From Patescibacteria group bacterium (GTDB taxonomy: Bacteria; Patescibacteriota; Minisyncoccia; Phycocordibacterales; UBA1550), in the NCBI GenBank assembly GCA_038062675.1, contig JBBTWP010000005.1, positions 43,844 to 107,843 of the forward strand: a stretch of 64,000 bases of DNA, in the 5' to 3' direction. A program made the position numbers and the translations under genes. The notes under the pieces were generated by a model. That model did no database searches and was not told where the DNA came from. It saw only the letters and a list, made by a program, of their open reading frames with translations. Positions 1-64,000 of this stretch are shown here, piece by piece (the first letter of the stretch is position 1; the number at the start of each line of letters is the position of its first letter).

Positions 1-647
1 TTTCTATAGCTCCGGGACCATTTTCCATTTTCCGCAAAGAAGTCTTCGTAAAACTAGGACTCTATGAACAAGCTCACAATACTGAGGATATGGAAATTGC
101 GCTCCGCATGCAGTCAAACCACCTGCGTATCAGAAATATCCATACCGCACATGTTTACACTTCAGGACCTCGGACTTTCTACAAACTTTACCGCCAACGA
201 TTACGTTGGGCATACGGTGGTATAAAAAACATAATCGATTATCGCTTTATGCTCTTTCGTCGCACCTATGGCATTTTGGGAATGATCACACTTCCTCTCT
301 CCTTGTTTGGGATGATTATCTTTCTCTATAATTTTAGTTTTGTTGTGTTTTATGCAACAAAAAATATTCTCAGCAAACTCCTCGAAATTGGAACTGTTGG
401 CTTTTCTTTCACTCTCCCCACTATTGATTCCTTTTTCTTTAACACAAACTTTATAATGATTCTCTCCTACATCCTCCTCGGTTTTGCACTCGTTATTATT
501 TGGAATGGTACAAAACTTGCCGAAGGACGGTTCCGTCCAACATTCGGCATCTTTTATTTCTTAGTACTCTATGGTATTGTGGCACCAATCTGGATTGTAC
601 GCGCGTGGTGGAATGTCGCCTTTTCTCGACGCACCACATGGCGCTAA
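1..647 (+). CDS. GT2-family processive glycosyltransferase, C-terminal part (5' end lies outside window)
   Basis: Frame is open from nt 3 and translation upstream of the track Met reads ...FRKEVFVKLGLYEQAHNTEDMEIALR, a GT2 'ED' region. The QRLRW motif (QxxRW, as in cellulose/chitin-synthase-like GT2) is followed by 4-5 hydrophobic TM helices. Confidence 0.75.
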   Translation, partial: SIAPGPFSIFRKEVFVKLGLYEQAHNTEDMEIALRMQSNHLRIRNIHTAHVYTSGPRTFYKLYRQRLRWAYGGIKNIIDYRFMLFRRTYGILGMITLPLSLFGMIIFLYNFSFVVFYATKNILSKLLEIGTVGFSFTLPTIDSFFFNTNFIMILSYILLGFALVIIWNGTKLAEGRFRPTFGIFYFLVLYGIVAPIWIVRAWWNVAFSRRTTWR

Positions 648-665
648 CCCTCACCACTACTCATT

Positions 666-1373
666 ATGCGCACCAAAATCGAAACAAAAAAATATATCAC
701 CGTCTTTATCATCACTCTAGCGATATTTCTTGGTGCATTTGCTATCAGTAAACGCTTTGAGGAGAGACGTCTTGGGGAAGTAAGAACTATTGAAAACAAA
801 ATTTCACTCGATATCATTGCTTCCGAAACTCAATTTGCGCTTCTCAAGGAACTTTCCTGCAAAGCAATTGATCACAGTACCGCCTTCTCTGAAGAGCTCA
901 ACAACCTCGCGCAAAAACTGACCATCATGGAAAACAATCTGGGCGACAAGAACACTGATGTTACCAATCTCAAAAAATACTATTCACTGCTTCAAGTTAA
1001 AGACTATTTGCTGGTAAAACAAATCAATGAACGATGTCGTGTAAAACCAATTACGGTCATTTATTTTTATTCGAATGCGGGAGATTGCAACGACTGCAAG
1101 AAAGAGGGATATGTCCTCGATAGTTTGCGCGAAGAATACCCCGAGCTTCGTATTTATTCTTTTGACTACAATCTTGACCTCTCTGTTGTAAAAACCATGA
1201 AATCGATATACGGAGTTAAAAACACCCTCCCTGCACTTATTATTTCTGAAGATCCACACTACGGATTTCAAAGAGTTGAAGACATGGAAAGGCTTATTCC
1301 CGAGCTCCAGAGATTGCGTGCGCAACACGAAAAGGAAGCGCTCAAAAAAACTGGCACGAGTACTGCAGAGTAA
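666..1373 (+). CDS. hypothetical membrane-anchored protein with CxxC motif (possibly thioredoxin-like fold)
   Basis: 235-aa ORF with an N-terminal hydrophobic helix (ITVFIITLAIFLGAFAI) and a GDCNDC CxxC pair. No recognisable catalytic family. Followed directly by a strong terminator. Confidence 0.55.
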   Translation: MRTKIETKKYITVFIITLAIFLGAFAISKRFEERRLGEVRTIENKISLDIIASETQFALLKELSCKAIDHSTAFSEELNNLAQKLTIMENNLGDKNTDVTNLKKYYSLLQVKDYLLVKQINERCRVKPITVIYFYSNAGDCNDCKKEGYVLDSLREEYPELRIYSFDYNLDLSVVKTMKSIYGVKNTLPALIISEDPHYGFQRVEDMERLIPELQRLRAQHEKEALKKTGTSTAE

Positions 1374-1421
1374 CCACAGAAAAAGACCGCAGGGCGTACG
1401 CCCCGCGGTCTTTTTCTGTGG
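1374..1421. terminator. bidirectional rho-independent terminator between convergent genes
   Basis: Near-perfect 48-nt palindrome ccacagaaaaagaccgcagggcgtacgccccgcggtctttttctgtgg. A GC-rich core stem is flanked by A-run and T-run, and it lies between the + gene ending at 1373 and the - gene ending at 1431. Confidence 0.8.
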
Positions 1422-1430
1422 TTACTGCGA

Positions 1431-1955
1431 TTACCCACGAACATCAATGAGTTCCATAAACTCAAGAATTTCTCCTGTATAAGTAGGAACTACTGAAGTA
1501 TTATAGTGCCAAAGTTTTTCTTCTGTCGTCTTGCCTTTATAATAACGCTCTGTTTTGGGGTTACCCCCTCCAAGGTTACGTGCAACAGTCTCGATAGCTG
1601 TTTCCCATGCGTCAAACTTAATCTTACATGAACCCCATCCGAAAGGATTTTTTCCACATGCGAATTTACCACCCGTGGATTCTTTGATCGCAATAGCTGG
1701 CAAAAGACGCCAATCGATATTGTGTTCTTCTGCTGCGAGCACCATGGTCATACCATAGCCCACAAGAGGCATGTTGCGCTTCTCAAAGTACGTATCGATT
1801 TTATCGGCACGATCCTTAAGGACAAGTGTCTGGGCCTCTTTTGCATCTTTCTGGATAACTACTTGAGTGCTATTGGTCATCGCAAACGGAGACGAGGTGG
1901 TCAAAAAAGGAATGAACAACAAGCCTCGCACGAATTGTATTGTTTGTTTTTTCAT
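1431..1955 (-). CDS. secreted glucosaminidase/lysozyme-like (mannosyl-glycoprotein endo-beta-N-acetylglucosaminidase-type) domain protein
   Basis: N-terminal signal-like segment (LLFIPFLTTSSPFAMT). The central AIAIKESTGGKFACGKNPFGWGS resembles the LESGWG...NNLFGIK core of the FlgJ-type glucosaminidase domain. Confidence 0.55.
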   Translation of the reverse strand: MKKQTIQFVRGLLFIPFLTTSSPFAMTNSTQVVIQKDAKEAQTLVLKDRADKIDTYFEKRNMPLVGYGMTMVLAAEEHNIDWRLLPAIAIKESTGGKFACGKNPFGWGSCKIKFDAWETAIETVARNLGGGNPKTERYYKGKTTEEKLWHYNTSVVPTYTGEILEFMELIDVRG

Positions 1956-2007
1956 AAGGTAGCGATATGTGCTTCGCTAAACGCGTTGTCGTCTTTTCAC
2001 TACTTCA

Positions 2008-2036
2008 ACAAAAAAGCACCTAACTAAAGGTGCACG
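2008..2036 (-). terminator. candidate hairpin terminator (minus-strand orientation)
   Basis: gcacctaactaaaggtgc is an 18-nt hairpin. On the minus strand it is followed by TTTTTTGTTG. It sits between the sigma gene and the glucosaminidase-like gene and could also be an attenuator. Confidence 0.4.
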
Positions 2037-2251
2037 TGATTACTTCTTTAATAACTCTTATATACTAGCATGTCAAGGCAAAAAAGTCAAGGGTTTTGAG
2101 CTCATTGCTCATTGGTGTTTTGTATAAAATGAACGAAAACTCTATATTTTGCAAGGGTTTTTTAGAATAGCACTTTACAGTTTAAATTTCGTGTTTTTTA
2201 ATAAAAAAGACCTCCCCTTCAAAAGAAACTGCGGGTAAGCAATTCAAGGAA

Positions 2252-2287
2252 GATAGAAAATAAAAGCCATCTTGCGAGATGGCTTTT
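2252..2287 (-). terminator. rho-independent terminator downstream of sigma-factor gene
   Basis: Palindrome aaagccatcttgcgagatggcttt. On the minus strand it is followed by a T-rich run (TTTTATTTTCT). Confidence 0.75.
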
Positions 2288-2297
2288 TAAAGAAAAT

Positions 2298-3194
2298 CTA
2301 ATAAAACATTGCCCTTTCCAACGCTTCTTCAGTCTGAATCGAGTAATTTGCAATCAAATAAGCCCGAAGTTCCATTAAAACCTGTTGCTGTATCTGAGAA
2401 ACACGAGATTCACTTATTCCCAATTTCTCACCTAACTCCTTACAAGTGAATCTTTCCTCATCGCAAGACAGAGTACGACGCAGAAGAACTTCTTTTTCCC
2501 GTTCCGTTAACAAACTCAGCGCGCCAAGCAAAATCGGCAAAAACCTCTTTGCATCCTCATCTCGTTCCCAAGTAGCCATCCCTCCATCCCAAGAAACAGA
2601 ATGTTGAAGAGAGAACTGCCGGTCTTCCGTTTCGCAAATACAAGAGAGGCTGAAAGTCATGCGAAATTCTTGAACCAATCGCGCACCTTCAAACTTCTCT
2701 TGAACATGTACAGGGAGAGCATTTTTCCATTCCGCAAGTGTCGGACTTCGCAACAATGTCTGCTGAGCAAGCTGTACATAAATACGCTCAGCGGTACGCA
2801 CAGCTTTTGTGATCGCCTTTGGAAAAGGAGAGTCCTTTCTTAAGGCATCGATAATCGCCCCTTTGATGCGTAGTCCTGCGTAGGTGTCAAAGCTTGCGCC
2901 CCGAGACACATCGTAGTTATTTACCGCACTCAAGAGACCAATATTACCCTCCTGAACAAGGTCATTAAGAGGAAAGAAGCTCCCTGCCCCATGTCTTGCA
3001 ACACGATAAGCAACGGAATGAACAAGATCTGCAGAACGAACGACAATCTCATGCATTGCTTTCTCTTCCCCTTTTCGGGCTCGAACAATAAGCCTAAGCG
3101 CCTCTTCTTGTGGAAGCTTTTTGATTACCCGCTTCTCTATGTGTGAAGGAACTTGAGAAGACCTAACGTGCACAGTCTCATTTGCTGTTTCCAT
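2298..3194 (-). CDS. RNA polymerase sigma factor, sigma-70 family (group 3/4-like)
   Basis: Region 2 signature is DLVQEGNIGLLSAVNNYDVSRGASFDTYAGLRIKGAIIDALR. Region 4 helix-turn-helix is TEREKEVLLRR...ELGEKLGISESRVSQIQQQVLMELR. Confidence 0.85.
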   Translation of the reverse strand: METANETVHVRSSQVPSHIEKRVIKKLPQEEALRLIVRARKGEEKAMHEIVVRSADLVHSVAYRVARHGAGSFFPLNDLVQEGNIGLLSAVNNYDVSRGASFDTYAGLRIKGAIIDALRKDSPFPKAITKAVRTAERIYVQLAQQTLLRSPTLAEWKNALPVHVQEKFEGARLVQEFRMTFSLSCICETEDRQFSLQHSVSWDGGMATWERDEDAKRFLPILLGALSLLTEREKEVLLRRTLSCDEERFTCKELGEKLGISESRVSQIQQQVLMELRAYLIANYSIQTEEALERAMFY

Positions 3195-3288
3195 AACACC
3201 TCCTCATGATGGTTCGACTAATTAACAAAGTACCACAAAACTTCAAAAAAACAAACCTTCTCGGGCGTCTTTCTATGACGCACAATAC

Positions 3289-5760
3289 TTATTGTCCATG
3301 GCACTTCTTGTATTTTTTGCCACTACCGCAAGCACAGAGTTCGTTGCGTCCAACTTTGTCGGATTGTGCAGGCGCAGGTTTTGACGCAGACTCATCCGCA
3401 TCCTCGGCTCCGCCAATTTCAATAGCATTCTTCACTATCTCTCGTGCTTTTTCTTCTTCCTTCGCAAACGCGCCCGCGCCGACCCCCGGCAAAATACGTA
3501 AAATTTCACTCTGAACCGTCTCTTTCATTTCACGAAACAATCGCATTCCGTCTTTTTTGTATTCAATGAGAGGATCTCGCTGACCATACGCGCGGAGATT
3601 CACCGAGGACTTCAAGTATTCCATTGCTTCAAGGTGCTCCATCCACACCATATCGGTGACCTGCAAAATAAGGCGTTTGACGGTAGCATAAAATTCCGGC
3701 TCACCAAGAGCTGCCACCTTCTGAGCAACAAGCTCAGTGAGCGCAGTATCTCCTGCGATGATTTCCACGAGATACGCTTTTACCGCATCCTGTCCACCCA
3801 TGAGCACTTCGCGACGTTTGCCGTACACAAAAGCACGCTGTTTGGTCATGACGTCATCATAGGAAAGCACATGCTTGCGAGAATCAAAGTGAAAGCCTTC
3901 AATCTTCTCTTGCGCCGTTTCAAGCGAACGCGAAATGAGTTTGTTTTGTATCGCCTCATCTTCAGCTATGCCAAGTCTTCCCATCATGTTCTTTACCACA
4001 TCAGAAGCAAAGACGCGCATCAGGCTATCTTCCATGGAAACAAAAAACTGTGTCTCCCCCGGATCCCCTTGTCGTCCTGCGCGACCACGGAGCTGATTGT
4101 CGATGCGCCGCGCTTCATGACGTTCTGTTCCAAGCACAAACAAACCACCGAGCACCTTCACTTCGTCATACAACTCGGGAGTACTTGGATTTCCGCCAAG
4201 TTTAATATCCACACCGCGACCTGCCATATTGGTGGCAATCACCACGCTTCCCTTGCGCCCCGCCTGAGCGACAATTTCTCCTTCGCGTTCATGATTCTTT
4301 GCATTCAACAACTCATGAGGCACTCCTTCACGCTTGAGATATTCTGAAAGGAGTTCGTTTTTCTCAATAGAAACCGTACCAATAAGTACCGGCTGACCTT
4401 TTGCATTCAACTCTTTCACTTTTCGCGCAATTGCCTTAAATTTCCCTTGTTCTGTCTGGAAAATAAGATCCTGACGATCAATACGCGCCACACCACGATT
4501 GGTAGGAATTGATGAAACTTCCAATCCGTACACTTTGAAAAATTCTTCGCTTGAAGTTGCCGCCGTCCCCGTCATGCCGGCAAGTTTTGCATACAATCGG
4601 AAATAATTTTGAAATGTAATCGACGCAAATGTGCGTGACTCTTGCTGAATCTTGACTCCTTCTTGTGCTTCGACTGCTTGATGAAGCCCCTCGGACCAAC
4701 GGCGCCCCGGCTGAAGACGCCCCGTAAACTCATCGACAATAATGACCTCGCCATTTTGCACCACATACTCTTTGTCGTGATGAAACAATGCGCGTGCACG
4801 CACCGCAGTTTCTAAATGGTGCACATATTTCACTCCTCGCTCTGTATAGATGTTTTCAACACCCAAAAGCTCCTCTGCTTTAGTGATACCAGCATCAGTA
4901 ATCTGAATAGCTCGCAATTTTTCATCGATTGTGTAATGCTCCCCTTCTTTGAGTTTGTTTGCGATACCAGCAAACGTCTGATAGAGATTCTCTGCGTCGC
5001 CAGAGGGAGCCGAGATAATAAGCGGGGTACGCGCTTCATCAATCAAGATTGAGTCAATTTCATCCACAATAGCGTAGTGATATTCGCGTTGAGTAAGATC
5101 TTCGGGGCGATACGCAATATTGTTGCGCAAATAATCAAAACCAAATTCATTATTCGTACCATAGGTAATATCCGCCGCATACGCATCGCGCTTTGAGCAT
5201 GGTCGCATGAATTCGTGAATAACCTTAAACGAAGCAACTTCATCGCGTGTTTCATCCAAATTTTGATGATTAGGATCGTAGAGATATGAGGAATCATGAT
5301 TAAGTACGCCGACAGACAACCCAAGGAACGAATAAATCTGACCCATCCACACTGCATCACGACGCGAGAGATAATCATTCACCGTTACCACATGAACTCC
5401 TTTGCCCTCCAGCGCATTCAAGTATGCGGGGAGTGTTGCGACGAGTGTTTTTCCTTCTCCTGTCATCATCTCGGCAATCCTTCCCTCATGGAGCGCCATA
5501 CCTCCCATGAGTTGAACATCATAATGACGCTGGCCAAGCGTACGGCGGGCTGCTTCACGCACCGCTGCAAACGCCTCAGGAATGAGGTCGTTCAACAGTG
5601 CACCTCCCGCGAGGCGCGTACGAAATTCAGCAGTTTTTTGAGGAAATGCCTCATCGGAAAGAGCTTGGAATTGAGGCTCTAGGGCATTAACGCTCTTGAT
5701 AATGGGGGCGTAGAGTTTGGCAGCTCCTCCTCCCCCGATAAGATTCTTTAAAAATGACAT
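3289..5760 (-). CDS. secA: preprotein translocase ATPase SecA
   Basis: 823 aa. Contains the DEAD-like motor (MMTGEGKTLVATLPAYLNAL; HVVTVNDYLSRRDAVWMG) and the C-terminal zinc finger CACGSGKKYKKCHG. Confidence 0.97.
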   Translation of the reverse strand: MSFLKNLIGGGGAAKLYAPIIKSVNALEPQFQALSDEAFPQKTAEFRTRLAGGALLNDLIPEAFAAVREAARRTLGQRHYDVQLMGGMALHEGRIAEMMTGEGKTLVATLPAYLNALEGKGVHVVTVNDYLSRRDAVWMGQIYSFLGLSVGVLNHDSSYLYDPNHQNLDETRDEVASFKVIHEFMRPCSKRDAYAADITYGTNNEFGFDYLRNNIAYRPEDLTQREYHYAIVDEIDSILIDEARTPLIISAPSGDAENLYQTFAGIANKLKEGEHYTIDEKLRAIQITDAGITKAEELLGVENIYTERGVKYVHHLETAVRARALFHHDKEYVVQNGEVIIVDEFTGRLQPGRRWSEGLHQAVEAQEGVKIQQESRTFASITFQNYFRLYAKLAGMTGTAATSSEEFFKVYGLEVSSIPTNRGVARIDRQDLIFQTEQGKFKAIARKVKELNAKGQPVLIGTVSIEKNELLSEYLKREGVPHELLNAKNHEREGEIVAQAGRKGSVVIATNMAGRGVDIKLGGNPSTPELYDEVKVLGGLFVLGTERHEARRIDNQLRGRAGRQGDPGETQFFVSMEDSLMRVFASDVVKNMMGRLGIAEDEAIQNKLISRSLETAQEKIEGFHFDSRKHVLSYDDVMTKQRAFVYGKRREVLMGGQDAVKAYLVEIIAGDTALTELVAQKVAALGEPEFYATVKRLILQVTDMVWMEHLEAMEYLKSSVNLRAYGQRDPLIEYKKDGMRLFREMKETVQSEILRILPGVGAGAFAKEEEKAREIVKNAIEIGGAEDADESASKPAPAQSDKVGRNELCACGSGKKYKKCHGQ

Positions 5761-5823
5761 AGGGGTAGTTTAGCACAATCAAGCGCCACTTTAAAAGGGG
5801 TTATCTTTCTGAGGACAAAATAA

Positions 5824-5860
5824 CAAAAACGCTTTACCTTGAGGCAAAGCGTTTTTGTTT
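5824..5860 (-). terminator. hairpin terminator between Lys-rich sORF and secA
   Basis: aaacgctttaccttgaggcaaagcgttt stem-loop with one mismatch, flanked by A-run and T-run (gtttttgttt). Confidence 0.55.
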
Positions 5861-5870
5861 AGAGCGAAAT

Positions 5871-5960
5871 TTACTTTCGTCTTTTTGCAGTTTTTTTCTT
5901 TGCAACTTTCTTTGTAGTCTTTTTCTTTGCTACTTTCTTCGCTTTCTTTTTTGCTGCCAT
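5871..5960 (-). CDS. unannotated 29-aa lysine/alanine-rich small protein (MAAKKKAKKVAKKKTTKKVAKKKTAKRRK)
   Basis: Reverse complement of the aaga/cttt-rich stretch gives ATG...TAA with 29 codons. It is below the ORF-track length cutoff and is followed by the 5824-5860 hairpin. Composition resembles histone-H1/HU-tail-like basic peptides. Confidence 0.4.
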   Translation of the reverse strand: MAAKKKAKKVAKKKTTKKVAKKKTAKRRK

Positions 5961-6287
5961 ATTTTTATTGTGCTCGTATTTGCATTACTGCAAATACTTC
6001 GCGTATGCAAATTATTATCTACAATAACATTCGACCCAATCATCTGTGAAAAAAATTCTCAAATGATTGTGTGTAATTACCGGATCATTTACTATCATGG
6101 TGCTCGCATGAGACCGCTCTCATGCTCTGTACTCTGATCTATACTTATTATCGTACATCTGCAAACAAACGCAATACAAATTTACAAAAAACTGTGGATA
6201 ACTTTTTTTTAAAAAAAATATTTTTATAAAATGGTGATGATAAAAAATTAAAAATTAAAAATTAAATTCAAAAACAAATTTATTTTT

Positions 6288-7307
6288 TTATAAAATCACC
6301 ACTTCTTCCTCGAGAACAATCCCCGTTTTTTGAAAAAGACTGCCTCTCATTTTTTGCGCAAGATTTAAAATTTCTTGCGCCGACGCTCCACCATAATTCA
6401 CTAAAACAAGTGATTGTTTTTTGTACACTCCCACATTTCCACGCCGCACCCCACGCCAACCACACACTTTATCCAAAAGCCATGCAGCAGAAAGCTTTAT
6501 TGTTCCATCCCTTTGTACATAAGCCTTTATTTCAGGGTATGTTTTTTTAAGGCTCTCAAACACATCCACAGAAACAACGGGATTTTTAAAAAATGAGCCA
6601 GCCGTCCCGAGTGGGGGTGCCGGCATTTTTGCAGTGCGAATAGCAATAATTGCACAGCGGATATCTTCAAGTGACGGTGCATTATTATTTTGTGTTAAAA
6701 AATACTTCTTCACATCTTCGTAATCAGTTTGTGCTTTTTCTTCACGACCAAGTTCAAGCGCCGCACGTACGACAATTAAATTTCGATTTGTTTTAAAAAT
6801 ACTTGTACGATACCCAAACATACATTCACTGCGCAAAAAAATCTTTGTCTTCATTGTTTGCATGTCATATGCTTCGACCCAAAGGACACTGTCGCACACC
6901 TCAACACCATACGCGCCGATATTTTGTACTATGGCACCACCGAGAGTTCCTGGAACGAGCGAAAGATTTTCAATACCCCACAACCTCTCTAAAACTGCAG
7001 ACAGGACGACGTAGTCCCATCTTTCTCCCGCACCAACAATCATGCGTACGCGATTTCCCTCATCCAACTCAAAAGAAATACCCTTGCACTCTACCTTCAT
7101 AACAAGGCCTGAAAATCCCGTATCAGGAATCAGTACATTCGATCCACCACCAAGTACGAGTAGTGGAATGTTTTTTGCACGCGCGAACGAAACCACTTCA
7201 GATATTTGTGAGGCGCCAGTAATTCGCACAAAAAAACGCGCCGCACCTCCCACAAGCATCGTGGTCAAAGGGGCGAGCGCTACTCCTTCTTCGATTTGAA
7301 TATTCAT
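6288..7307 (-). CDS. murB: UDP-N-acetylenolpyruvoylglucosamine reductase MurB
   Basis: FAD-binding N-terminal domain (LAPLTTMLVGGAARFF, LVLGGGSNVL). The C-terminal MurB domain runs to ...GSLFQKTGIVLEEEVVIL. Confidence 0.9.
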   Translation of the reverse strand: MNIQIEEGVALAPLTTMLVGGAARFFVRITGASQISEVVSFARAKNIPLLVLGGGSNVLIPDTGFSGLVMKVECKGISFELDEGNRVRMIVGAGERWDYVVLSAVLERLWGIENLSLVPGTLGGAIVQNIGAYGVEVCDSVLWVEAYDMQTMKTKIFLRSECMFGYRTSIFKTNRNLIVVRAALELGREEKAQTDYEDVKKYFLTQNNNAPSLEDIRCAIIAIRTAKMPAPPLGTAGSFFKNPVVSVDVFESLKKTYPEIKAYVQRDGTIKLSAAWLLDKVCGWRGVRRGNVGVYKKQSLVLVNYGGASAQEILNLAQKMRGSLFQKTGIVLEEEVVIL

Positions 7308-7379
7308 ATAGTGAAAGATGAAAAATCTTTGTTGGAACCTCTATCCCCCCCCAAAAAAAATGTGGCAGAGGCAAATACT

Positions 7380-7526
7380 TACTTTGAGTTACGGAACTCG
7401 TCGACGACACTTGCTTTTAAGGGGGTTTCGAGCGTGACGACGCGAGAATTTCAGGATTTTTTAAGCTTTAAAAAATCCGTACCCTTAAAAGCAAGTGTCG
7501 AGTAAAGAGTTCCGTAAATCAAAGAT
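7380..7526. repeat. about 147-nt long imperfect inverted repeat (large hairpin or MITE-like) with a nested perfect 25-nt palindrome
   Basis: Arms are gttacggaactcgtcgacgacacttgcttttaaggg and cccttaaaagcaagtgtcgagtaaagagttccgtaa, with 19 nt perfect plus 11 nt perfect and a bulge. The loop contains ggattttttaagctttaaaaaatcc, a perfect palindrome on AAGCTT. Confidence 0.6.
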
Positions 7527-7542
7527 ACTTAATAATTCCCGT

Positions 7543-7607
7543 ACTCTTTTGGCCAGCGTGGGCGAACCCCAACAAATGTCTAATATGTGAGTGCAGACGC
7601 TGGCCAA
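7543..7607. repeat. 14-bp perfect inverted repeat hairpin (cttttggccagcgt / acgctggccaaaag) with about 37-nt loop
   Basis: Seen directly in sequence. Part of the hairpin-dense noncoding gap 7308-7863. Confidence 0.55.
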
Positions 7608-7799
7608 AAGAAAACAGGAGCTTCTTTTCTATTGTAGGTGATTTATGTCTTGGACGCAAACAGACGCGCAAAACCCCGCTTTCGCGGGGCCTTACGCAGA
7701 CATTCGTTTGTTGAATATGCCCTAAAGTTTCCTTCGGAACACTCACATAAAAAAAGTATATCAGATTTAACTTAAAAGTCAAGCTTTTCGATTCTGCGG

Positions 7800-7839
7800 A
7801 ATCGTGTCGCGTAAGTCCTTTAGACGCGACACGATTCCA
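7800..7839. repeat. 14-bp perfect inverted repeat hairpin (gaatcgtgtcgcgt / acgcgacacgattc)
   Basis: Immediately 3' of the stop of the 7864-10047 minus-strand gene. No flanking T-run, so this is not a classical intrinsic terminator. Confidence 0.5.
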
Positions 7840-7863
7840 CCCACGAGATGACTTGATGGGTTT

Positions 7864-9981
7864 TTAAAGATTTTTTCCTGCCTCAATCCCTCGAATAAAC
7901 GACTCCCCTTTCTCTTTGAAAGTCGGATCAATCTCGATCGCTTTGCGTATCTCGGCAAGTGCTTGTGGGCGCCTACCAGTGTTCAAGTACAAGGATGCAA
8001 GATTGAGACGCACATCGATGTTCATCGGGGTTCGCGCAAGATCTTCCTTAAAAACCCTTTCTATCTCATCGTATTTTTTCATCTCAACCAATATTTGTAT
8101 GTAGAACTTTTTAGCATCTACGTACAAAGGTTCGAGTTCGTATGCGGTACGAAACACTTTCTCTGCCTCAGCAAAATCTTTTTTCACATACTGTGCATTT
8201 GCAAGCTCAAAGAGAATCGTTTGTTTTTTTGGCGAAAGCTCTACCGCTTTTTTCAAATACGGAAGTGCGTCATCAATCGCCCCAACACGAGAAAGAAATG
8301 AGCCGGCAAACACTTGGTAGCGAGCATCGTTTGGCAAAAGTTTTGCTTGTGCAACAATCTCCTGTGTCGCAAGTCTCAAAAAATCCTCTTGGTCTTTGGT
8401 AATCGCTTTTGACCTGTCGAGTCCGTTTATCGAGATTTGCGCAAGCTGCTCACGCGTCTCGCTCGTGCCATACGAATTATATGCAATCGCCTCTTTGAAA
8501 AGTGCGATGTTATGCGGGAGTCCACCATTTGATGTTTGATTGCTCATTGCATTAAGAAGTGTGGTGTTTTGAGCGATTCCTTTATAGTTGACCCCGTACA
8601 CCAACACTACTGCGAGCACAACCGCTCCACCCAAGATAAATGGTGCGAACTCGGACAATGATTCTTGCATTCGAGATGCATGCTTTGCGGAGACAACTCC
8701 TTCATGACTCAAGCTTTCAATGTATGCCAAAATGGCAAAGAAAACCATGAGACTGGTGATATTGTCGAAGACAAAAAGGTTTTGAAAAAAGTATCCACCC
8801 AAAAGCCCTGTAAGAACGCTTTTCTCAACGACAGACAGGGTCTTGTTACGACGCCAAATAGCATAAAGCGCAAACCCAAACAACCCAAGGTATGCAAGAA
8901 GTGCTGGGAGTCCGCCTGCAATCAGCCAGTCGAAAAACACATTGTGTGCTCGGTCGAACCACTGCTCTTGGCTATACATTCGCGGATTGTAATATTCATT
9001 GAAAACATAATTAAAGTTTTCCATTCCCCATCCGAGTACCGGATGTTCTTTGAAACCCTCTATTGCCATTCCCCAAATCATGAAGCGAGACTTGGTTGTT
9101 TGCTCGTCGAGAGATATTGAAGCAAAGCGGTTGAGCACCGGACTTTCGCGAACAAATGTCGCGTCGCGAACTGCCATAAATCCTCCAACAAAGAGCGTCA
9201 GCGCAACAAGGATGCCAATAGCGCCACGGCGAAGCAGAGTGCGCTCACGCTCAAAAATCGCGATGAGTAGCGTTGCAAGACCAGCCCCCGCAAGAAAACC
9301 AAGTATCGCACCGCGGGTGGCAGTATGATAGAGCACAAATATTTGGAGCGCCACGAGAAGTCCGTACATTGCAACACGCACTCGTTCCCCTGTGGTGGTA
9401 AAACTTTCGCGCACCATCAAAAACGCAGCAAGAAAAATATTGAAAAGTGCGTATGAACCAAGATATGCCGCATTACCGAGCGTACCATTCACGCGATTGC
9501 CATCCTGAACAATCTCAACCATTCCCGCCCACTGAAGAACCCCATATCCTGCCATAATAGCGCCCGCGACAAGATGCAGATTGAGGTAAGGACGCCAGAG
9601 GCCACGCACTGTGAGCACTGTAGAAGCAACCAAAAAATATGCAGCGAGGTGAAAGTATGTGACTACCCCCTCCATGCGCTCAAAGTTTGACCAAAAACTT
9701 TTAGTTGGATTTTCGCCAAAAATTGCGGCAAGAGTAATGATGCCAATAAAGACAGCGAGCGTAGCGAGCAAATGGCTTTTCTTTGGGCGATATGCCGGAT
9801 CGAGAATCGCTAGCACGAGCCACGCAGAGAACATGACCTCAACCACAATTCGGAACGCAAAGTTTTTCCCAACAATAAAAGGGAAGAAAGTTGAATTCGA
9901 CAAAATAATAAAGGGAATAAACGGGATGACCGCAAACCCCACAAGCACCACCGCATTCGCCAACATTTTTTGGATATTCAT
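7864..9981 (-). CDS. O-antigen ligase (Wzy_C/WaaL-like) polytopic membrane protein fused to C-terminal TPR repeats
   Basis: About 10 TM helices with a large periplasmic loop in the Wzy_C pattern (RGAILGFLAGAGLATLLIAIF...). The C-terminal ~200 aa form TPR-like helical repeats (AEKVFRTAYELEP..., ALAEIRKAIEIDP). The start is uncertain: ATG at 9981 (MNIQKMLANAVVL...) or 10035, and the track start at 10047 is GTG. Confidence 0.75.
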   Translation of the reverse strand: MNIQKMLANAVVLVGFAVIPFIPFIILSNSTFFPFIVGKNFAFRIVVEVMFSAWLVLAILDPAYRPKKSHLLATLAVFIGIITLAAIFGENPTKSFWSNFERMEGVVTYFHLAAYFLVASTVLTVRGLWRPYLNLHLVAGAIMAGYGVLQWAGMVEIVQDGNRVNGTLGNAAYLGSYALFNIFLAAFLMVRESFTTTGERVRVAMYGLLVALQIFVLYHTATRGAILGFLAGAGLATLLIAIFERERTLLRRGAIGILVALTLFVGGFMAVRDATFVRESPVLNRFASISLDEQTTKSRFMIWGMAIEGFKEHPVLGWGMENFNYVFNEYYNPRMYSQEQWFDRAHNVFFDWLIAGGLPALLAYLGLFGFALYAIWRRNKTLSVVEKSVLTGLLGGYFFQNLFVFDNITSLMVFFAILAYIESLSHEGVVSAKHASRMQESLSEFAPFILGGAVVLAVVLVYGVNYKGIAQNTTLLNAMSNQTSNGGLPHNIALFKEAIAYNSYGTSETREQLAQISINGLDRSKAITKDQEDFLRLATQEIVAQAKLLPNDARYQVFAGSFLSRVGAIDDALPYLKKAVELSPKKQTILFELANAQYVKKDFAEAEKVFRTAYELEPLYVDAKKFYIQILVEMKKYDEIERVFKEDLARTPMNIDVRLNLASLYLNTGRRPQALAEIRKAIEIDPTFKEKGESFIRGIEAGKNL

Positions 9982-10102
9982 AATACTGGGAATTATACCG
10001 CGTAGGGAGCGAGGATGCAAACAAAGCGGCAACATTTCTTCGCACACAAGAATACCGACTCATGCTACCCAACAATGCCCGAATAGTGTAGCATATCCAT
10101 AT

Positions 10103-11404
10103 ATGAAAAATCTTATTGAGCGAGCCAAAATCACAGCATACCAGCTTCTCCGCAAAAGCGAGAAATATACCAAAACAGACATGGTCTATCTCACCAAGGG
10201 CGGTTTTTGGCTTGGAGTAGGGCAAATAATTTCCTCGGTAGCAATTTTTTCACTAGCAATCGCTTTTGCGAACCTTATGTCGCAAGAAACTTATGGAACA
10301 TACAAATATGTCTTATCAATAACAGGGCTCCTCACCATACTAACATTAAGGGGGGTGGACTCTGCAGTACTTCAATCAGTTGCCCGCAATTTTGAGGGAG
10401 TACTTATTCCTGCATTAAAGACGAGGATAAGGTGGGGGCTTCTCAGTGCCACCAGCAGTATATGTATTGCAATATATTATTACATCAACGGAAATAATAC
10501 ACTCGCTATATCCTTTTTGATTGCGTCAGGATTTTTACCTTTTATAGATTCATTCGGAATCTATAACGCCCTTTTAAACGGCAAGAAACTATTCCACCTG
10601 TCAGCCACTTATGCGGCAATCAGCCAGATCGGTAGCGCTATTACAATGGCTGGAAGTTTATTTTTTACAAAAAATTTATTCACCATTCTCTTTGTATATT
10701 TTTTATCATGGACATTATTTCGTTTTGTCTTTTTTATGGTCACCATAAAAAAATTCCCGCCGAACAACAAAATTGATCCAGAGACCATCCCCTATGGAAA
10801 GCACTCGAGTCTGATCAACATCTTTGACGCTCTTGTTAGCTCCGTGGATGGATTGATTGTGTTTCACTATCTTGGTTCAGTCAATCTGGCAATATATTCT
10901 TTTGCGCTTGCTCCTGTTGTCCAAATAAGAGGTCTTTTAAACAACATCCCTACTCTTGCCATACCAAAATTATCAGCTCGGTCCTCAATTGAAATTGAAG
11001 TGGTGCTCAGGAAAAGAATCCTTGCATTATTTGCACTAGGGGCTTTCATTTCTCTTGCGTACATTCTTGTTGCGCCATATATTTATCAAATATTTTTCCC
11101 CAAATATATTGACTCTGTATTTTCTTCACAATTATTCTCCCTCGCAATTGCATTATCCCTACCACAAGTGATTTTCGGCTCAACAGTAGGATCTAAGCTT
11201 ACGCTTATCCCAAAAAAAATGCTTTACTTGTGGAATATACCGGGGGTTATATTCATCATTTCTGTCCTAACTCTTATTGGAGCATTCGGCGTGAATGGCG
11301 TTATTTTCAGCAGACTACTTTCAATTACCTCTGGGTTTGTTATCAACTGCATTATCTGGAAAAAAATAAAAAAGATTGAAGCTGAAAGTATGCTGAAAAT
11401 CTAA
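10103..11404 (+). CDS. Wzx-type polysaccharide/oligosaccharide flippase (MOP superfamily)
   Basis: About 12 TM helices with MATE/Wzx-like topology. The start is set at the internal ATG 10103 (MKNLIERAK...), because the track ORF from 9659 overlaps the convergently coded O-antigen-ligase gene. A tataat-like box lies upstream. Confidence 0.75.
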   Translation: MKNLIERAKITAYQLLRKSEKYTKTDMVYLTKGGFWLGVGQIISSVAIFSLAIAFANLMSQETYGTYKYVLSITGLLTILTLRGVDSAVLQSVARNFEGVLIPALKTRIRWGLLSATSSICIAIYYYINGNNTLAISFLIASGFLPFIDSFGIYNALLNGKKLFHLSATYAAISQIGSAITMAGSLFFTKNLFTILFVYFLSWTLFRFVFFMVTIKKFPPNNKIDPETIPYGKHSSLINIFDALVSSVDGLIVFHYLGSVNLAIYSFALAPVVQIRGLLNNIPTLAIPKLSARSSIEIEVVLRKRILALFALGAFISLAYILVAPYIYQIFFPKYIDSVFSSQLFSLAIALSLPQVIFGSTVGSKLTLIPKKMLYLWNIPGVIFIISVLTLIGAFGVNGVIFSRLLSITSGFVINCIIWKKIKKIEAESMLKI

Positions 11405-11439
11405 ATTAGGAGAGATTTTCCACCTCGATATACTTATCA

Positions 11440-12258
11440 TTATTTCTTTAGTATATCTCGCTTCCAGCACTGCACCCCTTCAGATGGTTTAAGACCAGCA
11501 AACAATTCAACAAGAAACGCATCAAGTGACCGCATGAAAGCGTATTTAAACCCAAGAGCGCCATCTTTATAAAGCTTACGAGTAAAATAAATTTTCTTAA
11601 AACGAAAGGAGAAATACCATACACCGCGGACAAAGTGCCCAAAAAAAGACTTCGTCTTTGGGACACGGTCAATTTGAAGCTCCAACTGAAAGAAAATTCG
11701 CTGTGGCCGCATCACATAGTGGTTCCATCGTTGCTCGTGAGAAATAATTCCTGAAAAACTTTTTGTTGAAACTTGATGTGCGAGCTGCTCGTGTACCCTC
11801 GATAACTCATCAAGTCCATATTGTATGCCTGAGTCACGTTTTATGATACGCTCGGGATAATCGACGAGGTGCGGAAGCAATTCATCTTTTCGGGCAACAC
11901 TCGCCACAGTCGGACTCTCGACCAAAATGAAATCGTGCACCGTTTGCTTAAACTCATCTGTTAATCGCTCATCCGCATCAAGAACAATGACGTAATCTTT
12001 CGTCGCATTGTCTATGGAAAAATTCTTTGCAACACCGTAATGGAATCCTCCTGCAGACACATATTTAAGGAAGCGTATGTTTACTGATTTGTGTGCAGAA
12101 ATAAAATTCTCGATACACACAACAGTGTCATCTGTTGAACCAGTGTCAACAATAACAATTTCATCCGCGAACCCATCAAGCGAGGTAAGGAAATCCTCGA
12201 TGCGCTCGCGCTCGTTCTTAACAATCGTGCAAACTGAAATAGTTGGATTCTGTTTCAT
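11440..12258 (-). CDS. GT2 family glycosyltransferase
   Basis: The N-terminus has the GT-A fold signature ISVCTIVKNERERIEDFLTSL...IVIVDTGSTDDT and a DxD motif (VLDADE). Confidence 0.88.
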   Translation of the reverse strand: MKQNPTISVCTIVKNERERIEDFLTSLDGFADEIVIVDTGSTDDTVVCIENFISAHKSVNIRFLKYVSAGGFHYGVAKNFSIDNATKDYVIVLDADERLTDEFKQTVHDFILVESPTVASVARKDELLPHLVDYPERIIKRDSGIQYGLDELSRVHEQLAHQVSTKSFSGIISHEQRWNHYVMRPQRIFFQLELQIDRVPKTKSFFGHFVRGVWYFSFRFKKIYFTRKLYKDGALGFKYAFMRSLDAFLVELFAGLKPSEGVQCWKRDILKK

Positions 12259-12263
12259 AGTAA

Positions 12264-13364
12264 TTACTGCTTGAGAATCCTAGACCTTGCTTTCTCGTTT
12301 TTAGTTTTCAAAATCAGTTGGATTATTTTTTCATGCACATACTGTGCAATTTTTTTATGACTGAAATTATCTCTCACCATTCGTGTTCCCTCTTGCTGTA
12401 TACTCTTCAGCTTGTCAGGATTATTTAAGTAATAAGTGACCTTTTTTTTGAAATCATCAACATCAAACTCCCTATGTTTAATACAGTTAACGCCGTCGAT
12501 AAAACCGAGGTCTGAAAAACATTGATGATCCGAGCAAACCAAAACAGAACCACTTGCAGGACCTTCAAATGTTTTACCTGAAGGGAAATATTGCAAACTT
12601 TCGCAATTAACAAACATCTTATAGTCGTTGAGTATTTTAACGATATCGTATTTAAAGTTTTTTGTCTCTGGGTAATCGGGCAACCTGCTGTCCATTATAT
12701 CTTCTAAATTTCTTTCATTTTCCTTGAGCATCCGCCTGAATTTATGCATGAATTTTTCTCCTCGGCTCAAAAAAAAATTATTTGTCTCCTTGAGCTCATC
12801 TATGTTATGAACAGGGTCATCAAACGAATTAACCGAACCAAGCGCAACACACTTGTTTTTTCTCTCTTCAAAAAGTTTAACGTCCTTAAATCTTTCACCA
12901 AAACCAAACGGTACTGGAATAACCCTCCCTATAAAAGATGGGTACTTCTCTTTAAAAAAGTTGCAATATTTACCATGATCATTGTATCCAAACACATAAT
13001 CAACCCCATTTGCTTTTAAAATTTCATGACTCAGCGAAGGATAAAAAGTATAGTCCATGAGGTGATTCACTTTTAGTTTCCTAAATCCCTTTATTGGCCA
13101 ATTTTCTTCAAGATACGAATTACCGTTAAAACAGACGAGTGCGTCTGCCAGGATGTTTAATTTATTTTGAGAAAAAACAACCTTAAAAGAAAGCGGGTTT
13201 AATTTGTATTTATAAAAAAACTTCGGTAAATATCTTACATACTTTACATTCGAGACGAAGATGATGGGCTTGTACATCTTTATAAAATCTAGAGTCCATC
13301 CGTTAACATTCGTCAAGTCACAGAACATCGGATTTTGTATAGCAATTTTTATTTTGTGCTCCAT
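12264..13364 (-). CDS. putative glycosyltransferase (GT1/GT4-like C-terminal motif), low-GC
   Basis: The C-terminal FEGPASGSVLVCSD resembles the E-x-FG...EA-x-A-x-G-x-PV motif of GT-B enzymes. The N-terminal region is unrecognised and the gene lies in a ~33% GC block. Confidence 0.5.
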   Translation of the reverse strand: MEHKIKIAIQNPMFCDLTNVNGWTLDFIKMYKPIIFVSNVKYVRYLPKFFYKYKLNPLSFKVVFSQNKLNILADALVCFNGNSYLEENWPIKGFRKLKVNHLMDYTFYPSLSHEILKANGVDYVFGYNDHGKYCNFFKEKYPSFIGRVIPVPFGFGERFKDVKLFEERKNKCVALGSVNSFDDPVHNIDELKETNNFFLSRGEKFMHKFRRMLKENERNLEDIMDSRLPDYPETKNFKYDIVKILNDYKMFVNCESLQYFPSGKTFEGPASGSVLVCSDHQCFSDLGFIDGVNCIKHREFDVDDFKKKVTYYLNNPDKLKSIQQEGTRMVRDNFSHKKIAQYVHEKIIQLILKTKNEKARSRILKQ

Positions 13365-13396
13365 AATGATCCTTGTTTATATATGTACCTTATTTT

Positions 13397-14305
13397 TTAT
13401 TTAACCATTATAAACATTTCGTGATTTAATGGTTTTGAAATTTTCATCAATTCCACGAAACCTAAGTAGCAGTACGGAACTACCTTGCCAAAAGAACCTA
13501 TTTTTTTTATCAGAGAAAATTCGTTATTTAATTGGTAATCAATATAGTTAACCCTTGGTTCGATTTGAACATCTTCAGCCGTAACACTATTGCTCATGCC
13601 AAGTTTATATTTAATATATTTTTTTGTTTTCATATAAACATTTAGCAGGTAACTAAGTGCTTTTACTCTTAAAGCTACGCTTATGATTATGCCTTTAAAT
13701 AAATTTTTGATCCTTGTTTGTAAAGGTGTGTATATTGACCCAGAATAACCAAATAAATATTGGAAATCATTATCTATCCTTTCAATAAAAGTAAACCGCC
13801 TAGTAGTCGTTGGTTCATGCAAACCAACGTAAACACCGCCTGGTTTCAACATTGATTTTATTAACTGAACTCCCCCCTCGATGTCAACCAAATGGTGAAG
13901 AAATGATGCACTAAAAATTATGTCAAATTCGTTTTTATGTTTATCAGCAAAAAACTCCAGGGCTGCAACTTCATAAACAGCCTTTCTGTCTTTTGTTTTC
14001 AAACGAGCAACATTGATCATTTTGGGGCTCAAATCTATCCCGTAAAATTTTGAAGCGCCATTTAATAACACTAAGTCTGTGAAAGTTCCAGTTCCACATC
14101 CGACCTCAAGCACAGAAGCATCCTTAAAATCTTTACCTTTGTTATTGCACGCATCCTTTAATAACCGCCAGTAGTACGCGCGAGTGCTGGACCTATGTAT
14201 ATAGGGAACATTCCTGTCATGCATCTCTGCATGGAAATCGTGCGCTTTTGCATTTGCCTCATGAACCATAGCCACCACCTCATCGTCACTAAATTGTTTT
14301 TTCAT
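13397..14305 (-). CDS. class I SAM-dependent methyltransferase
   Basis: Motif I is VLEVGCGTGTFT. Motif post-I is GIDLS... Confidence 0.82.
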   Translation of the reverse strand: MKKQFSDDEVVAMVHEANAKAHDFHAEMHDRNVPYIHRSSTRAYYWRLLKDACNNKGKDFKDASVLEVGCGTGTFTDLVLLNGASKFYGIDLSPKMINVARLKTKDRKAVYEVAALEFFADKHKNEFDIIFSASFLHHLVDIEGGVQLIKSMLKPGGVYVGLHEPTTTRRFTFIERIDNDFQYLFGYSGSIYTPLQTRIKNLFKGIIISVALRVKALSYLLNVYMKTKKYIKYKLGMSNSVTAEDVQIEPRVNYIDYQLNNEFSLIKKIGSFGKVVPYCYLGFVELMKISKPLNHEMFIMVK

Positions 14306-14315
14306 GTTTTATAAA

Positions 14316-15134
14316 TTATTCTTTATCAATCAACAGAGATTCTGAAGCTAAGGTCATTTTTAATTTATCCGGATATGCAGTACATATACCATAAATTCCC
14401 CATTTATTCAAATCTCTCCAAACATTTTCATACCCATTTTCTGATTGCGGGTGACCATGTTCTCTGTGTAACTCTGGAGAAATAGCATAAATTTTTTTGC
14501 CGGTTTCGTGCACTTCATTAATTAATGCCTTATTCAAAACACTTCCTTGTATTTTCCACTCATCAAGCCAAATATAGTTAAAATTATCAAGATTAGAGAC
14601 TATTTCCTCCCATCGATAGACCGTAGGACTATAATTGCTCTCTCCAACAGACAGAGCTATGGGGATTTTGTCGTTTATTTTTTTAAGTTTTTTTGCATTT
14701 ACCAGAGTCAGGTCAAAAATAAGTGCTTTTTGGTACAAATCATAATTTCTGAAAACTTGAGCCATTGATTGTAGCATTTCTTCTGTCTGTTCTTCGTATT
14801 TTAAATGAATAGCAGCTTTTTGACCAACAGGTAAATCACTTGTTATAAGTTCACAAACTTCATCAATTGTTGGTATTCTGGCCCCCGCAAACTGCAGATT
14901 AAGGTGCCTACCAACATCTAGCCTGCGTAATTCTGCCAAAGACACCGAGGAGACATCCATGTGTTTCTCCGTAAATTTCCACAGATCACTATCATGGACG
15001 ACAACGACCTTTTTATCCATTGTCATCCTCACGTCAAACTCAATACCAAAACCACCCAAAAACGCTTTTTTGAACGCCGGTATCGTGTTCTCTGGCATTT
15101 CGTTCTTCATTCCGCGGTGAGCAAAAATAATCAT
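14316..15134 (-). CDS. glycerophosphodiester phosphodiesterase (GDPD) family protein
   Basis: IIFAHRGMKNEMPENTIPAF...GIEFDVRMTMDKKVVVVHDSDL gives the canonical GDPD catalytic motifs HRG, PENT and E-D...HD. Confidence 0.85.
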   Translation of the reverse strand: MIIFAHRGMKNEMPENTIPAFKKAFLGGFGIEFDVRMTMDKKVVVVHDSDLWKFTEKHMDVSSVSLAELRRLDVGRHLNLQFAGARIPTIDEVCELITSDLPVGQKAAIHLKYEEQTEEMLQSMAQVFRNYDLYQKALIFDLTLVNAKKLKKINDKIPIALSVGESNYSPTVYRWEEIVSNLDNFNYIWLDEWKIQGSVLNKALINEVHETGKKIYAISPELHREHGHPQSENGYENVWRDLNKWGIYGICTAYPDKLKMTLASESLLIDKE

Positions 15135-15154
15135 AAATAAAGACTTATTTTAAT

Positions 15155-16084
15155 CTACCGAACCCTACGCCACACACTACTAAATGACATTTTTATTTTA
15201 TACAAAAAAATGTCTACTGAATCTAAGAATGATGTATGGAAAATAATGATTTTTGCACTATCTTTATTTAAATAGCTTGTCAATGCCTTTTCTTCCAAAT
15301 CTGAGAGGTGTTTCTTTAATCTTGCTAGCGCAAAATATCTTGCGTGTATTTCCTCAATTTTAGCAAATAAACTAGCTTTATATTTTTGTAAATGCTTCCT
15401 TTGTAGCAAAGAAAAATTGCCGATATTTTCATCAATACACAAAGCATCATTGTTGGAAGCTAAATTAATATAAAACATATAGTCAGAAGTAAAATCAAAA
15501 CTCTCGTTAAAACGAATACCGCTTACTGCGTTTTTCGAAAACATACATGAAAGCGGGGCACCAACCCAATTTCCATTTTTTACAAAAAGCATCAGCCCGT
15601 CCCTTGGAGTTAAATATTTTTCCTCACTAAAAGTCTGAACTTTTTTTACTAAATCTTTTTCAGTAGCACGATATCCAGCAACAACAATCCCGAGCTTATC
15701 ATCGTACTTATTGAAACCATTCAGTAATATCTCAAGACCGGCTTTTTGTAGTGTATCGCCGGTAAACAAAAATTTTAAGTAATCAAAGTCACTCAATAAA
15801 AACAATTCGATGCATTTATTCCAGTTTTGAATCCGTCCAAGGTTTAAAGGATTAGCAACAAATTCTATTTTTTCAGAATTATCATTGACGCGACGCATGT
15901 TTTCAACAATACCAGCAGTCCTGTCAGTTGAACAATTATCAACGACCAAAATTTTATAGTTTTTTATTGATTGATTAAGGACGCTCTGAATGGTTACCAC
16001 AATAGACTCTTCTGCGTTATAAGAAGGGACGCACACAAGTATTTTATCTCGTTTCCTCGCATTTTTATTACTAGAAATATGCAT
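15155..16084 (-). CDS. GT2 family glycosyltransferase
   Basis: ILVCVPSYNAEESIVVTIQSVLNQ...ILVVDNCSTDRT is a GT-A signature with a DxD-like motif. Confidence 0.85.
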   Translation of the reverse strand: MHISSNKNARKRDKILVCVPSYNAEESIVVTIQSVLNQSIKNYKILVVDNCSTDRTAGIVENMRRVNDNSEKIEFVANPLNLGRIQNWNKCIELFLLSDFDYLKFLFTGDTLQKAGLEILLNGFNKYDDKLGIVVAGYRATEKDLVKKVQTFSEEKYLTPRDGLMLFVKNGNWVGAPLSCMFSKNAVSGIRFNESFDFTSDYMFYINLASNNDALCIDENIGNFSLLQRKHLQKYKASLFAKIEEIHARYFALARLKKHLSDLEEKALTSYLNKDSAKIIIFHTSFLDSVDIFLYKIKMSFSSVWRRVR

Positions 16085-16830
16085 TATATCTTTATTTTTC
16101 CTTCCTCTATTTTCTTCAGAAATGCGTCTAGATCTTCTGGAGTTCCGAGTCCATGCATTTTCCCTGCATCAATATTATAAATATAAATTTTATCTCCCTT
16201 AAGAATGAGCTCATTGTACACGGGGCAAACGTAGAATTCATTGTTATGGCGAATATCTTTATGGATCATCGACTGCGCTCCTTCTACAAAATCGCTACCT
16301 TTTTTGTAATAATAGATGCCCACAGTTGCTTTATCAGAAATCACTTTCTTTTCTGCAACTTCGAGCACCTTCCCTGAGTCATCAACACGAGAATAACTCC
16401 ACTTTGGGTGACTTGCTTTAAATGTCATCATAAGCCCATCCTTGTTATTCACCCTTGATTCTTTAATAAAATCATTAATATCAAATTCGATGAATTGGTC
16501 CGAGTTGGCGACAATTAATTCATCATCGTTATTGATATATTGCGCAGCCGTTAAAACAGTGCAAGCGGCTCCTTGCGTGATACCATTCAACAGGACAACT
16601 TCAAAGTTATTACCGGTCGCGTTCTTTAGGACATTATGAAGATCGTATTTTTCATAATGTCCTCTTTGGCAAATGAGAATAAACTTATGCTCACATTTAG
16701 GTTTTAGATTTCTAATAACGACTTCAATCATCGTTTCTCCATTAATATCAATAAGTGGCTTAGGAAATGCGTAGCCAGCATCTTGGAAACGAGAGCCTCT
16801 TCCGGCCATAGGGATGACAATATTAAGCAT
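16084..16830 (-). CDS. sugar-phosphate / phospho-alcohol nucleotidyltransferase (LicC/CTP-transferase-like)
   Basis: IVIPMAGRGSRF is the G-x-G-x-R NTP-transferase P-loop. Size and neighbours (GDPD, HAD, methyltransferases) resemble LicC-type CTP:phosphocholine or CDP-alcohol forming enzymes. Confidence 0.78.
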   Translation of the reverse strand: MLNIVIPMAGRGSRFQDAGYAFPKPLIDINGETMIEVVIRNLKPKCEHKFILICQRGHYEKYDLHNVLKNATGNNFEVVLLNGITQGAACTVLTAAQYINNDDELIVANSDQFIEFDINDFIKESRVNNKDGLMMTFKASHPKWSYSRVDDSGKVLEVAEKKVISDKATVGIYYYKKGSDFVEGAQSMIHKDIRHNNEFYVCPVYNELILKGDKIYIYNIDAGKMHGLGTPEDLDAFLKKIEEGKIKI

Positions 16831-16842
16831 AGAATAATTTAT

Positions 16843-17475
16843 TTATTTTAATAAAACGTTTTCAAACAAGGACAGGGTCACATCATCGACATCTCGGACT
16901 TCATATACGGTTGCACCACTTGCTTTCCCTGATGCAATACCATGAGGAGAGTCTTCGACAATAATGCACTCCTCAGGAGAGACGTGGAGCTTTCCAAACG
17001 CCACCTGATATATTTCAGGGCTTGGCTTCGGGTTTGCCACCTCATCGTTCCCAATGATTATATCAAAAAAATCGAATAACTGGGCAGATTTTAACATCAA
17101 ATGAAGTGTTTCTTTCGTTGAGTTTGAACAACACCCCAGCTTAAAGCCCTGCTCTTTGAGGTGGCGTAAGAGAATAATCTTTGAGTAGTCTGGTGCGCAA
17201 TATTGGGGAATAATTTCTTTTGTGTATTTTTGCTTTATGCCGTTAATGAACTCTCTTAAACCAATTGGTAAGCGTTTCTGCTGCTCAAGCGTTTCCAGCT
17301 TTTTTCTTGTAGGCAGACCATTAAAATGACCATAATGTTCTTCTTCGTTTATGTGTACACCAAAAAGCCCCAGGGCTTTATTGAGCGCTTCATAGTGCCC
17401 GACGGGCATATTTACCAGTACGCCGTCCAAATCAAATAGGACCGCCTTAATTTCTCCAAGGTTAACATTATTCAT
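16843..17475 (-). CDS. HAD-superfamily hydrolase (beta-phosphoglucomutase-like subfamily IA)
   Basis: Motif I is AVLFDLDGVLVN and the C-terminus has ...IIVEDSPHGIASGKASGA. The start is set at ATG 17475 (MNNVNLGEIK...), which removes the overlap with the upstream methyltransferase gene. Confidence 0.8.
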   Translation of the reverse strand: MNNVNLGEIKAVLFDLDGVLVNMPVGHYEALNKALGLFGVHINEEEHYGHFNGLPTRKKLETLEQQKRLPIGLREFINGIKQKYTKEIIPQYCAPDYSKIILLRHLKEQGFKLGCCSNSTKETLHLMLKSAQLFDFFDIIIGNDEVANPKPSPEIYQVAFGKLHVSPEECIIVEDSPHGIASGKASGATVYEVRDVDDVTLSLFENVLLK

Positions 17476-17509
17476 AAGATTGCACAGTAATAGATTACCA
17501 AAATACTGA

Positions 17510-18322
17510 CTATTTTTCAATCTCGAACGTGGTACCATACCCAAAATTCCTCAAAACGCCATTTTTTTTATGAGCATCAAAAAATTTTATGAACGGTAAT
17601 AAAAATTCAAAATAAGGCAAACAAATACTCGATGCTTCATACGAAATTAATTTATAGCCATTCTTTTTGATTTTTCTTTTCATAACCCAGGGGAATCTGA
17701 AAACATGCGGGACTCCATCATTCCCCGCATATGATTCGTCGACACCCTCCTGGTTCAATATGAGAGCACGGCACATTTTTAAAAAACCAAAAGGTAGTGC
17801 AACAAAAGACCTCACCCCTTTCAAATAAAACCATCCGTGCCCAACCTGTACCAAAGAACACATGTTCAAGATTGTTGGTATCGCAACAACAGCGCGTTTC
17901 TTAGTGACCCTCATTATCTCTCTTAACCCCTGATCAAAATCAGGGAGATGTTCAAGTACGTGTGAGCTCACCACGAGATCAAACGTACTATCTGGAAATG
18001 GCAATTTTTCTGCATCGCCAACCAAAAAATTCGTGTTCATTTCAACATTATTTTCAATTGCATACAATTTTGATTTTTCAACATTTGGCCTAGACAAATC
18101 ACAACCTGTCACCACTGCACCCTTTTTTGCCATCATTATAGAGAGCACTCCCTCACCACACCCTGCATCAAGCACCTTCATCCCGGGAGTAACGAAGTTC
18201 AGTATGCTTTCATATTGCTTAACGTGAGCATATTGTCGCAAACGATACGGTGAACGTAGCCTCTTATCTATAATTTCATCAGCATAATCGCTGTAAAAAT
18301 TTTTTATGTCTTTACTTTGCAT
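17510..18322 (-). CDS. class I SAM-dependent methyltransferase
   Basis: Motif I is VLDAGCGEGVLSIMM. An acidic motif follows: DLVVSSHVLEHLPD. Confidence 0.82.
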   Translation of the reverse strand: MQSKDIKNFYSDYADEIIDKRLRSPYRLRQYAHVKQYESILNFVTPGMKVLDAGCGEGVLSIMMAKKGAVVTGCDLSRPNVEKSKLYAIENNVEMNTNFLVGDAEKLPFPDSTFDLVVSSHVLEHLPDFDQGLREIMRVTKKRAVVAIPTILNMCSLVQVGHGWFYLKGVRSFVALPFGFLKMCRALILNQEGVDESYAGNDGVPHVFRFPWVMKRKIKKNGYKLISYEASSICLPYFEFLLPFIKFFDAHKKNGVLRNFGYGTTFEIEK

Positions 18323-19475
18323 TTCTTTTTGTAAGCGCAGTGTACACTTCTACGGTCTTTTTACCAATAGCGACCCAACTTAATTCTTGCTCCGCATATC
18401 GTAAGGCAGCGGACACTCGTTTACTGTCGGGGGTCAAGATACTTTCACTAATAGCATCCGCCAGTTCTTGATATCGCTCATTCTCAAGAGAGAGCGGTGC
18501 GTCGTAATTAGACCCTTCCCACGACACAAGCCGCACAAGTCTCCCCCTTTCTTCATTTTTACCAAGGAGTTCTGGAAGTCCTCCAACTCTACTTGCCACA
18601 ATACTCTTCCCCATCCCCATGGCCTCTGCGCACGCAATACTCGATGACTCCGCAGTCGATGGGAACACTACTGTATCAGCAAGCTTAAGATATGCAGGAA
18701 TTTTATCATTCTCGACTGACCCAAGTACATCAACGTACTCATGAATACCGAGGTCATTAATCCGACTTTCAATATATTCCCTCATTCTACCGTCTCCGAT
18801 CATAATATATTTTAAACTTGGAACCTTTTTCACAATAAAAGGAATTGCTTCCACTAAAAAATGAATTCCATTTTTGGGAACAAGGCGACGCACCGTAACA
18901 ACAACACGAGTATTCTCATATTGTCGTTTCAAGCTGACTGGTATTTCAACTTTTCTATTAAACATTTCTGTATTGTATCCATTCAAAACAATACTAATTT
19001 TTTTATTAGGGACATATTTTCGTGCAACCTGAGCAAGATCATCCGAAGTAGAAATAATATGCGTTGAAAAAACGAGAGATATGTATCGATACAATGAATG
19101 GGCGCTGCGATAAACAAATTCAGCGTTGGGAATATCAAGCGTACCAAGCCCGTGCAATACTACTACGACAGGAATATTGCGTAATCTCCCGACAATACTT
19201 GCAATGGCAGCAAGGCGATAAGAATAATGACAATGAATTATATCTACTCCTTTTGATTCACGCCAAAGTAACCCGAAGAGTGACGGGATTCCACTTCTAC
19301 TCCACGGGATTCTGACCACAGGGTGATTGTTTTCAAAATCGCTTGTCTTGATTTCGTTTGTTACTAAAGTAATCTTATGCCCACCTTTCTCAAGCTCTTC
19401 AATTAAATTTTTAACATGAATTTCCGCTCCGCCGATCAGAGGGAGGAATGTGTCGCTGGTCATCAATATTTTCAT
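18312..19475 (-). CDS. GT4 family glycosyltransferase (GT-B fold)
   Basis: The N-terminus is MKILMTSDTFLPLIGGAEIHVKNL. The C-terminal domain carries the E-x7-E-like sugar-donor motif region ...IACAEAMGMGKSIVASRVGGLPELL. Confidence 0.88.
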   Translation of the reverse strand: MKILMTSDTFLPLIGGAEIHVKNLIEELEKGGHKITLVTNEIKTSDFENNHPVVRIPWSRSGIPSLFGLLWRESKGVDIIHCHYSYRLAAIASIVGRLRNIPVVVVLHGLGTLDIPNAEFVYRSAHSLYRYISLVFSTHIISTSDDLAQVARKYVPNKKISIVLNGYNTEMFNRKVEIPVSLKRQYENTRVVVTVRRLVPKNGIHFLVEAIPFIVKKVPSLKYIMIGDGRMREYIESRINDLGIHEYVDVLGSVENDKIPAYLKLADTVVFPSTAESSSIACAEAMGMGKSIVASRVGGLPELLGKNEERGRLVRLVSWEGSNYDAPLSLENERYQELADAISESILTPDSKRVSAALRYAEQELSWVAIGKKTVEVYTALTKRNAK

Positions 19476-20575
19476 ATATGTTTCAAAATAATATCAAGCA
19501 TTTTTTGAGAAGCGTCCCCTTTTCCAAAAGGTGACCCCCATTTTATTGAGTGTTCATTGTCCATTATTTCCTGGACACACTTCAAAATGCGTTTTTGAGA
19601 AACACCAGCGATACGATTTCCTCCCCCTACAAGTGTTTCGGGTCGCTCTGTATTATCACGCAAGGTTACGCAGGGAACCCTTAGAATCGATGCCTCCTCT
19701 TGTAGTCCCCCTGAATCCGTGAGAACTATTCGAGCATTACTGCTCAATTGAAGAAAATCAAGATACCCAACAGGCTCAATAAACTTAATTGCATTATCAA
19801 CATGAAGTCCGAAATATTTGATCATCTTGCTTGCGCGGGGATGTATCGGGAAAATAACAGGCATACTATATTTCTGAGTAATAAGCATGAGTCCGTTGAG
19901 GACGGACTGGAATCGCGCTTTGTCATCAACATTTTCCTGACGATGCGCAGTCACTAAAAAATATCCCTTTGGGGATAATTCCATTTTTTTCAAGATGCGA
20001 GAAGCTCTGGCGGTTTTCGTGTTTTGCATCACTGCATCAACAACAGTATTTCCCACAAGAAATATTTTTTTAGTGCTGATGTTTTCTTTTATTAAATTAT
20101 TTTTTGAGTCTTTTGTTGGAGTGAACAAAAAATCGGAGATATGATCAACCATCACCCGATTTAACTCCTCAGGCATTTGGCGATCATAAGATCGTAACCC
20201 CGCCTCAATATGCCCAACTGGGATATGGAGCTTCACCGCAGCTAGTGCGCCCGCTAAAACAGTATTTGTATCCCCTTGAACAAGAACGATGCTTGGTTTT
20301 TCTTTTACCAAGATTTCTTCTATCTCGATAAGCATTTTCCCCGTTTGTCCACCATGGGACCCTGAACCAGTCTGTAAGTTGTATTTTGCGGATGGCAAAT
20401 TCAGGTCTTTAAAAAAAACTTTATCAAGATTCTCAGAATAGTGTTGGTGGGTATGCAGTACAAAAAATGGCACTTTTCGCTTGATGCATTCGTGAATAAC
20501 GGGTGCCATTTTGACTATTTCGGGTCGAGTCCCAAAGACAAAACAAATCTGTTTATTTTTAGTATTTTTCATCAT
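19472..20575 (-). CDS. wecB: UDP-N-acetylglucosamine 2-epimerase (non-hydrolysing), WecB/MnaA family
   Basis: ICFVFGTRPEIVKMAPV...LVQGDTNTVLAGALAAVKLHIPVGHIEAGLRSYDRQMPEELNRVMVDHISD is a canonical epimerase_2 core. The start is placed at ATG 20575 (MMKNTKNK...), giving an ATGA overlap with the upstream gene. Confidence 0.9.
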   Translation of the reverse strand: MMKNTKNKQICFVFGTRPEIVKMAPVIHECIKRKVPFFVLHTHQHYSENLDKVFFKDLNLPSAKYNLQTGSGSHGGQTGKMLIEIEEILVKEKPSIVLVQGDTNTVLAGALAAVKLHIPVGHIEAGLRSYDRQMPEELNRVMVDHISDFLFTPTKDSKNNLIKENISTKKIFLVGNTVVDAVMQNTKTARASRILKKMELSPKGYFLVTAHRQENVDDKARFQSVLNGLMLITQKYSMPVIFPIHPRASKMIKYFGLHVDNAIKFIEPVGYLDFLQLSSNARIVLTDSGGLQEEASILRVPCVTLRDNTERPETLVGGGNRIAGVSQKRILKCVQEIMDNEHSIKWGSPFGKGDASQKMLDIILKHI

Positions 20576-21717
20576 ATCCCAATAAATGATAGTATCGTAG
20601 CGGCTCGTCTGTCCCATGTATATCTCTGCACATCTTTGCATGCTTGTTCTGCAATACTAGCCGAAAAGTCTTTATTTTTCAAGAGAGACAGTATACCGTT
20701 CAACAGACCATCAATATCTTCATTCTTGACAACAAGAGCGTTGCTTTCATTTAATATTTCTCTCACCGACGGCAGGTCTGAAGTAATAATCGGCACACCG
20801 CTCGCCATATACTCAAAAAGCTTAAGTGGTGACATGTAAAGTGCATAGTGTGGCATATTAGGATAGTTCATCACAAGTACGTCAGACGCTTTCATATACA
20901 TGAATGCTTCTTTCTGGGGAATATGTGTAACGATTTTATAATATTCCTCATCTACTCCTGCTCGCTGAAATACTTTTTTCACCTCCTCGACTTCATTCTC
21001 ATTTATCCCGACGAGAAGCAAGAACGCTTTTGGTAAAGCAGGTAAAACTTTTGAAAAACTAACGATGAGGTCATCGACCCCTTTTGGCTCGCCCATAGTT
21101 TTGTACTTACCAATATAGCCGATAATTTTTTTATCCCAAGGCAAACCTAAACGTCCCCTCAATTCTACTTGATTTTCCCCCATATTGAACTGCTTGATAT
21201 CCACCCCATCCGGCGCAACAAGTATCTTTCCTTTATTTACATCTTTTGTGACGTAAAAATCTTTGAGCCCTTGTGTGATTGAGATAATACCAAGCGCGGT
21301 CTGCAATACGCGAGCAGCAAAGAAATTTTCTTTTTTAGTGTGCGTTTCCCAAAAAATATTCTTTTTGAAGAAACCGATAAGGAACAGCGTCAATTCGTCG
21401 CGGGAATAGATTACTTGGGCATTTTTCGACAAAAGTGTGTAAAAAAATGCAAAAAAAGCAAATGAGGATGTTTGTATCCAGAAGCCGATTCTCCCTAGCA
21501 TAATGAGGTCAAGTGATGGAATTTTAGTAATTGTGAATTTTTTCTCCACCCCATAGTAAACAAAGGGGTCTTCCTTTATTTTGTTGAAGCGCCACGGAAC
21601 AACGAGCTCAACGGTTGCCCCAGCCGTGTTCGCGAAAGCTTCACACATCTTCATAATCTGGATACCGTGTGCTTTTTCTGTGGGCAATCGTATATTTGCG
21701 AGATAAATTAATTTCAT
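20572..21717 (-). CDS. GT4 family glycosyltransferase
   Basis: The N-terminus is MKLIYLANIRLPTEKAHGIQIM. The GT-B C-terminal domain is ...LFEYMASGVPIITSDLPSVREIL. Confidence 0.85.
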   Translation of the reverse strand: MKLIYLANIRLPTEKAHGIQIMKMCEAFANTAGATVELVVPWRFNKIKEDPFVYYGVEKKFTITKIPSLDLIMLGRIGFWIQTSSFAFFAFFYTLLSKNAQVIYSRDELTLFLIGFFKKNIFWETHTKKENFFAARVLQTALGIISITQGLKDFYVTKDVNKGKILVAPDGVDIKQFNMGENQVELRGRLGLPWDKKIIGYIGKYKTMGEPKGVDDLIVSFSKVLPALPKAFLLLVGINENEVEEVKKVFQRAGVDEEYYKIVTHIPQKEAFMYMKASDVLVMNYPNMPHYALYMSPLKLFEYMASGVPIITSDLPSVREILNESNALVVKNEDIDGLLNGILSLLKNKDFSASIAEQACKDVQRYTWDRRAATILSFIGI

Positions 21718-21718
21718 C

Positions 21719-22516
21719 TTATTTTTTGACCTTTACCAGAGAAATGAAGGCTTCTTTTATCAGCCAAATATGATAACAAGCATTATACCATTCATACAAA
21801 AACGGCATCCTCTTCCCTGATCCTCTCATAAATGTTAGCGCGTATTTGATTAAGTACTTCACAAAAATCAAAGAATTACTAAGAAAAAGACCTGAGAACG
21901 TCTTGGGTGTGACCTTCATGGTGTGAATTTGCATTTGGGCGTAGTTGTACCATTTTTTCTTTAGGGTACTGATATCACCCATAGGAACATACTCCGGGTT
22001 TTTCAATATTCCTATTTCGTATCCTTCTTTTACACTGATTCTTTCGTGAATTTTTTTTATGAAACCAAAAGTTGCCGGAATATAGAAAAAACGTAGTTGG
22101 TAATTAGGATACATAGAGGAACGCTCAACAACCTCGCCGTTTACCACATATTTTCTTGGTAATTTATACGCGTAGTGGATGTTATTTTGTTCTTGATTCA
22201 CAATCTCACGCATCTCAGCTACCGCCTCAGGAGAGAGGTATTCATCGCTGTCGATAAAAAGAAACCACGGGTATCTCGCCTGCTTGACCCCCTTGTTGCG
22301 AACTGCTGAGAAATCGTTAATCTTCACCTCTTTTTCTCGTGCATCAGTTTGAGGGATAACGCAGGCACCGTATTTTTCTGCAAGCGCAACCGTCCCGTCA
22401 GTGCTACCGCCGTCAAGAATAATTATATCTTCAAAATCGCGTACACTTTCGAGACAACGCTTTAATGTCTTTTCAGAGTTTAGGGTCAAAATTTCTACAC
22501 TGCAAGGTATTTTCAT
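21719..22516 (-). CDS. GT2 family glycosyltransferase
   Basis: SVEILTLNSEKTLKRCLESV...IIILDGGSTDGT and a DxD motif (FIDSDE). Confidence 0.85.
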   Translation of the reverse strand: MKIPCSVEILTLNSEKTLKRCLESVRDFEDIIILDGGSTDGTVALAEKYGACVIPQTDAREKEVKINDFSAVRNKGVKQARYPWFLFIDSDEYLSPEAVAEMREIVNQEQNNIHYAYKLPRKYVVNGEVVERSSMYPNYQLRFFYIPATFGFIKKIHERISVKEGYEIGILKNPEYVPMGDISTLKKKWYNYAQMQIHTMKVTPKTFSGLFLSNSLIFVKYLIKYALTFMRGSGKRMPFLYEWYNACYHIWLIKEAFISLVKVKK

Positions 22517-22521
22517 AAAAA

Positions 22522-24399
22522 TTATTCCATAAAACGCTTATACCAAATTTGAAAAGTAAAAATTGACCACAGGGTGTTTAGAGCGTACTTTTGTCCTGAT
22601 TGATGATCTTTTAAAATTTTTTGAATTGCATTAAAGTCAAACATATCTTTCGTGCCCACACAATAAGAAGGGGACAAGACTTCTTCAAAATAACCCTTCA
22701 AGTCTCCTCGTATCCATTTCGCTGCAGGGGAAAACCACCCCCATTTTGGCTGATCTAGAACAAAGTCTGGCAAATATGCCGACATCGCCCTTTTGAGGAT
22801 ATCCTTTCCTTTATATCCAGTGCCTGCTTTTCCTATATGGATTCCTTTTCCTCCTATTTTGTATTCTAAAGGGATGCGGTCCGCCAATTCCACCAAACGA
22901 TGATCCAAAAAAGGAACGCGTTGCTCAAGCCCTGAGGCCATAGACATTTTGTCGGACCTCACGAGTGATTCGCTTGGCAACCACGAAAGCAGGTCAGTTC
23001 GCATAAACTGCCTCGTGAAATTCTTTTTATCTACGGTATTAAAATATAGTTTTTTATACCATTCTGCAGTCGCGGCAGGATTGTTGTATTCACGGCAAAG
23101 AAACAACTCTATCTGATCTTCTTTCTGAGAAAGGAAATTCAAATACCGAGAAACTCCTGGTGGTGTGTTTATTTTTTCATAGAGACTACTTTTGCCCACT
23201 ATATCAAAGATAATTTCTGTTACTATATTTTTTCTTAAAAACTTTGGTATTTTTTGGAAACGATCTATTAAATAATTATAATAATAGCGTTCATACCCCC
23301 CGAATAATTCATCTCCCCCATCCCCACCCAACACAACCGCTACCTGTTTTGAAGCTTCACGTGCAAGCAAAAGATTTACTGCCTGTACATGGTTTGAGAT
23401 TGGCTCATCCATGTGGTATATGGAGTCCTCCAGACTATTTTTAATATCTTTCGGCGAAAGAATATATTCGTTGTGAATTGTTCCAAAATGATGGGCTGTT
23501 TTTCGTGCAACTTTTGCATCATTATTATACTTCTCTGCCTGTGCTGTTTCCTCAAATCCAACGGAGAATGTTTTTATATTTTTTGAGAATGAGCTAGCTA
23601 CGCCGGCAATAATTGTTGAATCGATGCCACCAGACAAAAATACTCCTACAGGACGATCGGAGACCAACTGCATCTTGATTGAGTCAGTAAGTAAATTTGA
23701 GATTTCAGACTCTAAATATTCCCTGTCATAAATGAGTGGTTTCTCCTCCATCTCCCAATATCGCTTAATTTCCATTTTTCCTCTTTCAACAACAGCGTAA
23801 TGCCCTGGCTCAAGTTTGTAAACATTTTCCCAAATAGTAAGAGGGGCAGGAACGTATAAAAGGCGAAAGTAAATATTTAATGCATCTTTATTTATAGTTT
23901 TATCTATCTTGTGCTTAAAAATAGCTTTTGCTTCTGAAGAAAAGATAAATACTCCCTCCTTATGGTAATAATAAAGTGGTTTTATGCCTACTCTGTCGCG
24001 CGCCAAAAATAACCGGCCTGTTTGATTGTCCAATATAGCAAAAGCAAACATCCCATTGAATTTCTCAAGGCAATCACTCCCCCATTCTTCGTATGCACAC
24101 AAAATTACTTCTGTATCAGTATCTGACACAAAGACATACCCTTTCGCAATAAGTTCTTTTCTTATATCTAAAAAATTATAGATTTCTCCATTATAAACAA
24201 TGGTATATCGCTTATCCTTGCCATGCATTGGTTGATGACCAGCTTGGCTTAAGTCAATAATCGACAAACGATTATGGCCGAGGGAGTAATTTGCAGACAA
24301 AAACACGCCCGCATCGTCCGGACCACGATGCTTCGTTGTTTCATTCATTTCGTGAATCAAGCCCTTATCTATGAAATTGAATCCGTTTATGCCACACAT
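22522..24399 (-). CDS. asnB: asparagine synthase (glutamine-hydrolysing)-family amidotransferase
   Basis: N-terminal nucleophile MCGINGF, a GATase-2 domain, then an ATP-pyrophosphatase PP-loop (VGVFLSGGIDSTIIAG). In glycan clusters such AsnB-like enzymes commonly amidate uronic acids. Confidence 0.9.
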   Translation of the reverse strand: MCGINGFNFIDKGLIHEMNETTKHRGPDDAGVFLSANYSLGHNRLSIIDLSQAGHQPMHGKDKRYTIVYNGEIYNFLDIRKELIAKGYVFVSDTDTEVILCAYEEWGSDCLEKFNGMFAFAILDNQTGRLFLARDRVGIKPLYYYHKEGVFIFSSEAKAIFKHKIDKTINKDALNIYFRLLYVPAPLTIWENVYKLEPGHYAVVERGKMEIKRYWEMEEKPLIYDREYLESEISNLLTDSIKMQLVSDRPVGVFLSGGIDSTIIAGVASSFSKNIKTFSVGFEETAQAEKYNNDAKVARKTAHHFGTIHNEYILSPKDIKNSLEDSIYHMDEPISNHVQAVNLLLAREASKQVAVVLGGDGGDELFGGYERYYYNYLIDRFQKIPKFLRKNIVTEIIFDIVGKSSLYEKINTPPGVSRYLNFLSQKEDQIELFLCREYNNPAATAEWYKKLYFNTVDKKNFTRQFMRTDLLSWLPSESLVRSDKMSMASGLEQRVPFLDHRLVELADRIPLEYKIGGKGIHIGKAGTGYKGKDILKRAMSAYLPDFVLDQPKWGWFSPAAKWIRGDLKGYFEEVLSPSYCVGTKDMFDFNAIQKILKDHQSGQKYALNTLWSIFTFQIWYKRFME

Positions 24400-24423
24400 G
24401 ATTGCTTTGTATTATACAATGAG

Positions 24424-25176
24424 TTAATCATTATCCCCAAAACTTGGTTTAGAAAAAATATCGTCCAGACTTGCCTTTCGTGCAACTACACCTATTTGCT
24501 GCCCAGATTGAGGAAAAATCTTCATAAAGAGCTTGGCAAATATATTTCTGGTTTTCCCAACATAAGCAATATTCTCTATTTTGAATCCGTGCATATTGAG
24601 AATTTGCCGAAGCATTGCCGGTCCAAAAAATATTTTATGCTGTGGTTGAGTAAGCAACCTTTTTTCAGTATTACGCAACACCAAAAAATTGTCTTTTGTT
24701 TCATTGTAGGTTAATTCTGACACATCACCTAACGAATCTTTTTTTCTAAAATAAATACGAAATACATTGATATAGCTAAAAACATTAGGGGTATCTATAA
24801 TCAGCTGTCCATCATCCTTAAGTATGCGCGCGCACTCCGAAATAATTTCTCCTGGCCTCCACGAGTGTTCAATAATTTCTCCGGCATAAATACAATCAAA
24901 CATCTTGTCTGGCACAACTCCCGAAAGATTGTGCAGATCTCCGATGTATTGATTCTTAATACCAAGCTTTTCCGCCAGATTCTTGTTAACATCAAGCCCA
25001 AAATATTCACCGCCATTGGATTCAACCATTTTTTCTAAATCAATATTTTTTTCGCCATCGCCCAAATTGCCAACATCTAATAGTTTCACTTTCTTCCCAT
25101 TCAAAAAATGAGCGACGTACTCCGTCCTAGACGGAAAAAATAGTGCTTCTTTTATACTAAAAAAAATATTTCTCAT
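24424..25176 (-). CDS. class I SAM-dependent methyltransferase
   Basis: Motif I is LLDVGNLGDGE (degenerate), followed by a DxxxxxGxxE-like segment (YAGEIIEHSWRPGEII). Low-GC. Confidence 0.7.
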   Translation of the reverse strand: MRNIFFSIKEALFFPSRTEYVAHFLNGKKVKLLDVGNLGDGEKNIDLEKMVESNGGEYFGLDVNKNLAEKLGIKNQYIGDLHNLSGVVPDKMFDCIYAGEIIEHSWRPGEIISECARILKDDGQLIIDTPNVFSYINVFRIYFRKKDSLGDVSELTYNETKDNFLVLRNTEKRLLTQPQHKIFFGPAMLRQILNMHGFKIENIAYVGKTRNIFAKLFMKIFPQSGQQIGVVARKASLDDIFSKPSFGDND

Positions 25177-25190
25177 ACAGTAAATTATTA

Positions 25191-26246
25191 TTATTTAAAC
25201 CTAGTTAATATCTCCACAATTCTCTTAGCTGTTTTACCGTCCCATAAAGGTATCGCTGTTTTTTGTTGACCTATGCGACGCTTCTTATAAGCCTTAAGGA
25301 TGTCTGCCTTCCGCGTGCCAGCAACAATATTTGTGCCGCAAGTCACCGTAATTGGCCTTTCTGTCTCATCGCGCAGTGTTATGCATGGGGTTCCCAGAAA
25401 ACTTGATTCCTCTTGCACTCCACCAGAGTCTGTAAGAACAAGCTTTGCATTTTTTTGATAAAAAAGAGATTCCTTATAGGAAAGTGGCGGGAGTAAGGAA
25501 AAAATCTTTTTCATTCTTTCGGTTAACTTAAACTTCTTTGCCATTTTTTCTGTTCGCGGATGAAGGGGTAAGTAGACCTTGTTGTTCTGCGCGATAATTT
25601 CAAGCGCATCGAGTATCCCACTGAACCTTTCTTTGTCATCCACGTTTTCCGCTCGGTGAAGCGTGCAGAAATAAAATTCTTCATTTGTTTTTTTCACTTC
25701 AGGCAAAAACATTTTAAGAGTATCAATCATGATGTTGCCAACAAAATAAACAGCACCATTTATTTTTTCTTTCTTTAAATTTTCTATTCCATTTTCTTCA
25801 GTAACAAAAAGCACATCAGATATCTGGTCAACAATAATCCGATTGATTTCCTCTGGCATTGTTCGGTTAAATGAACGTAGCCCTGCCTCTATGTGTGCAA
25901 GGGGAATCCCCATTTTGTTTGCCACAATCGCCCCAGCAAGTGTTGAATTAACATCACCCACCACTGCAACAAAAGAAGGTTTTTCTTTTTCAAAAATCTT
26001 ACCGAGCTCTGCTACGATTGCCGAAAATTGCGCTATCGCAGATGTGCGGGGAGGGTTAATAGTATAATGTGGCTTAATCCCGAATTCCCTTAGCAAATCT
26101 TCTGACATCTCTGTAGTGAAATGTTGCCCAGTATTTATAAGTGAATGCTTAATGTTTAATCTTTTTAATTCATGACAAAGAGGCGCAACTTTCATAAAAT
26201 TTGGTCTTGCGCCCGCTATTATCATAATGTTGTCTTTATTTTTCAT
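25191..26246 (-). CDS. UDP-N-acetylglucosamine 2-epimerase, second WecB-family paralog
   Basis: MIIAGARPNFMKVAPL...VVGDVNSTLAGAIVANKMGIPLAHIEAGLRSFNRTMPEEINRIIVDQISD is alignable throughout with the 19472-20575 paralog but clearly diverged. Confidence 0.88.
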   Translation of the reverse strand: MKNKDNIMIIAGARPNFMKVAPLCHELKRLNIKHSLINTGQHFTTEMSEDLLREFGIKPHYTINPPRTSAIAQFSAIVAELGKIFEKEKPSFVAVVGDVNSTLAGAIVANKMGIPLAHIEAGLRSFNRTMPEEINRIIVDQISDVLFVTEENGIENLKKEKINGAVYFVGNIMIDTLKMFLPEVKKTNEEFYFCTLHRAENVDDKERFSGILDALEIIAQNNKVYLPLHPRTEKMAKKFKLTERMKKIFSLLPPLSYKESLFYQKNAKLVLTDSGGVQEESSFLGTPCITLRDETERPITVTCGTNIVAGTRKADILKAYKKRRIGQQKTAIPLWDGKTAKRIVEILTRFK

Positions 26247-26255
26247 GACGGAGCG

Positions 26256-27263
26256 CTAATTATCTTCTGCGATTAATTTGCCTATTTTGCCAACAAGAGA
26301 CTTGAGGCTGTGCCCCTCTTCAACAATATCCCTCAGTTGATTCGCCTTATATCGTGACAATTCTCCAGAAAGGATAAACTTTGCAATATCTTCAGGGTTC
26401 TCACTATTGGGACAAATCGAAAGTCCGATAGCTTTTGAATTTCTTGGGGTAGTAACTGGGTATATACCAAAAATCATACCCTCAAGCATTGTTTTATCTA
26501 TCGTTTCTCGGGCCATGTTAATCATCACTCTATATGATGGGTAAATATTTTTTAGGTTGCCCATAGAAACGGGTCCTTTGAAGATCACTCTTTCCCTAAG
26601 ACCCTCTTTTTTTACCAATGCCTCGAGTTCCGCGTAGTAATCCTTCTCCACATCTCTACCATAGACAGTAAGTGTATATTCCTCGGGGAGATACTTTAAC
26701 GTAAGAATTCCTAGCTCTAATCGTTTAGAGCGACAAATACGGTGAACAGAAACAAGGTCAAAGGGAGATGCATTATTTTCTTTAGGAATACCGTCTTTCC
26801 AAAAATCAATATCTATGCCATGCCCGACTATGGTCTTTTTTGGATTACCTTCGTATTGAGGTAAGCTCTGTGGTGTCGCTGCAAACATTCTCTTACATAA
26901 AATACCAGATATCCACAAATGTATGTGCGTAGTATAATGAGTGTACCAAAGATAGATTGGCTTACGCGAAAGGAACCAATACCAGCCACCAAGAGTGACA
27001 TATTCTGGATTCATGTGCACAAAGACCCTGTCATAGTCAAGAGAAAATATTAATTTTAAAAAAATAAAAATTCTTTTGATTTTTTTAAAGCCTTTTTCCT
27101 TTCCCAAAGAAAATACTGGGAACGAGCCATCAAAATCCCCTTTTTCAAGACATATAACCTTAACTGATGCACCTTGATTAATAAACTCCTTGATCCACAA
27201 AATAACAAAAGCTAAGTCATCGTCGTTCTCGTTGATTTTCTGAGTAATAAAAAGTAGCCGCAT
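26256..27263 (-). CDS. glycosyltransferase (GT-B-like), low-GC
   Basis: 335 aa. Its N-terminus MRLLFITQKINENDDDLAFVILWIKEF... is homologous to the remnant ORF at 27282-27542. A C-terminal GT-B-like region follows. Confidence 0.65.
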   Translation of the reverse strand: MRLLFITQKINENDDDLAFVILWIKEFINQGASVKVICLEKGDFDGSFPVFSLGKEKGFKKIKRIFIFLKLIFSLDYDRVFVHMNPEYVTLGGWYWFLSRKPIYLWYTHYTTHIHLWISGILCKRMFAATPQSLPQYEGNPKKTIVGHGIDIDFWKDGIPKENNASPFDLVSVHRICRSKRLELGILTLKYLPEEYTLTVYGRDVEKDYYAELEALVKKEGLRERVIFKGPVSMGNLKNIYPSYRVMINMARETIDKTMLEGMIFGIYPVTTPRNSKAIGLSICPNSENPEDIAKFILSGELSRYKANQLRDIVEEGHSLKSLVGKIGKLIAEDN

Positions 27264-27281
27264 ATAATTATACTAAATGAA

Positions 27282-27542
27282 TTACAAATATTTTACCACA
27301 GCACATACGCTCCTCAAACAGATCGACCTTTTTGAATTTCCGAGCCCACCTCTTTCTTGCGCGAATAATTCCTTACCCAACGAAAACACGCGCACGTTCT
27401 TCGGCAGATCATACTCACCAACCCCAAGTGCAATGACGGTCACCTGCTCTGCGTGCTTCGCAAACTCACGAATCCACCCATGGAAAAATCCGAGGATATC
27501 GTCATTCTGGTCGACTTTTTGGGTGAGGATAAGGAGTTTCAT
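27282..27542 (-). pseudogene. N-terminal remnant (about 60 aa homologous) of a glycosyltransferase paralogous to 26256-27263
   Basis: MKLLILTQKVDQNDDILGFFHGWIREFAKHAEQVTVIALGVGEYD...FSLGKE aligns with MRLLFITQKINENDDDLAFVILWIKEFINQGASVKVICLEKGDFD...FSLGKE, then goes out of frame. GC is about 50%, versus about 36% for the intact paralog. Confidence 0.7.
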
Positions 27543-27545
27543 TTT

Positions 27546-27815
27546 TTATTCAAAAAGGTCGGAATGGGTGCCAGTACGTACAAGTATAATATCATTATCA
27601 TCGTATTTCCAAATCAAAAGCCAATCAAATTCTATGTGGCATTCCCAGCACCCTTCATATTCACCATGTAACTTGTGCGGACGAAACCTATCAGTAAGCC
27701 GTCCATCATTTTCAAGAATAAGCACGACTGCTATCAGTTTTTCAATATCCTTGCCTCTACGTTTTATACGACGGATATCCTTATCAAACTGCGGTTTTGT
27801 AATACTGCGACGCAT
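27546..27815 (-). CDS. yafQ: type II toxin, YafQ/RelE-family mRNA interferase
   Basis: 89 aa. ...HKLHGEYEGCWECHIEFDWLLIWKYDDNDIILVRTGTHSDLFE matches the YafQ C-terminal catalytic region (H...EC HI..DWLLIY...RTG.HSDLF). Confidence 0.88.
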   Translation of the reverse strand: MRRSITKPQFDKDIRRIKRRGKDIEKLIAVVLILENDGRLTDRFRPHKLHGEYEGCWECHIEFDWLLIWKYDDNDIILVRTGTHSDLFE

Positions 27816-27818
27816 ATT

Positions 27819-28085
27819 TTAAAGTGAGCGCATGTGCTTTGCAAAATCCTCAAAAGTGTCAAATGACATTAGATTTTTCTCGGATCGAGCTTCTTCAATC
27901 GCCTTGCGCGTTTCTCTGTTGGGCATACTCAGAGAAAAAGGAATTTCTTTATCATTGGCAATGCGTCGGTAAAATACGTTAATCGCTTCTGAGGGAGATA
28001 TACCGATCTGGGACAATACCATCTCTGCCTTCTTTTTTACTGATGGCTCTATGCGAGCACGAACGAAAGCTGTTTTTGTAGTCAT
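27819..28085 (-). CDS. dinJ: type II antitoxin, DinJ/RelB family
   Basis: MTTKTAFVRARIEPSVKKKAEMVLSQIGISPSEAINVFYRRI is the DinJ ribbon-helix-helix N-terminus. It lies 4 nt upstream of yafQ. Start is taken at ATG 28085. Confidence 0.85.
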   Translation of the reverse strand: MTTKTAFVRARIEPSVKKKAEMVLSQIGISPSEAINVFYRRIANDKEIPFSLSMPNRETRKAIEEARSEKNLMSFDTFEDFAKHMRSL

Positions 28086-28092
28086 ATGTATA

Positions 28093-28114
28093 TTGTAGCA
28101 CATATGTGCTACAA
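28093..28114. promoter_or_regulatory. perfect 22-bp palindromic operator upstream of dinJ-yafQ
   Basis: ttgtagcacatatgtgctacaa lies 8 nt upstream of the dinJ start. This is typical of TA autoregulatory operators bound by the RHH antitoxin. Confidence 0.6.
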
Positions 28115-28122
28115 CGCAATAC

Positions 28123-29808
28123 TTACAAATATTTTACCATATATGTTCCCTCGAGCTGGTATCCTTGTTTGCGATAGTATTCGCGCACGCCGATACCCGA
28201 GATAACCGCGAGTTTTTTGTACCCTGCTTCGCGCGCAATGCGTTCTGCCTCCAAGAGGAGTCGTTTCCCAAACCCCATGTGCTGACTTTGTGTTCCCACC
28301 TCCCCTACTTGCGCCATGCGCCCATACGTGTGAAGCTCGCGCACGAGCGCCGCACCCTGGAGCACCTCAAGCCCTGTCCCCACAAACTCCTGCCCATGAT
28401 TTTTCGGCAACCGCAAGCGCAAAAACGACGCGAGCTTGCCTTCATTCGCCTCTTCAAACGAAAGGAAAATTTCCCGCCCACTTCTCGTACGATACTCTTT
28501 CACCGTCAGTGGAAATTTCTCGAGTTCGACTTCCATCCCGCGCACTTCACGACAGCGAATGCACTTGCATCGCCAATTATTTTTCTTCATATCGTTGAAC
28601 AACCACTGGCGCAGATTTGAAACTTTACTTCCTGCTTGAATGTAGGTCGCAGGAATATCGCGAATCACCCGAATGATGCGCACGTATTTTGGGATTTGTT
28701 TTTTTGCACCCGCAAGCACACTCATGAGCTCCTCATCCGTGTACGGTTTAAATTTCCCCGCTTTCCAAATATCAAAAAGTTCACTTCCTTCGAGCACCAT
28801 GCAGGGATACATCTTAATCATGTCGGGATGAAAATCCTCACTCGAAAAAAGCTCGCCAAACATTTCAATATCACGCTGGGGCGTGCTCCCCTCCAAGTTT
28901 GGCATCATGTGGTACACAATCTTAAATCCCGCATTGCGCAAAAGCTCGGTTGCTTCTTTCACCGCACCAATCTTCATGTCGCGCTTGGTGAGCTCGAGCA
29001 CATCGTCGTCGAGATGCTGCACACCAATCTCCACCTTGGTCACCCCGAGGCTACGCAACCGCTCAAGCTCCTTTGGATTGATATAGTCTGGACGCGTCTC
29101 AATCGAAAGCCCAATGAGGCGCGTTCGTGCAGTTTCGTTTTCGTGCATCATCTCAGCGAATGTTTTTTGCCCCTTCGGCGTCTGCATCTCGGGGGGCACG
29201 TCAAAGTTATTGCATGCACGGTAACACTCCGCAAGAAATTCTTCCTGATACTTCGGATGATAAAAACTCCACGTACCGCCAATGACAATCATTTCGATTT
29301 TGTCGGTCTCGTGGCCGTTCATACGAAGCGCGAGCAAGCGACTCGTGATCTGGTCGTACGGATCAAAATCGTTCGCAAGAGCACGCGCCGCCGCCGGCTC
29401 TTTTGAAAGATAGCTCTTGGGCATGTTTGCTTCGGTAGGGCAATACGTGCATCGCCCTGGGCACGGGTAGGGCTTCGTAAGAAGTGAGACCACCGCAACC
29501 CCTGAGTTGCTCCGCGTTTTGAGCTTCTTAAGCACCAGCTCTGCGTTGGAATTCTTCTCTTCTTCTCCCGCCTCCACAAGCGCCTTATAGAACGCCAAGA
29601 GCTCGGCATTGGTAGGCACATGTGACCCATAAAACTCCTCAGAAATGGCCTCCAAGGGCATCAATTGCCCCGCAGGAAGCACTTTATTCTCCCGTGCGTG
29701 AATCTGCCTCCGCAGATCCAAAATACGCCCATAGAGCGCCGGATCAACCATGATTTTCCGCTTCAGGTTCTGCAGGTCCTTTTCGGTTTTGATATCAGTA
29801 AAAAGCAT
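28123..29808 (-). CDS. Elp3-like radical SAM / GNAT acetyltransferase (Elongator catalytic subunit homolog)
   Basis: Radical SAM cluster motif CPGRCTYCP (C-x3-C-x2-C) and a TIM-barrel rSAM region (LSIETRPDYINPKELERLRSLGVTKVEIGVQHLDD). C-terminal GNAT fold (QHMGFGKRLLLEAERIAREAGYKKLAVISGIGVREYYRKQGY). About 55% GC. Confidence 0.85.
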   Translation of the reverse strand: MLFTDIKTEKDLQNLKRKIMVDPALYGRILDLRRQIHARENKVLPAGQLMPLEAISEEFYGSHVPTNAELLAFYKALVEAGEEEKNSNAELVLKKLKTRSNSGVAVVSLLTKPYPCPGRCTYCPTEANMPKSYLSKEPAAARALANDFDPYDQITSRLLALRMNGHETDKIEMIVIGGTWSFYHPKYQEEFLAECYRACNNFDVPPEMQTPKGQKTFAEMMHENETARTRLIGLSIETRPDYINPKELERLRSLGVTKVEIGVQHLDDDVLELTKRDMKIGAVKEATELLRNAGFKIVYHMMPNLEGSTPQRDIEMFGELFSSEDFHPDMIKMYPCMVLEGSELFDIWKAGKFKPYTDEELMSVLAGAKKQIPKYVRIIRVIRDIPATYIQAGSKVSNLRQWLFNDMKKNNWRCKCIRCREVRGMEVELEKFPLTVKEYRTRSGREIFLSFEEANEGKLASFLRLRLPKNHGQEFVGTGLEVLQGAALVRELHTYGRMAQVGEVGTQSQHMGFGKRLLLEAERIAREAGYKKLAVISGIGVREYYRKQGYQLEGTYMVKYL

Positions 29809-29837
29809 ATTCTGGTAAGATACTTACTATACTACGT

Positions 29838-30533
29838 ATGCGCCAAGAATATGCAAATAAAATCCTCGAGCAATCGCGCTCTGGGTACGAAACTATCGCC
29901 AGCGACTTCTCGCGTACCCGTGGCACATTTTGGCAAGAGCTGATGTTTGTTTACGACATGGTGCCACCCACGTCACGCATCCTCGACATCGGCTGTGGCA
30001 ATGGACGCTTTTTAAGCGCACTCAAAGACGACACGGTAGACTACACCGGCGTTGATTTTTCCAAAGGACTCATCGACATCGCAAAGGAACGCTACCGAGA
30101 ACGGCCACACGCCACATTTCAAACCGCCGACGCACTCGCCCTCCCTTTCTCCAACCACTCCTTCGACATAGCCGTATCGTTCGCCGTCCTCCACCACATT
30201 CCCTCGCGCGCGTATCGCATTCAATTTCTCAAAGAGGCCGCGCGCGTCATCAAACCGGGCAGCACCATCATCCTCACCGCGTGGAATGTCTGGCATTCCC
30301 GCCCATGGACCGTACTAAAATTCGCGCTTAAAAAATTACTCGGTCAAACACACACCGACGTTGGCGACGCACTCCTCGACTTCGGCAAAGAAAAAAACGT
30401 GCGCTTTGTGCACGCCCTCACCGCGCGCGAAATCCGCTCTCTCGCACGCGGTGCTGGCCTCACCATCACCCGCCTCGAGAAAATCCGCCGCCCGAGTGGT
30501 GAAGAAAATTTCTTTGTGGTACTCCAAGCGTAA
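29838..30533 (+). CDS. class I SAM-dependent methyltransferase (possibly Trm9/SmtA-like)
   Basis: Motif I is ILDIGCGNGRFLSAL, then VDFS, then DIAVSFAVLHHIP. Divergently transcribed from the Elp3-like gene with only 29 bp between the start codons. Confidence 0.8.
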   Translation: MRQEYANKILEQSRSGYETIASDFSRTRGTFWQELMFVYDMVPPTSRILDIGCGNGRFLSALKDDTVDYTGVDFSKGLIDIAKERYRERPHATFQTADALALPFSNHSFDIAVSFAVLHHIPSRAYRIQFLKEAARVIKPGSTIILTAWNVWHSRPWTVLKFALKKLLGQTHTDVGDALLDFGKEKNVRFVHALTAREIRSLARGAGLTITRLEKIRRPSGEENFFVVLQA

Positions 30534-30666
30534 CTCAAAAAACATCTGCCCAATTTGCTTGACGTACCCCCCCCCTCAAATGCTAGACTGCGCCGAGATG
30601 TACTTGCTTGCGCATTCCGCACGAGCATTTAGTTTGACAACGCAACAATACAGAAAGGGGTAATCT

Positions 30667-31935
30667 ATGAGACACTTGCAAAGGTGGTTTTTTGTTTTTA
30701 TGGTGAGTATGTGGTTCGCATCCTTGACACACGCCGACCAGATGACCTACCAACCGGGACCAGAAGGAACGGATGTTTGGATTACCAACACCTATGACTA
30801 TGGGAGTGACTATGGTGTTGATAACGACAAACTTGAGGCGGGCGGCTGGGGCGATGAGTATCGCTTTCTCTGGAAACCCGATTTCACGGGTTTCCCGCAA
30901 AATGCAACCTCGGCTGCTTTGTGGATGTTTCCTTACCCTCGCGGAGATGCTTCAACGCCAGTAAGCATGGCTGTTGATTTGATGACTACGCCATGGAACG
31001 AGGACACTGGGTGGTACAATACGGTAATGAATGGAATACCAGTTGGTGTTCTTTCAGCTCCAACACCAGGGCAATGGTACGGTATAAACATTACTCAAAT
31101 CTACAATCTGTGGAAGGCGGGAACGTACGCCAACCACGGCTTTAGATTTAGGCCGACGGGAATCAACAATCAGTTCTCGCAATTTTTGAGTTCTGATTTT
31201 TGGTACGGTCCGTATCGCCCGAAGGTTGTGGTTACCTACAAGGGCGCGGATTTACAATTTCCTCTTGCGAAACCGAGACCGGCGGGCTTTATTGGGCCAA
31301 TCATTCCTGTGTTCCTTTCACCGTATGCGGCACAGATTAATTCTGTGTTGGACCATTCGTTGACCACGGAAGCGTATTGCAAAGATGATGTCATTGTTGC
31401 ATATACGGGAGAGCGTGCGGAGGAGAAGTATGGAACATCTGGATGGATTGGTACGCCTTCGTCCACAAGATGTTCGGGCAAGACTTTAAACGGATACCGA
31501 CAAGACACCGTCGGAACACCTTTTGTTGTGAATGGAAACTATGGTGGAGGGGCATTTTTGTTCTATGACGGGCATGATGGGTATGACTTTCAAGCCGAGA
31601 ATGGAACAGATGTTCATGCTGCTGCGGATGGAAAAGTGTACAATTCAAACGCTGTTGGGGAAGAGAATGTGAGGATCGAGCATCCGAGCGGATATGTTAC
31701 TCAGTATTGGCACATGCCAAAACGATATGTAGTAGAGGGACAACTTGTTTCAAAAGGTCAAAAAATCGGTATCGTAGGAAAAGGGCACCTGCACTTTACG
31801 GTGAAGAAAGGTAAGCTTTCAGAACCAGCAAAACTGCAACTCGTCGACCCCTACGGCTGGAAAGGCGAGTATGGCACGGATCCACTCAAAGTTGACGGTA
31901 AAGACAATGCTTGTCTGTGGGCGGTTTGTCAGTAG
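30667..31935 (+). CDS. secreted M23-family (LytM-type) metallopeptidase with N-terminal accessory domain
   Basis: Signal peptide (WFFVFMVSMWFASLTHA). The C-terminal LytM domain carries HxxxD (YDGHDGYDF) and HxH (GHLHFTV) zinc ligands plus GQKIGIVG. RBS AAAGGGG lies 7 nt upstream. Confidence 0.85.
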   Translation: MRHLQRWFFVFMVSMWFASLTHADQMTYQPGPEGTDVWITNTYDYGSDYGVDNDKLEAGGWGDEYRFLWKPDFTGFPQNATSAALWMFPYPRGDASTPVSMAVDLMTTPWNEDTGWYNTVMNGIPVGVLSAPTPGQWYGINITQIYNLWKAGTYANHGFRFRPTGINNQFSQFLSSDFWYGPYRPKVVVTYKGADLQFPLAKPRPAGFIGPIIPVFLSPYAAQINSVLDHSLTTEAYCKDDVIVAYTGERAEEKYGTSGWIGTPSSTRCSGKTLNGYRQDTVGTPFVVNGNYGGGAFLFYDGHDGYDFQAENGTDVHAAADGKVYNSNAVGEENVRIEHPSGYVTQYWHMPKRYVVEGQLVSKGQKIGIVGKGHLHFTVKKGKLSEPAKLQLVDPYGWKGEYGTDPLKVDGKDNACLWAVCQ

Positions 31936-32016
31936 TTCCTTTGTGTTGTTGATGTTAAAAAGTTAAGCAATCATTCAATCTCCTTGCCGTTCGCGGTGAG
32001 GGGATTTTTTTTGTAA
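31842..32016. repeat. 175-bp direct repeat, copy 1 (3' end of M23-peptidase gene plus terminator region)
   Basis: Identical to 32719-32893 over 175 nt: tcgtcgacccctacggctggaaaggcgagtatggcacggatcc...gcggtgaggggattttttttgt. Confidence 0.9.
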
Positions 32017-32027
32017 ATATTTCCTTG

Positions 32028-32666
32028 TTATTCGAGGAATCTGAAGGTGGAGAGGACTGCATCAAGGAGTTTTTGTGATTCACTATTACTGAGAATATTG
32101 AACATAAAAGACTTTTCTTTGCGAAAAAAACTTGCCCGAGAAACACTCATGTTGTCATAATACTTTATTTTTTCTCCGTTCAAAATACTCTCTCTAGAAA
32201 TAATTTTCTCTTCTACTCCTAAATTTTTCCAATAGGTTGTTGTTGCCGCTCTTTCCCAGACTTCCTTAGAGGTAACTCTAAATCCCAAAGATGGTGGATC
32301 GTATCTCTGTCCAGTTAGTAGTTCTTGGTGAATGCTCAGAACAGGGCTACTGCATTCGAAAATTTGGGAGCTCATTGGCATATCGTCTTCGTAATTCCAT
32401 GATGTATCATACAAAAACCACCCCTTCGGATACTTAAACTCATACCCATACTTCTCATTTCGGCACACCGGCCAACTTGCGATTGCTTCAGGAGAAAGGT
32501 CGGGGAGTTGAATGGGTAGTTTTTCATATTCCGACAATGGTTCCACTGTTGTTTTTGCAGGTTCAGGAATCGGCTCAACAGATATTTGATTCTGTGAAAT
32601 CACCACCCCCACGACGACAACTGCCACAATAATCCCCCCGAGTAGTATTTTTTTCTTCTTTTCCAT
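32028..32666 (-). CDS. membrane-anchored hypothetical protein, paralog A (N-terminal 80 aa identical to paralog B)
   Basis: MEKKKKILLGGIIVAVVVVGVVISQNQISVEPIPEPAK...CRNEKYGYEFKYP, then a divergent middle and a related C-terminus (...LSTFRFLE). Confidence 0.7.
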   Translation of the reverse strand: MEKKKKILLGGIIVAVVVVGVVISQNQISVEPIPEPAKTTVEPLSEYEKLPIQLPDLSPEAIASWPVCRNEKYGYEFKYPKGWFLYDTSWNYEDDMPMSSQIFECSSPVLSIHQELLTGQRYDPPSLGFRVTSKEVWERAATTTYWKNLGVEEKIISRESILNGEKIKYYDNMSVSRASFFRKEKSFMFNILSNSESQKLLDAVLSTFRFLE

Positions 32667-32718
32667 AAAATGACTTTAGCATGTTTTGTTTGATATCCCA
32701 ACCACACTACACCCCAGT

Positions 32719-32893
32719 TCGTCGACCCCTACGGCTGGAAAGGCGAGTATGGCACGGATCCACTCAAAGTTGACGGTAAAGACAATGCTTGTCTGTGGGC
32801 GGTTTGTCAGTAGTTCCTTTGTGTTGTTGATGTTAAAAAGTTAAGCAATCATTCAATCTCCTTGCCGTTCGCGGTGAGGGGATTTTTTTTGTG
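32719..32893. repeat. 175-bp direct repeat, copy 2 (orphan copy of peptidase 3' end plus terminator)
   Basis: Exact copy of 31842-32016, 877 bp downstream. It is not part of any intact ORF. Confidence 0.9.
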
Positions 32894-32905
32894 AGTATTT
32901 TAGAA

Positions 32906-33553
32906 TTAGTCGAGGAATTTGAAGGTGGAAATAATCGCATTCATGAGTTTTTCTCCTTTGAGATTAGGTACTGTCAAAAAAATAAATTTGTCTTTTTTGT
33001 AGAAAATCCCTGCATTAATAGAAAATATAGCAATCTGATATTTTACTGTTTTTCCATGGAGTACAAATTCTTTGAAGATAACCTCTTTTTTCTTTAGCAG
33101 TCCAAATTCTTTTACAGAGTTTGCCACTATGTCCCAATCATCTATGTCCCTTATCGAAACCCCAATAGATAGAGGAGCAAAACTAGAATCAGCTAACCCC
33201 CCTTGAGAAACTATTATCATTAATCTATCACATTCGAGAATCTTAGGGACGGGTAACACATTGTTTCCGCGCATATCATAAAGTTCTTCTTCATCATGAA
33301 CCGTCCACCCCCTCGGATACTTAAACTCATACCCATACTTCTCATTTCGGCACACCGGCCAACTTGCGATTGCTTCAGGAGAAAGGTCGGGGAGTTGAAT
33401 GGGTAGTTTTTCATATTCCGACAATGGTTCCACTGTTGTTTTTGCAGGTTCAGGAATCGGCTCAACAGATATTTGATTCTGTGAAATCACCACCCCCACG
33501 ACGACAACTGCCACAATAATCCCCCCGAGTAGTATTTTTTTCTTCTTTTCCAT
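32906..33553 (-). CDS. membrane-anchored hypothetical protein, paralog B
   Basis: Same first 80 codons, nucleotide-identical and including about 20 nt upstream of the ATG. The middle is diverged and the C-terminus ...ISTFKFLD is homologous to paralog A. Confidence 0.7.
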   Translation of the reverse strand: MEKKKKILLGGIIVAVVVVGVVISQNQISVEPIPEPAKTTVEPLSEYEKLPIQLPDLSPEAIASWPVCRNEKYGYEFKYPRGWTVHDEEELYDMRGNNVLPVPKILECDRLMIIVSQGGLADSSFAPLSIGVSIRDIDDWDIVANSVKEFGLLKKKEVIFKEFVLHGKTVKYQIAIFSINAGIFYKKDKFIFLTVPNLKGEKLMNAIISTFKFLD

Positions 33554-33670
33554 AAAATGACTTTAGCATGTTTTGCATAGTGTTGCCATCTTAATTTTCG
33601 ATGTAGTATTTCGTCTACTCAAAAAACCTTACTCCATGAGCCTAGCTTCGAAATCTTTACCGGCACAAAA

Positions 33671-34576
33671 TCAACTATTTTTAGATAGTTTTTCTTCATG
33701 CAAAGATTCAATTTTTGTAAGGCGTTTTATTAAATCAGTAATTCTAATCAAAAGAACTGATATACCCTTATCATTTTCAGGAAAATATTTTCGAATATAA
33801 GATTCTACTGCCATTAGAACAAAAACATTAATCGGGCAAAGAAGCCTAGGGTCTGGAGTAACAGATTCGGGCGTCGGTCTAAATCCAGAATCAACTTCTT
33901 CTATATGGTGTTTTACTAAGTCTACCCAAGAACCATGAATGGAGTGAGATTGAATTCCTTGAAGCATCGGATAAATTGATTCCATATCAAGAGCAGTAAG
34001 AATAGTTTTATAATCCTTTCTCCTTGGGATTATTAATTTATCAATCTCCGTTTCTGCTATCCCTGAAATTTTAAAAACACCAGTAATAGATTTAAGCATT
34101 CTGGTTTCAATCGGCAAAATACTTCCTCTTCTTTTTATCTTCTCTTGAAGGAAAGCGTACATTTCTTTTTCTGGCTTAAGGCTTGATTTTATAAATTCTT
34201 CAAAGTCTTCGACATTTGCCTTTTCACAAAAAAACTTTAAATTTGTGGCTGATTCTGTAATACAACGATTGAGTGCCATAACTACTTCGCCATGCTCACT
34301 AACTTTATCAACTAATAAGGCCATAATGGCCTTCATAAATTTTACTATTCTAATAACTAATCCTGCCCCTATTGCTTGGTTGCGAGAAAGTACTCCCTCT
34401 TTTTGATCAAACGATTCATGCAAGCTAGCTGACAACACTATGACTATTGCTGTTTCTCGGTACAAATCAAAAACCACTTTTGAGAAAGCATCCTCTGAGC
34501 CTGCATTGATATCAGAAAAATCTGTGGCAGGACTTAGGAGATCTGCTATAGATTTTTCAGTAACTTTTGTATTCAT
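33671..34576 (-). CDS. hypothetical all-alpha protein, orphan gene in low-GC islet
   Basis: 301-aa ORF with about 36% GC and no recognisable motif. It sits between the duplicated paralogs and a GT4 gene. Confidence 0.5.
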   Translation of the reverse strand: MNTKVTEKSIADLLSPATDFSDINAGSEDAFSKVVFDLYRETAIVIVLSASLHESFDQKEGVLSRNQAIGAGLVIRIVKFMKAIMALLVDKVSEHGEVVMALNRCITESATNLKFFCEKANVEDFEEFIKSSLKPEKEMYAFLQEKIKRRGSILPIETRMLKSITGVFKISGIAETEIDKLIIPRRKDYKTILTALDMESIYPMLQGIQSHSIHGSWVDLVKHHIEEVDSGFRPTPESVTPDPRLLCPINVFVLMAVESYIRKYFPENDKGISVLLIRITDLIKRLTKIESLHEEKLSKNS

Positions 34577-34658
34577 AATTATAAGGCGAAAAGTATCGTT
34601 AATTTGTCATTTTTTCTTCTATACACTATTGCTTTTACGTAAAGAAGGGCACTCAACC

Positions 34659-35765
34659 CTACCCCAGCGCATCCTCCCACGACTTTTTGTAGAGGGCAAG
34701 GTATTCTGTTTTGGTCAAAAGTACGGGGGGTTTTTGTTTAAACTTTATTTCGTGAGCGGCGACTTTTAGAAGCACTTGAGCGAGAGCACTAGCGTCTCCC
34801 ACCGTCACCACGAATCCATTCCCACCATTTTCGATTACTTCTTTTGCGCATCCGACATTTGTGGCAATCACAGGACATCCAACCACAAGCGCCTCGACAA
34901 TGGTCATTCCATACCCTTCATAGTTTGAGGTGAGGAGAAAAGCATCAGCTGTTTTCATATACGATGCAACATCATCCTGCCACGGCAGGAGCACCACATT
35001 TCGTGAAAGCCCGTGCGCCTGCACCAAACTTTTTATCCATGCCTCTTCGGATCCTTCACCCACAACAACGAGCCCAACGCGCGGATATTTTCCCAACACT
35101 TCGCCAAACGCCTCGAGTGCAAGCGGAATATTTTTCTCAACGGATAACCTCGACGCCATGAGAAAATGTGTACTGAACTGCAGATATTCTTTTTTAATAT
35201 CACGAGATACCGGAGCATTCTTTATGCGTTCCACATCCACAAAAATAGGGAGAACAGTGACCATCACTTCTCTACGAACCAACCCCTCAACAGACTGCTT
35301 GATACGCGTCGACACTACACGCACCGCATGAGCACGTGGCAACAAGAACTTTGCAAGAACGACACGCGCACGATTCATGAACGACTCTCGTGCAAAATGT
35401 GGACTCAAAAAATCCGTATGAATCTGCAAATGTAATTTCGCTCCCAATATTCGCGCAATCAAAAAAGCGGTAAGACCTGTCTCGAAGGGATCTTGCGCGG
35501 TCACCACATCAACATGAACTCCTTGTTTCTTGAGTGTGACGACTTGCCTCAGAGCAGCTGGAATATATCCGAAGCGTGTGCGAGCATTTGTAGGATACAA
35601 AAAAATATTTGGTGGAAATGACTGCGCAGCTACACCCGCCGACCGTTTTGCAAAAACAATAATCCGGAGCTCATCTGCGAGACGACCATACTCAAGCAGG
35701 CGCGACCGCACCGCGCTCCCCTCTTCAAATACTTTGCGGTCCAACGAAACAGAAAGAATATTCAT
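34659..35765 (-). CDS. GT4 family glycosyltransferase
   Basis: GT-B C-terminal domain: FLMASRLSVEKNIPLALEAF...LLTSNYEGYGMTIVEALVVGCPVIATNVGCAKEVI. Confidence 0.88.
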   Translation of the reverse strand: MNILSVSLDRKVFEEGSAVRSRLLEYGRLADELRIIVFAKRSAGVAAQSFPPNIFLYPTNARTRFGYIPAALRQVVTLKKQGVHVDVVTAQDPFETGLTAFLIARILGAKLHLQIHTDFLSPHFARESFMNRARVVLAKFLLPRAHAVRVVSTRIKQSVEGLVRREVMVTVLPIFVDVERIKNAPVSRDIKKEYLQFSTHFLMASRLSVEKNIPLALEAFGEVLGKYPRVGLVVVGEGSEEAWIKSLVQAHGLSRNVVLLPWQDDVASYMKTADAFLLTSNYEGYGMTIVEALVVGCPVIATNVGCAKEVIENGGNGFVVTVGDASALAQVLLKVAAHEIKFKQKPPVLLTKTEYLALYKKSWEDALG

Positions 35766-35786
35766 AGTATCAGCAGTATAAAGCCA

Positions 35787-36902
35787 TTACTTCATCCACG
35801 CAAGTTCATAGGCGAGTTGCTTCAACATACGCTCATCGCTAAAGTCTTTCACGCGTGCCTGTGCGGACTCGGCGAGTTTTTTCGCAAACAAAGGGTCGTC
35901 ATGAAGCAGGGCGATTGCTTGAGATAGTAAGCCGACATTATTCGGTGGAACAAGTGTGCCATTTTTTTTGTTTTCAATAATTTCAGTATTACCACCGACC
36001 GCAGTCGTGACCACTGGCGTACCCAAAGCCATGACTTCAAGCAATTGATGGGAAAAACCCTCGTACGAAGTATTGAGCACAAACACATCAGCAGCCTTAA
36101 GATACGCAAACAATTCTTTCTGGGAAAGTTTTCCGACTAAACTGATACGATCTTCAAGGTGAAGAAGTTTTATCTTTTCACTGAGCATTTTTTTGTCCGG
36201 TCCGTCTCCAATAATAAAAAGGTGTACGTCAGGGATTTTTTGCAGGAGTGTGGGCATCATTTCCACAAGCTCCACGAATCCTTTCCATGGGACCAACCTC
36301 CCCACCGACACAATGACATGCCCGCTCATACCAAGTTTCTTGCGCGCGTCAACTTTTTCTTCTTGTATTACCGGCACGTCAAACCCATTATAGATTACTG
36401 CAATTCTTTCAGCAGGAACCCCCCATGCCGTCACAATTTTTTTAAGGTATTCACTCGGCACAATGACACGGTCAGAAGCGCACGCGATTCGACACTGCAC
36501 ACGCTTTAAACTTCTCACCAACCTTGGGTACTCTTTGTGCTTTAAAACAAATGCGTCGAGTGTATCCACGACCCCTGCACGTTGCACCCCCTGCTCCCAA
36601 GCATAGTCCCCCACAATCTTGACGTAAAATTTCTTGCGAAATAACTTTGCCACAAGCATTGCAGGAAGCCCGACAGAAACAGGGTCCTGTGCATAAACGA
36701 GGTCAGCGCGCACACTGCGCACCAATACCCAGAAAAAATACACAACGTGTCGTAAAATTTTTGGCAACCAAAGAAATGTTCCAAAATTCACAACCACCAC
36801 ATCAAACCCATATGAAGGAAGTTTGTCGTGAAGGAGTTTGCTATACGTCGCCGGCCCCCCTATCTGGGGTGGATAAATTCCGGTTGCAATAAGTATCTTC
36901 AT
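35787..36902 (-). CDS. GT4 family glycosyltransferase
   Basis: The start is set at ATG 36902 (MKILIATGIYPPQIGGPATY). C-terminal ...VLNTSYEGFSHQLLEVMALGTPVVTTAVGGNTEII. The track start at 37001 adds 33 non-GT residues. Confidence 0.85.
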   Translation of the reverse strand: MKILIATGIYPPQIGGPATYSKLLHDKLPSYGFDVVVVNFGTFLWLPKILRHVVYFFWVLVRSVRADLVYAQDPVSVGLPAMLVAKLFRKKFYVKIVGDYAWEQGVQRAGVVDTLDAFVLKHKEYPRLVRSLKRVQCRIACASDRVIVPSEYLKKIVTAWGVPAERIAVIYNGFDVPVIQEEKVDARKKLGMSGHVIVSVGRLVPWKGFVELVEMMPTLLQKIPDVHLFIIGDGPDKKMLSEKIKLLHLEDRISLVGKLSQKELFAYLKAADVFVLNTSYEGFSHQLLEVMALGTPVVTTAVGGNTEIIENKKNGTLVPPNNVGLLSQAIALLHDDPLFAKKLAESAQARVKDFSDERMLKQLAYELAWMK

Positions 36903-37027
36903 ACTTATGAAGATACCATTGTTGGGAAGTTTTGAGAAGCATTGACGTTGCGCGCATAACATGCAAGAATCAAAAAAGAACCTGTCGTTGAACCTTTTCA
37001 CTCAAGAAGCAACAAAGGAGATATGTC

Positions 37028-37666
37028 ATGACACGAGTTATTAAAGCAATTGTTTTTGACTACAACGTCTTAGTCAACCACGATAACCGAAAAGTCTCCG
37101 CAATATTGGGAACATGGAGCTCTCAGAAGCTGAGCAGCGACCAAATACATCACGAGGTTTTTGATAGTCCGAAGCTATCTATATTTGAACGAGGAGAGAT
37201 CCCGCATGAAAGCTTCTACAACATTGTCATGTCCGCAATACTTGCCATGGACAAGAAACCAACTCTCGCAGAGTTTAGTGACCTATGGGGCAATGTTTTT
37301 AGTCAACGGAACAATGCAGACAATATGCTCGAACGACTCCATGTCCCTGACGCCATATTCTTGATGGGTAATGTTGACAAAATCCGCTCAGAACACTTAC
37401 GACAAATCCCGGCTATTGATACTTTCTTTGAGGGACAGTCGAGGTTAATTCTTTCTTGCGACAACAAGTCGCGCATGCCAGAGATTGGATTATGCTCTAC
37501 AGCAATCAAGCGTACCCGATGTGTCCCCAGCGAAATTTTATACGTTGGGACAAACCTTAAGTACACGGAACGATTTGAGCGATGCGGAACTGACATCCTT
37601 TTACATGACCCTCAACAACCGCTGACGTCCCTCATAAAGGAACTCCGCGCATTCAATGTTTTGTAA
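37028..37666 (+). CDS. HAD-like hydrolase (divergent)
   Basis: AIVFDYNVLVNHDN is a motif I-like D-x-N variant. A Rossmannoid core follows, with ...ILYVGTNLKYTERFERCGTDIL in the motif III/IV region. Confidence 0.5.
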   Translation: MTRVIKAIVFDYNVLVNHDNRKVSAILGTWSSQKLSSDQIHHEVFDSPKLSIFERGEIPHESFYNIVMSAILAMDKKPTLAEFSDLWGNVFSQRNNADNMLERLHVPDAIFLMGNVDKIRSEHLRQIPAIDTFFEGQSRLILSCDNKSRMPEIGLCSTAIKRTRCVPSEILYVGTNLKYTERFERCGTDILLHDPQQPLTSLIKELRAFNVL

Positions 37667-37684
37667 CAAAACAAGTTAGAGCAA

Positions 37685-37717
37685 GGCGGTCGTTTCATAC
37701 GACCGCCCTATTTTTTG
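37685..37717 (+). terminator. rho-independent terminator
   Basis: ggcggtcgtttcatacgaccgcc hairpin followed by ctattttttg. Confidence 0.85.
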
Positions 37718-37759
37718 TACAATATCCCTTTTTTCTCAAAAACATGCTAGATTGAATAG

Positions 37760-38299
37760 ATGAAAATCGTCATCGCGACCCCACTCTATCCGCCTGACAT
37801 TGAACCCACAGCACTCTACTGCAAAGAATTTGCGCGCCGATTAGCGGGGGCTGGGCACAGTGTAGTCGTTGCAACGTATGGAAACATCCCTGAAGATGTG
37901 CCGGGTGTTACCGTGACAACAACAGACAAACGTCAATTCCTTCTTGTGCGCATCATCCTCTACACAATGAGTCTTTGGAAAAGCATAAAAGATGCTAATG
38001 TGATTTATGTACAAAATGGCGCTTCTGTGGAATTCCCACTCTTCATCCTTTCCTTTGTCGCAAAGAAACCAATCGTACTGCTCTCGACGGACACGAACGC
38101 AACAGAGCGTGCTGAAAAAAACCTTTTTTTAAAAAAACTCAGACAAGCGATTGAACACCGCGCGCATCTCATAATCAAAAAACTTCCACCACAAAAACCT
38201 GAGATACTCCCCTTTGTTCCACAACCCACGCACGCCCTCACTGAATACGAAACAGCATGGCAACAACACATACAACAACTCACGCACATCACCCCATGA
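37760..38299 (+). CDS. glycosyltransferase family 4 N-terminal-domain-only protein
   Basis: MKIVIATPLYPPDIEPTALYCKEFARRLAGAGHSVVVATYG matches the GT4 N-domain. The ORF ends after 179 aa with no GT-B C-terminal donor-binding domain. The stop overlaps the next start (ATGA). Confidence 0.6.
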   Translation: MKIVIATPLYPPDIEPTALYCKEFARRLAGAGHSVVVATYGNIPEDVPGVTVTTTDKRQFLLVRIILYTMSLWKSIKDANVIYVQNGASVEFPLFILSFVAKKPIVLLSTDTNATERAEKNLFLKKLRQAIEHRAHLIIKKLPPQKPEILPFVPQPTHALTEYETAWQQHIQQLTHITP

Positions 38300-39399
38300 A
38301 CAAACCAGCGACAGAAAAAGAAATATGGGAACAGTACTGCGCAAGTGGAATCGCGATAGTCCGGCCATTGCTCACAAAGCATGGAGTGATTCTCGACGAA
38401 GCTCAACCGCACATTGCCGGAGAACGTTACCTCACACGCCCGCTCGCCGGCGCAAAAAAACTTCTCTTGTTAGGCAAGAGGAGTTCAGATAAAATGCGTG
38501 TGGTGATCAAGGTGGCGAGTGATACCGCTGGCATTGCCGAGATCCAACATGAACGCACTTGCCGCGAGATGTTGAGTTCTATGGAATTTGCGCACAGCAT
38601 ACTGCATTCGCCGGACGAGCTACTATTTATACACGAACAAAATCGAGCAATCCTCGTCAGTGAATTTATCGAACAGCCATGCTCGTTCACCGAGCGCCCA
38701 ATTTCGGAACAATTCACCCTCGCTCTCTCAATTCTCAAAGCACAAGAACAGGCACATGCGACCACTCATGGACACATAAAAACAGTACGCAAAACTTTTG
38801 GGGAGGTGCATGCGGACGACTATCTCACAAAATGCCAGACATACATCACAGAAATTAATGCGAGTGCAAAAAATCAAACCTTAGAGCAAACACTCGGGCA
38901 GAGCCTCCAGCTTTTCAAGGAGAGTACAAAGACTATCGAACAATACACCGGGTTTCTCACGAACTGGGACCTCACCCCACAAAATATTCGTGTCACCAAC
39001 GAGCGTATTTATTTCCTCGACCATGCATCATTTCATTTTGGTAATAAGCACGAAAGCTGGGCGCGCTTTATCAATTTCATGTCGCTCTACGAACCGCAGG
39101 TTGCGCAAGCGTTAATGGAATATGTTCACAGCAACCGCGCACATGAGGAGGTTGCCTCTCTTAAACTTATGCGCATCTACCGCCTCGTTGAACTCATACG
39201 CTTTTACACCGAATGGCTCATGCGTGCCGAAGGGAACGTACGCGAACTCGCATTGGCAAGAATCGACTTTTGGCAGGAAGTACTAAAAGCAACAATCAGC
39301 GACACATTCATTTCCGAAGAAACAAGGAAAGAGTATATGAAAAAACGTGATTCGCTTCGAAGCGACGATGAGAAGAAGCGACAAATTGGTTTACACTAA
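38296..39399 (+). CDS. phosphotransferase-family (APH/choline-kinase-like) putative kinase
   Basis: The catalytic-loop-like NWDLTPQNIRV aligns with HGDLHPGNI of the APH/ChoK family. A downstream IYFLDHASFHFG gives the D-x-A/D metal-binding motif. The start is placed at ATG 38296 (MNKPATEKE...). Confidence 0.6.
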   Translation: MNKPATEKEIWEQYCASGIAIVRPLLTKHGVILDEAQPHIAGERYLTRPLAGAKKLLLLGKRSSDKMRVVIKVASDTAGIAEIQHERTCREMLSSMEFAHSILHSPDELLFIHEQNRAILVSEFIEQPCSFTERPISEQFTLALSILKAQEQAHATTHGHIKTVRKTFGEVHADDYLTKCQTYITEINASAKNQTLEQTLGQSLQLFKESTKTIEQYTGFLTNWDLTPQNIRVTNERIYFLDHASFHFGNKHESWARFINFMSLYEPQVAQALMEYVHSNRAHEEVASLKLMRIYRLVELIRFYTEWLMRAEGNVRELALARIDFWQEVLKATISDTFISEETRKEYMKKRDSLRSDDEKKRQIGLH

Positions 39400-39944
39400 A
39401 GCGCTTTCATCTCTACTACGAGTCCTTCATATTCATCAACCATCGAATGAGTAAGTGAGGCACGAAACATATCGAGCATCGCCTCCTCAAACCAAATTTT
39501 CTTTTCACGTCCAGCATTGAAATAACTCCAAATGGTAGAACCCTGAGCTTGATGTGCAGCAATCAAACTATATGCATTTGCAATTTTGTCTGCCAGTGAA
39601 GCTGCCTTTGCTTCACTCCCGGCACCACGCACCGACTCAATGTACGCTTTTTTCTTTTCCTCCCACGACAGGGTGTCGTCGTGCGTAACGGGTACGACAA
39701 TATCCGTCACATCATCGCCAAGCAGATGGCGCAACTCATCAGCAGTGATATTTGTATCTTCCACCAGATCATGAACAATCCCTGCCGCAATAACGACATC
39801 TGAAAAACCGTGCCGAGCAAGAATAAGTCCGACTTCAATGGGGTGCACGATGTATGGCATTGGTGCCTCTTTGCGCATCTGTCCATCATGAGCGCGAACC
39901 GCAAGCGCAACCGCCCGCTCAATTAAACTATGATTTCGATTCAT
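39396..39944 (-). CDS. HD-domain protein, RelA/SpoT-type (p)ppGpp hydrolase-like (small alarmone hydrolase)
   Basis: YIVHPIEVGLILARHGFSDVVIAAGIVHDLVEDT carries the HD motif of the RelA/SpoT N-terminal hydrolase. At 182 aa it has no synthetase domain. Confidence 0.75.
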   Translation of the reverse strand: MNRNHSLIERAVALAVRAHDGQMRKEAPMPYIVHPIEVGLILARHGFSDVVIAAGIVHDLVEDTNITADELRHLLGDDVTDIVVPVTHDDTLSWEEKKKAYIESVRGAGSEAKAASLADKIANAYSLIAAHQAQGSTIWSYFNAGREKKIWFEEAMLDMFRASLTHSMVDEYEGLVVEMKAL

Positions 39945-39974
39945 AAAAAATAACTAAATTTAACATCATCGTGT

Positions 39975-41171
39975 TTATGACTGCAATGAATTACCGCGCT
40001 TAAGCACAGCGTCGAACACCCGCGTGCGCATTTGTTTCGCAATATTGTCCCAGTCATATTTTTCTTCAACCATTTTACGAGCATGTTCTGAAATCTTTTT
40101 TGCCTTTTCAGGATTTGCTAAAATCTCTTGCACTTTCGCAACAATTTGGTCCGGCGCATCCGGGTCAACCACCCACGCCGTTGGTTGTTTGTCAGGATTA
40201 TGTTTTTCATCAAAGACATAATCCGCCATTCCCCCGACCTGCGTCGCAATGAGTGGCAAACGTGACGCAAGTGCAGAAATGAATGCATTTCCCAACCCCT
40301 CTGACCGACTCGGTGCGACGAAAATATCTGACGCACGACGATAGAGTGTCACCACCCCCCGATCCACCTTGCCAGTAAAAATAACTCTGTCCGCAACACC
40401 AAGGTCTTCCGCAAGTTTTTTGAGCATTGGCGCATCTCCCCCGTCTCCTACTGCGAGGAATTTAATATGCACGGGAAGTTTTACTAAAGCCCGAATCGTA
40501 TCGTCAAACGCTTTTTGATGCACCAAGCGAGAAGTGTTGACCAAAAAAATGTCGCCGGGGTTTTTCCCAAGCTTTTCTTTCATTGCTTCAATCTCAGCAA
40601 CCTCAACCTTGTCTTTAATGTCACGAGGGTTTGCGCCGTTATAAATAAGTTCAATCGGACCTTTGTACCCGCGTTTCCGTGGCCACTCTGCTAAAAAAAC
40701 AGAAATTGCCTGAACCATTGATGCGGTACGAAAACCGTAGTCGAGAATCGGTGCGACAGGGCGAATAAACCATCGTTCAAAGACCTTCTCGTAAGGGTCG
40801 CCGTCTTGCAAAGTAAGGATGTGTGGCGTGCGCACCCCGCATATACGCGCCATTACAACAGGAAAGAGCATGTAGGTCATCATCGCCCACAGTGCGCCAA
40901 AATGATGTTCTTTGTCGAGTGAGCGCGCCTTAAGCCCTGCAAGTGGCACAAAAAATATTTTAGAAAGGTACGCACCGCCAAAACCAACACGGTGCACCAC
41001 AACATTACCAATACGTTCTTCGCGTGGCGCATTTTTGTCGAAAAGGAGTGTCACCATATGAAATTCAATATCAGATGGATTGATGCGCTCCGTGATTTCC
41101 TTGATTGCCGCCTCGGCTCCTGAAACAAAGCTCGGATAATATGCGAGTGAGAAAATAAGGATTTTTTTCAT
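39975..41171 (-). CDS. GT4 family glycosyltransferase
   Basis: N-terminus MKKILIFSLAYYPSFVSGAEAAIKEI. C-terminal ...FVAPSRSEGLGNAFISALASRLPLIATQVGGMADYV. Confidence 0.88.
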   Translation of the reverse strand: MKKILIFSLAYYPSFVSGAEAAIKEITERINPSDIEFHMVTLLFDKNAPREERIGNVVVHRVGFGGAYLSKIFFVPLAGLKARSLDKEHHFGALWAMMTYMLFPVVMARICGVRTPHILTLQDGDPYEKVFERWFIRPVAPILDYGFRTASMVQAISVFLAEWPRKRGYKGPIELIYNGANPRDIKDKVEVAEIEAMKEKLGKNPGDIFLVNTSRLVHQKAFDDTIRALVKLPVHIKFLAVGDGGDAPMLKKLAEDLGVADRVIFTGKVDRGVVTLYRRASDIFVAPSRSEGLGNAFISALASRLPLIATQVGGMADYVFDEKHNPDKQPTAWVVDPDAPDQIVAKVQEILANPEKAKKISEHARKMVEEKYDWDNIAKQMRTRVFDAVLKRGNSLQS

Positions 41172-41195
41172 AACACCCCCATTGTACCAATATCT

Positions 41196-41236
41196 GCATA
41201 AAAATAAAGGGCGGGTCGCGCATGCGCGACCCGCCC
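41196..41236 (-). terminator. rho-independent terminator
   Basis: Perfect 28-nt palindrome gggcgggtcgcgcatgcgcgacccgccc, followed on the minus strand by TTTATTTTTATG. Confidence 0.85.
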
Positions 41237-41245
41237 CACTACTAA

Positions 41246-41956
41246 CTAAACATCTTTTTTCGACAACTCTCCAGCTTGAGTGATTGCCATTTCCTGACTT
41301 GTGACAAAATCCGACAACGACTGCAAGAATGCCTCACCGCCAGGACTACGAGACAATTTCATGGCTCTTTTGGTTGTTACACTGAGTGGGTTTGTCTGCA
41401 CACGATCGCCACGATGAGGTGGTTCAACAATAACCACATCTTGCGGACCAGAGTTTGCATAACTCACATCTGACCCAACAGTAAAGACTTGAAACCCACA
41501 ATCAGCAAACTCGCCGAGTCGCAAAACTTCCGCTTCAGTGAAACAGCGACCGCCGTGCGTGGGTGAAGAGACAATAAACAGACACCTCGTGTCGAGTGGT
41601 TTCAAAAACTCCATCACTGCACGAATTTCCTGCCGCGTATTTTGTGCAGTTGTGTGAACCACCGAGCGATAAACAATAAGTCCTTCGGCTTCGGCGTAGC
41701 TCACACTAAGATGTGCTGCAATTTCCGACAAATGGCATAGAGCATAGTCCAAAATATACTGCCCTTCTTTCACACCATCACGTTCCGACGCGCCTGTTCC
41801 CCAAAAGATATATTTCGCGTCTTCTTCGTACGCGACTTTAAGTCCGCGCAAAATCCGACCTACTTTGCCATATTGGTTTTGCCCAAGGACAATGTTGTCC
41901 CAATCGTCAGCCCCCAAATGAAGCCCGTGAATCAGCACAGCAGACGAACCATTCAT
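41246..41956 (-). CDS. DUF218 (YdcF/ElyC/SanA) family protein
   Basis: HTTAQNTRQEIRA matches the S-x-NT-x-EN motif and IVSSPTHGGR matches the VTS-x-HM-x-R motif of DUF218 Rossmann-like proteins. Confidence 0.6.
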   Translation of the reverse strand: MNGSSAVLIHGLHLGADDWDNIVLGQNQYGKVGRILRGLKVAYEEDAKYIFWGTGASERDGVKEGQYILDYALCHLSEIAAHLSVSYAEAEGLIVYRSVVHTTAQNTRQEIRAVMEFLKPLDTRCLFIVSSPTHGGRCFTEAEVLRLGEFADCGFQVFTVGSDVSYANSGPQDVVIVEPPHRGDRVQTNPLSVTTKRAMKLSRSPGGEAFLQSLSDFVTSQEMAITQAGELSKKDV

Positions 41957-42043
41957 ACCTTTCTCCTTGTGTTGTGTGTCGTGTAGTTAAAAAGCAAATA
42001 CTGGGAAAACTATAACATGTAGATTTCAAAAAACAAGGTCAAA

Positions 42044-42940
42044 TTACGCCTGTTTCTCTTTCACACTCTTCACGTAGTCTTCAAGTTTATATTGCTGTTT
42101 CCAGCCAAGCATCTCTATTTTTGATGTGTCAGTAGTTCCTGTTGAACGCGTTGATTTTGTTTGTGGGAGCATTTCAATTTCACCACCAAACATATTCGCA
42201 ACATCAAGAAGTGAGTGCACTTCTTTGGCGCTAATGCCGTATTCTTCATGTTCCCCTTTTTCTCCTACAAGCACAATCCCCGCGACAGTATCGGAGACGT
42301 GCGTAAATGCGCGTGTCTGAGTACCCGGCGAAGCAATTTTGTGTGGTACTCCCTGCAAATAATTTTGTCGACACGTTTCGATAAATGTTCCTCGCTCGGT
42401 TGCCGATCGTTCTCGAGGGCCATACACATTGTAAAAATATGTAATCGCATACGGGAGCTTGTACCATCGTCCATAGTTTGCAACGAGATCGGAGTTTGCT
42501 GCTTTTGCCCACGTGTACGGCGAGAGGTTTCGCCCCAAAACACCATCGGCGCGCTCATCTGCTTGTTTTGTCGATGACCCCGCATACACCAGTTTGCATT
42601 TTCGCTTGCGCCAAAACTCAAGAACTCCCAATGTCCCCAACATATTGAGCGCAAACACTGTTTCCGGCTCCTCGAGACTTTTTGCAACACGTGCATATTC
42701 GCCAAGGTGGTAAACAATATCAACCTGCTCGGGGATATATTGTTCAATATCTTTGGTATGCCCTTCGCGATACTCCACCCCCAGAACGTGATTTTCTTTT
42801 GACCCAGCAAAATAATTGTCGAGTGAAATAACATGATGCCCCTCCTTCGCGAGTCGTTCACACAAATGAGACCCGATGAATCCCGCGCCGCCGGTTACAA
42901 GTATCGTTTTTTTAGCTTCTTTTTCCATAGATTTCATCAT
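42044..42940 (-). CDS. NAD-dependent epimerase/dehydratase (extended SDR; UDP-sugar epimerase/decarboxylase-like)
   Basis: ILVTGGAGFIGSHLCERLAKEGHHVISLDN is the GxxGxxG Rossmann motif. Catalytic Y-x3-K region in ...YTWAKAANSDL. Confidence 0.88.
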   Translation of the reverse strand: MMKSMEKEAKKTILVTGGAGFIGSHLCERLAKEGHHVISLDNYFAGSKENHVLGVEYREGHTKDIEQYIPEQVDIVYHLGEYARVAKSLEEPETVFALNMLGTLGVLEFWRKRKCKLVYAGSSTKQADERADGVLGRNLSPYTWAKAANSDLVANYGRWYKLPYAITYFYNVYGPRERSATERGTFIETCRQNYLQGVPHKIASPGTQTRAFTHVSDTVAGIVLVGEKGEHEEYGISAKEVHSLLDVANMFGGEIEMLPQTKSTRSTGTTDTSKIEMLGWKQQYKLEDYVKSVKEKQA

Positions 42941-43009
42941 AGCACATTAGGGCATATCTCAAAATAAAAACGACCCCCAGAAAAAATGGGGGCCGGTACT
43001 ACAAAAAAT

Positions 43010-43552
43010 TTAGATTTCGAGGACAACACAACCCTGCACGGTCATAAAGTTCCCTTTTTCTGCAGCAGAAAGAACTTTTGCTACTGCTTCGTTGGTCAAA
43101 CGTTCAAGTGAATCACGCTTCATAAACACAGCGTAGTGAATACCGAGTCCACTTCGCAAATAACGCAAAGCATGATGCTTTGCATCCTGAATCAAAGAAT
43201 CGTTGACCTCGTCGCCATCACCGGAAACGCCTGAAACGCCTGAAACGCCGACAACTTTGACATTGCTGTCATGCGTCAGCTTGTACGCATTTTTATGTAA
43301 CCGCAAAAAATCACGTAATAAATCAGCCGATCCCGGTAGATTTATGCAAGAAGGGAGGATAAATAAAGAAATATGTTGATCTCCGATTTTTCGCACAGCG
43401 GCAATGTCTTCAACCGCTTCATCAAAAACCGTTTCCGATGGAACTCTCAAAGTGTTCAAGCAAAACACAAACCCGATCTGAGGAGCTTGTCGACTGCCGA
43501 CGTGGTCGCTCTCACCAAAATCAATTACATTGCTATCTTTTCCACTCGTCAT
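43010..43552 (-). CDS. hypothetical protein with GVSGVSGVSG in-frame microsatellite
   Basis: 180-aa ORF with no recognised family. Contains a 3x 9-bp tandem repeat (43223-43249) encoding GVSGVSGVS. Confidence 0.45.
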   Translation of the reverse strand: MTSGKDSNVIDFGESDHVGSRQAPQIGFVFCLNTLRVPSETVFDEAVEDIAAVRKIGDQHISLFILPSCINLPGSADLLRDFLRLHKNAYKLTHDSNVKVVGVSGVSGVSGDGDEVNDSLIQDAKHHALRYLRSGLGIHYAVFMKRDSLERLTNEAVAKVLSAAEKGNFMTVQGCVVLEI

Positions 43553-43646
43553 AGAACTCTCCTTCTGGTTGAACGGAAATTTTACTGATCTGTATCCAAT
43601 ATTACTTATACCACAAATTCATAATTTTGCAATACTTTTGGAAAAT

Positions 43647-45080
43647 TTATTTCTCTTCCGTTATTTCAAAATCCTCAGCTGAGATTTCATCGGACTTCTT
43701 TTGCCCTCTCCCAAAGCGTAGCCCTACAAGCGCAAATACGCCCAAAAAAGCAACCGCAATATACCAGACCAAAAGACTTTCTTTTTTAGGCTGAACACTA
43801 GTAGCCCCGATTGCAATAACATCAGACAAAGGTTCTAGAGCAGTAGCAAACTGAGTATCACCTTTTAGCCGAGGAGGGACTTTTTGCACAGACACCACCG
43901 GCAAGGATGCCTGCGTCACTATGGAAACATCTTTTTGCACAGATGTTTCTGTTAAAATCATCGGCTTTTCTTTAAGAGAAATAACGGCTGTGCCATTTGG
44001 ATACCGAAGCTCCGCAACACTCCCATCCGGTGTTGAAAGTCTCGTCACCTCAGAAGGAAGCGTCAAAGTCTTTCGAGCTCCCACAAGTGTATTTTTGGGA
44101 AGTACGAATGCGCTGTTCCCAACACCCACCAACCACAAAGACAAATCAATTTCGTCGCTGCCAAGATTTTCAACAGCAACAAAAGAACGCAAAGCATCTC
44201 CGCCTGTCCGAAGAATCAATTCGGGCTTTACCACCGTCACCCACACACGGTCAGATGCGGAATAATATCCCGACGAAGCATCGAGCACCACCACATACTC
44301 GCCCGGATAATAATAGGTATGTAAAACTGATTGCCCTTCGGCTGAGCCTCCGTCACCAAACGACCACACCATGCGCGCGTTTTCAATCGGTTCTTTTTTG
44401 AGACCAAACACTTTGCCGGAAAAAGTCATCGGCGCACCCGTTACGACAGTGCGCGCTGACGCACCCGCATCCACAATTATTTGTGAATCGACAGGAAATG
44501 TCGAGGTGTTTGCCACCGATGTGTTTGATGAAGCGCTCGCAGATGAATTTGAAGACGAAATATTTGATCCTGCCACAAATGTGTCGGCAGAGACTCCGAT
44601 CCCGGGAGTAGGGACTCCTCCTTTCCATATACCCCCCATTTTCTGCAGTGATTTTCCATCCTCCGTCGCACCCATGTCGCTTGCATACACTACCGTATCC
44701 GAAACAGTACCATCCGGCATCTTGAATGCAATCGTTTCGCCTCCATTTTTTAAAGAGAAAGAACTATCGAGGACAATTCCCGAAAATCCAGAATGGTCAC
44801 TTAAAAATATCCCTGCGTTGTCAGCAATAATTGCGTATGCATTTGGCGCCAACGCACCATCCCCTTTTTCTGTAGTCAACCCATGACTGCTTCCACCCTC
44901 TACAAATTTTGATTTTAAAAGATCAACAGCACTTCCTCCACTATTCCAAACTTCCACCCACTCATGCCCCGTATCCGCCCCTTTGGGGTCGTACATAATT
45001 TCTGAAATAACAACCTGCGCAGAAACCATCCTTGCAAACAAAAATAAAAAAAATAATATAATCCACCGCATACTATTCAT
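43647..45080 (-). CDS. secreted/membrane-anchored surface protein with lamin-tail domains (LTD) and a PKD-like domain
   Basis: Signal peptide (ILFFLFLFARMVSAQ). LTD signature VVISEIMYDPKGADTGHEWVEVWNSG. PKD-like WSFGDGGSAEGQSVLHTYYYPGEYVVVLDAS. A second LTD-like segment and a C-terminal TM anchor (LLVWYIAVAFLGVFALVGL). Confidence 0.72.
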   Translation of the reverse strand: MNSMRWIILFFLFLFARMVSAQVVISEIMYDPKGADTGHEWVEVWNSGGSAVDLLKSKFVEGGSSHGLTTEKGDGALAPNAYAIIADNAGIFLSDHSGFSGIVLDSSFSLKNGGETIAFKMPDGTVSDTVVYASDMGATEDGKSLQKMGGIWKGGVPTPGIGVSADTFVAGSNISSSNSSASASSNTSVANTSTFPVDSQIIVDAGASARTVVTGAPMTFSGKVFGLKKEPIENARMVWSFGDGGSAEGQSVLHTYYYPGEYVVVLDASSGYYSASDRVWVTVVKPELILRTGGDALRSFVAVENLGSDEIDLSLWLVGVGNSAFVLPKNTLVGARKTLTLPSEVTRLSTPDGSVAELRYPNGTAVISLKEKPMILTETSVQKDVSIVTQASLPVVSVQKVPPRLKGDTQFATALEPLSDVIAIGATSVQPKKESLLVWYIAVAFLGVFALVGLRFGRGQKKSDEISAEDFEITEEK

Positions 45081-46947
45081 CCCCCTTCAAAATCGCTTTT
45101 AAAACATCTTCGGGAACTTCTTTTATTTCTGCGCGCCGTGGTTCTTCGGGTTTTGGTGTAGGTGCTGGTGTAGGTCGAGGCACAAATGGTGGAGGTGTGG
45201 GTGGTTTGCTTTTTGCAGGTTCCTGATCTTTGAGTACGCCGGCGAGCGCAGACTTGAGTGAATCCATATTTTTTTCACTGGGACCCTTTGTTGGTGCCGG
45301 TGGAATCGCTCCCTTTTCAACTGTTTTTTGGGCAAGAGTGGAAAGAGGAGCACGTGGTGCAGGCGCAGGTGTTTGGCGAGGGGTAGGAGTACTAGTTACC
45401 ACTGGTTCTCGTGCAAGCTCTTTAAATGCCTGTGCAAAAGGTTTTTCAGCTTGTGGTAGTTCTTCTCGTTTTGAGGGAGGTGGAGTTTGATACGTTGATT
45501 TTTGCGGAGAGGATGTCGACAATACCGCAGGTGCATCGGTAGCACGCCGACCATACGAAGGGTTGGCCCCAACAGCGACAGCCCCTTGAGGAGGGCGCAC
45601 AGGAACTGGTTGAGGAGAGGAGGGTGTTGCTGGAGAAATCGAACCACCTCCCTCTGCATACCATTTTGCAATCGCATCTTCGATCAGTGGACGGGGGTGA
45701 CCATAGAGCAAACGCGAGGATTCAATAACTGCTTGTTTGCTTGATTTTGCTGGAGGTGCAATCGGACCCATAGTGACAGAGGAAAACGGATGCGACGCCA
45801 CGCCGTCAATCATGAGCTTTAAATATATTTGCGTAAACCCAAGACTCACCATGTCCTCCGCCGTAAAGACCGGCGCATATTCTTTTTCAAGCATCTCTGC
45901 ATCGGGCGCACCAACGCGAAACATAATCTGCGTCCCGACGTTGCCAAAAATAGCATCGGCGACTTTTTCATCCATCTGCTTGATATACTGATGTGCAACC
46001 ACGAGCGCAAGTTTGTATTTTCGCGCTTCAGACAAAATGTCGGCAAAAGATTCGTTGGCAAACGACTGAAACTCATCCACATACATATAAAAATTGGGGA
46101 GTTTTTTCAGGTCACTCTCCACCAAGTCTGCGCGTGACATCGCCGCAAGATAAATCTTGGTAATAATCATACCTCCCAAAAGATTTGCATTCCCTTCACC
46201 AAGTTGTCCTTTGGAAAGATTCACAATGAGAATCTTTCTCTCATCCATCATCTTACGCAAGTCGAAACTTGAATGGGGCTGTCCGATGATATTTCGGATG
46301 AGCGGATTTGAGGTAAATTGCCCCAACTTGTTTTGAATACCCGGGACGGCATCCTTTGCATAGTTCTCACTATATTTTGCAAATTCGTCAACCCAATATG
46401 CCTTCACCGATGGGTCTTTCACGTTGTCAACAACTTTCTTGCGGTACACTTTATCGGTGAGCAATCGACTTACACCCAGAAGCGTTGACTCCGGATACTC
46501 GAGAAGTGCAAGGAGTGAATTCATGAGAATATATTCCATGCGTGCTGAAAAAGTCTCCGGACCCCAAATCTTTTTGAACGCAGACAAAAGCCCGTTGGCG
46601 ATGAGGTGACGCTTGTCAGGACCCACGTCCTCCATTACGTTGAAAGAGACCGGGTTGTCGGTATCAAACGGCGCAAAATAAACAACGTCCTTTACGCGCT
46701 CTGGTGGAATATAATCCAAAATCATCGCGGCGGATTTGCCGTGCGGGTCGATGAACGCAAACCCTTCCCCATTTCTAATATCCTGCACCACCATGTTCTC
46801 AATCAGTGTAGACTTTCCCATCCCCGTCTTGCCAATGATGTACATGTGGCGCGTGCGGTCTTCGGCTTTGATGCCAAACGGGATGCGCTTGTTGCGCCGA
46901 TCCGTCTCCGCAAAATACGTTATGCGATTTTTATCGTAGAGATACAT
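45073..46947 (-). CDS. TraD/VirD4-like (T4SS-DNA-transfer-type) P-loop ATPase with long Pro-rich C-terminal tail
   Basis: Walker A YIIGKTGMGKSTLIENM plus the FIDPHG motif typical of type IV coupling-protein-like ATPases. Walker B LVVAHQ. The C-terminal ~230 aa are P/T/A-rich low complexity (PPTPPPFVPRPTPAPTPKPEEP). Confidence 0.7.
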   Translation of the reverse strand: MYLYDKNRITYFAETDRRNKRIPFGIKAEDRTRHMYIIGKTGMGKSTLIENMVVQDIRNGEGFAFIDPHGKSAAMILDYIPPERVKDVVYFAPFDTDNPVSFNVMEDVGPDKRHLIANGLLSAFKKIWGPETFSARMEYILMNSLLALLEYPESTLLGVSRLLTDKVYRKKVVDNVKDPSVKAYWVDEFAKYSENYAKDAVPGIQNKLGQFTSNPLIRNIIGQPHSSFDLRKMMDERKILIVNLSKGQLGEGNANLLGGMIITKIYLAAMSRADLVESDLKKLPNFYMYVDEFQSFANESFADILSEARKYKLALVVAHQYIKQMDEKVADAIFGNVGTQIMFRVGAPDAEMLEKEYAPVFTAEDMVSLGFTQIYLKLMIDGVASHPFSSVTMGPIAPPAKSSKQAVIESSRLLYGHPRPLIEDAIAKWYAEGGGSISPATPSSPQPVPVRPPQGAVAVGANPSYGRRATDAPAVLSTSSPQKSTYQTPPPSKREELPQAEKPFAQAFKELAREPVVTSTPTPRQTPAPAPRAPLSTLAQKTVEKGAIPPAPTKGPSEKNMDSLKSALAGVLKDQEPAKSKPPTPPPFVPRPTPAPTPKPEEPRRAEIKEVPEDVLKAILKGDE

Positions 46948-47074
46948 TGGTTCTATTGTATCACGACCTAAACAAAAAATCGCGCTGGAGGCGCTATTTT
47001 TTGTTTAGGCTGGGCTGAATGGCGGATTCAACCCACCAACGCAACACCTTGTTGGCATCTGTGTCATATTTTCA

Positions 47075-47623
47075 CTAAAACAAAATCTCTACGAGCAACG
47101 AAATTGCGAGATATGTAAGAGGAAAAACAAAAGCGACAAATAAGACTATGTACGATAATCTTCCTATTTTTTTATTCGTGTCCGCAGAAATATTAGGTTC
47201 GAGGTGAGCAGGCCAGAAAAAATAAGCAAATATGGAAGATATGATGCAGAGAAAAAAAGCACCGTAAAGATACACTATGCCGAGACTCCATGCCAAAGAT
47301 TCATTCGGGTCGGAAGATGAAGAAGCTAAAAATAAGAATAAGAGAAAGAGTATGTCAAGAAATAAAGTCACATATCCAATACTTAAAAAACTATTTTTTG
47401 ATCCATATTTTTTTGCAAAATAAAAAGGAGGAACAGTGCATGCGATAAATCCTCCGATTGGTAAAATCAGGTTAAAACCAGAAGTTAGAAAGAGTGTTGT
47501 TAGGATTGAGGAGATCCCCAACACATACCAAAAACTTTTTGAGCCAAGTCCTCTTTGTCCATTATTTGATTCCACAATGAATACATCATACCTGAAACGC
47601 CCCGCAGGCGCAATATTTTGCAT
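47075..47623 (-). CDS. hypothetical polytopic membrane protein
   Basis: 182 aa with 4-5 hydrophobic helices and no recognised motif. Confidence 0.5.
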   Translation of the reverse strand: MQNIAPAGRFRYDVFIVESNNGQRGLGSKSFWYVLGISSILTTLFLTSGFNLILPIGGFIACTVPPFYFAKKYGSKNSFLSIGYVTLFLDILFLLFLFLASSSSDPNESLAWSLGIVYLYGAFFLCIISSIFAYFFWPAHLEPNISADTNKKIGRLSYIVLFVAFVFPLTYLAISLLVEILF

Positions 47624-47646
47624 GACACATTTCGTATAGCAAAACT

Positions 47647-48810
47647 CTATTTCAAAAGCGCTGCGGGTGTGTACCTATTGTTCGGATCCCAGAGCATCCA
47701 GCTCGTCAATCCGGAGTCGTAGGTTGCCTGAATTTGTGCGCGAACTTCTACTGCACCATAGTCTCCGCCGTAATCAAAATCTTGAAGCCATGGGCGAAGC
47801 TTGAGCGGTGTGGTGGAAGCAACCTTTGCGCGCGCGACGGCTTTGTCCATTGAATATTTTATGACCCCGTACACATGTTCGTTCGGATTCGCCCAGCCAT
47901 TAAAATTCGGCGGATAATGTGATGGGTAAACCATGGGCGCAACGTAGTCAAAATGGCGGAGTGCCGGCTCAAGGACTTGTCCAATATTCAAATCATCAGT
48001 GTTTGTCGTTGTCATGCCGAACAAATCCGCTGAAATGACGGCGCCGGACGGCTTTACCTCTTCCTCAAGGTAAGCAAAAAACTTTTCAAGGGCGACTGAC
48101 TTTGTGGTGGTTGCCGTCCATGGATACGCAATGTCTTTCATGTTGCCATCTGAAGGAAACCGAATGTAGTCAAAATTGATTTCATCAAAACCAATTGCGT
48201 ATGCATCTTGAGCAAGAGCGCTAACGTACTCCCAGTAGGGTTTTGCACTCACATCAATAAACGAGAGTCCTTTGCGGTCCTTCCAAATACCACCATCACT
48301 TTTGCGTTTTACCGCAAGTTCGGGATGCGCATGCGTATAGAGAGGGTCTTGAAATACCGTCACGCGTGCAATGACATAGATACCCTTTTCATGAAGTGTT
48401 GCAACAAAAGCCTGCATATCAGCAACGCGACAACCAGCCACTTTTTCCTGCACTAACTTCGGAACAACTGAGCGATACGCAATGGTTCCAGAATAATCTT
48501 TCACGTCAATCATAACTGCGTTTAACTCTGTCGTTTCGATGAGATGCACTAATTTTGCACGAAGTGACGGAGCACTCGCATAACATGCGGACATGTAGAC
48601 CGCCTTGAGAGGTTCGGGAGTTTGTATGTGTGTCACAATTATTTTTGGGAGAGCTAAGGTCGTGCTTGCCATTTCAGTTTGTACACCGACTTTATCACTT
48701 AGTGGATAATACGTCACGGGGAAAAGTACTGGAACGGCAAAATAAAAGGCGGAAAAAGTTCCGACCGAAAGAGCTCCCGTAATAAATACTGTTTTCTTTA
48801 ACTGCATCAT
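47647..48810 (-). CDS. membrane-anchored putative glycoside-hydrolase-like (GHL/DUF4015-type TIM-barrel) protein
   Basis: N-terminal TM segment. A TIM-barrel-like region carries INFDYIRFPSDGN, resembling the GHL family motif. About 50% GC. Confidence 0.6.
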   Translation of the reverse strand: MMQLKKTVFITGALSVGTFSAFYFAVPVLFPVTYYPLSDKVGVQTEMASTTLALPKIIVTHIQTPEPLKAVYMSACYASAPSLRAKLVHLIETTELNAVMIDVKDYSGTIAYRSVVPKLVQEKVAGCRVADMQAFVATLHEKGIYVIARVTVFQDPLYTHAHPELAVKRKSDGGIWKDRKGLSFIDVSAKPYWEYVSALAQDAYAIGFDEINFDYIRFPSDGNMKDIAYPWTATTTKSVALEKFFAYLEEEVKPSGAVISADLFGMTTTNTDDLNIGQVLEPALRHFDYVAPMVYPSHYPPNFNGWANPNEHVYGVIKYSMDKAVARAKVASTTPLKLRPWLQDFDYGGDYGAVEVRAQIQATYDSGLTSWMLWDPNNRYTPAALLK

Positions 48811-49049
48811 TCCATCGATTTAATTTCGCGTGAAAATAAACTTGGCGGTTTTTCATCGAGCGCTCGACCAGCATCATCAATGAGCTTTTTGCAATTGCTA
48901 CAATAAATAACAGATGAAAAATAAGCGAGAGTCGCAATAGAGAGACCGCTCACCACAAAAAGCGCCGTGCGAAACCAACCGGGGAATCCCAGAAACGGCA
49001 AGACCGCCATAAATATCGCCAAGAAGATTATCGCTGCGTGTTTTGACAT
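48807..49049 (-). CDS. small hypothetical membrane protein
   Basis: 80 aa with two hydrophobic helices and a CxxC (CSNC). ATGA-type overlap with the downstream gene. Confidence 0.45.
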   Translation of the reverse strand: MSKHAAIIFLAIFMAVLPFLGFPGWFRTALFVVSGLSIATLAYFSSVIYCSNCKKLIDDAGRALDEKPPSLFSREIKSME

Positions 49050-49111
49050 ATGATTAGTATACTCGTTTATTAGAATTTTTCAAAATACCTTAAAAATCAC
49101 CTTCCGTCATA

Positions 49112-49162
49112 CAGCCAACACCAGAAAACCCGCCTTTTTGGCGGGTTTTCTGGTGTTGGCTG
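49112..49162. terminator. strong bidirectional intrinsic terminator
   Basis: 23-bp perfect inverted repeat cagccaacaccagaaaacccgcc-tttttg-ggcgggttttctggtgttggctg. The core is a GC stem with flanking A-run and T-run. Confidence 0.85.
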
Positions 49163-49188
49163 TTCAAATAGAGAATATGTATTTTTAA

Positions 49189-49521
49189 TTACAGAGAAGA
49201 TGAAACGTCTGCAAGTCCGGCATCTAGATCAGAAAAATCGGTTGCTTGTAAATCTTTTTCAATTTCCAAAATGTCAGTTGAAGCTCCTTGTTCCGAGAGT
49301 GCGGAGAGCGTCGCGTCAGTGGTCATCGTTCCCGCATTAACTTGTTGCTCCATAACTGCAGGCTGTTCCATTATAGATTTTTTAGAATCCATAAAAACAT
49401 ATACCGCTCCGGCAATAAGTACCAGTACCACAATAACAATACCCACCAATGGCCCTACTGACTTCTTTTCTTCGGGCATTCCACCCATGTTCATATTTTG
49501 ATCCATAATGAATGTGTACAA
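49189..49521 (-). CDS. small hypothetical membrane-anchored protein
   Basis: 110 aa with one TM helix (LVGIVIVVLVLIAGAVYVF) and an acidic C-terminus. Confidence 0.45.
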   Translation of the reverse strand: MYTFIMDQNMNMGGMPEEKKSVGPLVGIVIVVLVLIAGAVYVFMDSKKSIMEQPAVMEQQVNAGTMTTDATLSALSEQGASTDILEIEKDLQATDFSDLDAGLADVSSSL

Positions 49522-49529
49522 ATTAACGA

Positions 49530-50303
49530 TTATTGATTCGATGTGCTTGTTGCAGTACTTGTTGGCGTTGTGGTGGCACGAAGCTTGTTGACGCCCGGCT
49601 TCACAGAAGCAATCGCCTCAGCTACACTACGATGCGCTCCTTGAATACTCTTGATTGCTTCTTTTACCAAAGCTTCAACTTTCTTCATTTCTTCGCGAGG
49701 TGCCTCACTTGCGAGAGCGGCAAGAGTAGCTGTTTTTACTTGAGCAACTTTCACACGCGCTGCATCAAGTTTTACCTTTGCGTCAGCAAGTTTTGCGCGA
49801 GCGACAGCAACATTGATTCCTTGCGTGGTAAGTTTATCGAGTGACATTCCTACGCGATCAGCAAGTTTCTGCACGCGTGCAATTGCCGCATCCAAACGAG
49901 CCCCAACGAGCTCTGCATGTTTCTTTGCAATCTCGAGGCGTTTCTCTTTAAATCCGTCTCTCATTTGTCCACGTGCTTCCGTGGTAGATGCCCGACGATT
50001 TTTCATATCATCACGCATATCTCCGCGCGCCTCAGTGGTCGAAGCACGAAGATTTTTAATATCTCCACGCATGTTTTCACGCGCCGCTGTCGTAGATGCG
50101 AGAGTTGCTTTTGCATCCATGCGCACTTCTTTGCGTGCTTCATTTATTTCTTTGCGCGCTTCGGCAGTAGGACGAGGAACTGGGCGAGTATCGTTCTGCT
50201 CCATGGCTGGAACAATAGCGACAAGATTTCTTGTGTCCGCACTTGCCGAAAAAGCACCGAATGCGAGCAACGTAACAAGAGCGATATTTATTTTCTGATA
50301 CAT
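49530..50303 (-). CDS. secreted coiled-coil protein with three 18-aa tandem repeats
   Basis: The start is placed at ATG 50303 (MYQKINIALVTLLAFGAFSASA, a signal peptide). Repeats are ASTTAARENMRGDIKNLR, ASTTEARGDMRDDMKNRR and ASTTEARGQMRDGFKEKR. The rest is Ala/Lys-rich coiled coil, with a C-terminal Thr/Ser-rich tail. Confidence 0.65.
   Translation of the reverse strand: MYQKINIALVTLLAFGAFSASADTRNLVAIVPAMEQNDTRPVPRPTAEARKEINEARKEVRMDAKATLASTTAARENMRGDIKNLRASTTEARGDMRDDMKNRRASTTEARGQMRDGFKEKRLEIAKKHAELVGARLDAAIARVQKLADRVGMSLDKLTTQGINVAVARAKLADAKVKLDAARVKVAQVKTATLAALASEAPREEMKKVEALVKEAIKSIQGAHRSVAEAIASVKPGVNKLRATTTPTSTATSTSNQ
49938..50099. repeat. 3 x 54-bp in-frame tandem repeat inside CDS
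   Basis: Encodes the three 18-aa ASTT(A/E)AR..MR....R units of the 49530-50303 protein. Confidence 0.8.
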
Positions 50304-50475
50304 AACGAATAATAATTTAATTGCAATATCGCCCTCAACGAGAGACGACAAAAACAACACCAACGACTAATAAAGCGCACATTTCATCTGATACCCATCA
50401 AGTATAGCAAACGACTCAACTCACGCAAGAGCACCCCCTCAAAAAAAGAGCTTTCGCGCAACAAACAAAAGCCCT

Positions 50476-51162
50476 TTAGGCAACCGGCTCAACAATTACC
50501 ACAAACTCTCCTCGGATACGATCGGGGTTTTGAGTAAAATGTGCCTGCACCTCAGAAACCGTTCCTCGCACAAATTCTTCATAAATTTTTGTGAGTTCGC
50601 GCGCAACAATCACCTTGCGTTCTGCCCCACAAAATTTTTCAAGCGATGCAAGCGTCTTTTCAATACGATGCGGAGATTCATAAAAAACAATCGTGCGTTC
50701 TGCATCTCTAATTTCTTTAAAAAGTGTTTCGCGCCCTTTTTTGTGAGGAAAGAATCCGAGGAATGTAAACTCTGCAACAGAAATTCCAGCAGCGGAGAGA
50801 GCAGTGACAAGCGCCGACGGACCCGGAATGGGAACGATTGCGACCGCATCCCCAAACTTTTCTCGCACTTGAGAAACGAGAAGTACTCCCGGATCAGAAA
50901 TACATGGCGTGCCCGCATCGGACACAAGCGCCAAATTTTTTCCCTCTTCGAGCAGACCGAATATTTTTTCTACTTTGGTAAACTTCGATTGTGTGTGATA
51001 GCTCAAGGTCGGGGTCGTGATCTCATATTTTGAAAGCAAACGATGAGTAACCCGCGTATCTTCACACAAAACAACATCAACTTCCTTGAGCACGCGAAGT
51101 GCCCGCAAGGTAACATCCTCGAGATTGCCGATTGGTGTGCCAATAATAAAAAGTGTTGCCAT
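50476..51162 (-). CDS. rsmI: 16S rRNA (cytidine1402-2'-O)-methyltransferase RsmI
   Basis: LFIIGTPIGNLEDVTLRALRVLKEVDVVLCEDTR is the tetrapyrrole-methylase-fold RsmI signature. Confidence 0.9.
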   Translation of the reverse strand: MATLFIIGTPIGNLEDVTLRALRVLKEVDVVLCEDTRVTHRLLSKYEITTPTLSYHTQSKFTKVEKIFGLLEEGKNLALVSDAGTPCISDPGVLLVSQVREKFGDAVAIVPIPGPSALVTALSAAGISVAEFTFLGFFPHKKGRETLFKEIRDAERTIVFYESPHRIEKTLASLEKFCGAERKVIVARELTKIYEEFVRGTVSEVQAHFTQNPDRIRGEFVVIVEPVA

Positions 51163-51167
51163 GATTG

Positions 51168-52472
51168 TTACACAGAGTCCGAAACAAGCGCCTCCCCTAC
51201 TTTGTAAATATCCCCTGCTCCCATAGTGACCATAATATCACCTTTTTGCACGGTTTTCCTCAAATACGTTTCGATAGCAGGAAAATCGCCACCAAAGCGC
51301 ACACTGTTGTGATGCTCCGAAATAACCCTCACTAATGTTTCTGCACTTATTTCAGGATCCGGCTTTTCGCGAGCTGCATAAATAGGTGCCACAATCACCT
51401 CATCGGCATCGCTAAAACTTTGCGCAAAATCATTGAGCAAAAGTTTTGTCCGTGAATACAGGTGAGGCTGAAACACAATACGAATACGCCCAACAGGATA
51501 CCGTGCACGAAAACCCTGCAGGGTCGCGCGAACTTCTGTTGGATGGTGTGCGTAGTCATCATACACCAAAGCCCCCGACGGGGTCTCCCCTTTGTACTCC
51601 ATACGTCGCCACGTGCCTTCAAACATTGACAAAGATTTCATTGCGTCTTTTTCTGAAACATCAAGCAATCGCGCAACCGCAAGCGCCGCTTGAGCATTTT
51701 TTTTGTTGTGTTCTCCGGAAACAGCGAGTGGCAACATGAGAACTCCTTTTGTATAATCAACGACACGCGCGACAGCCCATTGAAGAATAGGTGCGACCAA
51801 TGGATCATTCGGATTGCAAACGATCATGCCCGTCGTGGGTACTTTTTCAGCCAACTCTGTAAATGCTTTCTGCACACCTTCAATCGTTCCATAATAATCC
51901 AGATGATCATTGTCGATATTCGTAATAACCAAAATCTCTGGAGAAAGACTCAGGAATGACCGCTTGTACTCACACGCCTCAACCACAAAAAGATTGCTGA
52001 CGCCCCCAATAAAATTTGAACCTGAACCTTTAAGAAGACTCCCCACGATAACGGTGGGGCTGCGCTTTGCCCCCACCAGCACCCCCGCGATCATGGCTGT
52101 GGTCGTCGTTTTGCCATGCGTCCCCGAAATGGCAATGGTACGCATTCCCTGAGAAATCTTCCCGAGCGCCTCGGGATATGAATACGTCAAAACTCCCCGC
52201 TCGCGCGCCATAAGGAGTTCGGGATTGTCGTCCGCTATCGCCGGCGAATACACCACAAGGTCAAGTTCCTCCGGAAGATGTTTTTGTTCATGACTGAAAA
52301 AAACTTTCGCACCTTCCATTTCAAGTTTTTCTGTTATGAGTGACGAGGTGCGATCGGAACCACTCACCGAAATCCCCCGCGCAAGCATAAGTCGAACCAA
52401 AGCAGAGACGCCAATGCCGCCAATGCCAATAAAATGAGCCCTATGGATACTATCGAGAAATGTTTGATTCAT
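51168..52472 (-). CDS. murC: UDP-N-acetylmuramate--L-alanine ligase MurC
   Basis: HFIGIGGIGVSALVRLMLARGISVSGSD is the MurC N-terminal domain. P-loop ISGTHGKTTTTAMIAGVL is the Mur ligase centre. C-terminal domain follows. Confidence 0.92.
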   Translation of the reverse strand: MNQTFLDSIHRAHFIGIGGIGVSALVRLMLARGISVSGSDRTSSLITEKLEMEGAKVFFSHEQKHLPEELDLVVYSPAIADDNPELLMARERGVLTYSYPEALGKISQGMRTIAISGTHGKTTTTAMIAGVLVGAKRSPTVIVGSLLKGSGSNFIGGVSNLFVVEACEYKRSFLSLSPEILVITNIDNDHLDYYGTIEGVQKAFTELAEKVPTTGMIVCNPNDPLVAPILQWAVARVVDYTKGVLMLPLAVSGEHNKKNAQAALAVARLLDVSEKDAMKSLSMFEGTWRRMEYKGETPSGALVYDDYAHHPTEVRATLQGFRARYPVGRIRIVFQPHLYSRTKLLLNDFAQSFSDADEVIVAPIYAAREKPDPEISAETLVRVISEHHNSVRFGGDFPAIETYLRKTVQKGDIMVTMGAGDIYKVGEALVSDSV

Positions 52473-53157
52473 GTTGTATATTCAAAAGTGCTTCTTCTGC
52501 GCGTTCTATATCTTCTGGGTATGCAATGGGCATCCAAAAACTACTTTCGACTGCATGCGTTGGATTGTCACGCACAAAACCAGCAATCATGTCAGTCAGA
52601 TAATACTCACCATTTTTTTGATCCGCAATATCATAATCAAAAATCCCAAAAGGCAAAATGTAGACTCCGACCGCCGCAAGATTTGACCTCGGATGTGTCG
52701 GCTTCTCTTCGATATCACGTATGGTACCGTCATCTTTTTTAACCACCACCCCGAAACGGCGAGGGTCTTCTACTGATGACACCAGTAAAGCAGCCTCGTA
52801 CGCGCAGCATTTCAAAATTGCCATTTTGTCATGCAGATCATCTGCATACATTACAATAAATTTTTCCTCCCGTGCGAGATATTCACGACAAAGATTGACA
52901 GCATGTCCTGTTCCTTTTGGTTCATCTTGCTCTACGTACGTGACCCGTTTGCCCAAAAATTTTTCACCCAAAAATTCACGTATTAAATCACTTTTGTATC
53001 CCACCACCACAATCACCTCATCGACCACATCAGGGAGAACCTCCCATGCATGCTGAATAAGTGGCTTGTCCAAAACCTTCACCAAAGGTTTTGGGATTTC
53101 AAGAGTAAGCGGGTGTAAGCGCTTCCCTTCCCCTGCTGCAAGAATAATAGCTTTCAT
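52450..53157 (-). CDS. sugar-phosphate nucleotidyltransferase (NTP_transferase family)
   Basis: MKAIILAAGEGKRLHPLTLEIPKPLV gives the G-x-G-x-R-L P-loop. The YVEQDEPKGTGHAV segment matches the sugar-nucleotidyltransferase signature. 23-nt overlap with murC. Confidence 0.85.
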   Translation of the reverse strand: MKAIILAAGEGKRLHPLTLEIPKPLVKVLDKPLIQHAWEVLPDVVDEVIVVVGYKSDLIREFLGEKFLGKRVTYVEQDEPKGTGHAVNLCREYLAREEKFIVMYADDLHDKMAILKCCAYEAALLVSSVEDPRRFGVVVKKDDGTIRDIEEKPTHPRSNLAAVGVYILPFGIFDYDIADQKNGEYYLTDMIAGFVRDNPTHAVESSFWMPIAYPEDIERAEEALLNIQHESNISR

Positions 53158-53217
53158 GAGAATATGGTGCCCATCATAACAAAAAAACAGAGAAAGAGAC
53201 AGTCTTCACAAAAGTAG

Positions 53218-54573
53218 TTAAGTGAGTTTTTTCACAAGCGCAACAAACTGATCACCACGATCAAATTCATTTTTAAATACGCCAAAACTTGCCGTGCCTG
53301 GGGAAAGAAGAACGATGTCTCCTTTCTGGGCGTTATGCTGCGCTAGTTGGATCGCCTCTGCCATACTCCCCGCAATAAAAAACGGGTATTTTTTATTCAT
53401 TGAAAGCGCAGCGGCTATTTTGTCGGTACCCGCACCTTTAAATAAAATAAGTGCTTTTACTGTTTTATTTATCCGTTGCGCCATCGGGCGATAGTCGAGC
53501 TGTTTATCGGCACCCCCCGCAAGCAAGATAACATTTTTTGCTTTTTTATCAGAAAACACATCAAGCGCCGCAAACAACCCCGCAGGGCTTGTTGCCGTTG
53601 TGTCGTTTATGTACTGAACCGCACGCACTGTCCGCACCAACTCCTGTCGCCCCGGCACACCCATAAACGTTTCTACCCCACGCTTGATATCTTTTTCCAA
53701 AATCCCCAAGGCTCGACACGCTTCCATGGCACAAGCAATATTTGCGAGGTTATGTTCACCGAGAATTTTTATCTTCCACGTTTTTGGCACGACACTTTTT
53801 CGTGCAACCTGTACTTCACTTTTTATGTTTCCCTTAAACCTCAATTTAATCTCCCCTGCTGCCTGCTCTCCCGCAATAAGAATTTCACCTTTTTTTTGAT
53901 ATTTAAAAATGTTCGCTTTATCGCGGAAATACCAATCCATGCGCCCTTGATAATAATTCATATGGTCAGGAAAAAAATTCGTAAACACAGAGATATGCGG
54001 AGAAATTTTTGCATCACCAAAACCCTGAAGTTTCCATGAATCAAGTTCCATTACCATAATGTCGCCTTTTCGCACTTTGCCCAAAAGTGGCAGTGTGGCT
54101 TTTCCTCTCACATTACCACCCAAAAATACCGACCTTCCTGCCTGTTCTAATATGTGATGAATTAAACCTGTCACCGTAGACTTCCCCCGTGTTCCCGTAA
54201 CACCCACGACAGTTACCTCGGGTGCAAGTTTCAAAAAGAGAGTTTCATCTGTTCTAACCTCAATATGATTTTGTTTCGCCTCCGCTACGTATTTTGATCC
54301 AAGAGGAAGACCTGCTGCCCGAACAATAATATCTTTTTCTTTAAAATCTTGAAGTCGGTGCCCACCAAGAGCGAATGAAATATTATCGTACTTTTTCAGA
54401 CGCAAAACACTCTGTTGCAACATCTTTTCATCTTTTAAATCGGTAACGATGACTTCCGCTCCATGTTGAGCAAGAAATAGAGCATCTTGAACCCCCCGCC
54501 CTTCGGGGTCGATCCCCATGACGGTAATTCTTTTTCCTTTCAAAAAAGTTTTGTAGTTTTCGCCAGACATCAT
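53218..54573 (-). CDS. murD: UDP-N-acetylmuramoylalanine--D-glutamate ligase MurD
   Basis: Rossmann-like N-domain (ITVMGIDPEGRGVQDALFLAQHGAEVIVTD). Mur ligase P-loop VGVTGTRGKSTVTGLI. The start is set at ATG 54573 to avoid running into the tRNA-Ile gene; track start 54657 is an alternative. Confidence 0.88.
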   Translation of the reverse strand: MMSGENYKTFLKGKRITVMGIDPEGRGVQDALFLAQHGAEVIVTDLKDEKMLQQSVLRLKKYDNISFALGGHRLQDFKEKDIIVRAAGLPLGSKYVAEAKQNHIEVRTDETLFLKLAPEVTVVGVTGTRGKSTVTGLIHHILEQAGRSVFLGGNVRGKATLPLLGKVRKGDIMVMELDSWKLQGFGDAKISPHISVFTNFFPDHMNYYQGRMDWYFRDKANIFKYQKKGEILIAGEQAAGEIKLRFKGNIKSEVQVARKSVVPKTWKIKILGEHNLANIACAMEACRALGILEKDIKRGVETFMGVPGRQELVRTVRAVQYINDTTATSPAGLFAALDVFSDKKAKNVILLAGGADKQLDYRPMAQRINKTVKALILFKGAGTDKIAAALSMNKKYPFFIAGSMAEAIQLAQHNAQKGDIVLLSPGTASFGVFKNEFDRGDQFVALVKKLT

Positions 54574-54658
54574 ATGGGATAGATTGTACCATATCAGGAC
54601 TTTAAAAAACCTCTTGTAAGAAAGCCCATTTTCTGATATATTCTCAAAGTGTTCCATT

Positions 54659-54732
54659 GCGCGTGTAGCTCAGGTGGTTAGAGCGCGTCACTGATAATGA
54701 CGAGGTCCCAGGTTCGAGTCCTGGCATGCGCA
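54659..54732 (+). tRNA. tRNA-Ile (anticodon GAT)
   Basis: GCGCGTGTAGCTCAGGTGGTTAGAGCGCGTCACTGATAATGACGAGGTCCCAGGTTCGAGTCCTGGCATGCGCA folds as a cloverleaf: 7-bp acceptor, D-arm AGCTCAGGTGGTTAGAGC, anticodon loop CTGATAA, T-arm CCAGG-TTCGAGT-CCTGG. No encoded CCA. Confidence 0.93.
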
Positions 54733-54964
54733 CAAAGTTTTAACAACAACCGCTATTTGTCAGGTGGTTGATTGGGGGAAAGATGCGAGCGCTCCTTTCA
54801 CCCTAATATGGAGTACCATATATTCTGCCATCGCTCGGGAATGAAAGTAGCTACTTTCATTTCGCTCGCTCTGTTGAATATAATGACGAGGTTAAAGGCT
54901 TCGAGTGCCTTCCTTGTGCACCAAATTTTGAGGCGAGCAAAACACAAGAACTCAGCACAACCAC

Positions 54965-54994
54965 TTGACAAGTTGTATGGTTTAGGTGTATAAT
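54965..54994 (+). promoter_or_regulatory. sigma-70-type promoter (TTGACA-18-TATAAT)
   Basis: ttgaca at 54965-54970 and tataat at 54989-54994, about 35 nt upstream of the RBS (AAGGAGGG) and ATG at 55029. Confidence 0.65.
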
Positions 54995-55028
54995 ATACAG
55001 AGTAGTAAATCCCAATCAAGGAGGGAAA

Positions 55029-55409
55029 ATGAAAAAAATTATCGAGGTAGTGATGTTTGTCGTGATTACGACGATGCTGGTCTTGGCAGCTGTTGGCCTC
55101 GCACATTATGCATTCGATATCGGGACCGCGTGGTACCCGTTTAGTTTTGCAACGTACCTCAGAGTTGCGGGGTGTGTGTATGTGCTGGCGATAGTCGCGG
55201 AGATCTGTCTCCAGCAAAACACGATGGGGCGGTGGACTTTCGTGTTTCTCCTCTCGACACCAGCATACTGGGCGTTGGTGCCGGAGAACCTACCGATAGA
55301 ATTCCCTGTCACTCCTCGCGGTCAGTTTGGATTGGCAATCCACACTATTCTGTTAAGTTTTGGGGCTATGCACCTACAGTACCGGCTCAAAGAAGCTCGA
55401 CAAGGATAA
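55029..55409 (+). CDS. hypothetical small polytopic membrane protein
   Basis: 126 aa with 4 TM helices. Strong RBS caAGGAGGgaaaATG. Consensus promoter upstream and intrinsic terminator downstream. Confidence 0.6.
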   Translation: MKKIIEVVMFVVITTMLVLAAVGLAHYAFDIGTAWYPFSFATYLRVAGCVYVLAIVAEICLQQNTMGRWTFVFLLSTPAYWALVPENLPIEFPVTPRGQFGLAIHTILLSFGAMHLQYRLKEARQG

Positions 55410-55422
55410 CATGTTCCGTAAA

Positions 55423-55458
55423 GGGCGGCATCGCAAGATGACCGCCTTTTTTATTTTC
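55423..55458 (+). terminator. rho-independent terminator
   Basis: gggcggcatcgcaagatgaccgcc hairpin followed by ttttttatttt. Confidence 0.85.
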
Positions 55459-55655
55459 CCGAAAAAACAAAATCTCTCGAGTTTTTCTTAAATCTTCATG
55501 GCAACAAGCTTACCAAACTCTTTGAGCGTCTTGTTTACTTACCTCTCTAACTTGGCATAGCAAAGACACCAAGTTTTAACGACAACCGCTTTTTGCCAGA
55601 TGGTTAGGACGAGCAAAAAATACGTACACTTCTGTCTACTTCGTTCTGTACAAAG

Positions 55656-55742
55656 CGGAGGCGGCGGGATTCGAACCCGCGAGAGGTTTAACCCCCTACT
55701 CGCTTTCCAAGCGAGCGCACTCGACCACTATGCGACGCCTCC
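55656..55742 (-). tRNA. tRNA-Ser (anticodon GGA), type II with long variable arm
   Basis: Minus strand reads GGAGGCGTCGCATAGTGGTCGAGTGCGCTCGCTTGGAAAGCGAGTAGGGGGTTAAACCTCTCGCGGGTTCGAATCCCGCCGCCTCCG. 3-bp D-stem with 11-nt D-loop, anticodon loop TTGGAAA, T-arm GCGGG-TTCGAAT-CCCGC, G73 discriminator. The acceptor could extend to 9 bp (55654-55744). Confidence 0.88.
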
Positions 55743-55838
55743 GCTTTACACAGAAATATAAAGTGCATCAACATATTGAGCTGGTGCAACGAATAAATGT
55801 ACTGTACCAGAAACTCTCTTCCTTCGCAAAATAAATCT

Positions 55839-56804
55839 TTATTCCTCTTCTGCATCCCCCACTGTTCCCAGAGCACACGCAGTAAGAATTTGTTCAATAT
55901 TGCCTAAAAATATCTTTTCTAAATTACTCCACGACTGCTTGATGCGATGATCGGTAATACGGTCCTGCAAAATATTGTACGTACGAATTTTTTCCGATCG
56001 GTCACCGGTACCAATCTGGTTTTTGCGTTCCGTAGAGAGTGCTGCTGCCGTACGTTCGCGCTCTTGGTCTTCTATTCTTGCAACAAGAATAGACATCGCT
56101 TTTTCGCGATTTTTTTGCTGACTTCGCTCACTCGTACATCTGACCGCAAGACCCGTCGGTTTATGAATAAGGCGAACTGCGGTTTCTACTTTATTCACAT
56201 TTTGCCCACCCGCGCCACCCGAACGAGAGAATTCCATTTCAATATCTGCAGGATTGATGTCGGTGTTTTTTGCTTCTCGGACAGGGAGAACTACTACAGA
56301 CGCTGTTGAGGTATGGATACGTCCCGACTTTTCAGTTGCAGGAACACGTTGCACGCGATGCACTCCTGTCTCATGACGGAGAAGTGGGTATGCGTCCTTC
56401 CCGCTAATCTCAAAAGATGCTTCTTTGTACCCACCCATTTCACTTTCTGAAGCATCGATTTTTTTCCACCCCCACCCTTTCTTTTCCGCAAATTTTTCAT
56501 ACATCATAGCAAGGTCTTGCGCAAAAATAGCCGCTTCCTCTCCGCCCGTACCTGCGCGCACTTCCAGAATGAGTTGTTTTGGTATCTCTTCCTCTTCTTT
56601 GGAGGACTCGATGATTTCTGTCATTTGTGCTTCGAGCGTATCAATCTGAGGACGAAGAACTGCAAGCTCTCCTTGCCCGAGTTCATTTAAAGCAGGGTCA
56701 CCTGCCATCATAGTTTTTATCTGCGCTTCCTCGCCAAGCAAGCGCTCATATTCTTGAGCCAAGTACATTGTCTTTGGATTTTTTTTGAATTCTTCAAGGT
56801 TCAT
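55839..56804 (-). CDS. prfA: peptide chain release factor 1
   Basis: [25 protein letters not shown] contains the RF1 PAT stop-codon-recognition tripeptide. GGQ motif at [18 protein letters not shown]. Confidence 0.9.
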
Positions 56805-56877
56805 ACGTTAAGTATACAGAGCACAGACAAACAAGGCAAAAGCCCGCGGGAAAAGATTCCGCGGGCTTTTAACGTCG

Positions 56878-57087
56878 CTATTTCTTGACTGCTGCTTGGC
56901 GCTTCTTGAAACGCTCCACACGCCCACCGCGATCGAGCACTTTTTCCTCACCCGTAAAGAATGGGTGGCAAGAACTGCAGATTTCGATATCAATCTTTGG
57001 CATTATTGACCCAACCGTAAACTTCTCGCCACATGAGCACGAGACGGCTGATTGAATATGGTATTCAGGATGTATTTCTTTCTTCAT
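56878..57087 (-). CDS. rpmE: 50S ribosomal protein L31 (zinc-binding type)
   Basis: MKKEIHPEYHIQSAVSCSCGEKFTVGSIMPKIDIEICSSCHPFFTGEEKVLDRGGRVERFKKRQ. The start is set at ATG 57087 with a GGAG RBS. The track ORF carries a spurious His/Lys-rich extension. Confidence 0.9.
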   Translation of the reverse strand: MKKEIHPEYHIQSAVSCSCGEKFTVGSIMPKIDIEICSSCHPFFTGEEKVLDRGGRVERFKKRQAAVKK

Positions 57088-57144
57088 GCTCCGTACTCTA
57101 TCAAATAAAGGGATATTTTGCAAGATGCAGGGTATAATAGCGAA

Positions 57145-57717
57145 ATGAGAAACATCGTGCTTGGTTTTGTGCTTGTGGCGCTTGTGGGTTTTGGCTTTCA
57201 AGAGCAGGCAACCCTCTCTCCCGTGAATTCTTTGGAGGGGATCAAAGAATTCACGGAAACCCCTACAAAAGCAGTAAAAAATAAACCACCAGCACCCCTA
57301 ACGCGTGTCATTCGCGTTGTTGACGGTGACACCATTGTTATCGAGGAAAACGGCGTCCAAGAAAAAGTGCGGCTCATAGGAGTGAATACACCCGAATCGG
57401 TCGACCCACGGCGTACTGTTGAGTGTTTTGGGAAAGAGGCTTCCAACTTTACAACCATGCTTCTCTTGGACAAGAATGTGCGCATTGAGAGCGACCCTTC
57501 ACAAGGCAACCGCGACAAGTACGGACGCCTTCTACGCTTTGTATTCCTCTCCGACGGAACACTTGCAAACCGCACTATTCTCGCCGAAGGTTACGGGTAT
57601 GAATACACCTACAAAACTCCGTATCGCTATCAAGATGATTTTAAATCTGCAGAAAAGAATGCTCGACGGGGACAAAAAGGGCTTTGGGCAGAAGACGCGT
57701 GCCTGACAATACGCTAA
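57145..57717 (+). CDS. secreted thermonuclease (staphylococcal nuclease, SNase-like)
   Basis: TM/signal segment (IVLGFVLVALVGFGF). The SNase core is VIRVVDGDTIVIEENGVQEKVRLIGVNTPE...GKEASNFT...DKYGRLLRFVF. Confidence 0.85.
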   Translation: MRNIVLGFVLVALVGFGFQEQATLSPVNSLEGIKEFTETPTKAVKNKPPAPLTRVIRVVDGDTIVIEENGVQEKVRLIGVNTPESVDPRRTVECFGKEASNFTTMLLLDKNVRIESDPSQGNRDKYGRLLRFVFLSDGTLANRTILAEGYGYEYTYKTPYRYQDDFKSAEKNARRGQKGLWAEDACLTIR

Positions 57718-57742
57718 AAAAATCGACACCCTTGAAAGGAAA

Positions 57743-58273
57743 CTACTGTCGAGAAGAATTTTTGTACTCGTTAATTACTTTAATGACTTCTGAATCAGGT
57801 TCCAACTCTTGAATGAAAAGAATATGACTTCGTTCTAACTCAATCGCATCAGTTGGTTTATGAAATTCCAGACCAATTTTTACCAATTTTAAATCCGGCA
57901 CTTTGATCTGTTTCCCCTCTTTGGTATTTTGAAGCTGTTCGGTGACACGCAAATAGTATGCATCTTTCAAAACAACAAATGTTCCTTCTTTGTTTGAAAG
58001 TTTACCAAAATAGACATCACCATTTTCCAAAAATACACCGTGGTATTTATCGTCATAAAAAGAAAACGTAGTAGTTGTGGTATTAGTAGAATTTTTGTAC
58101 CACCAGTATCCTCCATATAGAGCACCAAGAACAAAGATTAACCCAAAAAAGAATTTCCCCCACTTCTTGCCTCCTTTTTTAGGACCCTTGTCATGATGAA
58201 AGGACTCGTCATGCGCTTGCGCACTTGTATCCACGTGTTGATTCTGCATATTGTTTTGTGTTTGTATAAACAT
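57743..58273 (-). CDS. hypothetical membrane-anchored protein
   Basis: 176 aa with one TM helix (FFFGLIFVLGALYGGYWWY) and a poly-Thr linker. No recognised motif. Confidence 0.5.
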   Translation of the reverse strand: MFIQTQNNMQNQHVDTSAQAHDESFHHDKGPKKGGKKWGKFFFGLIFVLGALYGGYWWYKNSTNTTTTTFSFYDDKYHGVFLENGDVYFGKLSNKEGTFVVLKDAYYLRVTEQLQNTKEGKQIKVPDLKLVKIGLEFHKPTDAIELERSHILFIQELEPDSEVIKVINEYKNSSRQ

Positions 58274-58329
58274 GGTAAATTATTATGATTGATAAATGTT
58301 TCTAATATTATAACAAAAAATCAAAAATC

Positions 58330-58899
58330 CTACCACGTCATTTTTATCATCATCTCACCAAGAACAGTCCCTCCTCCAAAATCCAACCCGTTAGCTCGAG
58401 CATTTCCCGTACTTAAGTCCCCGTCATCCAGTATCCTATCAATCTCAAGCAACACATTCGTCGGAATGCGCCCCCCATTATCCCCACCCCCCATACCGGG
58501 ACGATCATCATTAAGATCGACAACATAATCATTTCCTCCCCCGTCAATGTCATAATCGTCCGTCGGTCCAAATGCACCCCCCCATGGATGAACCTTGCCG
58601 TACATAACTCCATACGGTCCTGCCCATCCGGAAACACCGAGACTATTCATGAGCGGATCATTTATTGCCGAGCACGGAAATGCGCACTGCGGATTAATCC
58701 CTGTATCAACATAATATTGATACACACTTTTAGAAAGTTCTTTAACCTCAATGACAGTTTTAGCTATTTGGGCTTTCTCCCGAGCTTTTGATATTGCAGC
58801 CAGAATAATCCCCGCAAGAAGACCGATGATTGCAATGACAATCAGGAGTTCGGTGAGGGTAAAGCCTCGAGAAGTATTCGATTTCATAAAACTGGTCAC
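58330..58899 (-). CDS. type IV pilin / pseudopilin (prepilin-type N-terminal cleavage-methylation domain)
   Basis: SRGFTLTELLIVIAIIGLLAGIILAAI is the class III signal peptide with G-F-T-L-T-E. Gly/Asp-rich C-terminal globular part. Confidence 0.88.
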   Translation of the reverse strand: MTSFMKSNTSRGFTLTELLIVIAIIGLLAGIILAAISKAREKAQIAKTVIEVKELSKSVYQYYVDTGINPQCAFPCSAINDPLMNSLGVSGWAGPYGVMYGKVHPWGGAFGPTDDYDIDGGGNDYVVDLNDDRPGMGGGDNGGRIPTNVLLEIDRILDDGDLSTGNARANGLDFGGGTVLGEMMIKMTW

Positions 58900-58905
58900 A
58901 CAAGC

Positions 58906-61900
58906 TTAGTTCGTTAAAATATCTTCACCAACATCTTGCGTGCTAGTAGCAGTGATTGCCGGCGTTGTTGTGGCAATAGGGACTACAATAGGATTTGGGT
59001 CAACCACATTCACTATACGCATTGCTTCTGCGAGCATCGCTCCTGCGCCGTTAATAACTTTGTAAACAATTTCGTGCGTACCCGTCACGCTTGTATCGAT
59101 AATTGGGGTTGTCACCTCTGCGCCATTTTGAAACGCCCGTACTCCCAAATTCACAAGTACCAAATCCGTCGAACTTGCAGTGGCACCAAGATCCCCCCAT
59201 GCTGTTTTCAAATTAACCGTCTGTGGGTTATTCCCGCTAACGATAATTTCTACAGGAGCAGTGGTTGTTGCAATCGGCATAACACTCGCAACCACGCCCG
59301 CATTTTGAGAACCCGGAGTCGTGGCGCCCGAAAGCAATTTATCAAGCTCCACCTTGGTAACACACGTCTCCCCGCTTACACTATCCCCCACGCAGAGCGT
59401 CTTCGTGTGAACACGGTTTGCAAAGAAATCTCCTATGCCATTTGCAACACTTGCGAATTTCTCCGTAATCTGCGCAAAAATATTCGAGAAGAAACTTGAA
59501 GCAAATGAACGAGATTCAGGGGTCGAGCTTGCGGTGGTACCTGCGATGGTTTCAAGGTTGAGGTTAAGCTCTTGCACCGCACCTACCGTGAGGCCCGTGA
59601 TGCGCTCAAAATGAAGCGTGAGTGGCAACCCATCGTAACCATAATCAACGAGCCGAGGATCAACCTTCTCCACTTCTTCCGCAATCAAACCAACAGATGC
59701 AGGACTCTCTTCAGGGCTTGCATATTCGCTTTTATAATCAAACGATACGACTCGCAACTTACCTAATGTCGAAAGTGCCTCTCGAGGAGTGAGTGCCTGA
59801 ATATTCTCTTTGAAACGTTGCGAGGATGGCGTACAGGTACCACCACCGGCGTCGGTGATGTCTTTCCCTGTTGTAATACAGAGCGCATTCCCCGTTGCGG
59901 AAGACGTCAGTCCGTTAAGTGCCACCGTACCATTCACTGAAAACGTACGCCATGGCGTAGTAGAAGCAATACCAATATTCCCGAGGAAATACCCCGTTCC
60001 ATTGTCATTAAACTTTGCAATGGTTGTTGAAGCATTGTTGGCGATCTCGAATGCTTGACCAGTGCCGGTACCACTTCCCCAGACAGAGAGCTTAGAATAA
60101 GGGGTCGTGGTGCCGATGCCCATAAGCCCCCCTACGGTAATCGCGGCCCGCGTACCACCATTAGTGAGGAATCGCAAATCATGATTACTCTTAGTGCCAA
60201 GAACTCCCACACCACCATTACTATTTGTTCCAGCGCAAGATGAACCAGCATGACCATGACAATCACCGATTACCATATCCACAGTACTATCGTTATTGCG
60301 TACTGTCAACGTAACATCAGTCGTGGAATTCCCTTCAAAAAGAAACTGTGTTGTAGCATTGGGACTTTGGTAGGTAGTTCCATTTGCAAGCACTGCCAAA
60401 GCAGCATACCCCGCATCATTTGTATTAATTCCCACAAAAGGATCGCCACCATAACCACTTCCTGTATAAATAAGAGGCTTTGAAGTGTTCCCCGAGCTAT
60501 TGTACACTGCAAACGGAGAATTCTGCCCCGTCTTCGCCTGCACTGCAAAGCGGTTTCTTCCCGGCGTCGTGGTCCCCACAAAGAATGAACCCATCGCGGT
60601 GGAGGTTGCCGTGGTACTCGTCGCCGTAAAGTACCCTGCGATGGCTTCGTTGCCCAACGTGGAGGAACCTTCAACGGAGAGGGTGTAGGCAGGGGTTGAA
60701 GTGGAAAGACCCAATCTACCTGCCGCGCTTAATGTAAGGTACTCCACAGCATTATTGCGAAGGTTTAAAAGTTTACCTGTTGTTGCTGCGCCTGATGAAT
60801 CAAGAAAGATGCCTTGAGCTGCTGACGCTGTTGAAGTGGAAGTGAGGAGCAAGCTAAGGGCAGACGCATTTGTGTCGACACCAGAACCATTGTGTGTGAT
60901 TTTCACTGTTCCTTTGCCTATTTCATTCCCCGTCACACCAAATGCTGAGTAATCTTCTTTTACTGAAGTGACGGTCGCGCATTCAAGGCTACTCCCTGTC
61001 ACAAGATCGCAGTTTACAACCAACGCACCACTCGTTCCATCTTGGTCAAAATAAGCTACCTGCTGGTCAAAGGCGGAATTATCCGCTGTTATTGCCAAGA
61101 GTCTGCCCGAAGCTGTAGCTCCTTGATTGTTATAAATAACTAACCCTGCCCCTGTTGAGTTGGTCGTCGTAAGGTTCACCACGCCTCCTGTTGAAACCGA
61201 CGCTGAATAATCTTTTCCTGACGGAGCAATAATTCCTAAAAGGTTTTGATTTGTTGAGTCAGTTCCAATACGGAGAGTATTCGCAAACGTACTCGTGGCG
61301 GTGGTAGAAGTGGCAATAATATAGTTTACCGTAGGAGATGTGGATGCCGTCAGTGTAGAGCCGTCGCTATGCAACCACCCCTGACCAAACGAGGTTTGCC
61401 CTGTTCCACCTCGCGCAACAGAGATTGTGCCACCATTCCAAGTACCTGATGTGATCGTACCCAACGTGGTGAGGTTGGTCGAACCCGCCCACGTGGAGAG
61501 TGCAGTGTTTTCAACATTGTTGAGTGCTAGAGATGATTTGAGGTTTGCGGTGGAGGTGCCTGCGAGGGTTCCCGTGCCGGATGCATAGAGAAGGTCACCG
61601 AGTGTATAAGAAGAGAGGCCGGTACCACCACGAGCGACCGAGAGCTGCCCACTCCAGCCCAGCGCATGTGCTGTTCCTGAGCTTGCAATGGTAACATTGG
61701 TGTCGTCCGTGAATGTTTGAGTGGCACCGGTAAGTCCATTTAACGACGTGAGACCACTGCTCCCTCCCCCCAGTGCTGTGCCATTAAAATAGAGCGAACC
61801 TCCGGTGTTGTAGAGACGATTTGTTGTCACCGATGGTGCGCTCACTTGCGCAAAATATGCAGGTCCGTTTACTGAAAGTGTGTCCGAAGGAGATGAAGTG

Positions 61901-62841
61901 CCCACACCTACACGACTGTTCACAGAATCGACATAGAGCGTACTTCCAAAATTTGACGCTCCAGTGAATGATGCGGTTGCTCCCGACACAGCACCAGTAA
62001 AAGCACCACTGGAACCCGAAAGAGTTCCATCGAAAGTGGAGCTGGTGATGGTGGCACCCGAAATGGTGACGTTGGAGAGGTTGTTAATACGGTTTGTGAG
62101 TGCAATAGCAGCATAGTTGTCATTTGCGCGCGTGTTGGCATTTGATGCGACGCGATATATTTCTGTCTTGAGTGCATTCTCAAGTTGATTGAGGCGCTCA
62201 GTAAGTGATGTTTCAGAAACACCACTCACTGTTGTGGTCGGCACCTCCACGGTACGCTCGATGACGCGCTCGATGACAGTGCGGACGGGGGCACTCACCG
62301 TAACAGGTACATCCCGTTTTACGGGAATCGAAACAGGCTCATCTTTTTTGACATCTTGCTCGGGAGGTAATTCTCTCTGAGGAGGAGTTTGTTGAGTTGG
62401 AGTAATTTCAATCGGTGGCGGAATTTCTTGCAGTGGTTCAGGTGCGGATTGGGTATTATTTTCTTCCGGCGATCCGAAAAAGAGATTACTAAAAAAACTC
62501 CTAATACTGCTCCATACAGATGCTCCCATCCCGTCTACGGTCGCGAGCAAGTTTTGTCCCACTTCAGTTGTCCTCGAATCAAAAATTGATAAATTGCTAT
62601 CTTGAATTATTTCTGGCTCAACTGTCTCTTCTGATACAAAAGAAAAACTGGTGCGATCTGACAGCACTTCTCGAAAACGATTCTCAGTATTTACCCAAAT
62701 ATCTCTAACTGAGTTTTGCGAAACTATATTTTTCAAAAAAGAACCATCTTGAGCAAATGAAACATTGAACGGCGCAAAGCATACACTTATGGTAAAAATA
62801 CCAAAAATTACATAATGTAAAAATGCGTGCGTAGCGCGCAT
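58906..62841 (-). CDS. giant (about 1,300 aa) secreted fibre-like surface protein, with S/T/G/A-rich beta-rich repeats and an internal peptidase-S74 intramolecular-chaperone-like domain
   Basis: Signal peptide (MRATHAFLHYVIFGIFTISVCFAPFNVSFA, start placed at ATG 62841), then a Pro/Glu linker. About 850 aa are low-complexity G/S/T/A/N-rich, as in tail-fibre or collagen-like proteins. The S74-like domain is SSQRFKENIQALTPREALSTLGKLRVVSFDYK...GLIAEEVEKVDPRLVDYGYDGLPLTLHFERITGLTVGAVQELNL, followed by about 250 further residues. Confidence 0.8.
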   Translation of the reverse strand: MRATHAFLHYVIFGIFTISVCFAPFNVSFAQDGSFLKNIVSQNSVRDIWVNTENRFREVLSDRTSFSFVSEETVEPEIIQDSNLSIFDSRTTEVGQNLLATVDGMGASVWSSIRSFFSNLFFGSPEENNTQSAPEPLQEIPPPIEITPTQQTPPQRELPPEQDVKKDEPVSIPVKRDVPVTVSAPVRTVIERVIERTVEVPTTTVSGVSETSLTERLNQLENALKTEIYRVASNANTRANDNYAAIALTNRINNLSNVTISGATITSSTFDGTLSGSSGAFTGAVSGATASFTGASNFGSTLYVDSVNSRVGVGTSSPSDTLSVNGPAYFAQVSAPSVTTNRLYNTGGSLYFNGTALGGGSSGLTSLNGLTGATQTFTDDTNVTIASSGTAHALGWSGQLSVARGGTGLSSYTLGDLLYASGTGTLAGTSTANLKSSLALNNVENTALSTWAGSTNLTTLGTITSGTWNGGTISVARGGTGQTSFGQGWLHSDGSTLTASTSPTVNYIIATSTTATSTFANTLRIGTDSTNQNLLGIIAPSGKDYSASVSTGGVVNLTTTNSTGAGLVIYNNQGATASGRLLAITADNSAFDQQVAYFDQDGTSGALVVNCDLVTGSSLECATVTSVKEDYSAFGVTGNEIGKGTVKITHNGSGVDTNASALSLLLTSTSTASAAQGIFLDSSGAATTGKLLNLRNNAVEYLTLSAAGRLGLSTSTPAYTLSVEGSSTLGNEAIAGYFTATSTTATSTAMGSFFVGTTTPGRNRFAVQAKTGQNSPFAVYNSSGNTSKPLIYTGSGYGGDPFVGINTNDAGYAALAVLANGTTYQSPNATTQFLFEGNSTTDVTLTVRNNDSTVDMVIGDCHGHAGSSCAGTNSNGGVGVLGTKSNHDLRFLTNGGTRAAITVGGLMGIGTTTPYSKLSVWGSGTGTGQAFEIANNASTTIAKFNDNGTGYFLGNIGIASTTPWRTFSVNGTVALNGLTSSATGNALCITTGKDITDAGGGTCTPSSQRFKENIQALTPREALSTLGKLRVVSFDYKSEYASPEESPASVGLIAEEVEKVDPRLVDYGYDGLPLTLHFERITGLTVGAVQELNLNLETIAGTTASSTPESRSFASSFFSNIFAQITEKFASVANGIGDFFANRVHTKTLCVGDSVSGETCVTKVELDKLLSGATTPGSQNAGVVASVMPIATTTAPVEIIVSGNNPQTVNLKTAWGDLGATASSTDLVLVNLGVRAFQNGAEVTTPIIDTSVTGTHEIVYKVINGAGAMLAEAMRIVNVVDPNPIVVPIATTTPAITATSTQDVGEDILTN

Positions 62842-62961
62842 TTTTTTTCTCTGTATTCGAATAAAAAGATTACTCCCCATACATTTCATTTTATCATACT
62901 TATGCACAATAAAAAACAAATTTCTGTGCATAAGTATCGCAATAAACAAAATGTGCCCCAC

Positions 62962-63009
62962 ACAACCCAAACCCCCATATCACTGGCGTGATATGGGGGT
63001 TTGGGTTGT
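62962..63009. terminator. hairpin terminator (22-bp stem)
   Basis: acaacccaaacccccatatcac-tggcg-tgatatgggggtttgggttgt, lying downstream of the minus-strand gene that ends at 63031. Confidence 0.7.
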
Positions 63010-63030
63010 CGGAGGTATCCCCTCTTTTTG

Positions 63031-64000
63031 TTACATCGTATTCAACTTCCCTCTCGTCTTGGGCCCGAGGTTCCCATACCCCGGAAGGTTAGGTCCCGAG
63101 ATTTGGTACTTCTCCTGGAAGAGCTTGAGGGCTTTGAGGGTAAGTGGTCCAAAGTACTGAGTAGGAGTTGCGGTAAAGAATCCTTCTTGTGCGAGTACTT
63201 GCTGGAGTGCCATGACGTCAGCGCCACGGGATCCCACAAAGAGCATGCGCTTGAAGGTGGTGCCGGTAGGTGCTGGGGTCGACGCACCCGGAGTGACGGT
63301 TGTGGTGGTAATTGACCTCTGTGCCAGAATGCTGTTTGCTTTGGCGCGGGTGGTGGTTGCAAAAGTGCCATCGGAGACTGCTTGTCCTCCTCCACCAATC
63401 TCACTTCGGTATTTTGCTTGGAATTTGACGAGGGCTGTTTTGGTTGCAGGACCAAAGTAGCCGGTGGGTGTTGCAGTCAGAAGCTTCTCTGATACCAAGA
63501 GATTTTGGAGGGTGGTGACGAGTGGTCCTTTGTCCCCTACTTTAAGCTCGGTGGTGAAGACTGGAGTGAAAGTGACAGTCGGTGCAGGGCAAAGTTGTCC
63601 CGTGGTGGTACTGAAGCGGTTGGTGCCGGCACAGCCAGGAATGGATGCTCCGCCACCTTGTGTGGGAGTGGGAACAATGACAGGTTGCCCTGTGGCGGCT
63701 ACGGAAGACGTGACCGTCACGACGTTACTTTGTATAGAAGGAGGGGTCACAACGACAGGAGCAGGTGCAATGCTACCTCCTCCGCCCCCTGACGAACCGC
63801 CACCAGAACTTCCACCTCCGGCACCACTTAGAGCGGGTGCGGGTGCAGCCACAGAGACATTGGTTGACTGGGTTGCTGTGCCACAGGTTAAGGTAAAGCT
63901 TGCAGCAGAGCCAATGGAGCTAATGGTTTCCGTACCACTCAAACCTTTTGTACCACTCCAGCCACCGGATGCAGAACAAGTGCTTGCATTGGCGGATGAC
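63031..64000 (-). CDS. peptidoglycan-binding-domain (PG_binding_1 x2) protein, 5' end outside window
   Basis: Two PGBD repeats: LKVGDKGPLVTTLQNLLVSEKLL...GYFGPATKTALVKFQAKY and LFVGSRGADVMALQQVLAQEGFF...QYFGPLTLKALKLFQEKYQI. A Gly/Ser-rich linker and Thr-rich N-terminal region. The frame stays open to the window edge, and the track start at 63942 is TTG. Confidence 0.75.
   Translation of the reverse strand, partial: SSANASTCSASGGWSGTKGLSGTETISSIGSAASFTLTCGTATQSTNVSVAAPAPALSGAGGGSSGGGSSGGGGGSIAPAPVVVTPPSIQSNVVTVTSSVAATGQPVIVPTPTQGGGASIPGCAGTNRFSTTTGQLCPAPTVTFTPVFTTELKVGDKGPLVTTLQNLLVSEKLLTATPTGYFGPATKTALVKFQAKYRSEIGGGGQAVSDGTFATTTRAKANSILAQRSITTTTVTPGASTPAPTGTTFKRMLFVGSRGADVMALQQVLAQEGFFTATPTQYFGPLTLKALKLFQEKYQISGPNLPGYGNLGPKTRGKLNTM

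Follow-up and report, generated by a model that had tools for sequence, protein, structure and literature searches.

The 64-kb window, by which we mean the whole stretch of DNA that was analysed, carries a gene for a secreted peptidoglycan endopeptidase at 30667..31935 on the plus strand; gene callers elsewhere place its start at 30709. The product has a signal peptide, an N-terminal DNRLRE/CBM96 domain and a C-terminal M23 catalytic domain. The M23 domain is recognized at residues 302-382 (Pfam PF01551, 67 bits against a cut-off of 28.7) and the DNRLRE domain by NCBIfam NF033679 (59 bits, cut-off 34), and the M23 alignment contains the catalytic motifs HxxxD (YDGHDGYD) and HLH (HLHF). A terminator scan located the intrinsic terminator of the gene at 31977..32014 (+), a 13-bp hairpin (31977-32006) with a T-run, whose RNA fold on the plus strand has an energy of -21.5 kcal/mol (z = -3.0). 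The gene neighbours of the locus encode a methyltransferase, an Elp3-like protein, a DUF5677 protein and glycosyltransferases. The Rfam scan of the window returned two tRNAs and nothing else.

From the end of the M23 gene onward, the DNA is made of two units with the same anatomy: the 3' end of an M23 gene, beginning at the motif VDPYGW, with a terminator, and after it a convergent gene whose product is a membrane-anchored protein of PsbP/Mog1 fold. The sequence-only reading had described two blocks shared by these units, block A as the M23 3' end plus terminator and block B as the 5' leader plus first codons of the minus-strand genes; the identity was confirmed and the annotation is correct. 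Block A is an exact repeat of 174 nt at an offset of 878. Its first copy, A1 (31841..32014, +), is the live M23 3' end (stop codon 31933-31935) with its 3' UTR and terminator. Its second copy, A2 (32719..32892, +), is an orphan M23 3' fragment (VDPYGW...AVCQ, stop 32811-32813) with a terminator copy whose hairpin lies at 32855-32884. The block starts 2 nt ahead of the V codon of VDPYGW and contains the last 31 M23 codons, the stop codon, the 3' UTR, the 13-bp hairpin and the T-run; beyond it, an identity of ~93% persists to 32074/32952. Block B (B1, 32418..32688, -; B2, 33305..33575, -) consists of a 22-nt leader and codons 1-83 of each partner gene. It extends over 271 nt with one mismatch, AAG vs AGG in codon 81, around an exact core of 263 nt (32426-32688 = 33313-33575, offset 887), and B1 ends at the family motif CRNEKYGYEFKYP[KR]GW. 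The identity tracts of both blocks stop sharply, at conserved protein motifs, beside diverged sequence. The 64-kb window has no repeats of at least 40 nt apart from A and B, which excludes chance as their origin, and no inverted repeats were found in it.

The proximal partner gene (copy 1, 32028..32666, -) encodes a 212-residue protein with a transmembrane helix, a disordered linker and a PsbP/Mog1-fold ectodomain. The ectodomain carries cassette V1, codons 84-212 (32028..32417, -; GC 0.37). The distal gene (copy 2, 32906..33553, -; 215 aa) has the same 5' module joined to cassette V2 (32906-33304, GC 0.34). The GC content of the cassettes is thus 0.34-0.37, against 0.44-0.47 for the blocks. 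Both genes are intact, and their models are confident, adopt the PsbP/Mog1 fold and resemble solved PsbP/Mog1 structures. Pfam and NCBIfam profiles assigned neither protein to a family above threshold; for PsbP_2 (PF18933), with a gathering cut-off of 27, copy 2 scored only 15.2 bits and copy 1 gave no match, so that both fall below the family as Pfam defines it. No further family member or copy was found in the window by HMM or motif scan. A promoter scan, which is uninformative for Patescibacteria, found no sigma-70-like site upstream of either partner gene on the minus strand. The terminator between the partner genes was considered as a bidirectional one and rejected, the hairpin being weak on the minus strand (-10.2 kcal/mol) and without a U-run; read-through from copy 2 into copy 1 is therefore possible.

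The partner family is marked by the hallmark motif CRNEKYGYEFKYPxGW. Because its third codon positions vary freely among lineages, the conservation is at the protein level, and we rejected the motif as a DNA-level recombination signal. The wider family comprises 7468 representatives at E <= 1e-3, and its distant members mostly do not lie beside an M23 gene.

Outside block B the two partner genes are very different. Their middles share 50% DNA identity and 26% protein identity (aa 84-190), and their last 22 residues are 41% identical. A segment-wise synonymous comparison, proposed by the sequence-only reading, gave a pS of 0 in block B and of 0.73, a saturated value, in the middle. The same discordance is seen when the N-part and C-part are compared separately. 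Copy 1 and copy 2 are 100% identical in the N-part and 31% in the C-part, whereas copy 1 and P0002, a protein from another organism, are 52% and 50% identical, respectively; the C-domain of copy 1 is nearer to P0002 than to copy 2. Elsewhere in the family, the N/C values are 83/33 for P0012-P0024, 30/59 for P0012-P0004 and 61/34 for P0003-P0014.

The two units are joined by a junction of 30 nt (32689..32718) between B1 and A2, unique in the window and identical in L002 and L047, two contigs described below. In the M23 frame this very short sequence reads *YPNHTTPQF; it may derive from an M23 loop, may be the leader that natively precedes V1, or may be filler. The 32-codon orphan M23 tail was recovered by tblastn, and the orphan fragment of the window is placed at 32694-32813. 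Orphan M23 3' fragments beside a live gene were also found at 599-694 in L047 and at 820-981 in L043/L044; these orphans measure 32-55 codons and lack the catalytic domain.

The related strain L047, a Logan contig from another run, shares 780 nt with the window at 100% identity, a stretch that takes in part of the orphan, the junction, B1, V1 and the terminator. V1 is 100% identical between the two strains, and B2 of the window is 100% identical to block B of copy 1 in L047, where codon 81 is R. The distal slot of L047, behind the same junction, holds a third and unrelated C-domain cassette, V3. Its orphan ends differently, in ...CLWETCQLW*, with its own terminator, so that tract ends and contents differ between strains. 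The L047 allele of the M23 catalytic domain has diverged from that of the window as well: the segment covering this domain (31370..31810, +) shows only 53-67% DNA identity, within flanks of 95-98% on the 5' side and 93-98% on the 3' side. L047 is a short de Bruijn contig, and across the 780 nt that it shares with the window its M23 allele and V3 are not certain to be linked. The L047 orphan and the resident tail of the same contig are 94% identical, over 80 nt only, which indicates that the 100% identity of block A in the window is the result of a later homogenisation.

The pairing of an M23 gene with a convergent partner gene was found in eight lineages (the window, L005/6, L010, L039, L043, L045, L048 and L049), with outer neighbours that differ among them and with one to three tandem partner genes. 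In the close subfamily defined by the strict motif, all eight lineages whose contigs reach far enough downstream have the convergent M23 gene; at the more distant members L007-L009 an adjacent M23 gene is absent. The catalytic half of the enzyme is replaceable in these lineages too. Among close lineages, L005 and L010 are 90% identical in the M23 N-domain and 55% in the catalytic part, and L045 and L049 are 92% and 75% identical, with 34% in the C-part of the partner. The full M23 gene of L043 has 84% DNA identity to L005 at the N-terminus, and its catalytic half is of a different type with no DNA match. L043/L044 also carry an orphan M23 tail with terminator, which has a family gene on one side and a newer module on the other; for the proximal 250-aa protein of L043, no similarity to family members or to the partners in L039 could be detected. 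The two tandem partner genes beside the M23 gene of L010 are old and have diverged uniformly, and the tandem genes of L039 are 88% identical at their 5' ends over 174 nt; only 26-75 nt separate the tandem partner genes in L010 and L039. A Mantel test of M23 catalytic against partner C-domain divergence (seven pairs) showed that all matrices correlate (r 0.55-0.73), which reflects general phylogeny and does not discriminate between models.

Then, how did such an array arise? We consider it about 65% probable that in this groundwater Patescibacterium the locus is hypervariable and holds an array of two modular units, in which recombination at conserved anchor sequences stacks and exchanges cassettes, and in which the partner protein would bind or control the M23 enzyme. 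From the anatomy, a single unequal or illegitimate joining event would have stacked two locus haplotypes, giving the 30-nt junction and leaving the M23 3' end and terminator as an orphan scar between the partner genes. Homologous recombination or gene conversion would afterwards have exchanged the intervening pieces, with the M23 tail from VDPYGW and the module of 5' leader, transmembrane helix, linker and motif as anchors. In the window strain both anchors have been homogenised to 100%, with V1 and V2 still anciently diverged. The identity of A and B could stem either from intragenomic conversion or from the homology arms of inter-strain replacement. The middles are old cassettes united by recombination rather than products of fast divergence after duplication, because pS is saturated, P0002 is closer to V1 than V2 is, and an unrelated cassette occupies the distal slot of L047. 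The abrupt identity tracts, the N/C discordance and the strain-variable tract ends are those of mosaic paralogs. The sequence-only reading was right that the pair is not an old duplicate in uniform decay and that exact identity beside very low identity implies recent recombination or gene conversion. It did not contain the orphan scar, the conserved M23/partner pair or the swap of the M23 catalytic domain between strains.

Another history would start from ancient tandem paralogs, as in L010, with 5' ends homogenised purely by intragenomic conversion, no exchange between strains and no stacking of modules. The old tandem partners beside the M23 gene of L010 and the 88% identical 5' ends in L039 speak for it, and the K81R site suggests tracts that end differently across strains. 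However, conversion within one genome does not explain an M23 3' fragment with terminator between the genes, where L010 and L039 have only 26-75 nt, nor the replaced distal cassette and orphan end of L047, nor the independent orphan of L043. We regard this history as unlikely.

As to the functional part of the array reading, the partner protein would probably act at the cell surface by binding the M23 enzyme or controlling it, in self-protection by inhibition or in docking. This is supported by the presence of Tsi3 and TplEi, both T6SS immunity proteins, among the best structural matches. The turnover of cassettes would then reflect conflict-driven diversification of the catalytic module and its partner. 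Against the functional reading weigh the generic nature of the PsbP/Mog1 fold, the size of the wider family, whose distant members mostly lack an M23 neighbour, and a Mantel correlation that shows general phylogeny only. A simple model of cognate pairs also fits poorly, because the window and L047 have different M23 catalytic alleles beside an identical V1. The partners might instead be variable surface proteins (adhesins, host-recognition proteins or phage-receptor decoys) whose linkage to the M23 gene is merely positional. Gene families of surface variation likewise join a constant 5' module to variable ectodomains, most members of the very large wider PsbP-like family have no link to M23, and V1 stays constant when the catalytic allele changes. 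On the other hand, the convergent M23 gene is present in all eight strict-motif lineages with long enough contigs in spite of their differing outer neighbours, and the orphan scars show the M23 tail and the partner moving together. A purely positional linkage is, in our view, improbable.

The evidence for the array comes from assembled contigs and scaffolds of several independent assemblies. Two more Hainich scaffolds of 117 kb, L001 and L003, have the same order, with 100-N gaps within one B copy. The 3.1-kb contig L002, obtained from another filter fraction, extends from A2 through the junction into copy 1, and the junction is again present in L047. The low-coverage scaffold L051 connects V1, through a 100-N gap in B, with the sequence that lies upstream of B2; this single copy reflects either a repeat collapsed in assembly or a haplotype with a real deletion. 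An assembler could have threaded two strain alleles of a single-copy gene in series, given the metagenomic origin, repeats that exceed typical k-mers, the gaps in block B of L001, L003 and L051 and the single-copy path of L051. The junction, though, consists of 30 nt of unique sequence and so must be present in the reads. It is flanked by A2 and B1 in several replicates and filter fractions and recurs in a different run with a different assembler, and two samples (L043, L044) yielded a like orphan in an unrelated lineage. Such an artefact is very unlikely. The recent tandem duplication of a diversifying paralog pair that the sequence-only reading had also proposed, here taken as one unit duplicated and then under very fast positive selection on the ectodomain, would account for identical flanks and intact reading frames but is hardly credible against a saturated pS of 0.73 beside flanks with none, a DNA identity (~50%) near the level of unrelated sequences, V1 closer to another organism's protein than to V2, V3 in the same slot of a sister strain and cassettes whose GC is unlike that of the blocks.

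The architecture recalls the orphan cdiA-CT/cdiI and rhs-CT/rhsI modules of CDI and Rhs loci (Poole et al. 2011, PMC3150448); toxin and immunity roles at the present locus would be putative. As in those loci, the secreted enzyme is constant at its N-terminal end and exchangeable at its C-terminal end, a small partner gene moves with it, displaced 3' fragments and their partners gather beside the live gene, and strains trade modules through recombination at conserved sequences. Here, the L005/L010, L043 and L047 comparisons show an N-terminal region that is conserved and a C-terminal enzymatic domain that can be replaced, and orphan 3' fragments with a partner gene lie beside the live gene in the window, L047 and L043/L044. 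The partner is convergent in the window, L005, L010, L039, L043, L045, L048 and L049, in contrast with the CDI/Rhs immunity gene, which lies immediately downstream on the same strand. The orphans, too, are short non-catalytic tails of 32-55 codons and not complete toxin domains. No dedicated delivery system (T5SS, T6SS, T7SS and similar) was found among the neighbours of the locus, and the M23 protein has only a Sec signal peptide. Tsi3 is the T6SS immunity protein against the muramidase Tse3 of Pseudomonas aeruginosa (PMC3792639; PDB 4LUQ). The enzyme here is an M23 endopeptidase and not a muramidase, with no T6SS; the partner has ~12% sequence identity to Tsi3, and the fold is common to many non-immunity proteins, among them PsbP, Mog1, LpqN and DcrB.

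Tandem genes with a near-identical leader and membrane-targeting N-terminus and with divergent mature regions also resemble the variable lipoproteins vlp/vsp of Mycoplasma, an example of concerted evolution among tandem paralogs with conserved 5' ends. The genes described here differ from these in having no lipobox, internal tandem repeats, phase-variable promoter tract or inversion sites. Nor is there a sign of a diversity-generating retroelement or invertible cassette, with no reverse transcriptase or recombinase among the neighbours and no inverted repeats in the window. The Cys-containing motif subfamily and its M23 link were not found in Pfam, NCBIfam or the literature searched, and a search of the literature on Patescibacteria with M23/PsbP or polymorphic toxins found nothing describing the M23/partner pair. 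We tentatively raise the possibility, itself rather unlikely, of an undescribed polymorphic effector/partner system of Patescibacteria, in which a Sec-secreted DNRLRE/CBM96-M23 enzyme would face convergent, membrane-anchored PsbP/Mog1-fold proteins as putative cognate inhibitors, with the catalytic module of the enzyme and the partner genes passing between strains as cassettes and orphan modules left behind. If this were true, the locus would be one of strain-level cell-wall warfare or host attack in ultra-small episymbionts, and the partners would confer self-immunity or immunity acquired against the enzymes of neighbours.

Very little is known of the dealings of ultra-small Patescibacteria with their hosts or with one another. 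With a secreted cell-wall hydrolase and a hypervariable surface partner, the locus offers a testable candidate pair for attack and self-protection, and its exchange of modules between strains, its orphan scars and its swapped catalytic domains are genomic hallmarks of conflict systems. It may provide a clean natural example of conserved protein motifs serving as recombination anchors for cassette swapping, and the very large, uncharacterised PsbP-like family, with thousands of cluster representatives, would gain from it a first lead to a function.

Two blocks of sequence are repeated at the M23 peptidase locus. Block A is an exact match of 174 nt (31841-32014 = 32719-32892, offset 878), beyond which about 93% identity runs on to 32074/32952. 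Block B is an exact match of 263 nt (32426-32688 = 33313-33575, offset 887), which extends to 271 nt, from 32418/33305, when one mismatch is allowed. They are the only repeats of at least 40 nt, direct or inverted, in the whole 64-kb window, so chance is no issue. Block A starts 2 nt ahead of the V codon in the VDPYGW motif of the M23 gene (30667-31935, plus strand) and contains its final 31 codons and stop, the 3' UTR and an intrinsic terminator that is strong on the plus strand (-21.5 kcal/mol, z = -3.0), formed by a 13-bp hairpin (31977-32006) and a T-run; read on the minus strand, the hairpin is weak and without a U-run. Block B contains the 22-nt leader and codons 1-83 of two minus-strand partner genes, the proximal copy 1 (32028-32666, 212 aa) and the distal copy 2 (32906-33553, 215 aa), the sole difference being codon 81 (AAG/K versus AGG/R). 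The 30-nt junction between the first copy of block B (B1) and the second copy of block A (A2), at 32689-32718, occurs once in the window. Whereas block B has a pS of 0 and one nonsynonymous change, residues 84-190 of the two copies share 50% DNA identity and 26% protein identity, with a saturated pS of 0.73 and a pN of 0.45; protein identity over the final 22 codons is 41%. The repeats claimed by the sequence-only reading are thus present at nearly the coordinates it gave, and so is the non-uniform divergence. Directly past the distal gene lies a DUF5677 gene (33671-34576, minus strand, 301 aa, GC 0.34), which together with the C-terminal cassettes of the partner genes forms a low-GC patch (0.34-0.37) flanked by GC of 0.45-0.53. 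Elsewhere in the window, a 561-aa protein (28123-29808, minus strand) has radical SAM, Radical_SAM_C and C-terminal GNAT acetyltransferase domains, an Elp3-like architecture unusual in bacteria. Just upstream of its gene is a RelB antitoxin / YafQ-ParE toxin pair (about 27546-28103, minus strand; the Pfam matches are those of the L001 and L050 counterparts), and a long stretch at about 11000-28000 has a GC of 0.32-0.40 versus 0.42-0.53 elsewhere.

The window derives from a Patescibacteria MAG of Hainich groundwater well H41, in which the partner proteins are MEK7538921.1 and MEK7538922.1 (AAB552_03710 and AAB552_03715). Two 117-kb scaffolds from replicate filters (L001 and L003) agree in order and, apart from a single 100-N gap inside one block B copy of each, are 100% identical. 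In the 0.2-µm fraction, a 3.1-kb contig (L002) begins 55 nt inside A2 and runs through the junction, B1, the copy 1 cassette (V1) and the first copy of block A (A1) into the M23 gene. The same order, from orphan M23 tail to M23 gene, is also found in L047 (Logan SRR34294545), a contig from another run and assembler. No assembler could invent the 30 nt of unique junction sequence, and the B-to-A adjacency therefore exists in the DNA. A scaffold of Hain_H41_02um_R2 with a coverage of 5 (L051) has the locus as a single copy, in which V1 leads into block B, a 100-N gap inside it (2283-2382) and then the sequence upstream of the second block B copy (B2). This scaffold may be either a collapse over the repeat or a true deletion haplotype, exactly the one that recombination between B1 and B2 would give.

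The partner proteins share a hallmark motif, [TV]CRNE[KE]YGYEFKYPxxW, which is almost invariant even in an unbiased profile search. Its third codon positions differ between lineages, which argues for constraint at the protein level and rules out a DNA signal. The proteins were cut at this motif and the identities of the two parts taken separately. Copy 1 and copy 2 are 100% identical in the N-part and 31% in the C-part, whereas copy 1 and P0002, a family member from another organism, share 52% and 50%, respectively, indicating that the V1 lineage is older than the block B identity. The middles of the window genes are best read as old cassettes; the earlier interpretation stands as far as recombination and non-uniformity are concerned, but not in its view of the middles as a diversifying recent duplicate. 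Discordance between the N-part and the C-part is also present elsewhere in the family (P0012 and P0024, 83% and 33%; P0012 and P0004, 30% and 59%; P0003 and P0014, 61% and 34%; P0004 and P0005, 61% and 28%). In DNA, L043 and L005 share 86% identity between the upstream leader and the end of the motif, beyond which no similarity is detectable. Ectodomain swapping with a breakpoint directly after the motif is recurrent.

L047, from a close relative, matches the window perfectly (100%) over some 780 nt, from inside the orphan via the junction, B1 and V1 to the A1 terminator, and its distal gene carries a third cassette, V3, with 32-45% DNA identity to the copy 2 cassette (V2). Its orphan reads YPNHTTPQFVDPYGWKGEYGTDPLKVDGKDNACLWETCQLW between stops, and a separate, different terminator comes after it. 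The ending of the orphan, ETCQ[LW]W, matches the type in the M23 genes of L005, L010, L045, L048 and L049, unlike that of the resident M23 gene, which ends in AVCQ and a stop; inside L047, the orphan and the resident tail share only 94% identity over 80 nt. The comparison, in which linkage along L047 rests on a short de Bruijn contig, indicates that the two-unit array and its junction are older than the split of the two strains, that the distal unit was exchanged afterwards and that the perfect A1 = A2 identity in the window is a later homogenisation. The M23 catalytic domain (window 31370-31810, L047 1596-2075) is a different allele with 53-67% DNA identity and indels, between flanks of 95-98% and 93-98%, so the enzyme itself is mosaic between strains.

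A convergent DNRLRE/CBM96-M23 gene is present in every close relative with a contig reaching far enough. One partner is found in L005/L006 (Minisyncoccota), L045, L048 and L049, and two old, uniformly diverged tandem partners in L010 from another Hainich well. The outer neighbours differ case by case (ABC-F, Nramp, MFS, S1 protein, methyltransferase, DUF5677), which argues that the pairing is held by something beyond general synteny; the pair is absent from the more distant family members L007-L009. L043 and L044 have a family gene (P0024), an adjoining independent orphan M23 3' fragment (L043 820-981, ending in FTVKKGTQRADPYGWRGEYGTDPLKVDGKDNVCLWETCQWY and a stop) with its own terminator, a different 250-aa membrane protein, for which the examined loci yielded no detectable homologue, and a complete M23 gene. 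The N-terminal half of the latter has 84% DNA identity to L005, and its catalytic half and tail are of another type, resembling L039. The copied M23 tail in the window is an orphan scar, and this unrelated lineage has one of the same kind. Close-lineage pairs show the same gradient of turnover: L045 and L049 share 92% in the M23 N-domain and 75% in the catalytic part, and 64% and 34% in the N-part and C-part of the partner, while L005 and L010 share 90% and 55% in the two parts of M23. In the distant lineage of L039, three tandem membrane-anchored genes (5716-8896; 579, 199 and 236 aa) are convergent to the M23 gene; the first and third share 88% DNA identity over 174 nt of leader and N-terminus and then differ, repeating the pattern of a shared 5' module with a variable body.

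The M23 gene product carries a signal peptide and combines a DNRLRE/CBM96 domain at the N-terminus (NCBIfam NF033679, 59 bits) with an M23 metallopeptidase domain at the C-terminus (PF01551, 67 bits); in function, its best relatives are peptidoglycan DD-endopeptidases, among them ShyA/ShyC and MepM. For the minus-strand pair, no Pfam or NCBIfam match exceeded the threshold. The AlphaFold models of both proteins, which drew on an alignment of 63 sequences, are confident (pLDDT 85.3 and 85.1) and alike, with a transmembrane helix at 2-25, a disordered linker to about 58 and an alpha/beta domain. Fold matches are BT_1490 (10.4 / 11.4), cyanobacterial PsbP (9.3 / 10.3), Tsi3 (9.0 / 10.5), TplEi (8.8 / 9.4) and Mog1 (8.3 / 9.0). 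A profile search of 1.84 billion representatives returned 7468 proteins with E <= 1e-3, 553 of them with E <= 1e-10; named members are Patescibacteria throughout, some annotated as 'PsbP-related protein', and multi-domain members at greater distance score above the PsbP_2 threshold. P0002, the closest relative of V1 (L004 18-1122), adjoins VKOR and DsbA-like genes, neighbours that fit an extracytoplasmic disulfide between the conserved pair of ectodomain cysteines, which are C68 and C105 in copy 1.

The sequence comparisons place the recombination breakpoints at conserved protein motifs, which are VDPYGW in M23 and KYPxGW in the partner. They also show that related genomes have exchanged cassettes as well as the catalytic module of M23, and that M23 tails with terminators have remained as scars next to displaced partner genes. 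A single stacking of two haplotypes through an unequal or illegitimate join would have created the junction, with homologous replacement or gene conversion at the anchors afterwards. The 100% identity of blocks A and B may have arisen inside the genome, or the blocks may have served as homology arms when sequence was replaced from a conspecific M23-A-V2-B donor. Identical direct repeats should yield deletions as well, of which L051 may be one. The closest architecture is that of the orphan cdiA-CT/cdiI and rhs-CT/rhsI modules (Poole et al. 2011, PMC3150448); here, however, the partner gene lies on the other strand, the orphans consist of tails without the catalytic domain, and a dedicated delivery system is lacking. 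There is also a likeness to concerted evolution in families whose 5' ends are conserved, but the locus lacks their phase-variation machinery, and no DGR or inversion system was found in the window. We found no description of an M23/PsbP-like pair in the literature on Patescibacteria.

The partner would bind the secreted endopeptidase as a membrane-anchored protein outside the cytoplasm, and its most likely candidate role is self-protection through inhibition. The conserved pairing, the conflict-like turnover of catalytic module and partner alike, and the match in fold with two T6SS immunity proteins, TplEi and the partner of the muramidase Tse3, Tsi3 (PMC3792639), all suggest such a role. Against it, the fold of the partner is a generic one, the window and L047 have the same V1 but different M23 catalytic alleles, the L047 linkage comes from a short de Bruijn contig, and a Mantel test gave only phylogenetic correlation. 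The region is best described as an M23 peptidase/partner locus that is modular, varies between strains and carries orphan scars, and its main interest lies in the whole locus more than in the repeat.

What the first reader, a model, noticed from the sequence alone, without database searches (positions are those of the whole stretch)
43647..46947. Lamin-tail/PKD surface protein coupled to a TraD/VirD4-like ATPase with about 230-aa proline-rich tail
The ATPase (Walker A GKTGMGKST, DPHG motif) overlaps the LTD/PKD gene by 8 nt (45073-45080), suggesting translational coupling. Lamin-tail domains are common in extracellular nucleases and DNA-binding surface proteins. TraD-like coupling ATPases translocate DNA. 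The long PTPAP-rich tail is unusual for this ATPase family. The pair may be a DNA-uptake or secretion-associated module.
Basis: partly seen in the sequence, partly recalled or inferred. Interest (0 to 1): 0.55.

Follow-up and report, generated by a model that had tools for sequence, protein, structure and literature searches.

The report
Orphan coupling-type ATPase with DNA-receptor-like partner
An ultra-small (Patescibacteria) bacterium carries a conserved two-gene unit, a cytoplasmic motor ATPase of the kind that feeds DNA into conjugation channels plus a surface protein whose counterparts in related genomes carry a known DNA-binding domain, which makes it a testable candidate for how these bacteria take up DNA.

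Summary
The 624-aa ATPase (45073-46947, minus strand) has the fold of a type IV coupling protein (T4CP: VirD4/TraD/TrwB). It has a nucleotide-binding domain, an inserted all-alpha domain and intact Walker A/B motifs, but no membrane anchor. A 192-aa proline-rich disordered tail carries three conserved short motifs. The next gene encodes a Sec-exported, C-terminally anchored surface protein (LTD-PKD-LTD). Its likely start is 1 nt after the ATPase stop, not an 8-nt overlap.

The ATPase is a highly conserved chromosomal gene of Paceibacteria-type Patescibacteria, at a fixed position (MurD-MurC-RsmI-DUF4015-ATPase-...-GT4 cluster). The 64-kb window holds no T4SS, relaxase or competence genes.

About 40% of related species have the LTD partner, and it is always immediately downstream, even where the neighbourhood is rearranged. 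In other relatives the same slot holds an orthologue whose first LTD is replaced by a ComEA-type DNA-binding domain. 33 such metagenomic loci have the ATPase directly upstream.

Best reading (about 0.45): an extracellular DNA receptor plus a T4CP-derived cytoplasmic motor, acting in DNA uptake. Function is inferred, not shown. This is a new variant of known parts, and moderately to highly interesting.

The parts
45073..46947 (-). Gene for a TMD-less T4CP-like (VirD4/TraD/TrwB-fold) P-loop ATPase, 624 aa
   Evidence: ORF. Pfam TrwB_AAD_bind, TraG-D_C and DUF87. Foldseek hits to TrwB, DotL, Cag-beta and HerA. No hydrophobic segment: maximum KD19 is 1.19.
45652..46947 (-). Conserved ATPase core, aa 1-432 (58-80% identical across Paceibacteria-type relatives)
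   Evidence: Alignments A1 and A2. AF2 pLDDT is mostly above 80. 5805 cluster representatives at E<=1e-30.
46807..46833 (-). Walker A motif GKTGMGKST (aa 39-47)
   Evidence: Invariant in 60 sequences. Aligns to the TrwB P-loop.
46738..46749 (-). DPHG motif (aa 67-70), equivalent to DPNG of TrwB
46243..46611 (-). Predicted all-alpha domain (aa 113-235) inserted in the nucleotide-binding domain, at the position of the T4CP AAD
   Evidence: AF2 secondary structure shows helices 113-235 between strands 88-91 and 239-243. Structural matches to TrwB.
46069..46092 (-). Walker B region FYMYVDEF (aa 286-293)
   Evidence: Aligns to LWLFIDEL of TrwB. D291 and E292 are invariant.
45076..45651 (-). Proline-rich disordered C-terminal tail, aa 433-624 (192 aa, 21% Pro)
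   Evidence: Composition. pLDDT below 50. Length and sequence vary in homologues apart from three motifs.
45421..45447 (-). Tail motif 1, EKPFAQAFK (aa 501-509)
   Evidence: Conserved among the closer homologues (consensus EKPFAxAFK). Not detected in more distant ones.
45229..45285 (-). Tail motif 2, GPSEKNMDSLKSALAGVLK (aa 555-573), a predicted amphipathic helix
   Evidence: L564, A567 and L568 are invariant in 60 sequences. AF2 helix 558-573. Hydrophobic moment 0.37.
45076..45123 (-). Tail motif 3, the C-terminal KEVPEDVLKAILKGDE (aa 609-624), an acidic amphipathic helix and a hallmark of the family
   Evidence: E610, P612, E613, L616 and L620 are invariant. A degenerate form, [KE]E[IV][PS]E[ED]xLxx[IM]L, occurs with or without an LTD partner. 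Hydrophobic moment 0.55.
46955..46963 (-). Extended -10-like box TGATACAAT, 7 nt upstream of the ATPase ATG (short-leader or leaderless transcript?)
   Evidence: Read from the sequence. This is a consensus match only.
46967..47009 (-). Long hairpin (19 bp, -24.4 kcal/mol, z -6.6) between the upstream membrane-protein gene and the ATPase. It resembles a bidirectional terminator and would insulate the ATPase operon.
45081..45087 (-). Shine-Dalgarno-like AAGGGGG inside the end of the ATPase gene, 9 nt before the ATG at 45071
43647..45080 (-). Gene for the surface partner protein (477 aa from the first ATG, probably 474 aa from the ATG at 45071): signal peptide, LTD, Ser-rich linker, PKD, LTD-like domain, linker, TM helix, acidic cytosolic motif
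45018..45071 (-). Signal peptide MRWIILFFLFLFARMVSA
   Evidence: Hydrophobicity scan. Homologue N-termini.
44616..45023 (-). Lamin-tail domain 1 (aa 20-155). This is the module replaced by a ComEA HhH domain in orthologous-slot proteins.
   Evidence: Pfam LTD 2e-19. AF2 beta-sandwich with pLDDT above 90. Domain swap.
44229..44477 (-). PKD domain (aa 202-284)
   Evidence: Pfam PKD 1.5e-9. Foldseek match to the ColG PKD domain, TMt 0.7-0.78. 37% identical to the PKD-LTD2 region of HhH-type P0444.
43986..44219 (-). Second LTD-like beta-sandwich (aa 288-365)
   Evidence: A second Pfam LTD hit in homologues P0343 and P0333. AF2 model. Conserved N305, W316, F325 and P328.
43710..43775 (-). C-terminal transmembrane helix (aa 436-457)
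   Evidence: KD19 2.54. AF2 helix 437-457. W439 invariant.
43650..43682 (-). Cytosolic acidic-aromatic motif SAEDFEITEEK (family consensus ADDFEIIE)
   Evidence: I473 invariant in 42 sequences. Also present in the HhH-type variant L150 (...QEFEIE).
42971..42995 (-). Strong intrinsic terminator after the next, non-conserved gene (43010-43552). It marks the distal limit of any read-through transcript.
   Evidence: -17.2 kcal/mol, z -4.1, U-run.

Best explanation
This is a vertically inherited chromosomal two-gene operon of a Paceibacteria-type Patescibacterium.

Gene 1 makes a cytoplasmic P-loop ATPase derived from type IV coupling proteins. It has a nucleotide-binding domain plus an all-alpha domain and intact catalytic motifs, and it presumably forms a hexameric ring. 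It has lost, or never had, the N-terminal membrane anchor. Instead it carries a long disordered tail with three short conserved motifs that probably tether it to partners.

Gene 2 is translated right behind it. It makes a Sec-exported surface protein held in the membrane by a C-terminal helix, and it displays LTD-PKD-LTD outside the cell. In related genomes the same gene slot encodes the same protein with its first LTD exchanged for a ComEA-type helix-hairpin-helix dsDNA-binding domain. The ectodomain is therefore most likely a receptor for extracellular DNA.

The pair is then best read as the outer and inner ends of a DNA-uptake route: a surface DNA receptor and a cytoplasmic DNA-dependent motor. 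The membrane channel (ComEC or the Patescibacterial T4SS) would be encoded elsewhere.

Shown here: the domain identities, the absence of a TMD, family conservation, operon structure, conserved adjacency, and the LTD-to-HhH swap.
Inferred: DNA binding by the LTD form, DNA as the ATPase's substrate, import as the direction, and any physical contact between the two proteins.
For: T4CP identity:
- Pfam hits TrwB_AAD_bind and TraG-D_C.
- NCBIfam hits SXT_TraD and the CD1115 VirD4-like family, as homology only.
- The AF2 model has an all-alpha insert at aa 113-235.
- Foldseek matches TrwB (TMt 0.57-0.61), DotL and Cag-beta.
- Catalytic motifs are invariant, and there is no TM segment.

Not on a mobile element:
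- The order MurD-MurC-RsmI-DUF4015-ATPase-(partner)-epimerase-GT4 is conserved in most of the 80 species loci and down to 46% identity.

Functional linkage of the pair:
- The partner, when present, is always immediately downstream, with a gap of -20 to +169 nt.
- Reciprocal look-ups starting from LTD homologues find the ATPase directly upstream.
- 30 of the top 120 LTD homologues share a contig length with one of the top 120 ATPase homologues.
- The pair persists in a rearranged neighbourhood (L092; 24% identity, E 2e-22) and in L091.
- Pairwise distances of the two proteins correlate (r = 0.54).

DNA link:
- Orthologous-slot proteins have signal peptide, ComEA HhH, PKD, LTD and TM (Pfam HHH_3 75.8 bits; NCBIfam TIGR00426 61.7-67.4 bits against a cut-off of 53.1).
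- They are homologous to the window protein over PKD-LTD2 (37% identity, E 1e-21).
- They lie directly downstream of the ATPase in L049, L078 and L095, and in 26 of 29 informative metagenomic loci plus 7 short-form loci.

Background:
- T4CPs are DNA-dependent translocase-type ATPases (established knowledge on TrwB and TraD).
- LTD is attached to the extracellular nuclease ExeM, and deleting it lowers in-vitro activity (PMC6085458).
- ComEC is found in most Minisyncoccota MAGs, but ComEA in only some (PMC13293708).
- T4CP homologues in Patescibacteria are rarely near virB4. The one in S. epibionticum is dispensable, as is competence, whereas the T4SS is essential (PMC12102498, PMC11665869).
Against: - The window's own partner has LTD, not HhH. 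No DNA binding is known for bacterial LTD domains, and their role is unresolved (PMC6085458).
- About 60% of related species lack the partner at this position, and its presence is patchy on the ATPase tree (17 Fitch changes). The ATPase's conserved function therefore does not depend on it.
- No ComEC, ComFC, DprA, pilus or T4SS gene is in the 64-kb window.
- The conserved neighbours are cell-wall and glycan genes.
- Canonical T4CPs export substrates. Import by one would be unprecedented.
- Most HhH-PKD-LTD variants end at the TM helix with no cytosolic tail, so direct docking of the ATPase on the receptor cannot be general.
- Sequence similarity to solved T4CPs is weak (E 0.004), and all curated T4CP equivalog cut-offs are missed.
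Confidence: 0.45

Rival explanations
1. It is the genuine coupling protein of the Patescibacterial (monoderm-type) T4SS, which is encoded elsewhere near dnaA/virB4. It would deliver proteins or DNA outward to the host cell. The LTD/HhH-PKD protein would be the accompanying surface adhesin, comparable to PrgB-type adhesins of Gram-positive conjugation systems, which also bind extracellular DNA.
For: T4CP fold and motifs. t4cp genes are often distant from virB4, and 5,713 VirD4-type homologues are reported in 2,918 Patescibacterial genomes (PMC12102498). Tail motifs could bind T4SS parts or adaptors, as the C-terminal extensions of F TraD and DotL do (established knowledge). The ectodomain is a string of Ig-like beta-sandwiches with S-layer and adhesin-like structural matches.
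Against: There is no TMD. No T4SS gene or relaxase is in the window. Only 148 of 5,713 homologues are near virB4, and the S. epibionticum t4cp is dispensable although the T4SS is essential (PMC12102498). A ComEA-type domain is the hallmark of DNA import receptors, not of export adhesins.
Confidence: 0.25
2. The ATPase works in envelope biogenesis or cell division: as an FtsK-like chromosome or septum motor, or as an assembly motor for wall glycan or S-layer. The surface protein would be one of its envelope clients. The link to DNA would be incidental.
For: It has a fixed position between peptidoglycan-precursor genes (MurD, MurC), RsmI and the DUF4015 glycosidase-like gene on one side, and a large GT4/epimerase glycan cluster on the other. 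In about 25 loci the GT4 gene directly follows the ATPase, with a gap of -14 to +207 nt. The core is very highly conserved, which suggests a housekeeping role. One source names an LTD homologue 'S-layer-like protein array protein'.
Against: There is no FtsK_SpoIIIE or gamma-domain signal. The gene has its own promoter-like box and is insulated from the upstream genes by a strong hairpin. The pair survives in a neighbourhood without any envelope genes (L092). No known glycan or S-layer pathway uses a T4CP-type ATPase (established knowledge). Gene order in reduced genomes is often conserved without a functional link.
Confidence: 0.12
3. The two genes are merely neighbours, through inherited synteny in a compact genome, and have unrelated functions.
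For: The partner is absent in about 60% of related loci and patchy on the tree. The wider gene order is conserved as a whole.
Against: Whenever either form of the partner is present, it is directly downstream on the same strand with minimal spacing. This holds across 24-60% partner identity and in a rearranged context. The Shine-Dalgarno sequence for gene 2 lies inside gene 1.
Confidence: 0.08
4. It is a remnant or cargo of an integrated mobile element or defence island (a mad8-like ATPase).
For: The best PADLOC hit is mad8 (63.8 bits). Tail-less relatives at about 50% identity sit between integrases or within defence genes. 724 plasmids carry relatives, mostly non-mobilizable ones.
Against: No integrase, transposase or defence gene lies nearby. 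GC content is ordinary. The chromosomal position is stable across species. The mad8 hit is generic to the whole family, and no other MADS gene is present.
Confidence: 0.03

Closest known systems
Type IV coupling proteins (TrwB of R388, VirD4, F TraD, DotL, Cag-beta)
   Same: P-loop nucleotide-binding domain with Walker A/B. An all-alpha domain inserted at the same position. The DPxG motif after the P-loop. A C-terminal extension, as in F TraD and DotL. Pfam TrwB_AAD_bind and TraG-D_C both above their cut-offs. Best TM-scores in Foldseek.
   Different: No N-terminal transmembrane domain. No adjacent T4SS or relaxase. Chromosomal housekeeping-like location. Only about 13-15% sequence identity. 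Misses every curated NCBIfam T4CP cut-off. The tail is Pro-rich with its own motifs.
'Orphan' VirD4-type T4CP homologues of Patescibacteria (Quinonero-Coronel et al. 2025, PMC12102498)
   Same: Almost certainly the same set of genes. NCBI names this protein 'type IV secretion system DNA-binding domain-containing protein'. The paper reports such genes as abundant, rarely near virB4, non-essential in S. epibionticum, and possibly exapted.
   Different: In the passages of the paper that I searched (term search), it does not describe the TMD-less architecture, the tail motifs, the fixed synteny, or the LTD/ComEA-like partner. Those are the additions made here.
ComEA / ComEC / ComFA DNA-uptake machinery of monoderm bacteria
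   Same: The logic is the same: a membrane-anchored extracellular dsDNA receptor plus a cytoplasmic ATP-driven DNA motor. Orthologous-slot partners carry a bona fide ComEA HhH region (TIGR00426 above cut-off).
   Different: The motor is of T4CP type, not a ComFA DEAD-box helicase. The receptor is anchored C-terminally and extended by PKD and LTD domains. In this window the HhH domain is replaced by LTD. No ComEC lies nearby.
ExeM/NucH-type extracellular nucleases with an N-terminal LTD (PMC6085458)
   Same: A signal peptide followed by an N-terminal LTD, and a C-terminal hydrophobic anchor. The LTD is associated with handling of extracellular DNA.
   Different: The window protein has no nuclease domain, only Ig-like domains.
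mad8 of the MADS defence system, and tail-less soluble T4CP-like ATPases on plasmids and islands
   Same: Same broad ATPase clade: mad8 profile 58-81 bits across family members, and about 42-52% identity to the plasmid and island versions shown.
   Different: Those versions lack the tail and sit among integrases, transposases and restriction or defence genes. This one is chromosomal, has the tail, and is paired with a surface protein.
DUF8128-TrwB_AAD_bind proteins (membrane-anchored paralogue type)
   Same: About 50-55% identical ATPase core, including the N-terminal beta-hairpin signature xTxFAxTxxRxxxxxFGIKxxDR.
   Different: They carry a roughly 350-460-aa N-terminal extension with TM helices and a DUF8128 domain. 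None is present in the window.

Membership tests
Type IV coupling protein (VirD4/TraD/TrwB) | P-loop NTPase domain with Walker A and Walker B | tested here: met
   GKTGMGKST (aa 39-47) and FYMYVDEF (aa 286-293). Both align to TrwB motifs and are invariant in 60 homologues.
Type IV coupling protein (VirD4/TraD/TrwB) | All-alpha domain inserted in the nucleotide-binding domain | tested here: met
   The AF2 model has helices at aa 113-235 between strands 88-91 and 239-243. TM-score normalised to TrwB is 0.57-0.61. This is a predicted structure only.
Type IV coupling protein (VirD4/TraD/TrwB) | Passes curated family thresholds | tested here: inconclusive
   Pfam TrwB_AAD_bind 39.4 (cut-off 20.5) and TraG-D_C 29.6 (cut-off 22) pass. 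T4SS-DNA_transf 17.9 (cut-off 20.1) fails. All NCBIfam T4CP models fall far below their cut-offs, for example SXT_TraD 51 against 366.
Type IV coupling protein (VirD4/TraD/TrwB) | N-terminal transmembrane domain anchoring the hexamer | tested here: not met
   The ATPase core begins at residue 1. Maximum 19-residue Kyte-Doolittle mean is 1.19, with no segment at or above 1.6.
Type IV coupling protein (VirD4/TraD/TrwB) | Genetic association with a T4SS (virB4 etc.) and/or a relaxase | tested here: not met
   None was found in the Pfam scan of 49 of the main ORFs across the 64-kb window, and the neighbour genes conserved in the 80 species loci are cell-wall and glycan genes. The rest of the genome was not available.
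Type IV coupling protein (VirD4/TraD/TrwB) | Hexamer formation, DNA-stimulated ATPase activity, substrate recruitment | not testable with these tools
   Needs biochemistry or multimer modelling.
FtsK/SpoIIIE | FtsK_SpoIIIE motor domain signature and gamma (KOPS-reading) domain | tested here: not met
   No PF01580 hit at E<=0.01. FtsK is not among the 50 best-ranked Foldseek matches that were listed.
HerA | N-terminal HAS-barrel plus HerA ATPase core without an all-alpha insert; partner nuclease NurA or a defence effector | tested here: not met
   The DUF87 hit covers only the P-loop region, aa 19-74. HerA structures have the best Foldseek E-values but lower TM-scores (0.35-0.43) than TrwB. No NurA-like or effector gene is adjacent.
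MADS defence system (mad8) | mad8-type ATPase encoded with the other mad genes (methyltransferase etc.) | tested here: not met
   The mad8 profile hit is 63.8 bits. The neighbours have no PADLOC hits, and the hit is generic across the family.
Lamin-tail domain proteins (PF00932) / PKD (PF00801) | Domain models above the gathering score | tested here: met
   LTD 70.4 bits (cut-off 34.3). PKD 38.1 (cut-off 23.5). A second LTD is seen in homologues.
ComEA DNA receptor | ComEA helix-hairpin-helix repeat region (TIGR00426 / PF12836) | tested here: not met
   The window protein has no HhH hit. The domain is present, above cut-off, only in orthologous-slot proteins of other genomes (P0444, P0448 and the L049 protein).
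ComEA DNA receptor | Binds extracellular dsDNA and is required for transformation | not testable with these tools
   Needs EMSA and genetics.

The most novel reading that the evidence does not exclude
A coupling-protein-derived ATPase has been exapted in Patescibacteria as the cytoplasmic motor for DNA import. It would be a functional analogue of ComFA, running a T4CP in the unconventional inward direction. It would work with a previously unrecognised family of C-terminally anchored DNA receptors whose DNA-contact module is either a ComEA HhH domain or a lamin-tail domain. This would explain the thousands of 'orphan' T4CP genes in this phylum. It would assign a DNA-binding role to bacterial LTDs. 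It would also identify part of the route by which nucleotide-auxotrophic ultra-small bacteria scavenge DNA.
Probability: 0.3. Interest if true: 0.8.

Novelty: new variant of a known kind. Interest (0 to 1): 0.6.

Why it matters
Patescibacteria cannot make nucleotides, and how they obtain them is an open question. Their T4SS is essential but its function is unknown. Their abundant T4CP homologues are unexplained: they are rarely near virB4, and the one tested is dispensable (PMC12102498, PMC11665869).

This locus links one conserved T4CP-like ATPase family, by operon structure, to a surface protein family that in sister lineages carries a bona fide ComEA DNA-binding domain. That gives a concrete hypothesis that can be tested by experiment: a receptor plus a motor for DNA uptake.

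It also offers a first functional clue for bacterial lamin-tail domains. And it defines a TMD-less T4CP architecture with a disordered, motif-bearing tail that could be probed for binding partners.

Tried and rejected
1. HerA/FtsK classification. HerA has the best Foldseek E-values, but its TM-scores are lower, there is no HAS-barrel and no FtsK Pfam hit. Rejected.
2. Defence (MADS). The mad8 hit is generic to the family and there are no other mad genes. Rejected.
3. Neighbouring genes as part of the module. The upstream 182-aa polytopic membrane protein (47075-47623), the downstream 180-aa protein (43010-43552), p277, p110 and DUF218 have no homologues in 87 related loci. They are not part of a conserved module.
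4. A split N-terminal (DUF8128/TM) domain or a paralogue in the window. None found.
5. Docking of the ATPase on the partner's cytosolic ADDFEIIE motif. This is attractive: the motif is conserved (I473 is invariant) and is shared with one HhH variant. But many LTD partners and most HhH-PKD-LTD variants end at the TM helix. It is kept only as a lineage-specific possibility.
6. Dependence of the ATPase C-terminal motif on the presence of LTD. No dependence was seen.
7. Association with type IV pilin genes. Pilin genes lie immediately upstream in only 3 loci (L014, L068, L088), which is too few to interpret.
9. The main text of Wang et al. 2023 does not mention VirD4, VirB4 or FtsK by those words.
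10. Profile search against PDB sequences adds nothing beyond TrwB and DotL at E of about 0.004-0.08.

Full report
OBSERVATION

The first carries GKTGMGKST at aa 39-47 and DPHG at aa 67-70. It matches Pfam TrwB_AAD_bind (39.4 bits, cut-off 20.5, over aa 22-346), TraG-D_C (29.6 bits) and DUF87 (26.7 bits, P-loop region only). The second matches LTD (70.4 bits) and PKD (38.1 bits).

Three details need correction.
- The mechanical 8-nt overlap uses the first ATG. A second ATG at 45071 lies 1 nt after the TAG stop and has AAGGGGG 9 nt upstream. The nearest homologues (P0270 at 95% identity with 474 aa, and P0271) start at that methionine. The genes are tightly coupled either way.
- The tail runs from aa 433 to 624. 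That is 192 aa rather than about 230, with 21% proline.
- The partner also has a signal peptide, a second LTD-like domain, a C-terminal TM helix and a short cytosolic tail.

THE ATPASE

Its core (aa 1-432) is very strongly conserved. It is 58-80% identical in the alignments of 18 and 60 homologues, which are named Yonath-, Nomura-, Pace- and Parcubacteria, Minisyncoccia and the like. In a library of 50%-identity cluster representatives, 22,410 match at E<=1e-3 and 5,805 at E<=1e-30.

An AlphaFold2 model built on the 60-sequence alignment is confident over most of the core. It shows a P-loop alpha/beta domain with an all-helical insert at aa 113-235, between strands 88-91 and 239-243. That is the topological position of the all-alpha domain of coupling proteins.

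Foldseek against the PDB returns HerA, DotL, Cag-beta, TrwB and VirB4, all at probability 1.0. HerA has marginally the best E-values. The highest target-normalised TM-scores (0.57-0.61) belong to TrwB. There is no FtsK_SpoIIIE hit, and the HerA-type hit covers the P-loop only.

Sequence similarity to solved T4CPs is weak (E 0.004), and every curated NCBIfam T4CP model is missed by a wide margin. The protein has no hydrophobic segment at all, so it lacks the N-terminal membrane domain of classical T4CPs. I therefore call it a T4CP-fold, T4CP-derived ATPase, not a member of any curated T4CP family.

THE TAIL

The tail is predicted to be disordered (pLDDT below 50 for aa 439-557 and 572-608). Its length and sequence vary among homologues. 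It nevertheless carries three conserved short motifs:
- EKPFAQAFK (aa 501-509), found in closer relatives only.
- An amphipathic helix, ...LKSALAGVLK (aa 555-573). L564, A567 and L568 are invariant in 60 sequences.
- The C-terminal acidic amphipathic helix KEVPEDVLKAIL (aa 609-620). E610, P612, E613, L616 and L620 are invariant.

A degenerate form of the last motif, [KE]E[IV][PS]E[ED]xLxx[IM]L, is recognisable in nearly all of the 80 species loci, whether or not an LTD partner follows. The tail is therefore a hallmark of this Patescibacterial clade, not an oddity of this one gene.

Relatives outside the clade come in three other architectures:
- Tail-less forms (420-460 aa).
- Forms with a 350-460-aa N-terminal TM plus DUF8128 extension.
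- One tandem double ATPase.

THE PARTNER

AlphaFold2 and Pfam give this layout:
- signal peptide
- LTD (aa 20-155)
- Ser-rich linker
- PKD (aa 202-284)
- a second LTD-like sandwich (aa 288-365)
- a disordered linker
- a TM helix (aa 436-457)
- a cytosolic end...SAEDFEITEEK

Structural neighbours are generic Ig-like arrays, such as S-layer proteins, Hoc and the ColG PKD domain. No enzyme domain is present. In 42 homologues the C-terminal consensus is ADDFEIIE, with I473 invariant. However, about a third of LTD partners end right after the TM helix.

CONTEXT

The window is chromosomal and dominated by envelope functions. It encodes SecA, MurB, a Wzy_C/TPR protein, a flippase, many GT2 and GT4 glycosyltransferases, epimerases, methyltransferases, MurC- and MurD-like ligases, RsmI, DUF4015, RF, two tRNAs and a sigma factor. 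The Pfam scans of 49 of its main ORFs found no T4SS, relaxase, pilus, competence, integrase or defence genes.

A 19-bp hairpin (-24.4 kcal/mol, z -6.6) separates the upstream gene from the ATPase. An extended -10-like TGATACAAT lies 7 nt before its ATG. A strong terminator follows the non-conserved gene after the partner.

CONSERVATION OF THE ARRANGEMENT

In 80 species-representative genome loci, the order Mur ligases - RsmI - (small) - DUF4015 - ATPase - ... - epimerase/GT4 recurs on one strand.

A homologue of the LTD partner is present in 30 of these loci (75 of the 80 extend far enough to show the downstream gene). In every case it is the gene immediately downstream, with a gap of -20 to +169 nt. 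In about 25 loci a GT4 gene follows the ATPase instead.

LTD presence is patchy on the ATPase tree (17 Fitch changes against a mean of 24 for shuffled labels). The partner evolves much faster than the ATPase (mean distance 0.81 against 0.28). The two distance matrices correlate (r = 0.54). This pattern fits an ancestral pair with repeated loss of the partner.

Several further checks agree:
- Starting from LTD homologues at about 40% identity, the ATPase is found directly upstream.
- 30 of the 120 best LTD homologues share a contig length with one of the 120 best ATPase homologues.
- A 58%-identical ATPase lies in an unrelated neighbourhood (RNase HII, L32, NusB, RNase III, SMC, VanY, SpoU). 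It is still followed, 62 nt later, by a full-length homologue of the partner (24% identity over 411 aa, E 2e-22).
- Another distant ATPase is overlapped by an ORF with a signal peptide and an LTD.

The other adjacent window genes have no homologues in any related locus. The conserved unit is therefore the pair.

THE DECISIVE LEAD

In two of the 80 loci (L049 and L078), the gene in the partner slot begins with a signal peptide followed by a ComEA-type helix-hairpin-helix domain instead of LTD1. That domain scores Pfam HHH_3 75.8 bits, and NCBIfam TIGR00426 'ComEA helix-hairpin-helix repeat region' 61.7-67.4 bits against a cut-off of 53.1.

A search with the L049 protein found 16 clusters with the architecture HhH-PKD(-LTD). 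Aligned, they share the signal peptide, HhH, Ser/Thr linker, PKD, LTD-like domain, linker and C-terminal TM helix. Their PKD-LTD part is 37% identical to the window protein (E 1e-21).

One of them, P0444, lies 10 nt downstream of a 588-aa ATPase orthologue in the usual MurD-MurC-RsmI-ATPase-X-GT4 order.

A metagenome scan seeded with this family gave 29 loci with enough upstream sequence. In 26 of them the ATPase core lies directly upstream on the same strand. Seven further short HhH-plus-TM loci show the same arrangement. One of those ends ...QEFEIE, which is the cytosolic motif of the LTD partners.

The partner is thus a modular surface protein whose N-terminal module is either an LTD or a bona fide ComEA DNA-binding domain.

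INTERPRETATION

ComEA is the extracellular dsDNA receptor of natural transformation. T4CPs are DNA-dependent translocase-type ATPases. Both statements are established knowledge.

LTDs accompany extracellular nucleases such as ExeM, where deleting the LTD lowers activity in vitro, although the role of LTD is unresolved (PMC6085458).

Minisyncoccota MAGs mostly have ComEC, but only some have a recognisable ComEA (PMC13293708).

T4CP homologues in Patescibacteria are numerous, rarely near virB4, and dispensable in S. epibionticum. Competence is also dispensable there, whereas the T4SS is essential (PMC12102498, PMC11665869).

Together these make 'surface DNA receptor plus cytoplasmic DNA motor of a DNA-uptake route' the best-supported reading. 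I give it about 0.45.

The steps that are shown and the steps that are inferred are listed under the best explanation. The main weaknesses are these:
- The window's own protein has LTD, not HhH.
- Most relatives lack the partner.
- No channel gene is nearby.
- Import by a T4CP would be unprecedented.
- Direct docking through the cytosolic motif cannot be general.

The rivals are:
- A genuine T4SS coupling protein with an adhesin (0.25).
- An envelope or division role, suggested by the synteny (0.12).
- Mere neighbourhood (0.08).
- A mobile-element or defence remnant (0.03).

COMPARISON WITH WHAT IS KNOWN, AND NOVELTY

The ATPase belongs to the population of 'orphan' VirD4-type homologues already counted in Patescibacteria (PMC12102498), and public annotation already names both proteins generically.

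I found four things in no paper of the searchable library:
- The TMD-less architecture with a motif-bearing disordered tail.
- The fixed chromosomal position.
- The conserved operon with an LTD-PKD-LTD surface protein.
- The LTD-to-ComEA-HhH domain swap in that partner.

I rate this as a new variant of known kinds of parts, with interest 0.6. It would surprise T4SS and CPR specialists moderately. It also turns two open questions into concrete experiments: what the orphan T4CPs do, and how these bacteria take up DNA.

Noticed in passing
window 58906-62970 (-): A 1354-aa ORF (TTG start) combines a phage-type hyaluronidase HylP domain (78.5 bits), a Peptidase_S74 intramolecular-chaperone domain (as in endosialidase tail spikes) and an Ig-like surface domain. 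This is a tail-fibre-like protein in a chromosomal context. It is followed at 63031-63942 by a protein with PG_binding_1 repeats.
   Followed up: no
window about 11400-27300 (-), and 28000-32000: A long run of same-strand genes has low GC (34-40%). It encodes GT2 and GT4 glycosyltransferases, methyltransferases, two UDP-GlcNAc 2-epimerases, GDPD, a nucleotidyl transferase and an AsnB-like amidotransferase. It looks like a large surface-glycan cluster with composition distinct from its flanks. It abuts a 50%-GC block carrying a radical SAM protein, a methyltransferase and an M23 peptidase.
   Followed up: partly
window 46955-47009 (-): A 19-bp A/U-flanked hairpin resembles a bidirectional terminator. 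It is immediately followed by TGATACAAT only 7 nt before the ATPase start codon, which suggests a leaderless or very short-leader mRNA.
   Followed up: partly
window 49530-50363 (-): A 277-aa signal-anchored protein has internal repeats (...ASTTEARGDMRDDMKN...) and coiled-coil character. It has no family and no homologue in 87 related loci.
   Followed up: partly
window 43010-43552 (-): A 180-aa protein downstream of the pair contains a GVSGVSGVSG repeat. It has no family and no homologue in related loci. A possible promoter of its own (TTGCAA-16-TATAAG with TG) lies in the 94-nt spacer.
   Followed up: partly
L088 665-1893; L014 739-1233; L068 7777-8244: Type IV pilin-like genes (GFTLIE prepilin motif, Pfam N_methyl) lie immediately upstream of the ATPase orthologue in three loci. 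This could be a further link to the pilus/competence apparatus, or it could be chance, since pilin genes are abundant in CPR.
   Followed up: partly
L085 (P0204), L086 (P0240), L094 (Sulfitobacter plasmid NZ_CP081110.1): Tail-less relatives of the ATPase (42-52% identical) sit in mobile or defence contexts. One lies beside a resolvase, a SIR2/ThsA-like protein, an rve integrase, PD-(D/E)xK, RadC, a ResIII helicase, an OLD/GajA-like ATPase and a type III methyltransferase. One lies between two tyrosine integrases next to a 998-aa paralogue. One is on a non-mobilizable plasmid beside transposases. 724 plasmids carry relatives, 542 of them typed as non-mobilizable.
   Followed up: partly
P0185 (1210 aa); P0166, P0180, P0198 and others: The family also contains a tandem double-ATPase protein and many proteins with an N-terminal TM plus DUF8128 extension of unknown function.
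   Followed up: partly
window 7864-10047 (-) and 9659-11404 (+): The mechanical ORFs of the Wzy_C/TPR protein and the Polysacc_synt flippase overlap by about 390 nt on opposite strands. The flippase domain starts only at aa 178, so its GTG start is probably too far upstream.
   Followed up: no
L024, L027, L028, L029 (gene after the ATPase): In four loci the gene immediately downstream of the ATPase is a 630-660-aa polytopic Wzy_C (O-antigen-ligase-like) plus TPR protein. It belongs to the same family as window 7864-10047, which again ties the ATPase position to envelope-glycan genes.
   Followed up: partly

Follow-up and report, generated by a model that had tools for sequence, protein, structure and literature searches.

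The question raised by this locus is whether four adjacent genes, for a nuclease, a small membrane protein, a pilin and a giant fibre, work together as a surface toolkit for host attachment and nucleotide scavenging or are simply neighbours. The locus belongs to a groundwater Patescibacteria (CPR) MAG and was analysed within a window of 64 kb (the whole stretch of DNA studied) in a chromosomal setting; it is flanked by genes for L31, RF1 and Mur ligases, tRNAs and surface proteins. The original prediction placed the four genes back-to-back, and the gene calls agree with it at all four gene boundaries (Table 1), while PGAP starts the fibre 13 codons earlier, at 62880. The four are named in GenBank as a tail fiber domain-containing protein, a prepilin-type protein, a hypothetical protein and a thermonuclease family protein, and an export signal or a membrane anchor is predicted for each product, in line with the expectation that all would belong to the cell envelope or the extracellular space. 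Since the identical locus is present on eight contigs (from ENA, NCBI and Logan), an accident of assembly is not sufficient to account for the arrangement.

Table 1. Features of the locus; positions are counted from the first nucleotide of the window.
Feature	Position	Strand	Length and basis
SNase	57145..57717	+	190 aa; Pfam SNase
p176	57743..58273	-	176 aa; one TM helix; no Pfam/PHROGs/NCBIfam match
Type IV pilin / pseudopilin-like gene	58330..58887	-	185 aa; N_methyl
Fibre	58906..62841	-	1,311 aa; Hyaluronidase_1 and Peptidase_S74
Fibre C-terminal Ig-like domain, aa 1201-1279	59005..59241	-	Bact_surface_Ig-like
Fibre Peptidase_S74 domain, aa 1006-1065	59647..59826	-	Pfam PF13884
Fibre variable central module, aa 547-704	60730..61203	-	Pfam Hyaluronidase_1; HylP/PL16-type triple-stranded beta-helix
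Perfect 22-bp hairpin, probable terminator	62962..63009	-	Folding versus shuffles
3' end (323 codons) of the gene for a 2,939-aa secreted giant	63031..64000	-	Frame open to window edge

The idea of one contiguous toolkit is right in that the genes are neighbours, but the nuclease gene is on the opposite strand and convergent with the p176 gene, from which it is separated by 25 bp; on its other side, it diverges from rpmE (L31). Lying on the + strand, it cannot be transcribed together with the fibre, pilin and p176 genes. The neighbourhood is best explained as at least three transcription units: one for the wall-binding giant upstream of the fibre, which would end at a strong hairpin; one that would run from the fibre across a gap of 18 bp to the pilin and then across 56 bp to p176; and one for the nuclease alone. 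The hairpin lies between the giant and fibre genes, directly after the stop codon of the former, and the 96-nt stretch containing it (62935-63030) has a folding energy of -52.2 kcal/mol (z -7.5) that none of 200 shuffles equalled; it is a probable terminator, parting the two genes. In addition, p176 may have an extended -10 promoter of its own. These promoter-like elements were found by direct reading of the sequence; an automated scan for consensus promoters and terminators in fact missed the strong hairpin, and the sites that it returned were not enriched over shuffles. As to the giant itself, a 303-aa peptidoglycan-binding protein had been predicted just beyond the fibre, and peptidoglycan-binding domains are indeed there, but the frame is open to the edge of the window and is the C-terminal tip of the 2,939-aa protein. 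On the full contig (L001; loci are numbered L), this gene occupies 992-9811 and encodes a Kelch propeller, a PcRGLX-like domain, fn3, many Ig-like repeats and two C-terminal PG_binding_1 domains.

The nuclease (MEK7538948.1) is a member of the SNase family, as had been proposed. It matches Pfam SNase (PF00565) with 76 bits (cutoff 21, E 3.5e-21) and an SNase in the PDB at E 3e-20, and its N-terminus has a hydrophobic signal or anchor. D21, R35, T41, E43, Y85, R87, Y113 and Y115 are kept, and of the Ca2+ and catalytic residues (D21, D40, T41, R35, E43 and R87) only D40 is altered, to Asn, at a position where N or D varies among relatives; there are also two conserved Cys. The fold family, the active-site residues and the N-terminal export signal are thus those of staphylococcal nuclease (Nuc/NucI), from which the window protein differs by the D40N replacement at a Ca2+ ligand and by a NucI-like NCBIfam score that falls under the equivalog cutoffs. 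It is probably an ordinary Ca2+-type enzyme, secreted or tethered to the membrane, that degrades extracellular nucleic acid.

The pilin (MEK7538950.1) was likewise recognised correctly as a type IV pilin or pseudopilin. The leader MKSNTSRG is followed by FTLTELLIVIAIIGLLAGI, which gives Gly-1, Phe+1 and Glu+5 ahead of a hydrophobic helix, as in a class III signal; N_methyl is matched with 31.2 bits (cutoff 21.2), TIGR02532 is likewise above its cutoff, and the T2SSG and GspG matches are under theirs. A regular-expression search of the window for prepilin motifs found G|FTLTE and no second one. No domain of a pilus ATPase, platform protein or prepilin peptidase was found with Pfam in 48 ORFs of the window, which included every ORF of at least 300 aa. 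The closest homologue of the pilin (67%) adjoins T2SSE and T2SSF genes on L011, and elsewhere the family consists of scattered orphan genes or of a member of a canonical PilB/PilC pilus operon. PMC10633639 and PMC12206443 describe pili and adhesins as needed for the epibiotic growth of cultivated Saccharibacteria, and the present locus resembles those systems, with their type IV pili and PilY1/PilC-class adhesins, in that a prepilin-type gene adjoins that of a large surface protein. It is unlike them in that PilY1/PilC domains, a set of minor pilins and nearby PilB/C/D are absent and in that its pilin is dispensable in relatives. At this site, the gene is that of a genuine but dispensable orphan pilin.

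The protein p176 has no match in Pfam, PHROGs or NCBIfam and no sequence relative in the PDB, and Pfam gave no match for the 49 members of its family that were checked. Its topology comprises a Lys-rich N-terminus, predicted to be cytoplasmic, a single TM helix (residues 39-63 in the model), and then an extracytoplasmic Sm/LSm-like beta-barrel and a C-terminal helix. The AF2 model has a pLDDT of about 85 in the barrel, for which Foldseek found a weak fold match to Sm-like proteins (E 2e-4). At E<=1e-3, 2,923 representative clusters match it, and 575 stretches were confirmed in species-representative genomes; the 80 loci that were listed come mostly from CPR lineages. p176 is a bitopic protein of an unannotated, Patescibacteria-wide family.

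The fibre had been predicted to be a protein of ~1,300 aa rich in Ser, Thr and Gly. Its length and composition are as expected (T+S+G account for 35.5% of its residues), but it is more than a low-complexity protein and has Hyaluronidase_1, Peptidase_S74 and Ig-like domains. These are set in the order signal peptide, Pro-rich spacer, coiled-coil neck, shaft repeats, triple beta-helix, second shaft, S74, Cys hairpin and Ig-like tail. The N-terminus is a Sec-type signal instead of a prepilin leader, and so the fibre cannot be a pilus subunit; Pfam found on it no PilY1/PilC domain of the kind that would mark a pilus-tip adhesin. Residues 350-550 are common to about 80 homologues, at 55-80% identity, and residues 950-1200 to about 40, whereas residues 550-900 are common to between two and four; the variable central module (aa 547-704) likewise recurs in only 2-4 of 119 homologues. 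The window has no other S74 protein or fibre paralogue.

The matches to phage proteins are limited to the central module and are of the tailspike and HylP types, and the PHROG matches in the window are at the domain level only. This module matches Hyaluronidase_1 (PF07212) with 78.5 bits (cutoff 27, E 6.7e-22), HylP1/2/3 in the PDB (2c3f, 2yvv and 3eka) at E about 1e-18, and the tailspike of the Streptomyces phage LuckySocke at 39-41% identity. What it has in common with the HylP enzymes of streptococcal prophages (PL16) and with Streptomyces phage tailspikes is a homologous triple-stranded beta-helix of about 160-190 residues (35-41% identity) in which Tyr149 of HylP1 is kept. It differs from the former by the replacement of Asp137 by Thr, a replacement also found in the Streptomyces tailspike, and from both in that the domain, here assigned from the sequence, lies inside a protein four times longer. 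The review PMC11669647, citing Smith et al. 2005, gives Asp137 and Tyr149 as the proposed catalytic pair of HylP1, and it points out that not all HylPs have this dyad. The fibre was considered as a PL16 hyaluronate lyase and, despite its triple-stranded beta-helix domain, is not to be filed as such, since the catalytic Asp137 is Thr.

Downstream, Peptidase_S74 (PF13884) is matched with 44.6 bits (cutoff 22, E 1.7e-11). The motif is S1006-S-Q-R-F-K1011, in which the Ser and the Lys are invariant in an alignment of 12 CPR homologues; PDB sequence matches are 6f45 and 7dc3, and the model of the domain matches the ICA domain of MyRF (7dc3) in Foldseek at E 1.3e-5. The domain is not at the extreme C-terminus: 305 residues follow Ser1006, the Ig-like domain among them. 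Of the 120 listed proteins, 28 have an S74 motif, the window fibre included; in most of these, 200-450 residues come after it, whereas the shorter ones, which are phage-like, have about 90-130. The Bact_surface_Ig-like match is weak in the window fibre (E 0.0025) and over the Pfam threshold in the relatives at L005 (31.7 bits) and L007 (40.1 bits), and the domain is preceded by a conserved, lineage-typical Cys hairpin (LCVGD..CVT..L..LL). An AF2 model of the C-terminal region, which has a mean pLDDT of 56 and was used for domain-level matches only, gives a beta-sandwich with weak FnIII/Ig matches.

Taken as a whole, the fibre resembles the S74 fibres and tailspikes of phages (such as the K1F endosialidase, endoNF, and gp37 of phage S16, PDB 6f45) in its Ser-x4-Lys motif, its repetitive, beta-rich shaft, its tailspike-type triple beta-helix and its variable middle. 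It is unlike them in being encoded on the chromosome among housekeeping genes, away from virion genes, with a Sec signal peptide, and in that its S74 domain is followed by about 200 aa that comprise a helical region, a Cys hairpin and an Ig-like domain. A cellular, non-viral precedent for a self-cleaving trimerisation domain is MYRF, the best structural match, although cleavage of this eukaryotic, membrane-bound transcription factor frees a DNA-binding domain inside the cell, whereas the S74 domain of the fibre is extracytoplasmic and near the C-terminus. A search of the available library found no literature on S74 or tail-fibre-like adhesins in Patescibacteria, and the Tn-seq paper in Cell (2023) mentions adhesins, T4P and T4SS but not tail-fibre-like proteins.

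If these genes form a single system, their linkage should persist in relatives, and in this respect the result is divided. Among close relatives, the lack of conserved linkage that would have refuted the original idea is not observed. The arrangement of fibre, (pilin), p176 and convergent SNase is found there at 48-89% p176 identity: the fibre, p176 and SNase are kept in every close relative in which those genes are visible (L005, L007 and L012, with p176 and SNase in L006). The pilin occupies its slot in only one of the three relatives with a readable fibre-p176 junction, namely L012, where all four genes are in order at about 50-56% identity; it is missing from L005, the closest (89%), and from L007. 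This synteny extends to L31 and RF1 and may simply reflect low divergence and recent common ancestry. For the distant relatives, 80 Patescibacteria loci with a p176 homologue were scored for neighbours within 8 kb, and an SNase was found in none and a pilin in two. The linkage of the nuclease and of the pilin is thus lost beyond a single narrow clade, and the adjacency of the nuclease is lineage-specific.

Another result was obtained for the fibre. Eight of the 80 distant loci have a phmmer fibre match, and in all eight the fibre is upstream of p176 and co-directional; S74 fibres are directly upstream of p176 in L032, L043 and L045, the last being a further locus in which the fibre was recognised by Pfam only. 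ORFs of at least 1,300 aa end within 6 kb upstream of p176 in 13 of the 80 loci and within 6 kb downstream in none, whereas those of at least 600 aa are about equally frequent on both sides. This association of p176 with giants thus concerns a minority of the distant loci (about 16%). Fibre homologues may also sit among housekeeping genes, as in L008, L009 and L010, and neither in these nor in L005 and L007 is a pilin adjacent to the fibre. At L009, an unrelated S74 fibre has an SNase gene at a distance of about 1 kb. The linkage that could be functional is that of the fibre and p176 only.

How then is the locus to be interpreted? It is improbable that the four genes were selected together as one module for host attachment and nucleotide scavenging, with the fibre as a pilus-associated adhesin. 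The extracytoplasmic destination of all four products, the recurrence of the full order in L012 at that level of divergence, the nearby SNase and fibre genes in L009 and what is described above for Saccharibacteria all speak for it. Set against these are the strand of the nuclease gene, the empty pilin slot in L005 and L007, the virtual absence of SNase and pilin genes near p176 in distant loci, the S74 fibres of L008, L009 and L010 without an adjacent pilin, the preponderance of orphans or PilB/PilC-operon members among the pilin homologues, a fibre with a Sec signal instead of a prepilin leader or PilY1/PilC domains, and the lack of pilus machinery among the window ORFs scanned. Less probable still is that the fibre is the stranded tail-fibre gene of a prophage or tailocin-like element. 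Every recognisable module is of phage type (HylP/tailspike, S74, tail-fibre shaft motifs), and PGAP names it a tail fiber domain-containing protein, but the signal peptide is a feature absent from virion proteins, there are no virion, lysis or integration genes nearby (the neighbours being ribosomal, translation and murein genes), and the same site is occupied in diverged relatives. A strongly hydrophobic N-terminus is also present in about 49 of the 120 listed proteins, and an HTH-like N-terminal domain in others. A prophage origin was rejected in view of the genes on either side, the presence of a signal peptide and the conservation of the site.

A less remote alternative, though still an unlikely one, is that the fibre acts chiefly as a secreted depolymerase of polysaccharides (a PL16-like lyase) that feeds the cell or clears its path, and not as an adhesin. 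The Hyaluronidase_1/PL16 score well over threshold and the conserved Tyr149 are in keeping with this, as is the PcRGLX-like lyase domain of the upstream giant, which makes glycan processing a local theme; against it, the proposed catalytic Asp137 is Thr, and about 85% of the fibre is shaft, neck and chaperone. A predominance of such regions is typical of binding fibres.

The reading that we favour, and consider rather more probable than the others together, is of an envelope gene neighbourhood of at least three units, centred on a cellular homologue of phage receptor-binding fibres and its putative partner p176, with trimerisation, autocleavage and ligand binding all suggested by homology. The fibre would be exported by Sec; its S74 domain would drive trimerisation and then cut itself at Ser1006, so as to release or loosen a C-terminal piece of ~305 residues; and the mature trimer would project from the cell and bind polysaccharide, on a partner cell or in the matrix, via its swappable central module. 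This module would perhaps cleave the polysaccharide as well, an activity that is uncertain because the catalytic Asp137 of HylP is absent. p176 would be an envelope partner of giant surface proteins, for example, as a dock or as an aid to their export or assembly. The verdict is for a neighbourhood of envelope genes and against a demonstrated module of attachment plus scavenging.

A bolder and speculative extension, to which we give about as little credence as to the depolymerase, is that Patescibacteria domesticated phage receptor-binding fibres as host-recognition organelles. There would be a widespread family of fibres with a Sec-exported or HTH-like N-terminus, conserved shafts, swappable tailspike modules and an S74 domain extended by an Ig-like domain; the CPR-wide p176 would dock or assemble them, and their mosaic similarity would be the trace of a phage-like evolution of host range.

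What is of interest in the locus is the family to which the fibre belongs, together with the unannotated p176 as its partner, and a word of caution is that a functional 'toolkit' should not be read from mere adjacency. To our knowledge, only pili and unnamed adhesins have genetic support in the recognition and holding of hosts by ultra-small episymbionts, and the evidence comes from Saccharibacteria. The p176 family offers structural biologists and geneticists a well-defined target. Cell-encoded fibres that resemble phage receptor-binding proteins, in which a swappable tailspike-type module is combined with a self-processing chaperone domain, are concrete candidates for host specificity, and the exchange of modules among them could be mined over thousands of MAGs.

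The fibre, 1,311 aa long, is, judged from its sequence, a protein that the cell itself encodes and exports; it belongs to a CPR-wide family whose build resembles that of phage receptor-binding fibres. Its signal peptide (MRATHAFLHYVIFGIFTISVCFAPFNVSFA/QDG; the PGAP start extends the protein by 13 Arg/Lys-rich residues) is followed by an N-terminal domain of around 110 aa, a Pro-rich spacer (15% Pro across aa 101–200) and a coiled-coil neck, 'ERxIE...LNQLENxL...IDxLSxxTI', which is also found in homologues P0011, P0016, P0031 and P0036. Thr, Ser and Gly make up 35.5% of the residues, in keeping with the S/T/G-rich fibre of the original prediction. The shaft repeats (aa 350–550; motifs 'ARGGTG' and 'LALNNVENTALSTW') are common to about 80 of the 119 homologues at 55–80% identity, and aa 550–900 are the variable part, covered by just 2–4 of them.

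A Hyaluronidase_1/PL16 triple-stranded beta-helix occupies aa 547–704 (Pfam, 78.5 bits; E about 1e-18 against HylP1/2/3 in the PDB). This is the sole segment of the fibre matched in the phage-collection search, by the tailspikes of Streptomyces phages LuckySocke and Alone3 (39–41% identity) and by the S. pyogenes prophage HylP (around 37%). The proposed catalytic Tyr149 of HylP1 is kept and its Asp137 is Thr, as they are in the Streptomyces tailspike; because of this Thr, the fibre was not filed as a hyaluronate lyase.

Peptidase_S74 follows at aa 1006–1065 (Pfam, 44.6 bits), with Ser1006 and Lys1011 invariant in an alignment of 12 CPR homologues. AF2 modelled the last 327 residues with low confidence overall (pLDDT 56); the S74 part of the model (pLDDT 60–88) matches the ICA domain of MyRF (E 1.3e-5). 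By homology, the fibre should trimerise and cleave itself at Ser1006. Whereas S74 is terminal in phage fibres, here it is followed by helices, a conserved Cys hairpin ('LCVGD..CVT..L..LL') and an Ig-like domain, whose PF16403 match is sub-threshold here but passes in the relatives L005 and L007. In the latter (L007 1-1788, the 55% relative), the Cys hairpin and Ig-like tail are kept, and a different segment lacking a Pfam match ('SDLAENYRSEEPLEAGDVV...') takes the S74 position, pointing to an exchange of modules where the chaperone would sit.

Among the listed homologues, 28 proteins, the window's fibre included, have a recognisable S74 motif; most continue for 200–450 residues beyond it, and the shorter, phage-like ones for around 90–130. 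The N-terminus is strongly hydrophobic in about 49 of 120 listed proteins; in another group the protein begins with an HTH_17-like domain, Pfam-confirmed for L072, P0026 and P0083. In many giant homologues, the motif 'K.YIS...A....GY..DYI.QL.R.G.I.G...G' stands in place of a signal peptide (P0006, P0011, P0013, P0026, P0027, P0039, P0046, P0062, P0090, P0091, P0106, P0115, P0120 and L072 2464-7965). This fusion of a DNA-binding-type domain to a huge S74-ending fibre recalls MYRF.

The gene coordinates of the original prediction agree exactly with the ORF listing. Its 303-aa peptidoglycan-binding protein arose from truncation at the window edge: the frame stays open as far as base 64000 and is the end of a secreted protein of 2,939 aa, whose full gene lies at 992-9811 of L001, a longer contig carrying this locus, and whose last 323 codons are in the window (63031-64000, -). 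This giant contains a Kelch propeller, a PcRGLX-like lyase barrel, fn3, about a dozen Ig-like repeats ('TLTA.P..V..G...TL.W.S.NA..C.A') and, at its C-terminal end, two PG_binding_1 domains. Eight public contigs carry the identical locus, the longest (116.8 kb) from Hainich groundwater well H41.

Genes around the fibre, with PGAP names from GenBank (organism 'Patescibacteria group bacterium')
Feature	Position	Strand	PGAP name	Basis
MurD-like ligase	53218-54657	-		ORF listing and domain scans
tRNA-Ile	between MurD-like ligase and 126-aa membrane protein			
126-aa membrane protein	between tRNA-Ile and tRNA-Ser	+		
tRNA-Ser	between 126-aa membrane protein and class-I release factor			
Class-I release factor	55839-56804	-		
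Ribosomal protein L31	56878-57087	-		
SNase-family nuclease	57145-57717	+	thermonuclease family protein	
p176 (176 aa)	57743-58273	-	hypothetical protein	
Prepilin-type protein	58330-58887	-	prepilin-type N-terminal cleavage/methylation domain-containing protein	
Fibre, 1,311 aa	58906-62841	-	tail fiber domain-containing protein	
Open frame (C-terminal part of giant)	63031 to window edge	-		

The four genes from nuclease to fibre are adjacent, as had been claimed. They do not form a single unit: the nuclease gene, convergent with p176 (25-bp gap) and divergent from L31, is on the opposite strand and is therefore not co-transcribed with p176, the pilin and the fibre. A perfect 22-bp hairpin (62962-63009; dG -52 kcal/mol and z -7.5 for the surrounding 96 nt) lies 3' of the giant's gene, and the 189-bp spacer before the fibre gene holds an extended -10-like TGATAAAAT; these elements indicate that the giant and the fibre are probably separate transcription units. 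Gaps of 18 bp between fibre and pilin and of 56 bp between pilin and p176, the latter containing TGTTATAAT, are consistent with one operon that may have an internal promoter. A generic promoter/terminator scan was uninformative. The nuclease ATG (57120-57147, +) lacks a Shine-Dalgarno sequence and has a perfect TATAAT 8 nt before it; its transcript may have little or no leader. Another hairpin (62819-62845; 12-bp arms with one mismatch; AAAAAUGCGCGC-UAC-GCACGCAUUUUU on the mRNA strand) surrounds the fibre start codon adopted here (ATG at 62841) and could occlude it; with PGAP's earlier start (62880), it falls within the coding region.

The pilin and the secreted nuclease were both correctly recognised. 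The class III signal of the former (G/FTLTE) is textbook; its N_methyl match passes the Pfam cutoff, and its GspG-like similarity stays sub-threshold. Its prepilin motif is the sole one in the 64 kb, and Pfam found no PilB, PilC, PilD or PilM in 48 window ORFs, including all of at least 300 aa. A relative in L011, from the sample of L005, belongs to a canonical pilin-pilin-PilB-PilC operon; those in L013, L095 and L096 are lone genes amid housekeeping genes. An N-terminal hydrophobic segment and two conserved Cys would fit an exported nuclease. Of the staphylococcal nuclease residues, it keeps D21, R35, T41, E43, Y85, R87, Y113 and Y115; D40 is replaced by N, and relatives have N or D there.

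In p176, a Lys-rich N-terminus is followed by a single TM helix and a beta-rich ectodomain with a C-terminal helix; the ectodomain model (pLDDT around 85) weakly resembles an Sm/LSm barrel (E 2e-4; TM-score around 0.66 on the target). Sequence searches of Pfam, PHROG, NCBIfam and the PDB gave no relatives. Its profile matches 2,923 representative clusters (50% identity) at E<=1e-3, and a single peptide pattern led to 575 confirmed family stretches in species-representative genomes. The window's member and 80 more distant loci (L015-L094) outline a large, unannotated family of 130–230 aa, with one TM helix, an Sm-like beta-barrel and the invariant motif 'VFL.NG.VYFGK ... LVK.G.E.H.P'. The 80 are mostly from CPR lineages (Parcubacteria-type lineages, Saccharibacteria, Uhr-, Doudna-, Komeili-, Buchananbacteria and others). 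At about 10 of them (L016, L018, L027, L048, L069, L093 and others), a co-directional protein of around 780–890 aa with C-terminal TPR repeats lies just 3' of p176 and may be a second recurrent partner; the window's Wzy_C and TPR protein (7864-10047) lies away from p176.

Whether the linkage is conserved can be judged from relatives. In the close ones, retrieved via p176, the order is fibre C-terminus, p176, convergent SNase, L31 and RF in L005 (p176 89%), where a pilin is missing; fibre with Ig tail but no S74 match, p176 and SNase, again lacking a pilin, in L007 (55%); fibre Ig tail, pilin (56% identical), p176, SNase and L31 in L012 (51%); and p176, SNase, L31 and RF in L006 (48%), cut on the upstream side. 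Fibre, p176 and SNase thus stay together wherever visible, and the pilin is present at one of three readable junctions. L31 and RF1 also stay adjacent in this clade, so neutral synteny suffices to explain the recurrence. At the 80 distant loci (p176 homologues of 29–49% identity), an SNase lies within 8 kb of p176 in none, a pilin in two and L31/RF in one. No pilin adjoins the S74-plus-Ig fibres of L008 (near L31-RF), L009 or L010. The reading of the locus as a cell-surface toolkit is supported only in part, and an integrated pilus-adhesin-nuclease module is very unlikely. In an unrelated MAG (GCA_964562615.1; L009 4445-9954), an SNase gene lies around 1 kb from the S74-plus-Ig fibre in another arrangement, with a Gmad2 immunoglobulin-like protein and an 84-aa ORF, divergent from the fibre; this second, independent proximity may be due to chance.

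An apparent association that does persist at distance is that of giant surface-protein genes upstream of p176. ORFs of at least 1,300 aa end within 6 kb upstream at 13 of the 80 loci and downstream at none; those of at least 600 aa are similarly frequent on both sides. Where phmmer matched the fibre, the match was upstream of and co-directional with p176 in 8/8 loci; S74 fibres are immediately upstream in L032, L043 and L045, the last being an extra, Pfam-only case. A prophage remnant is highly improbable as an explanation of the fibre, since its homologues on long contigs are among housekeeping genes, not phage genes. That the fibre is mainly a depolymerase overlaps with our preferred model and is on the whole unlikely.

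This preferred model, which we consider reasonably probable, takes as observations the domain architecture, export signals, conserved catalytic motifs, strands and spacing, and linkage pattern. Sec would export the fibre, and S74 would assist trimerisation and cleave itself; with its variable tailspike-type module, the projecting trimer would bind or cut a glycan of the matrix or of a partner cell. Giant surface proteins would have p176 as their partner in the envelope. The pilin would be an orphan that can be dispensed with at this locus, and the nuclease a scavenging enzyme in its own right.

An incomplete literature search, which an earlier description may have escaped, found no paper on S74 or tail-fibre-like proteins in Patescibacteria; Saccharibacteria genetics papers treat pili, T4SS and adhesins in general terms (PMC12206443). 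At 43647-46947 (-), the gene of a VirD4/TraG-like coupling protein of type IV secretion (TrwB_AAD_bind, TraG-D_C) adjoins that of a secreted Lamin-tail-domain and PKD protein; no further conjugation genes were recognised nearby. A low-GC block (around 11400-27300, -, and 34600-41200; 34–40% versus around 45% elsewhere) consists of co-directional surface-polysaccharide genes: GT1/GT2/GT4 glycosyltransferases, two UDP-GlcNAc 2-epimerases, an Asn-synthase-like amidotransferase, a methyltransferase, a flippase and a Wzy_C/TPR ligase-like protein. Envelope functions dominate the whole window. The parts of the fibre locus are of known kinds and so labelled in GenBank (SNase, type IV pilin, S74 tail-fibre domain, PL16-type beta-helix); less ordinary are a cellular, Sec-exported fibre, its Ig-like extension beyond S74, its swappable central module and, likewise, its recurrent small partner p176.
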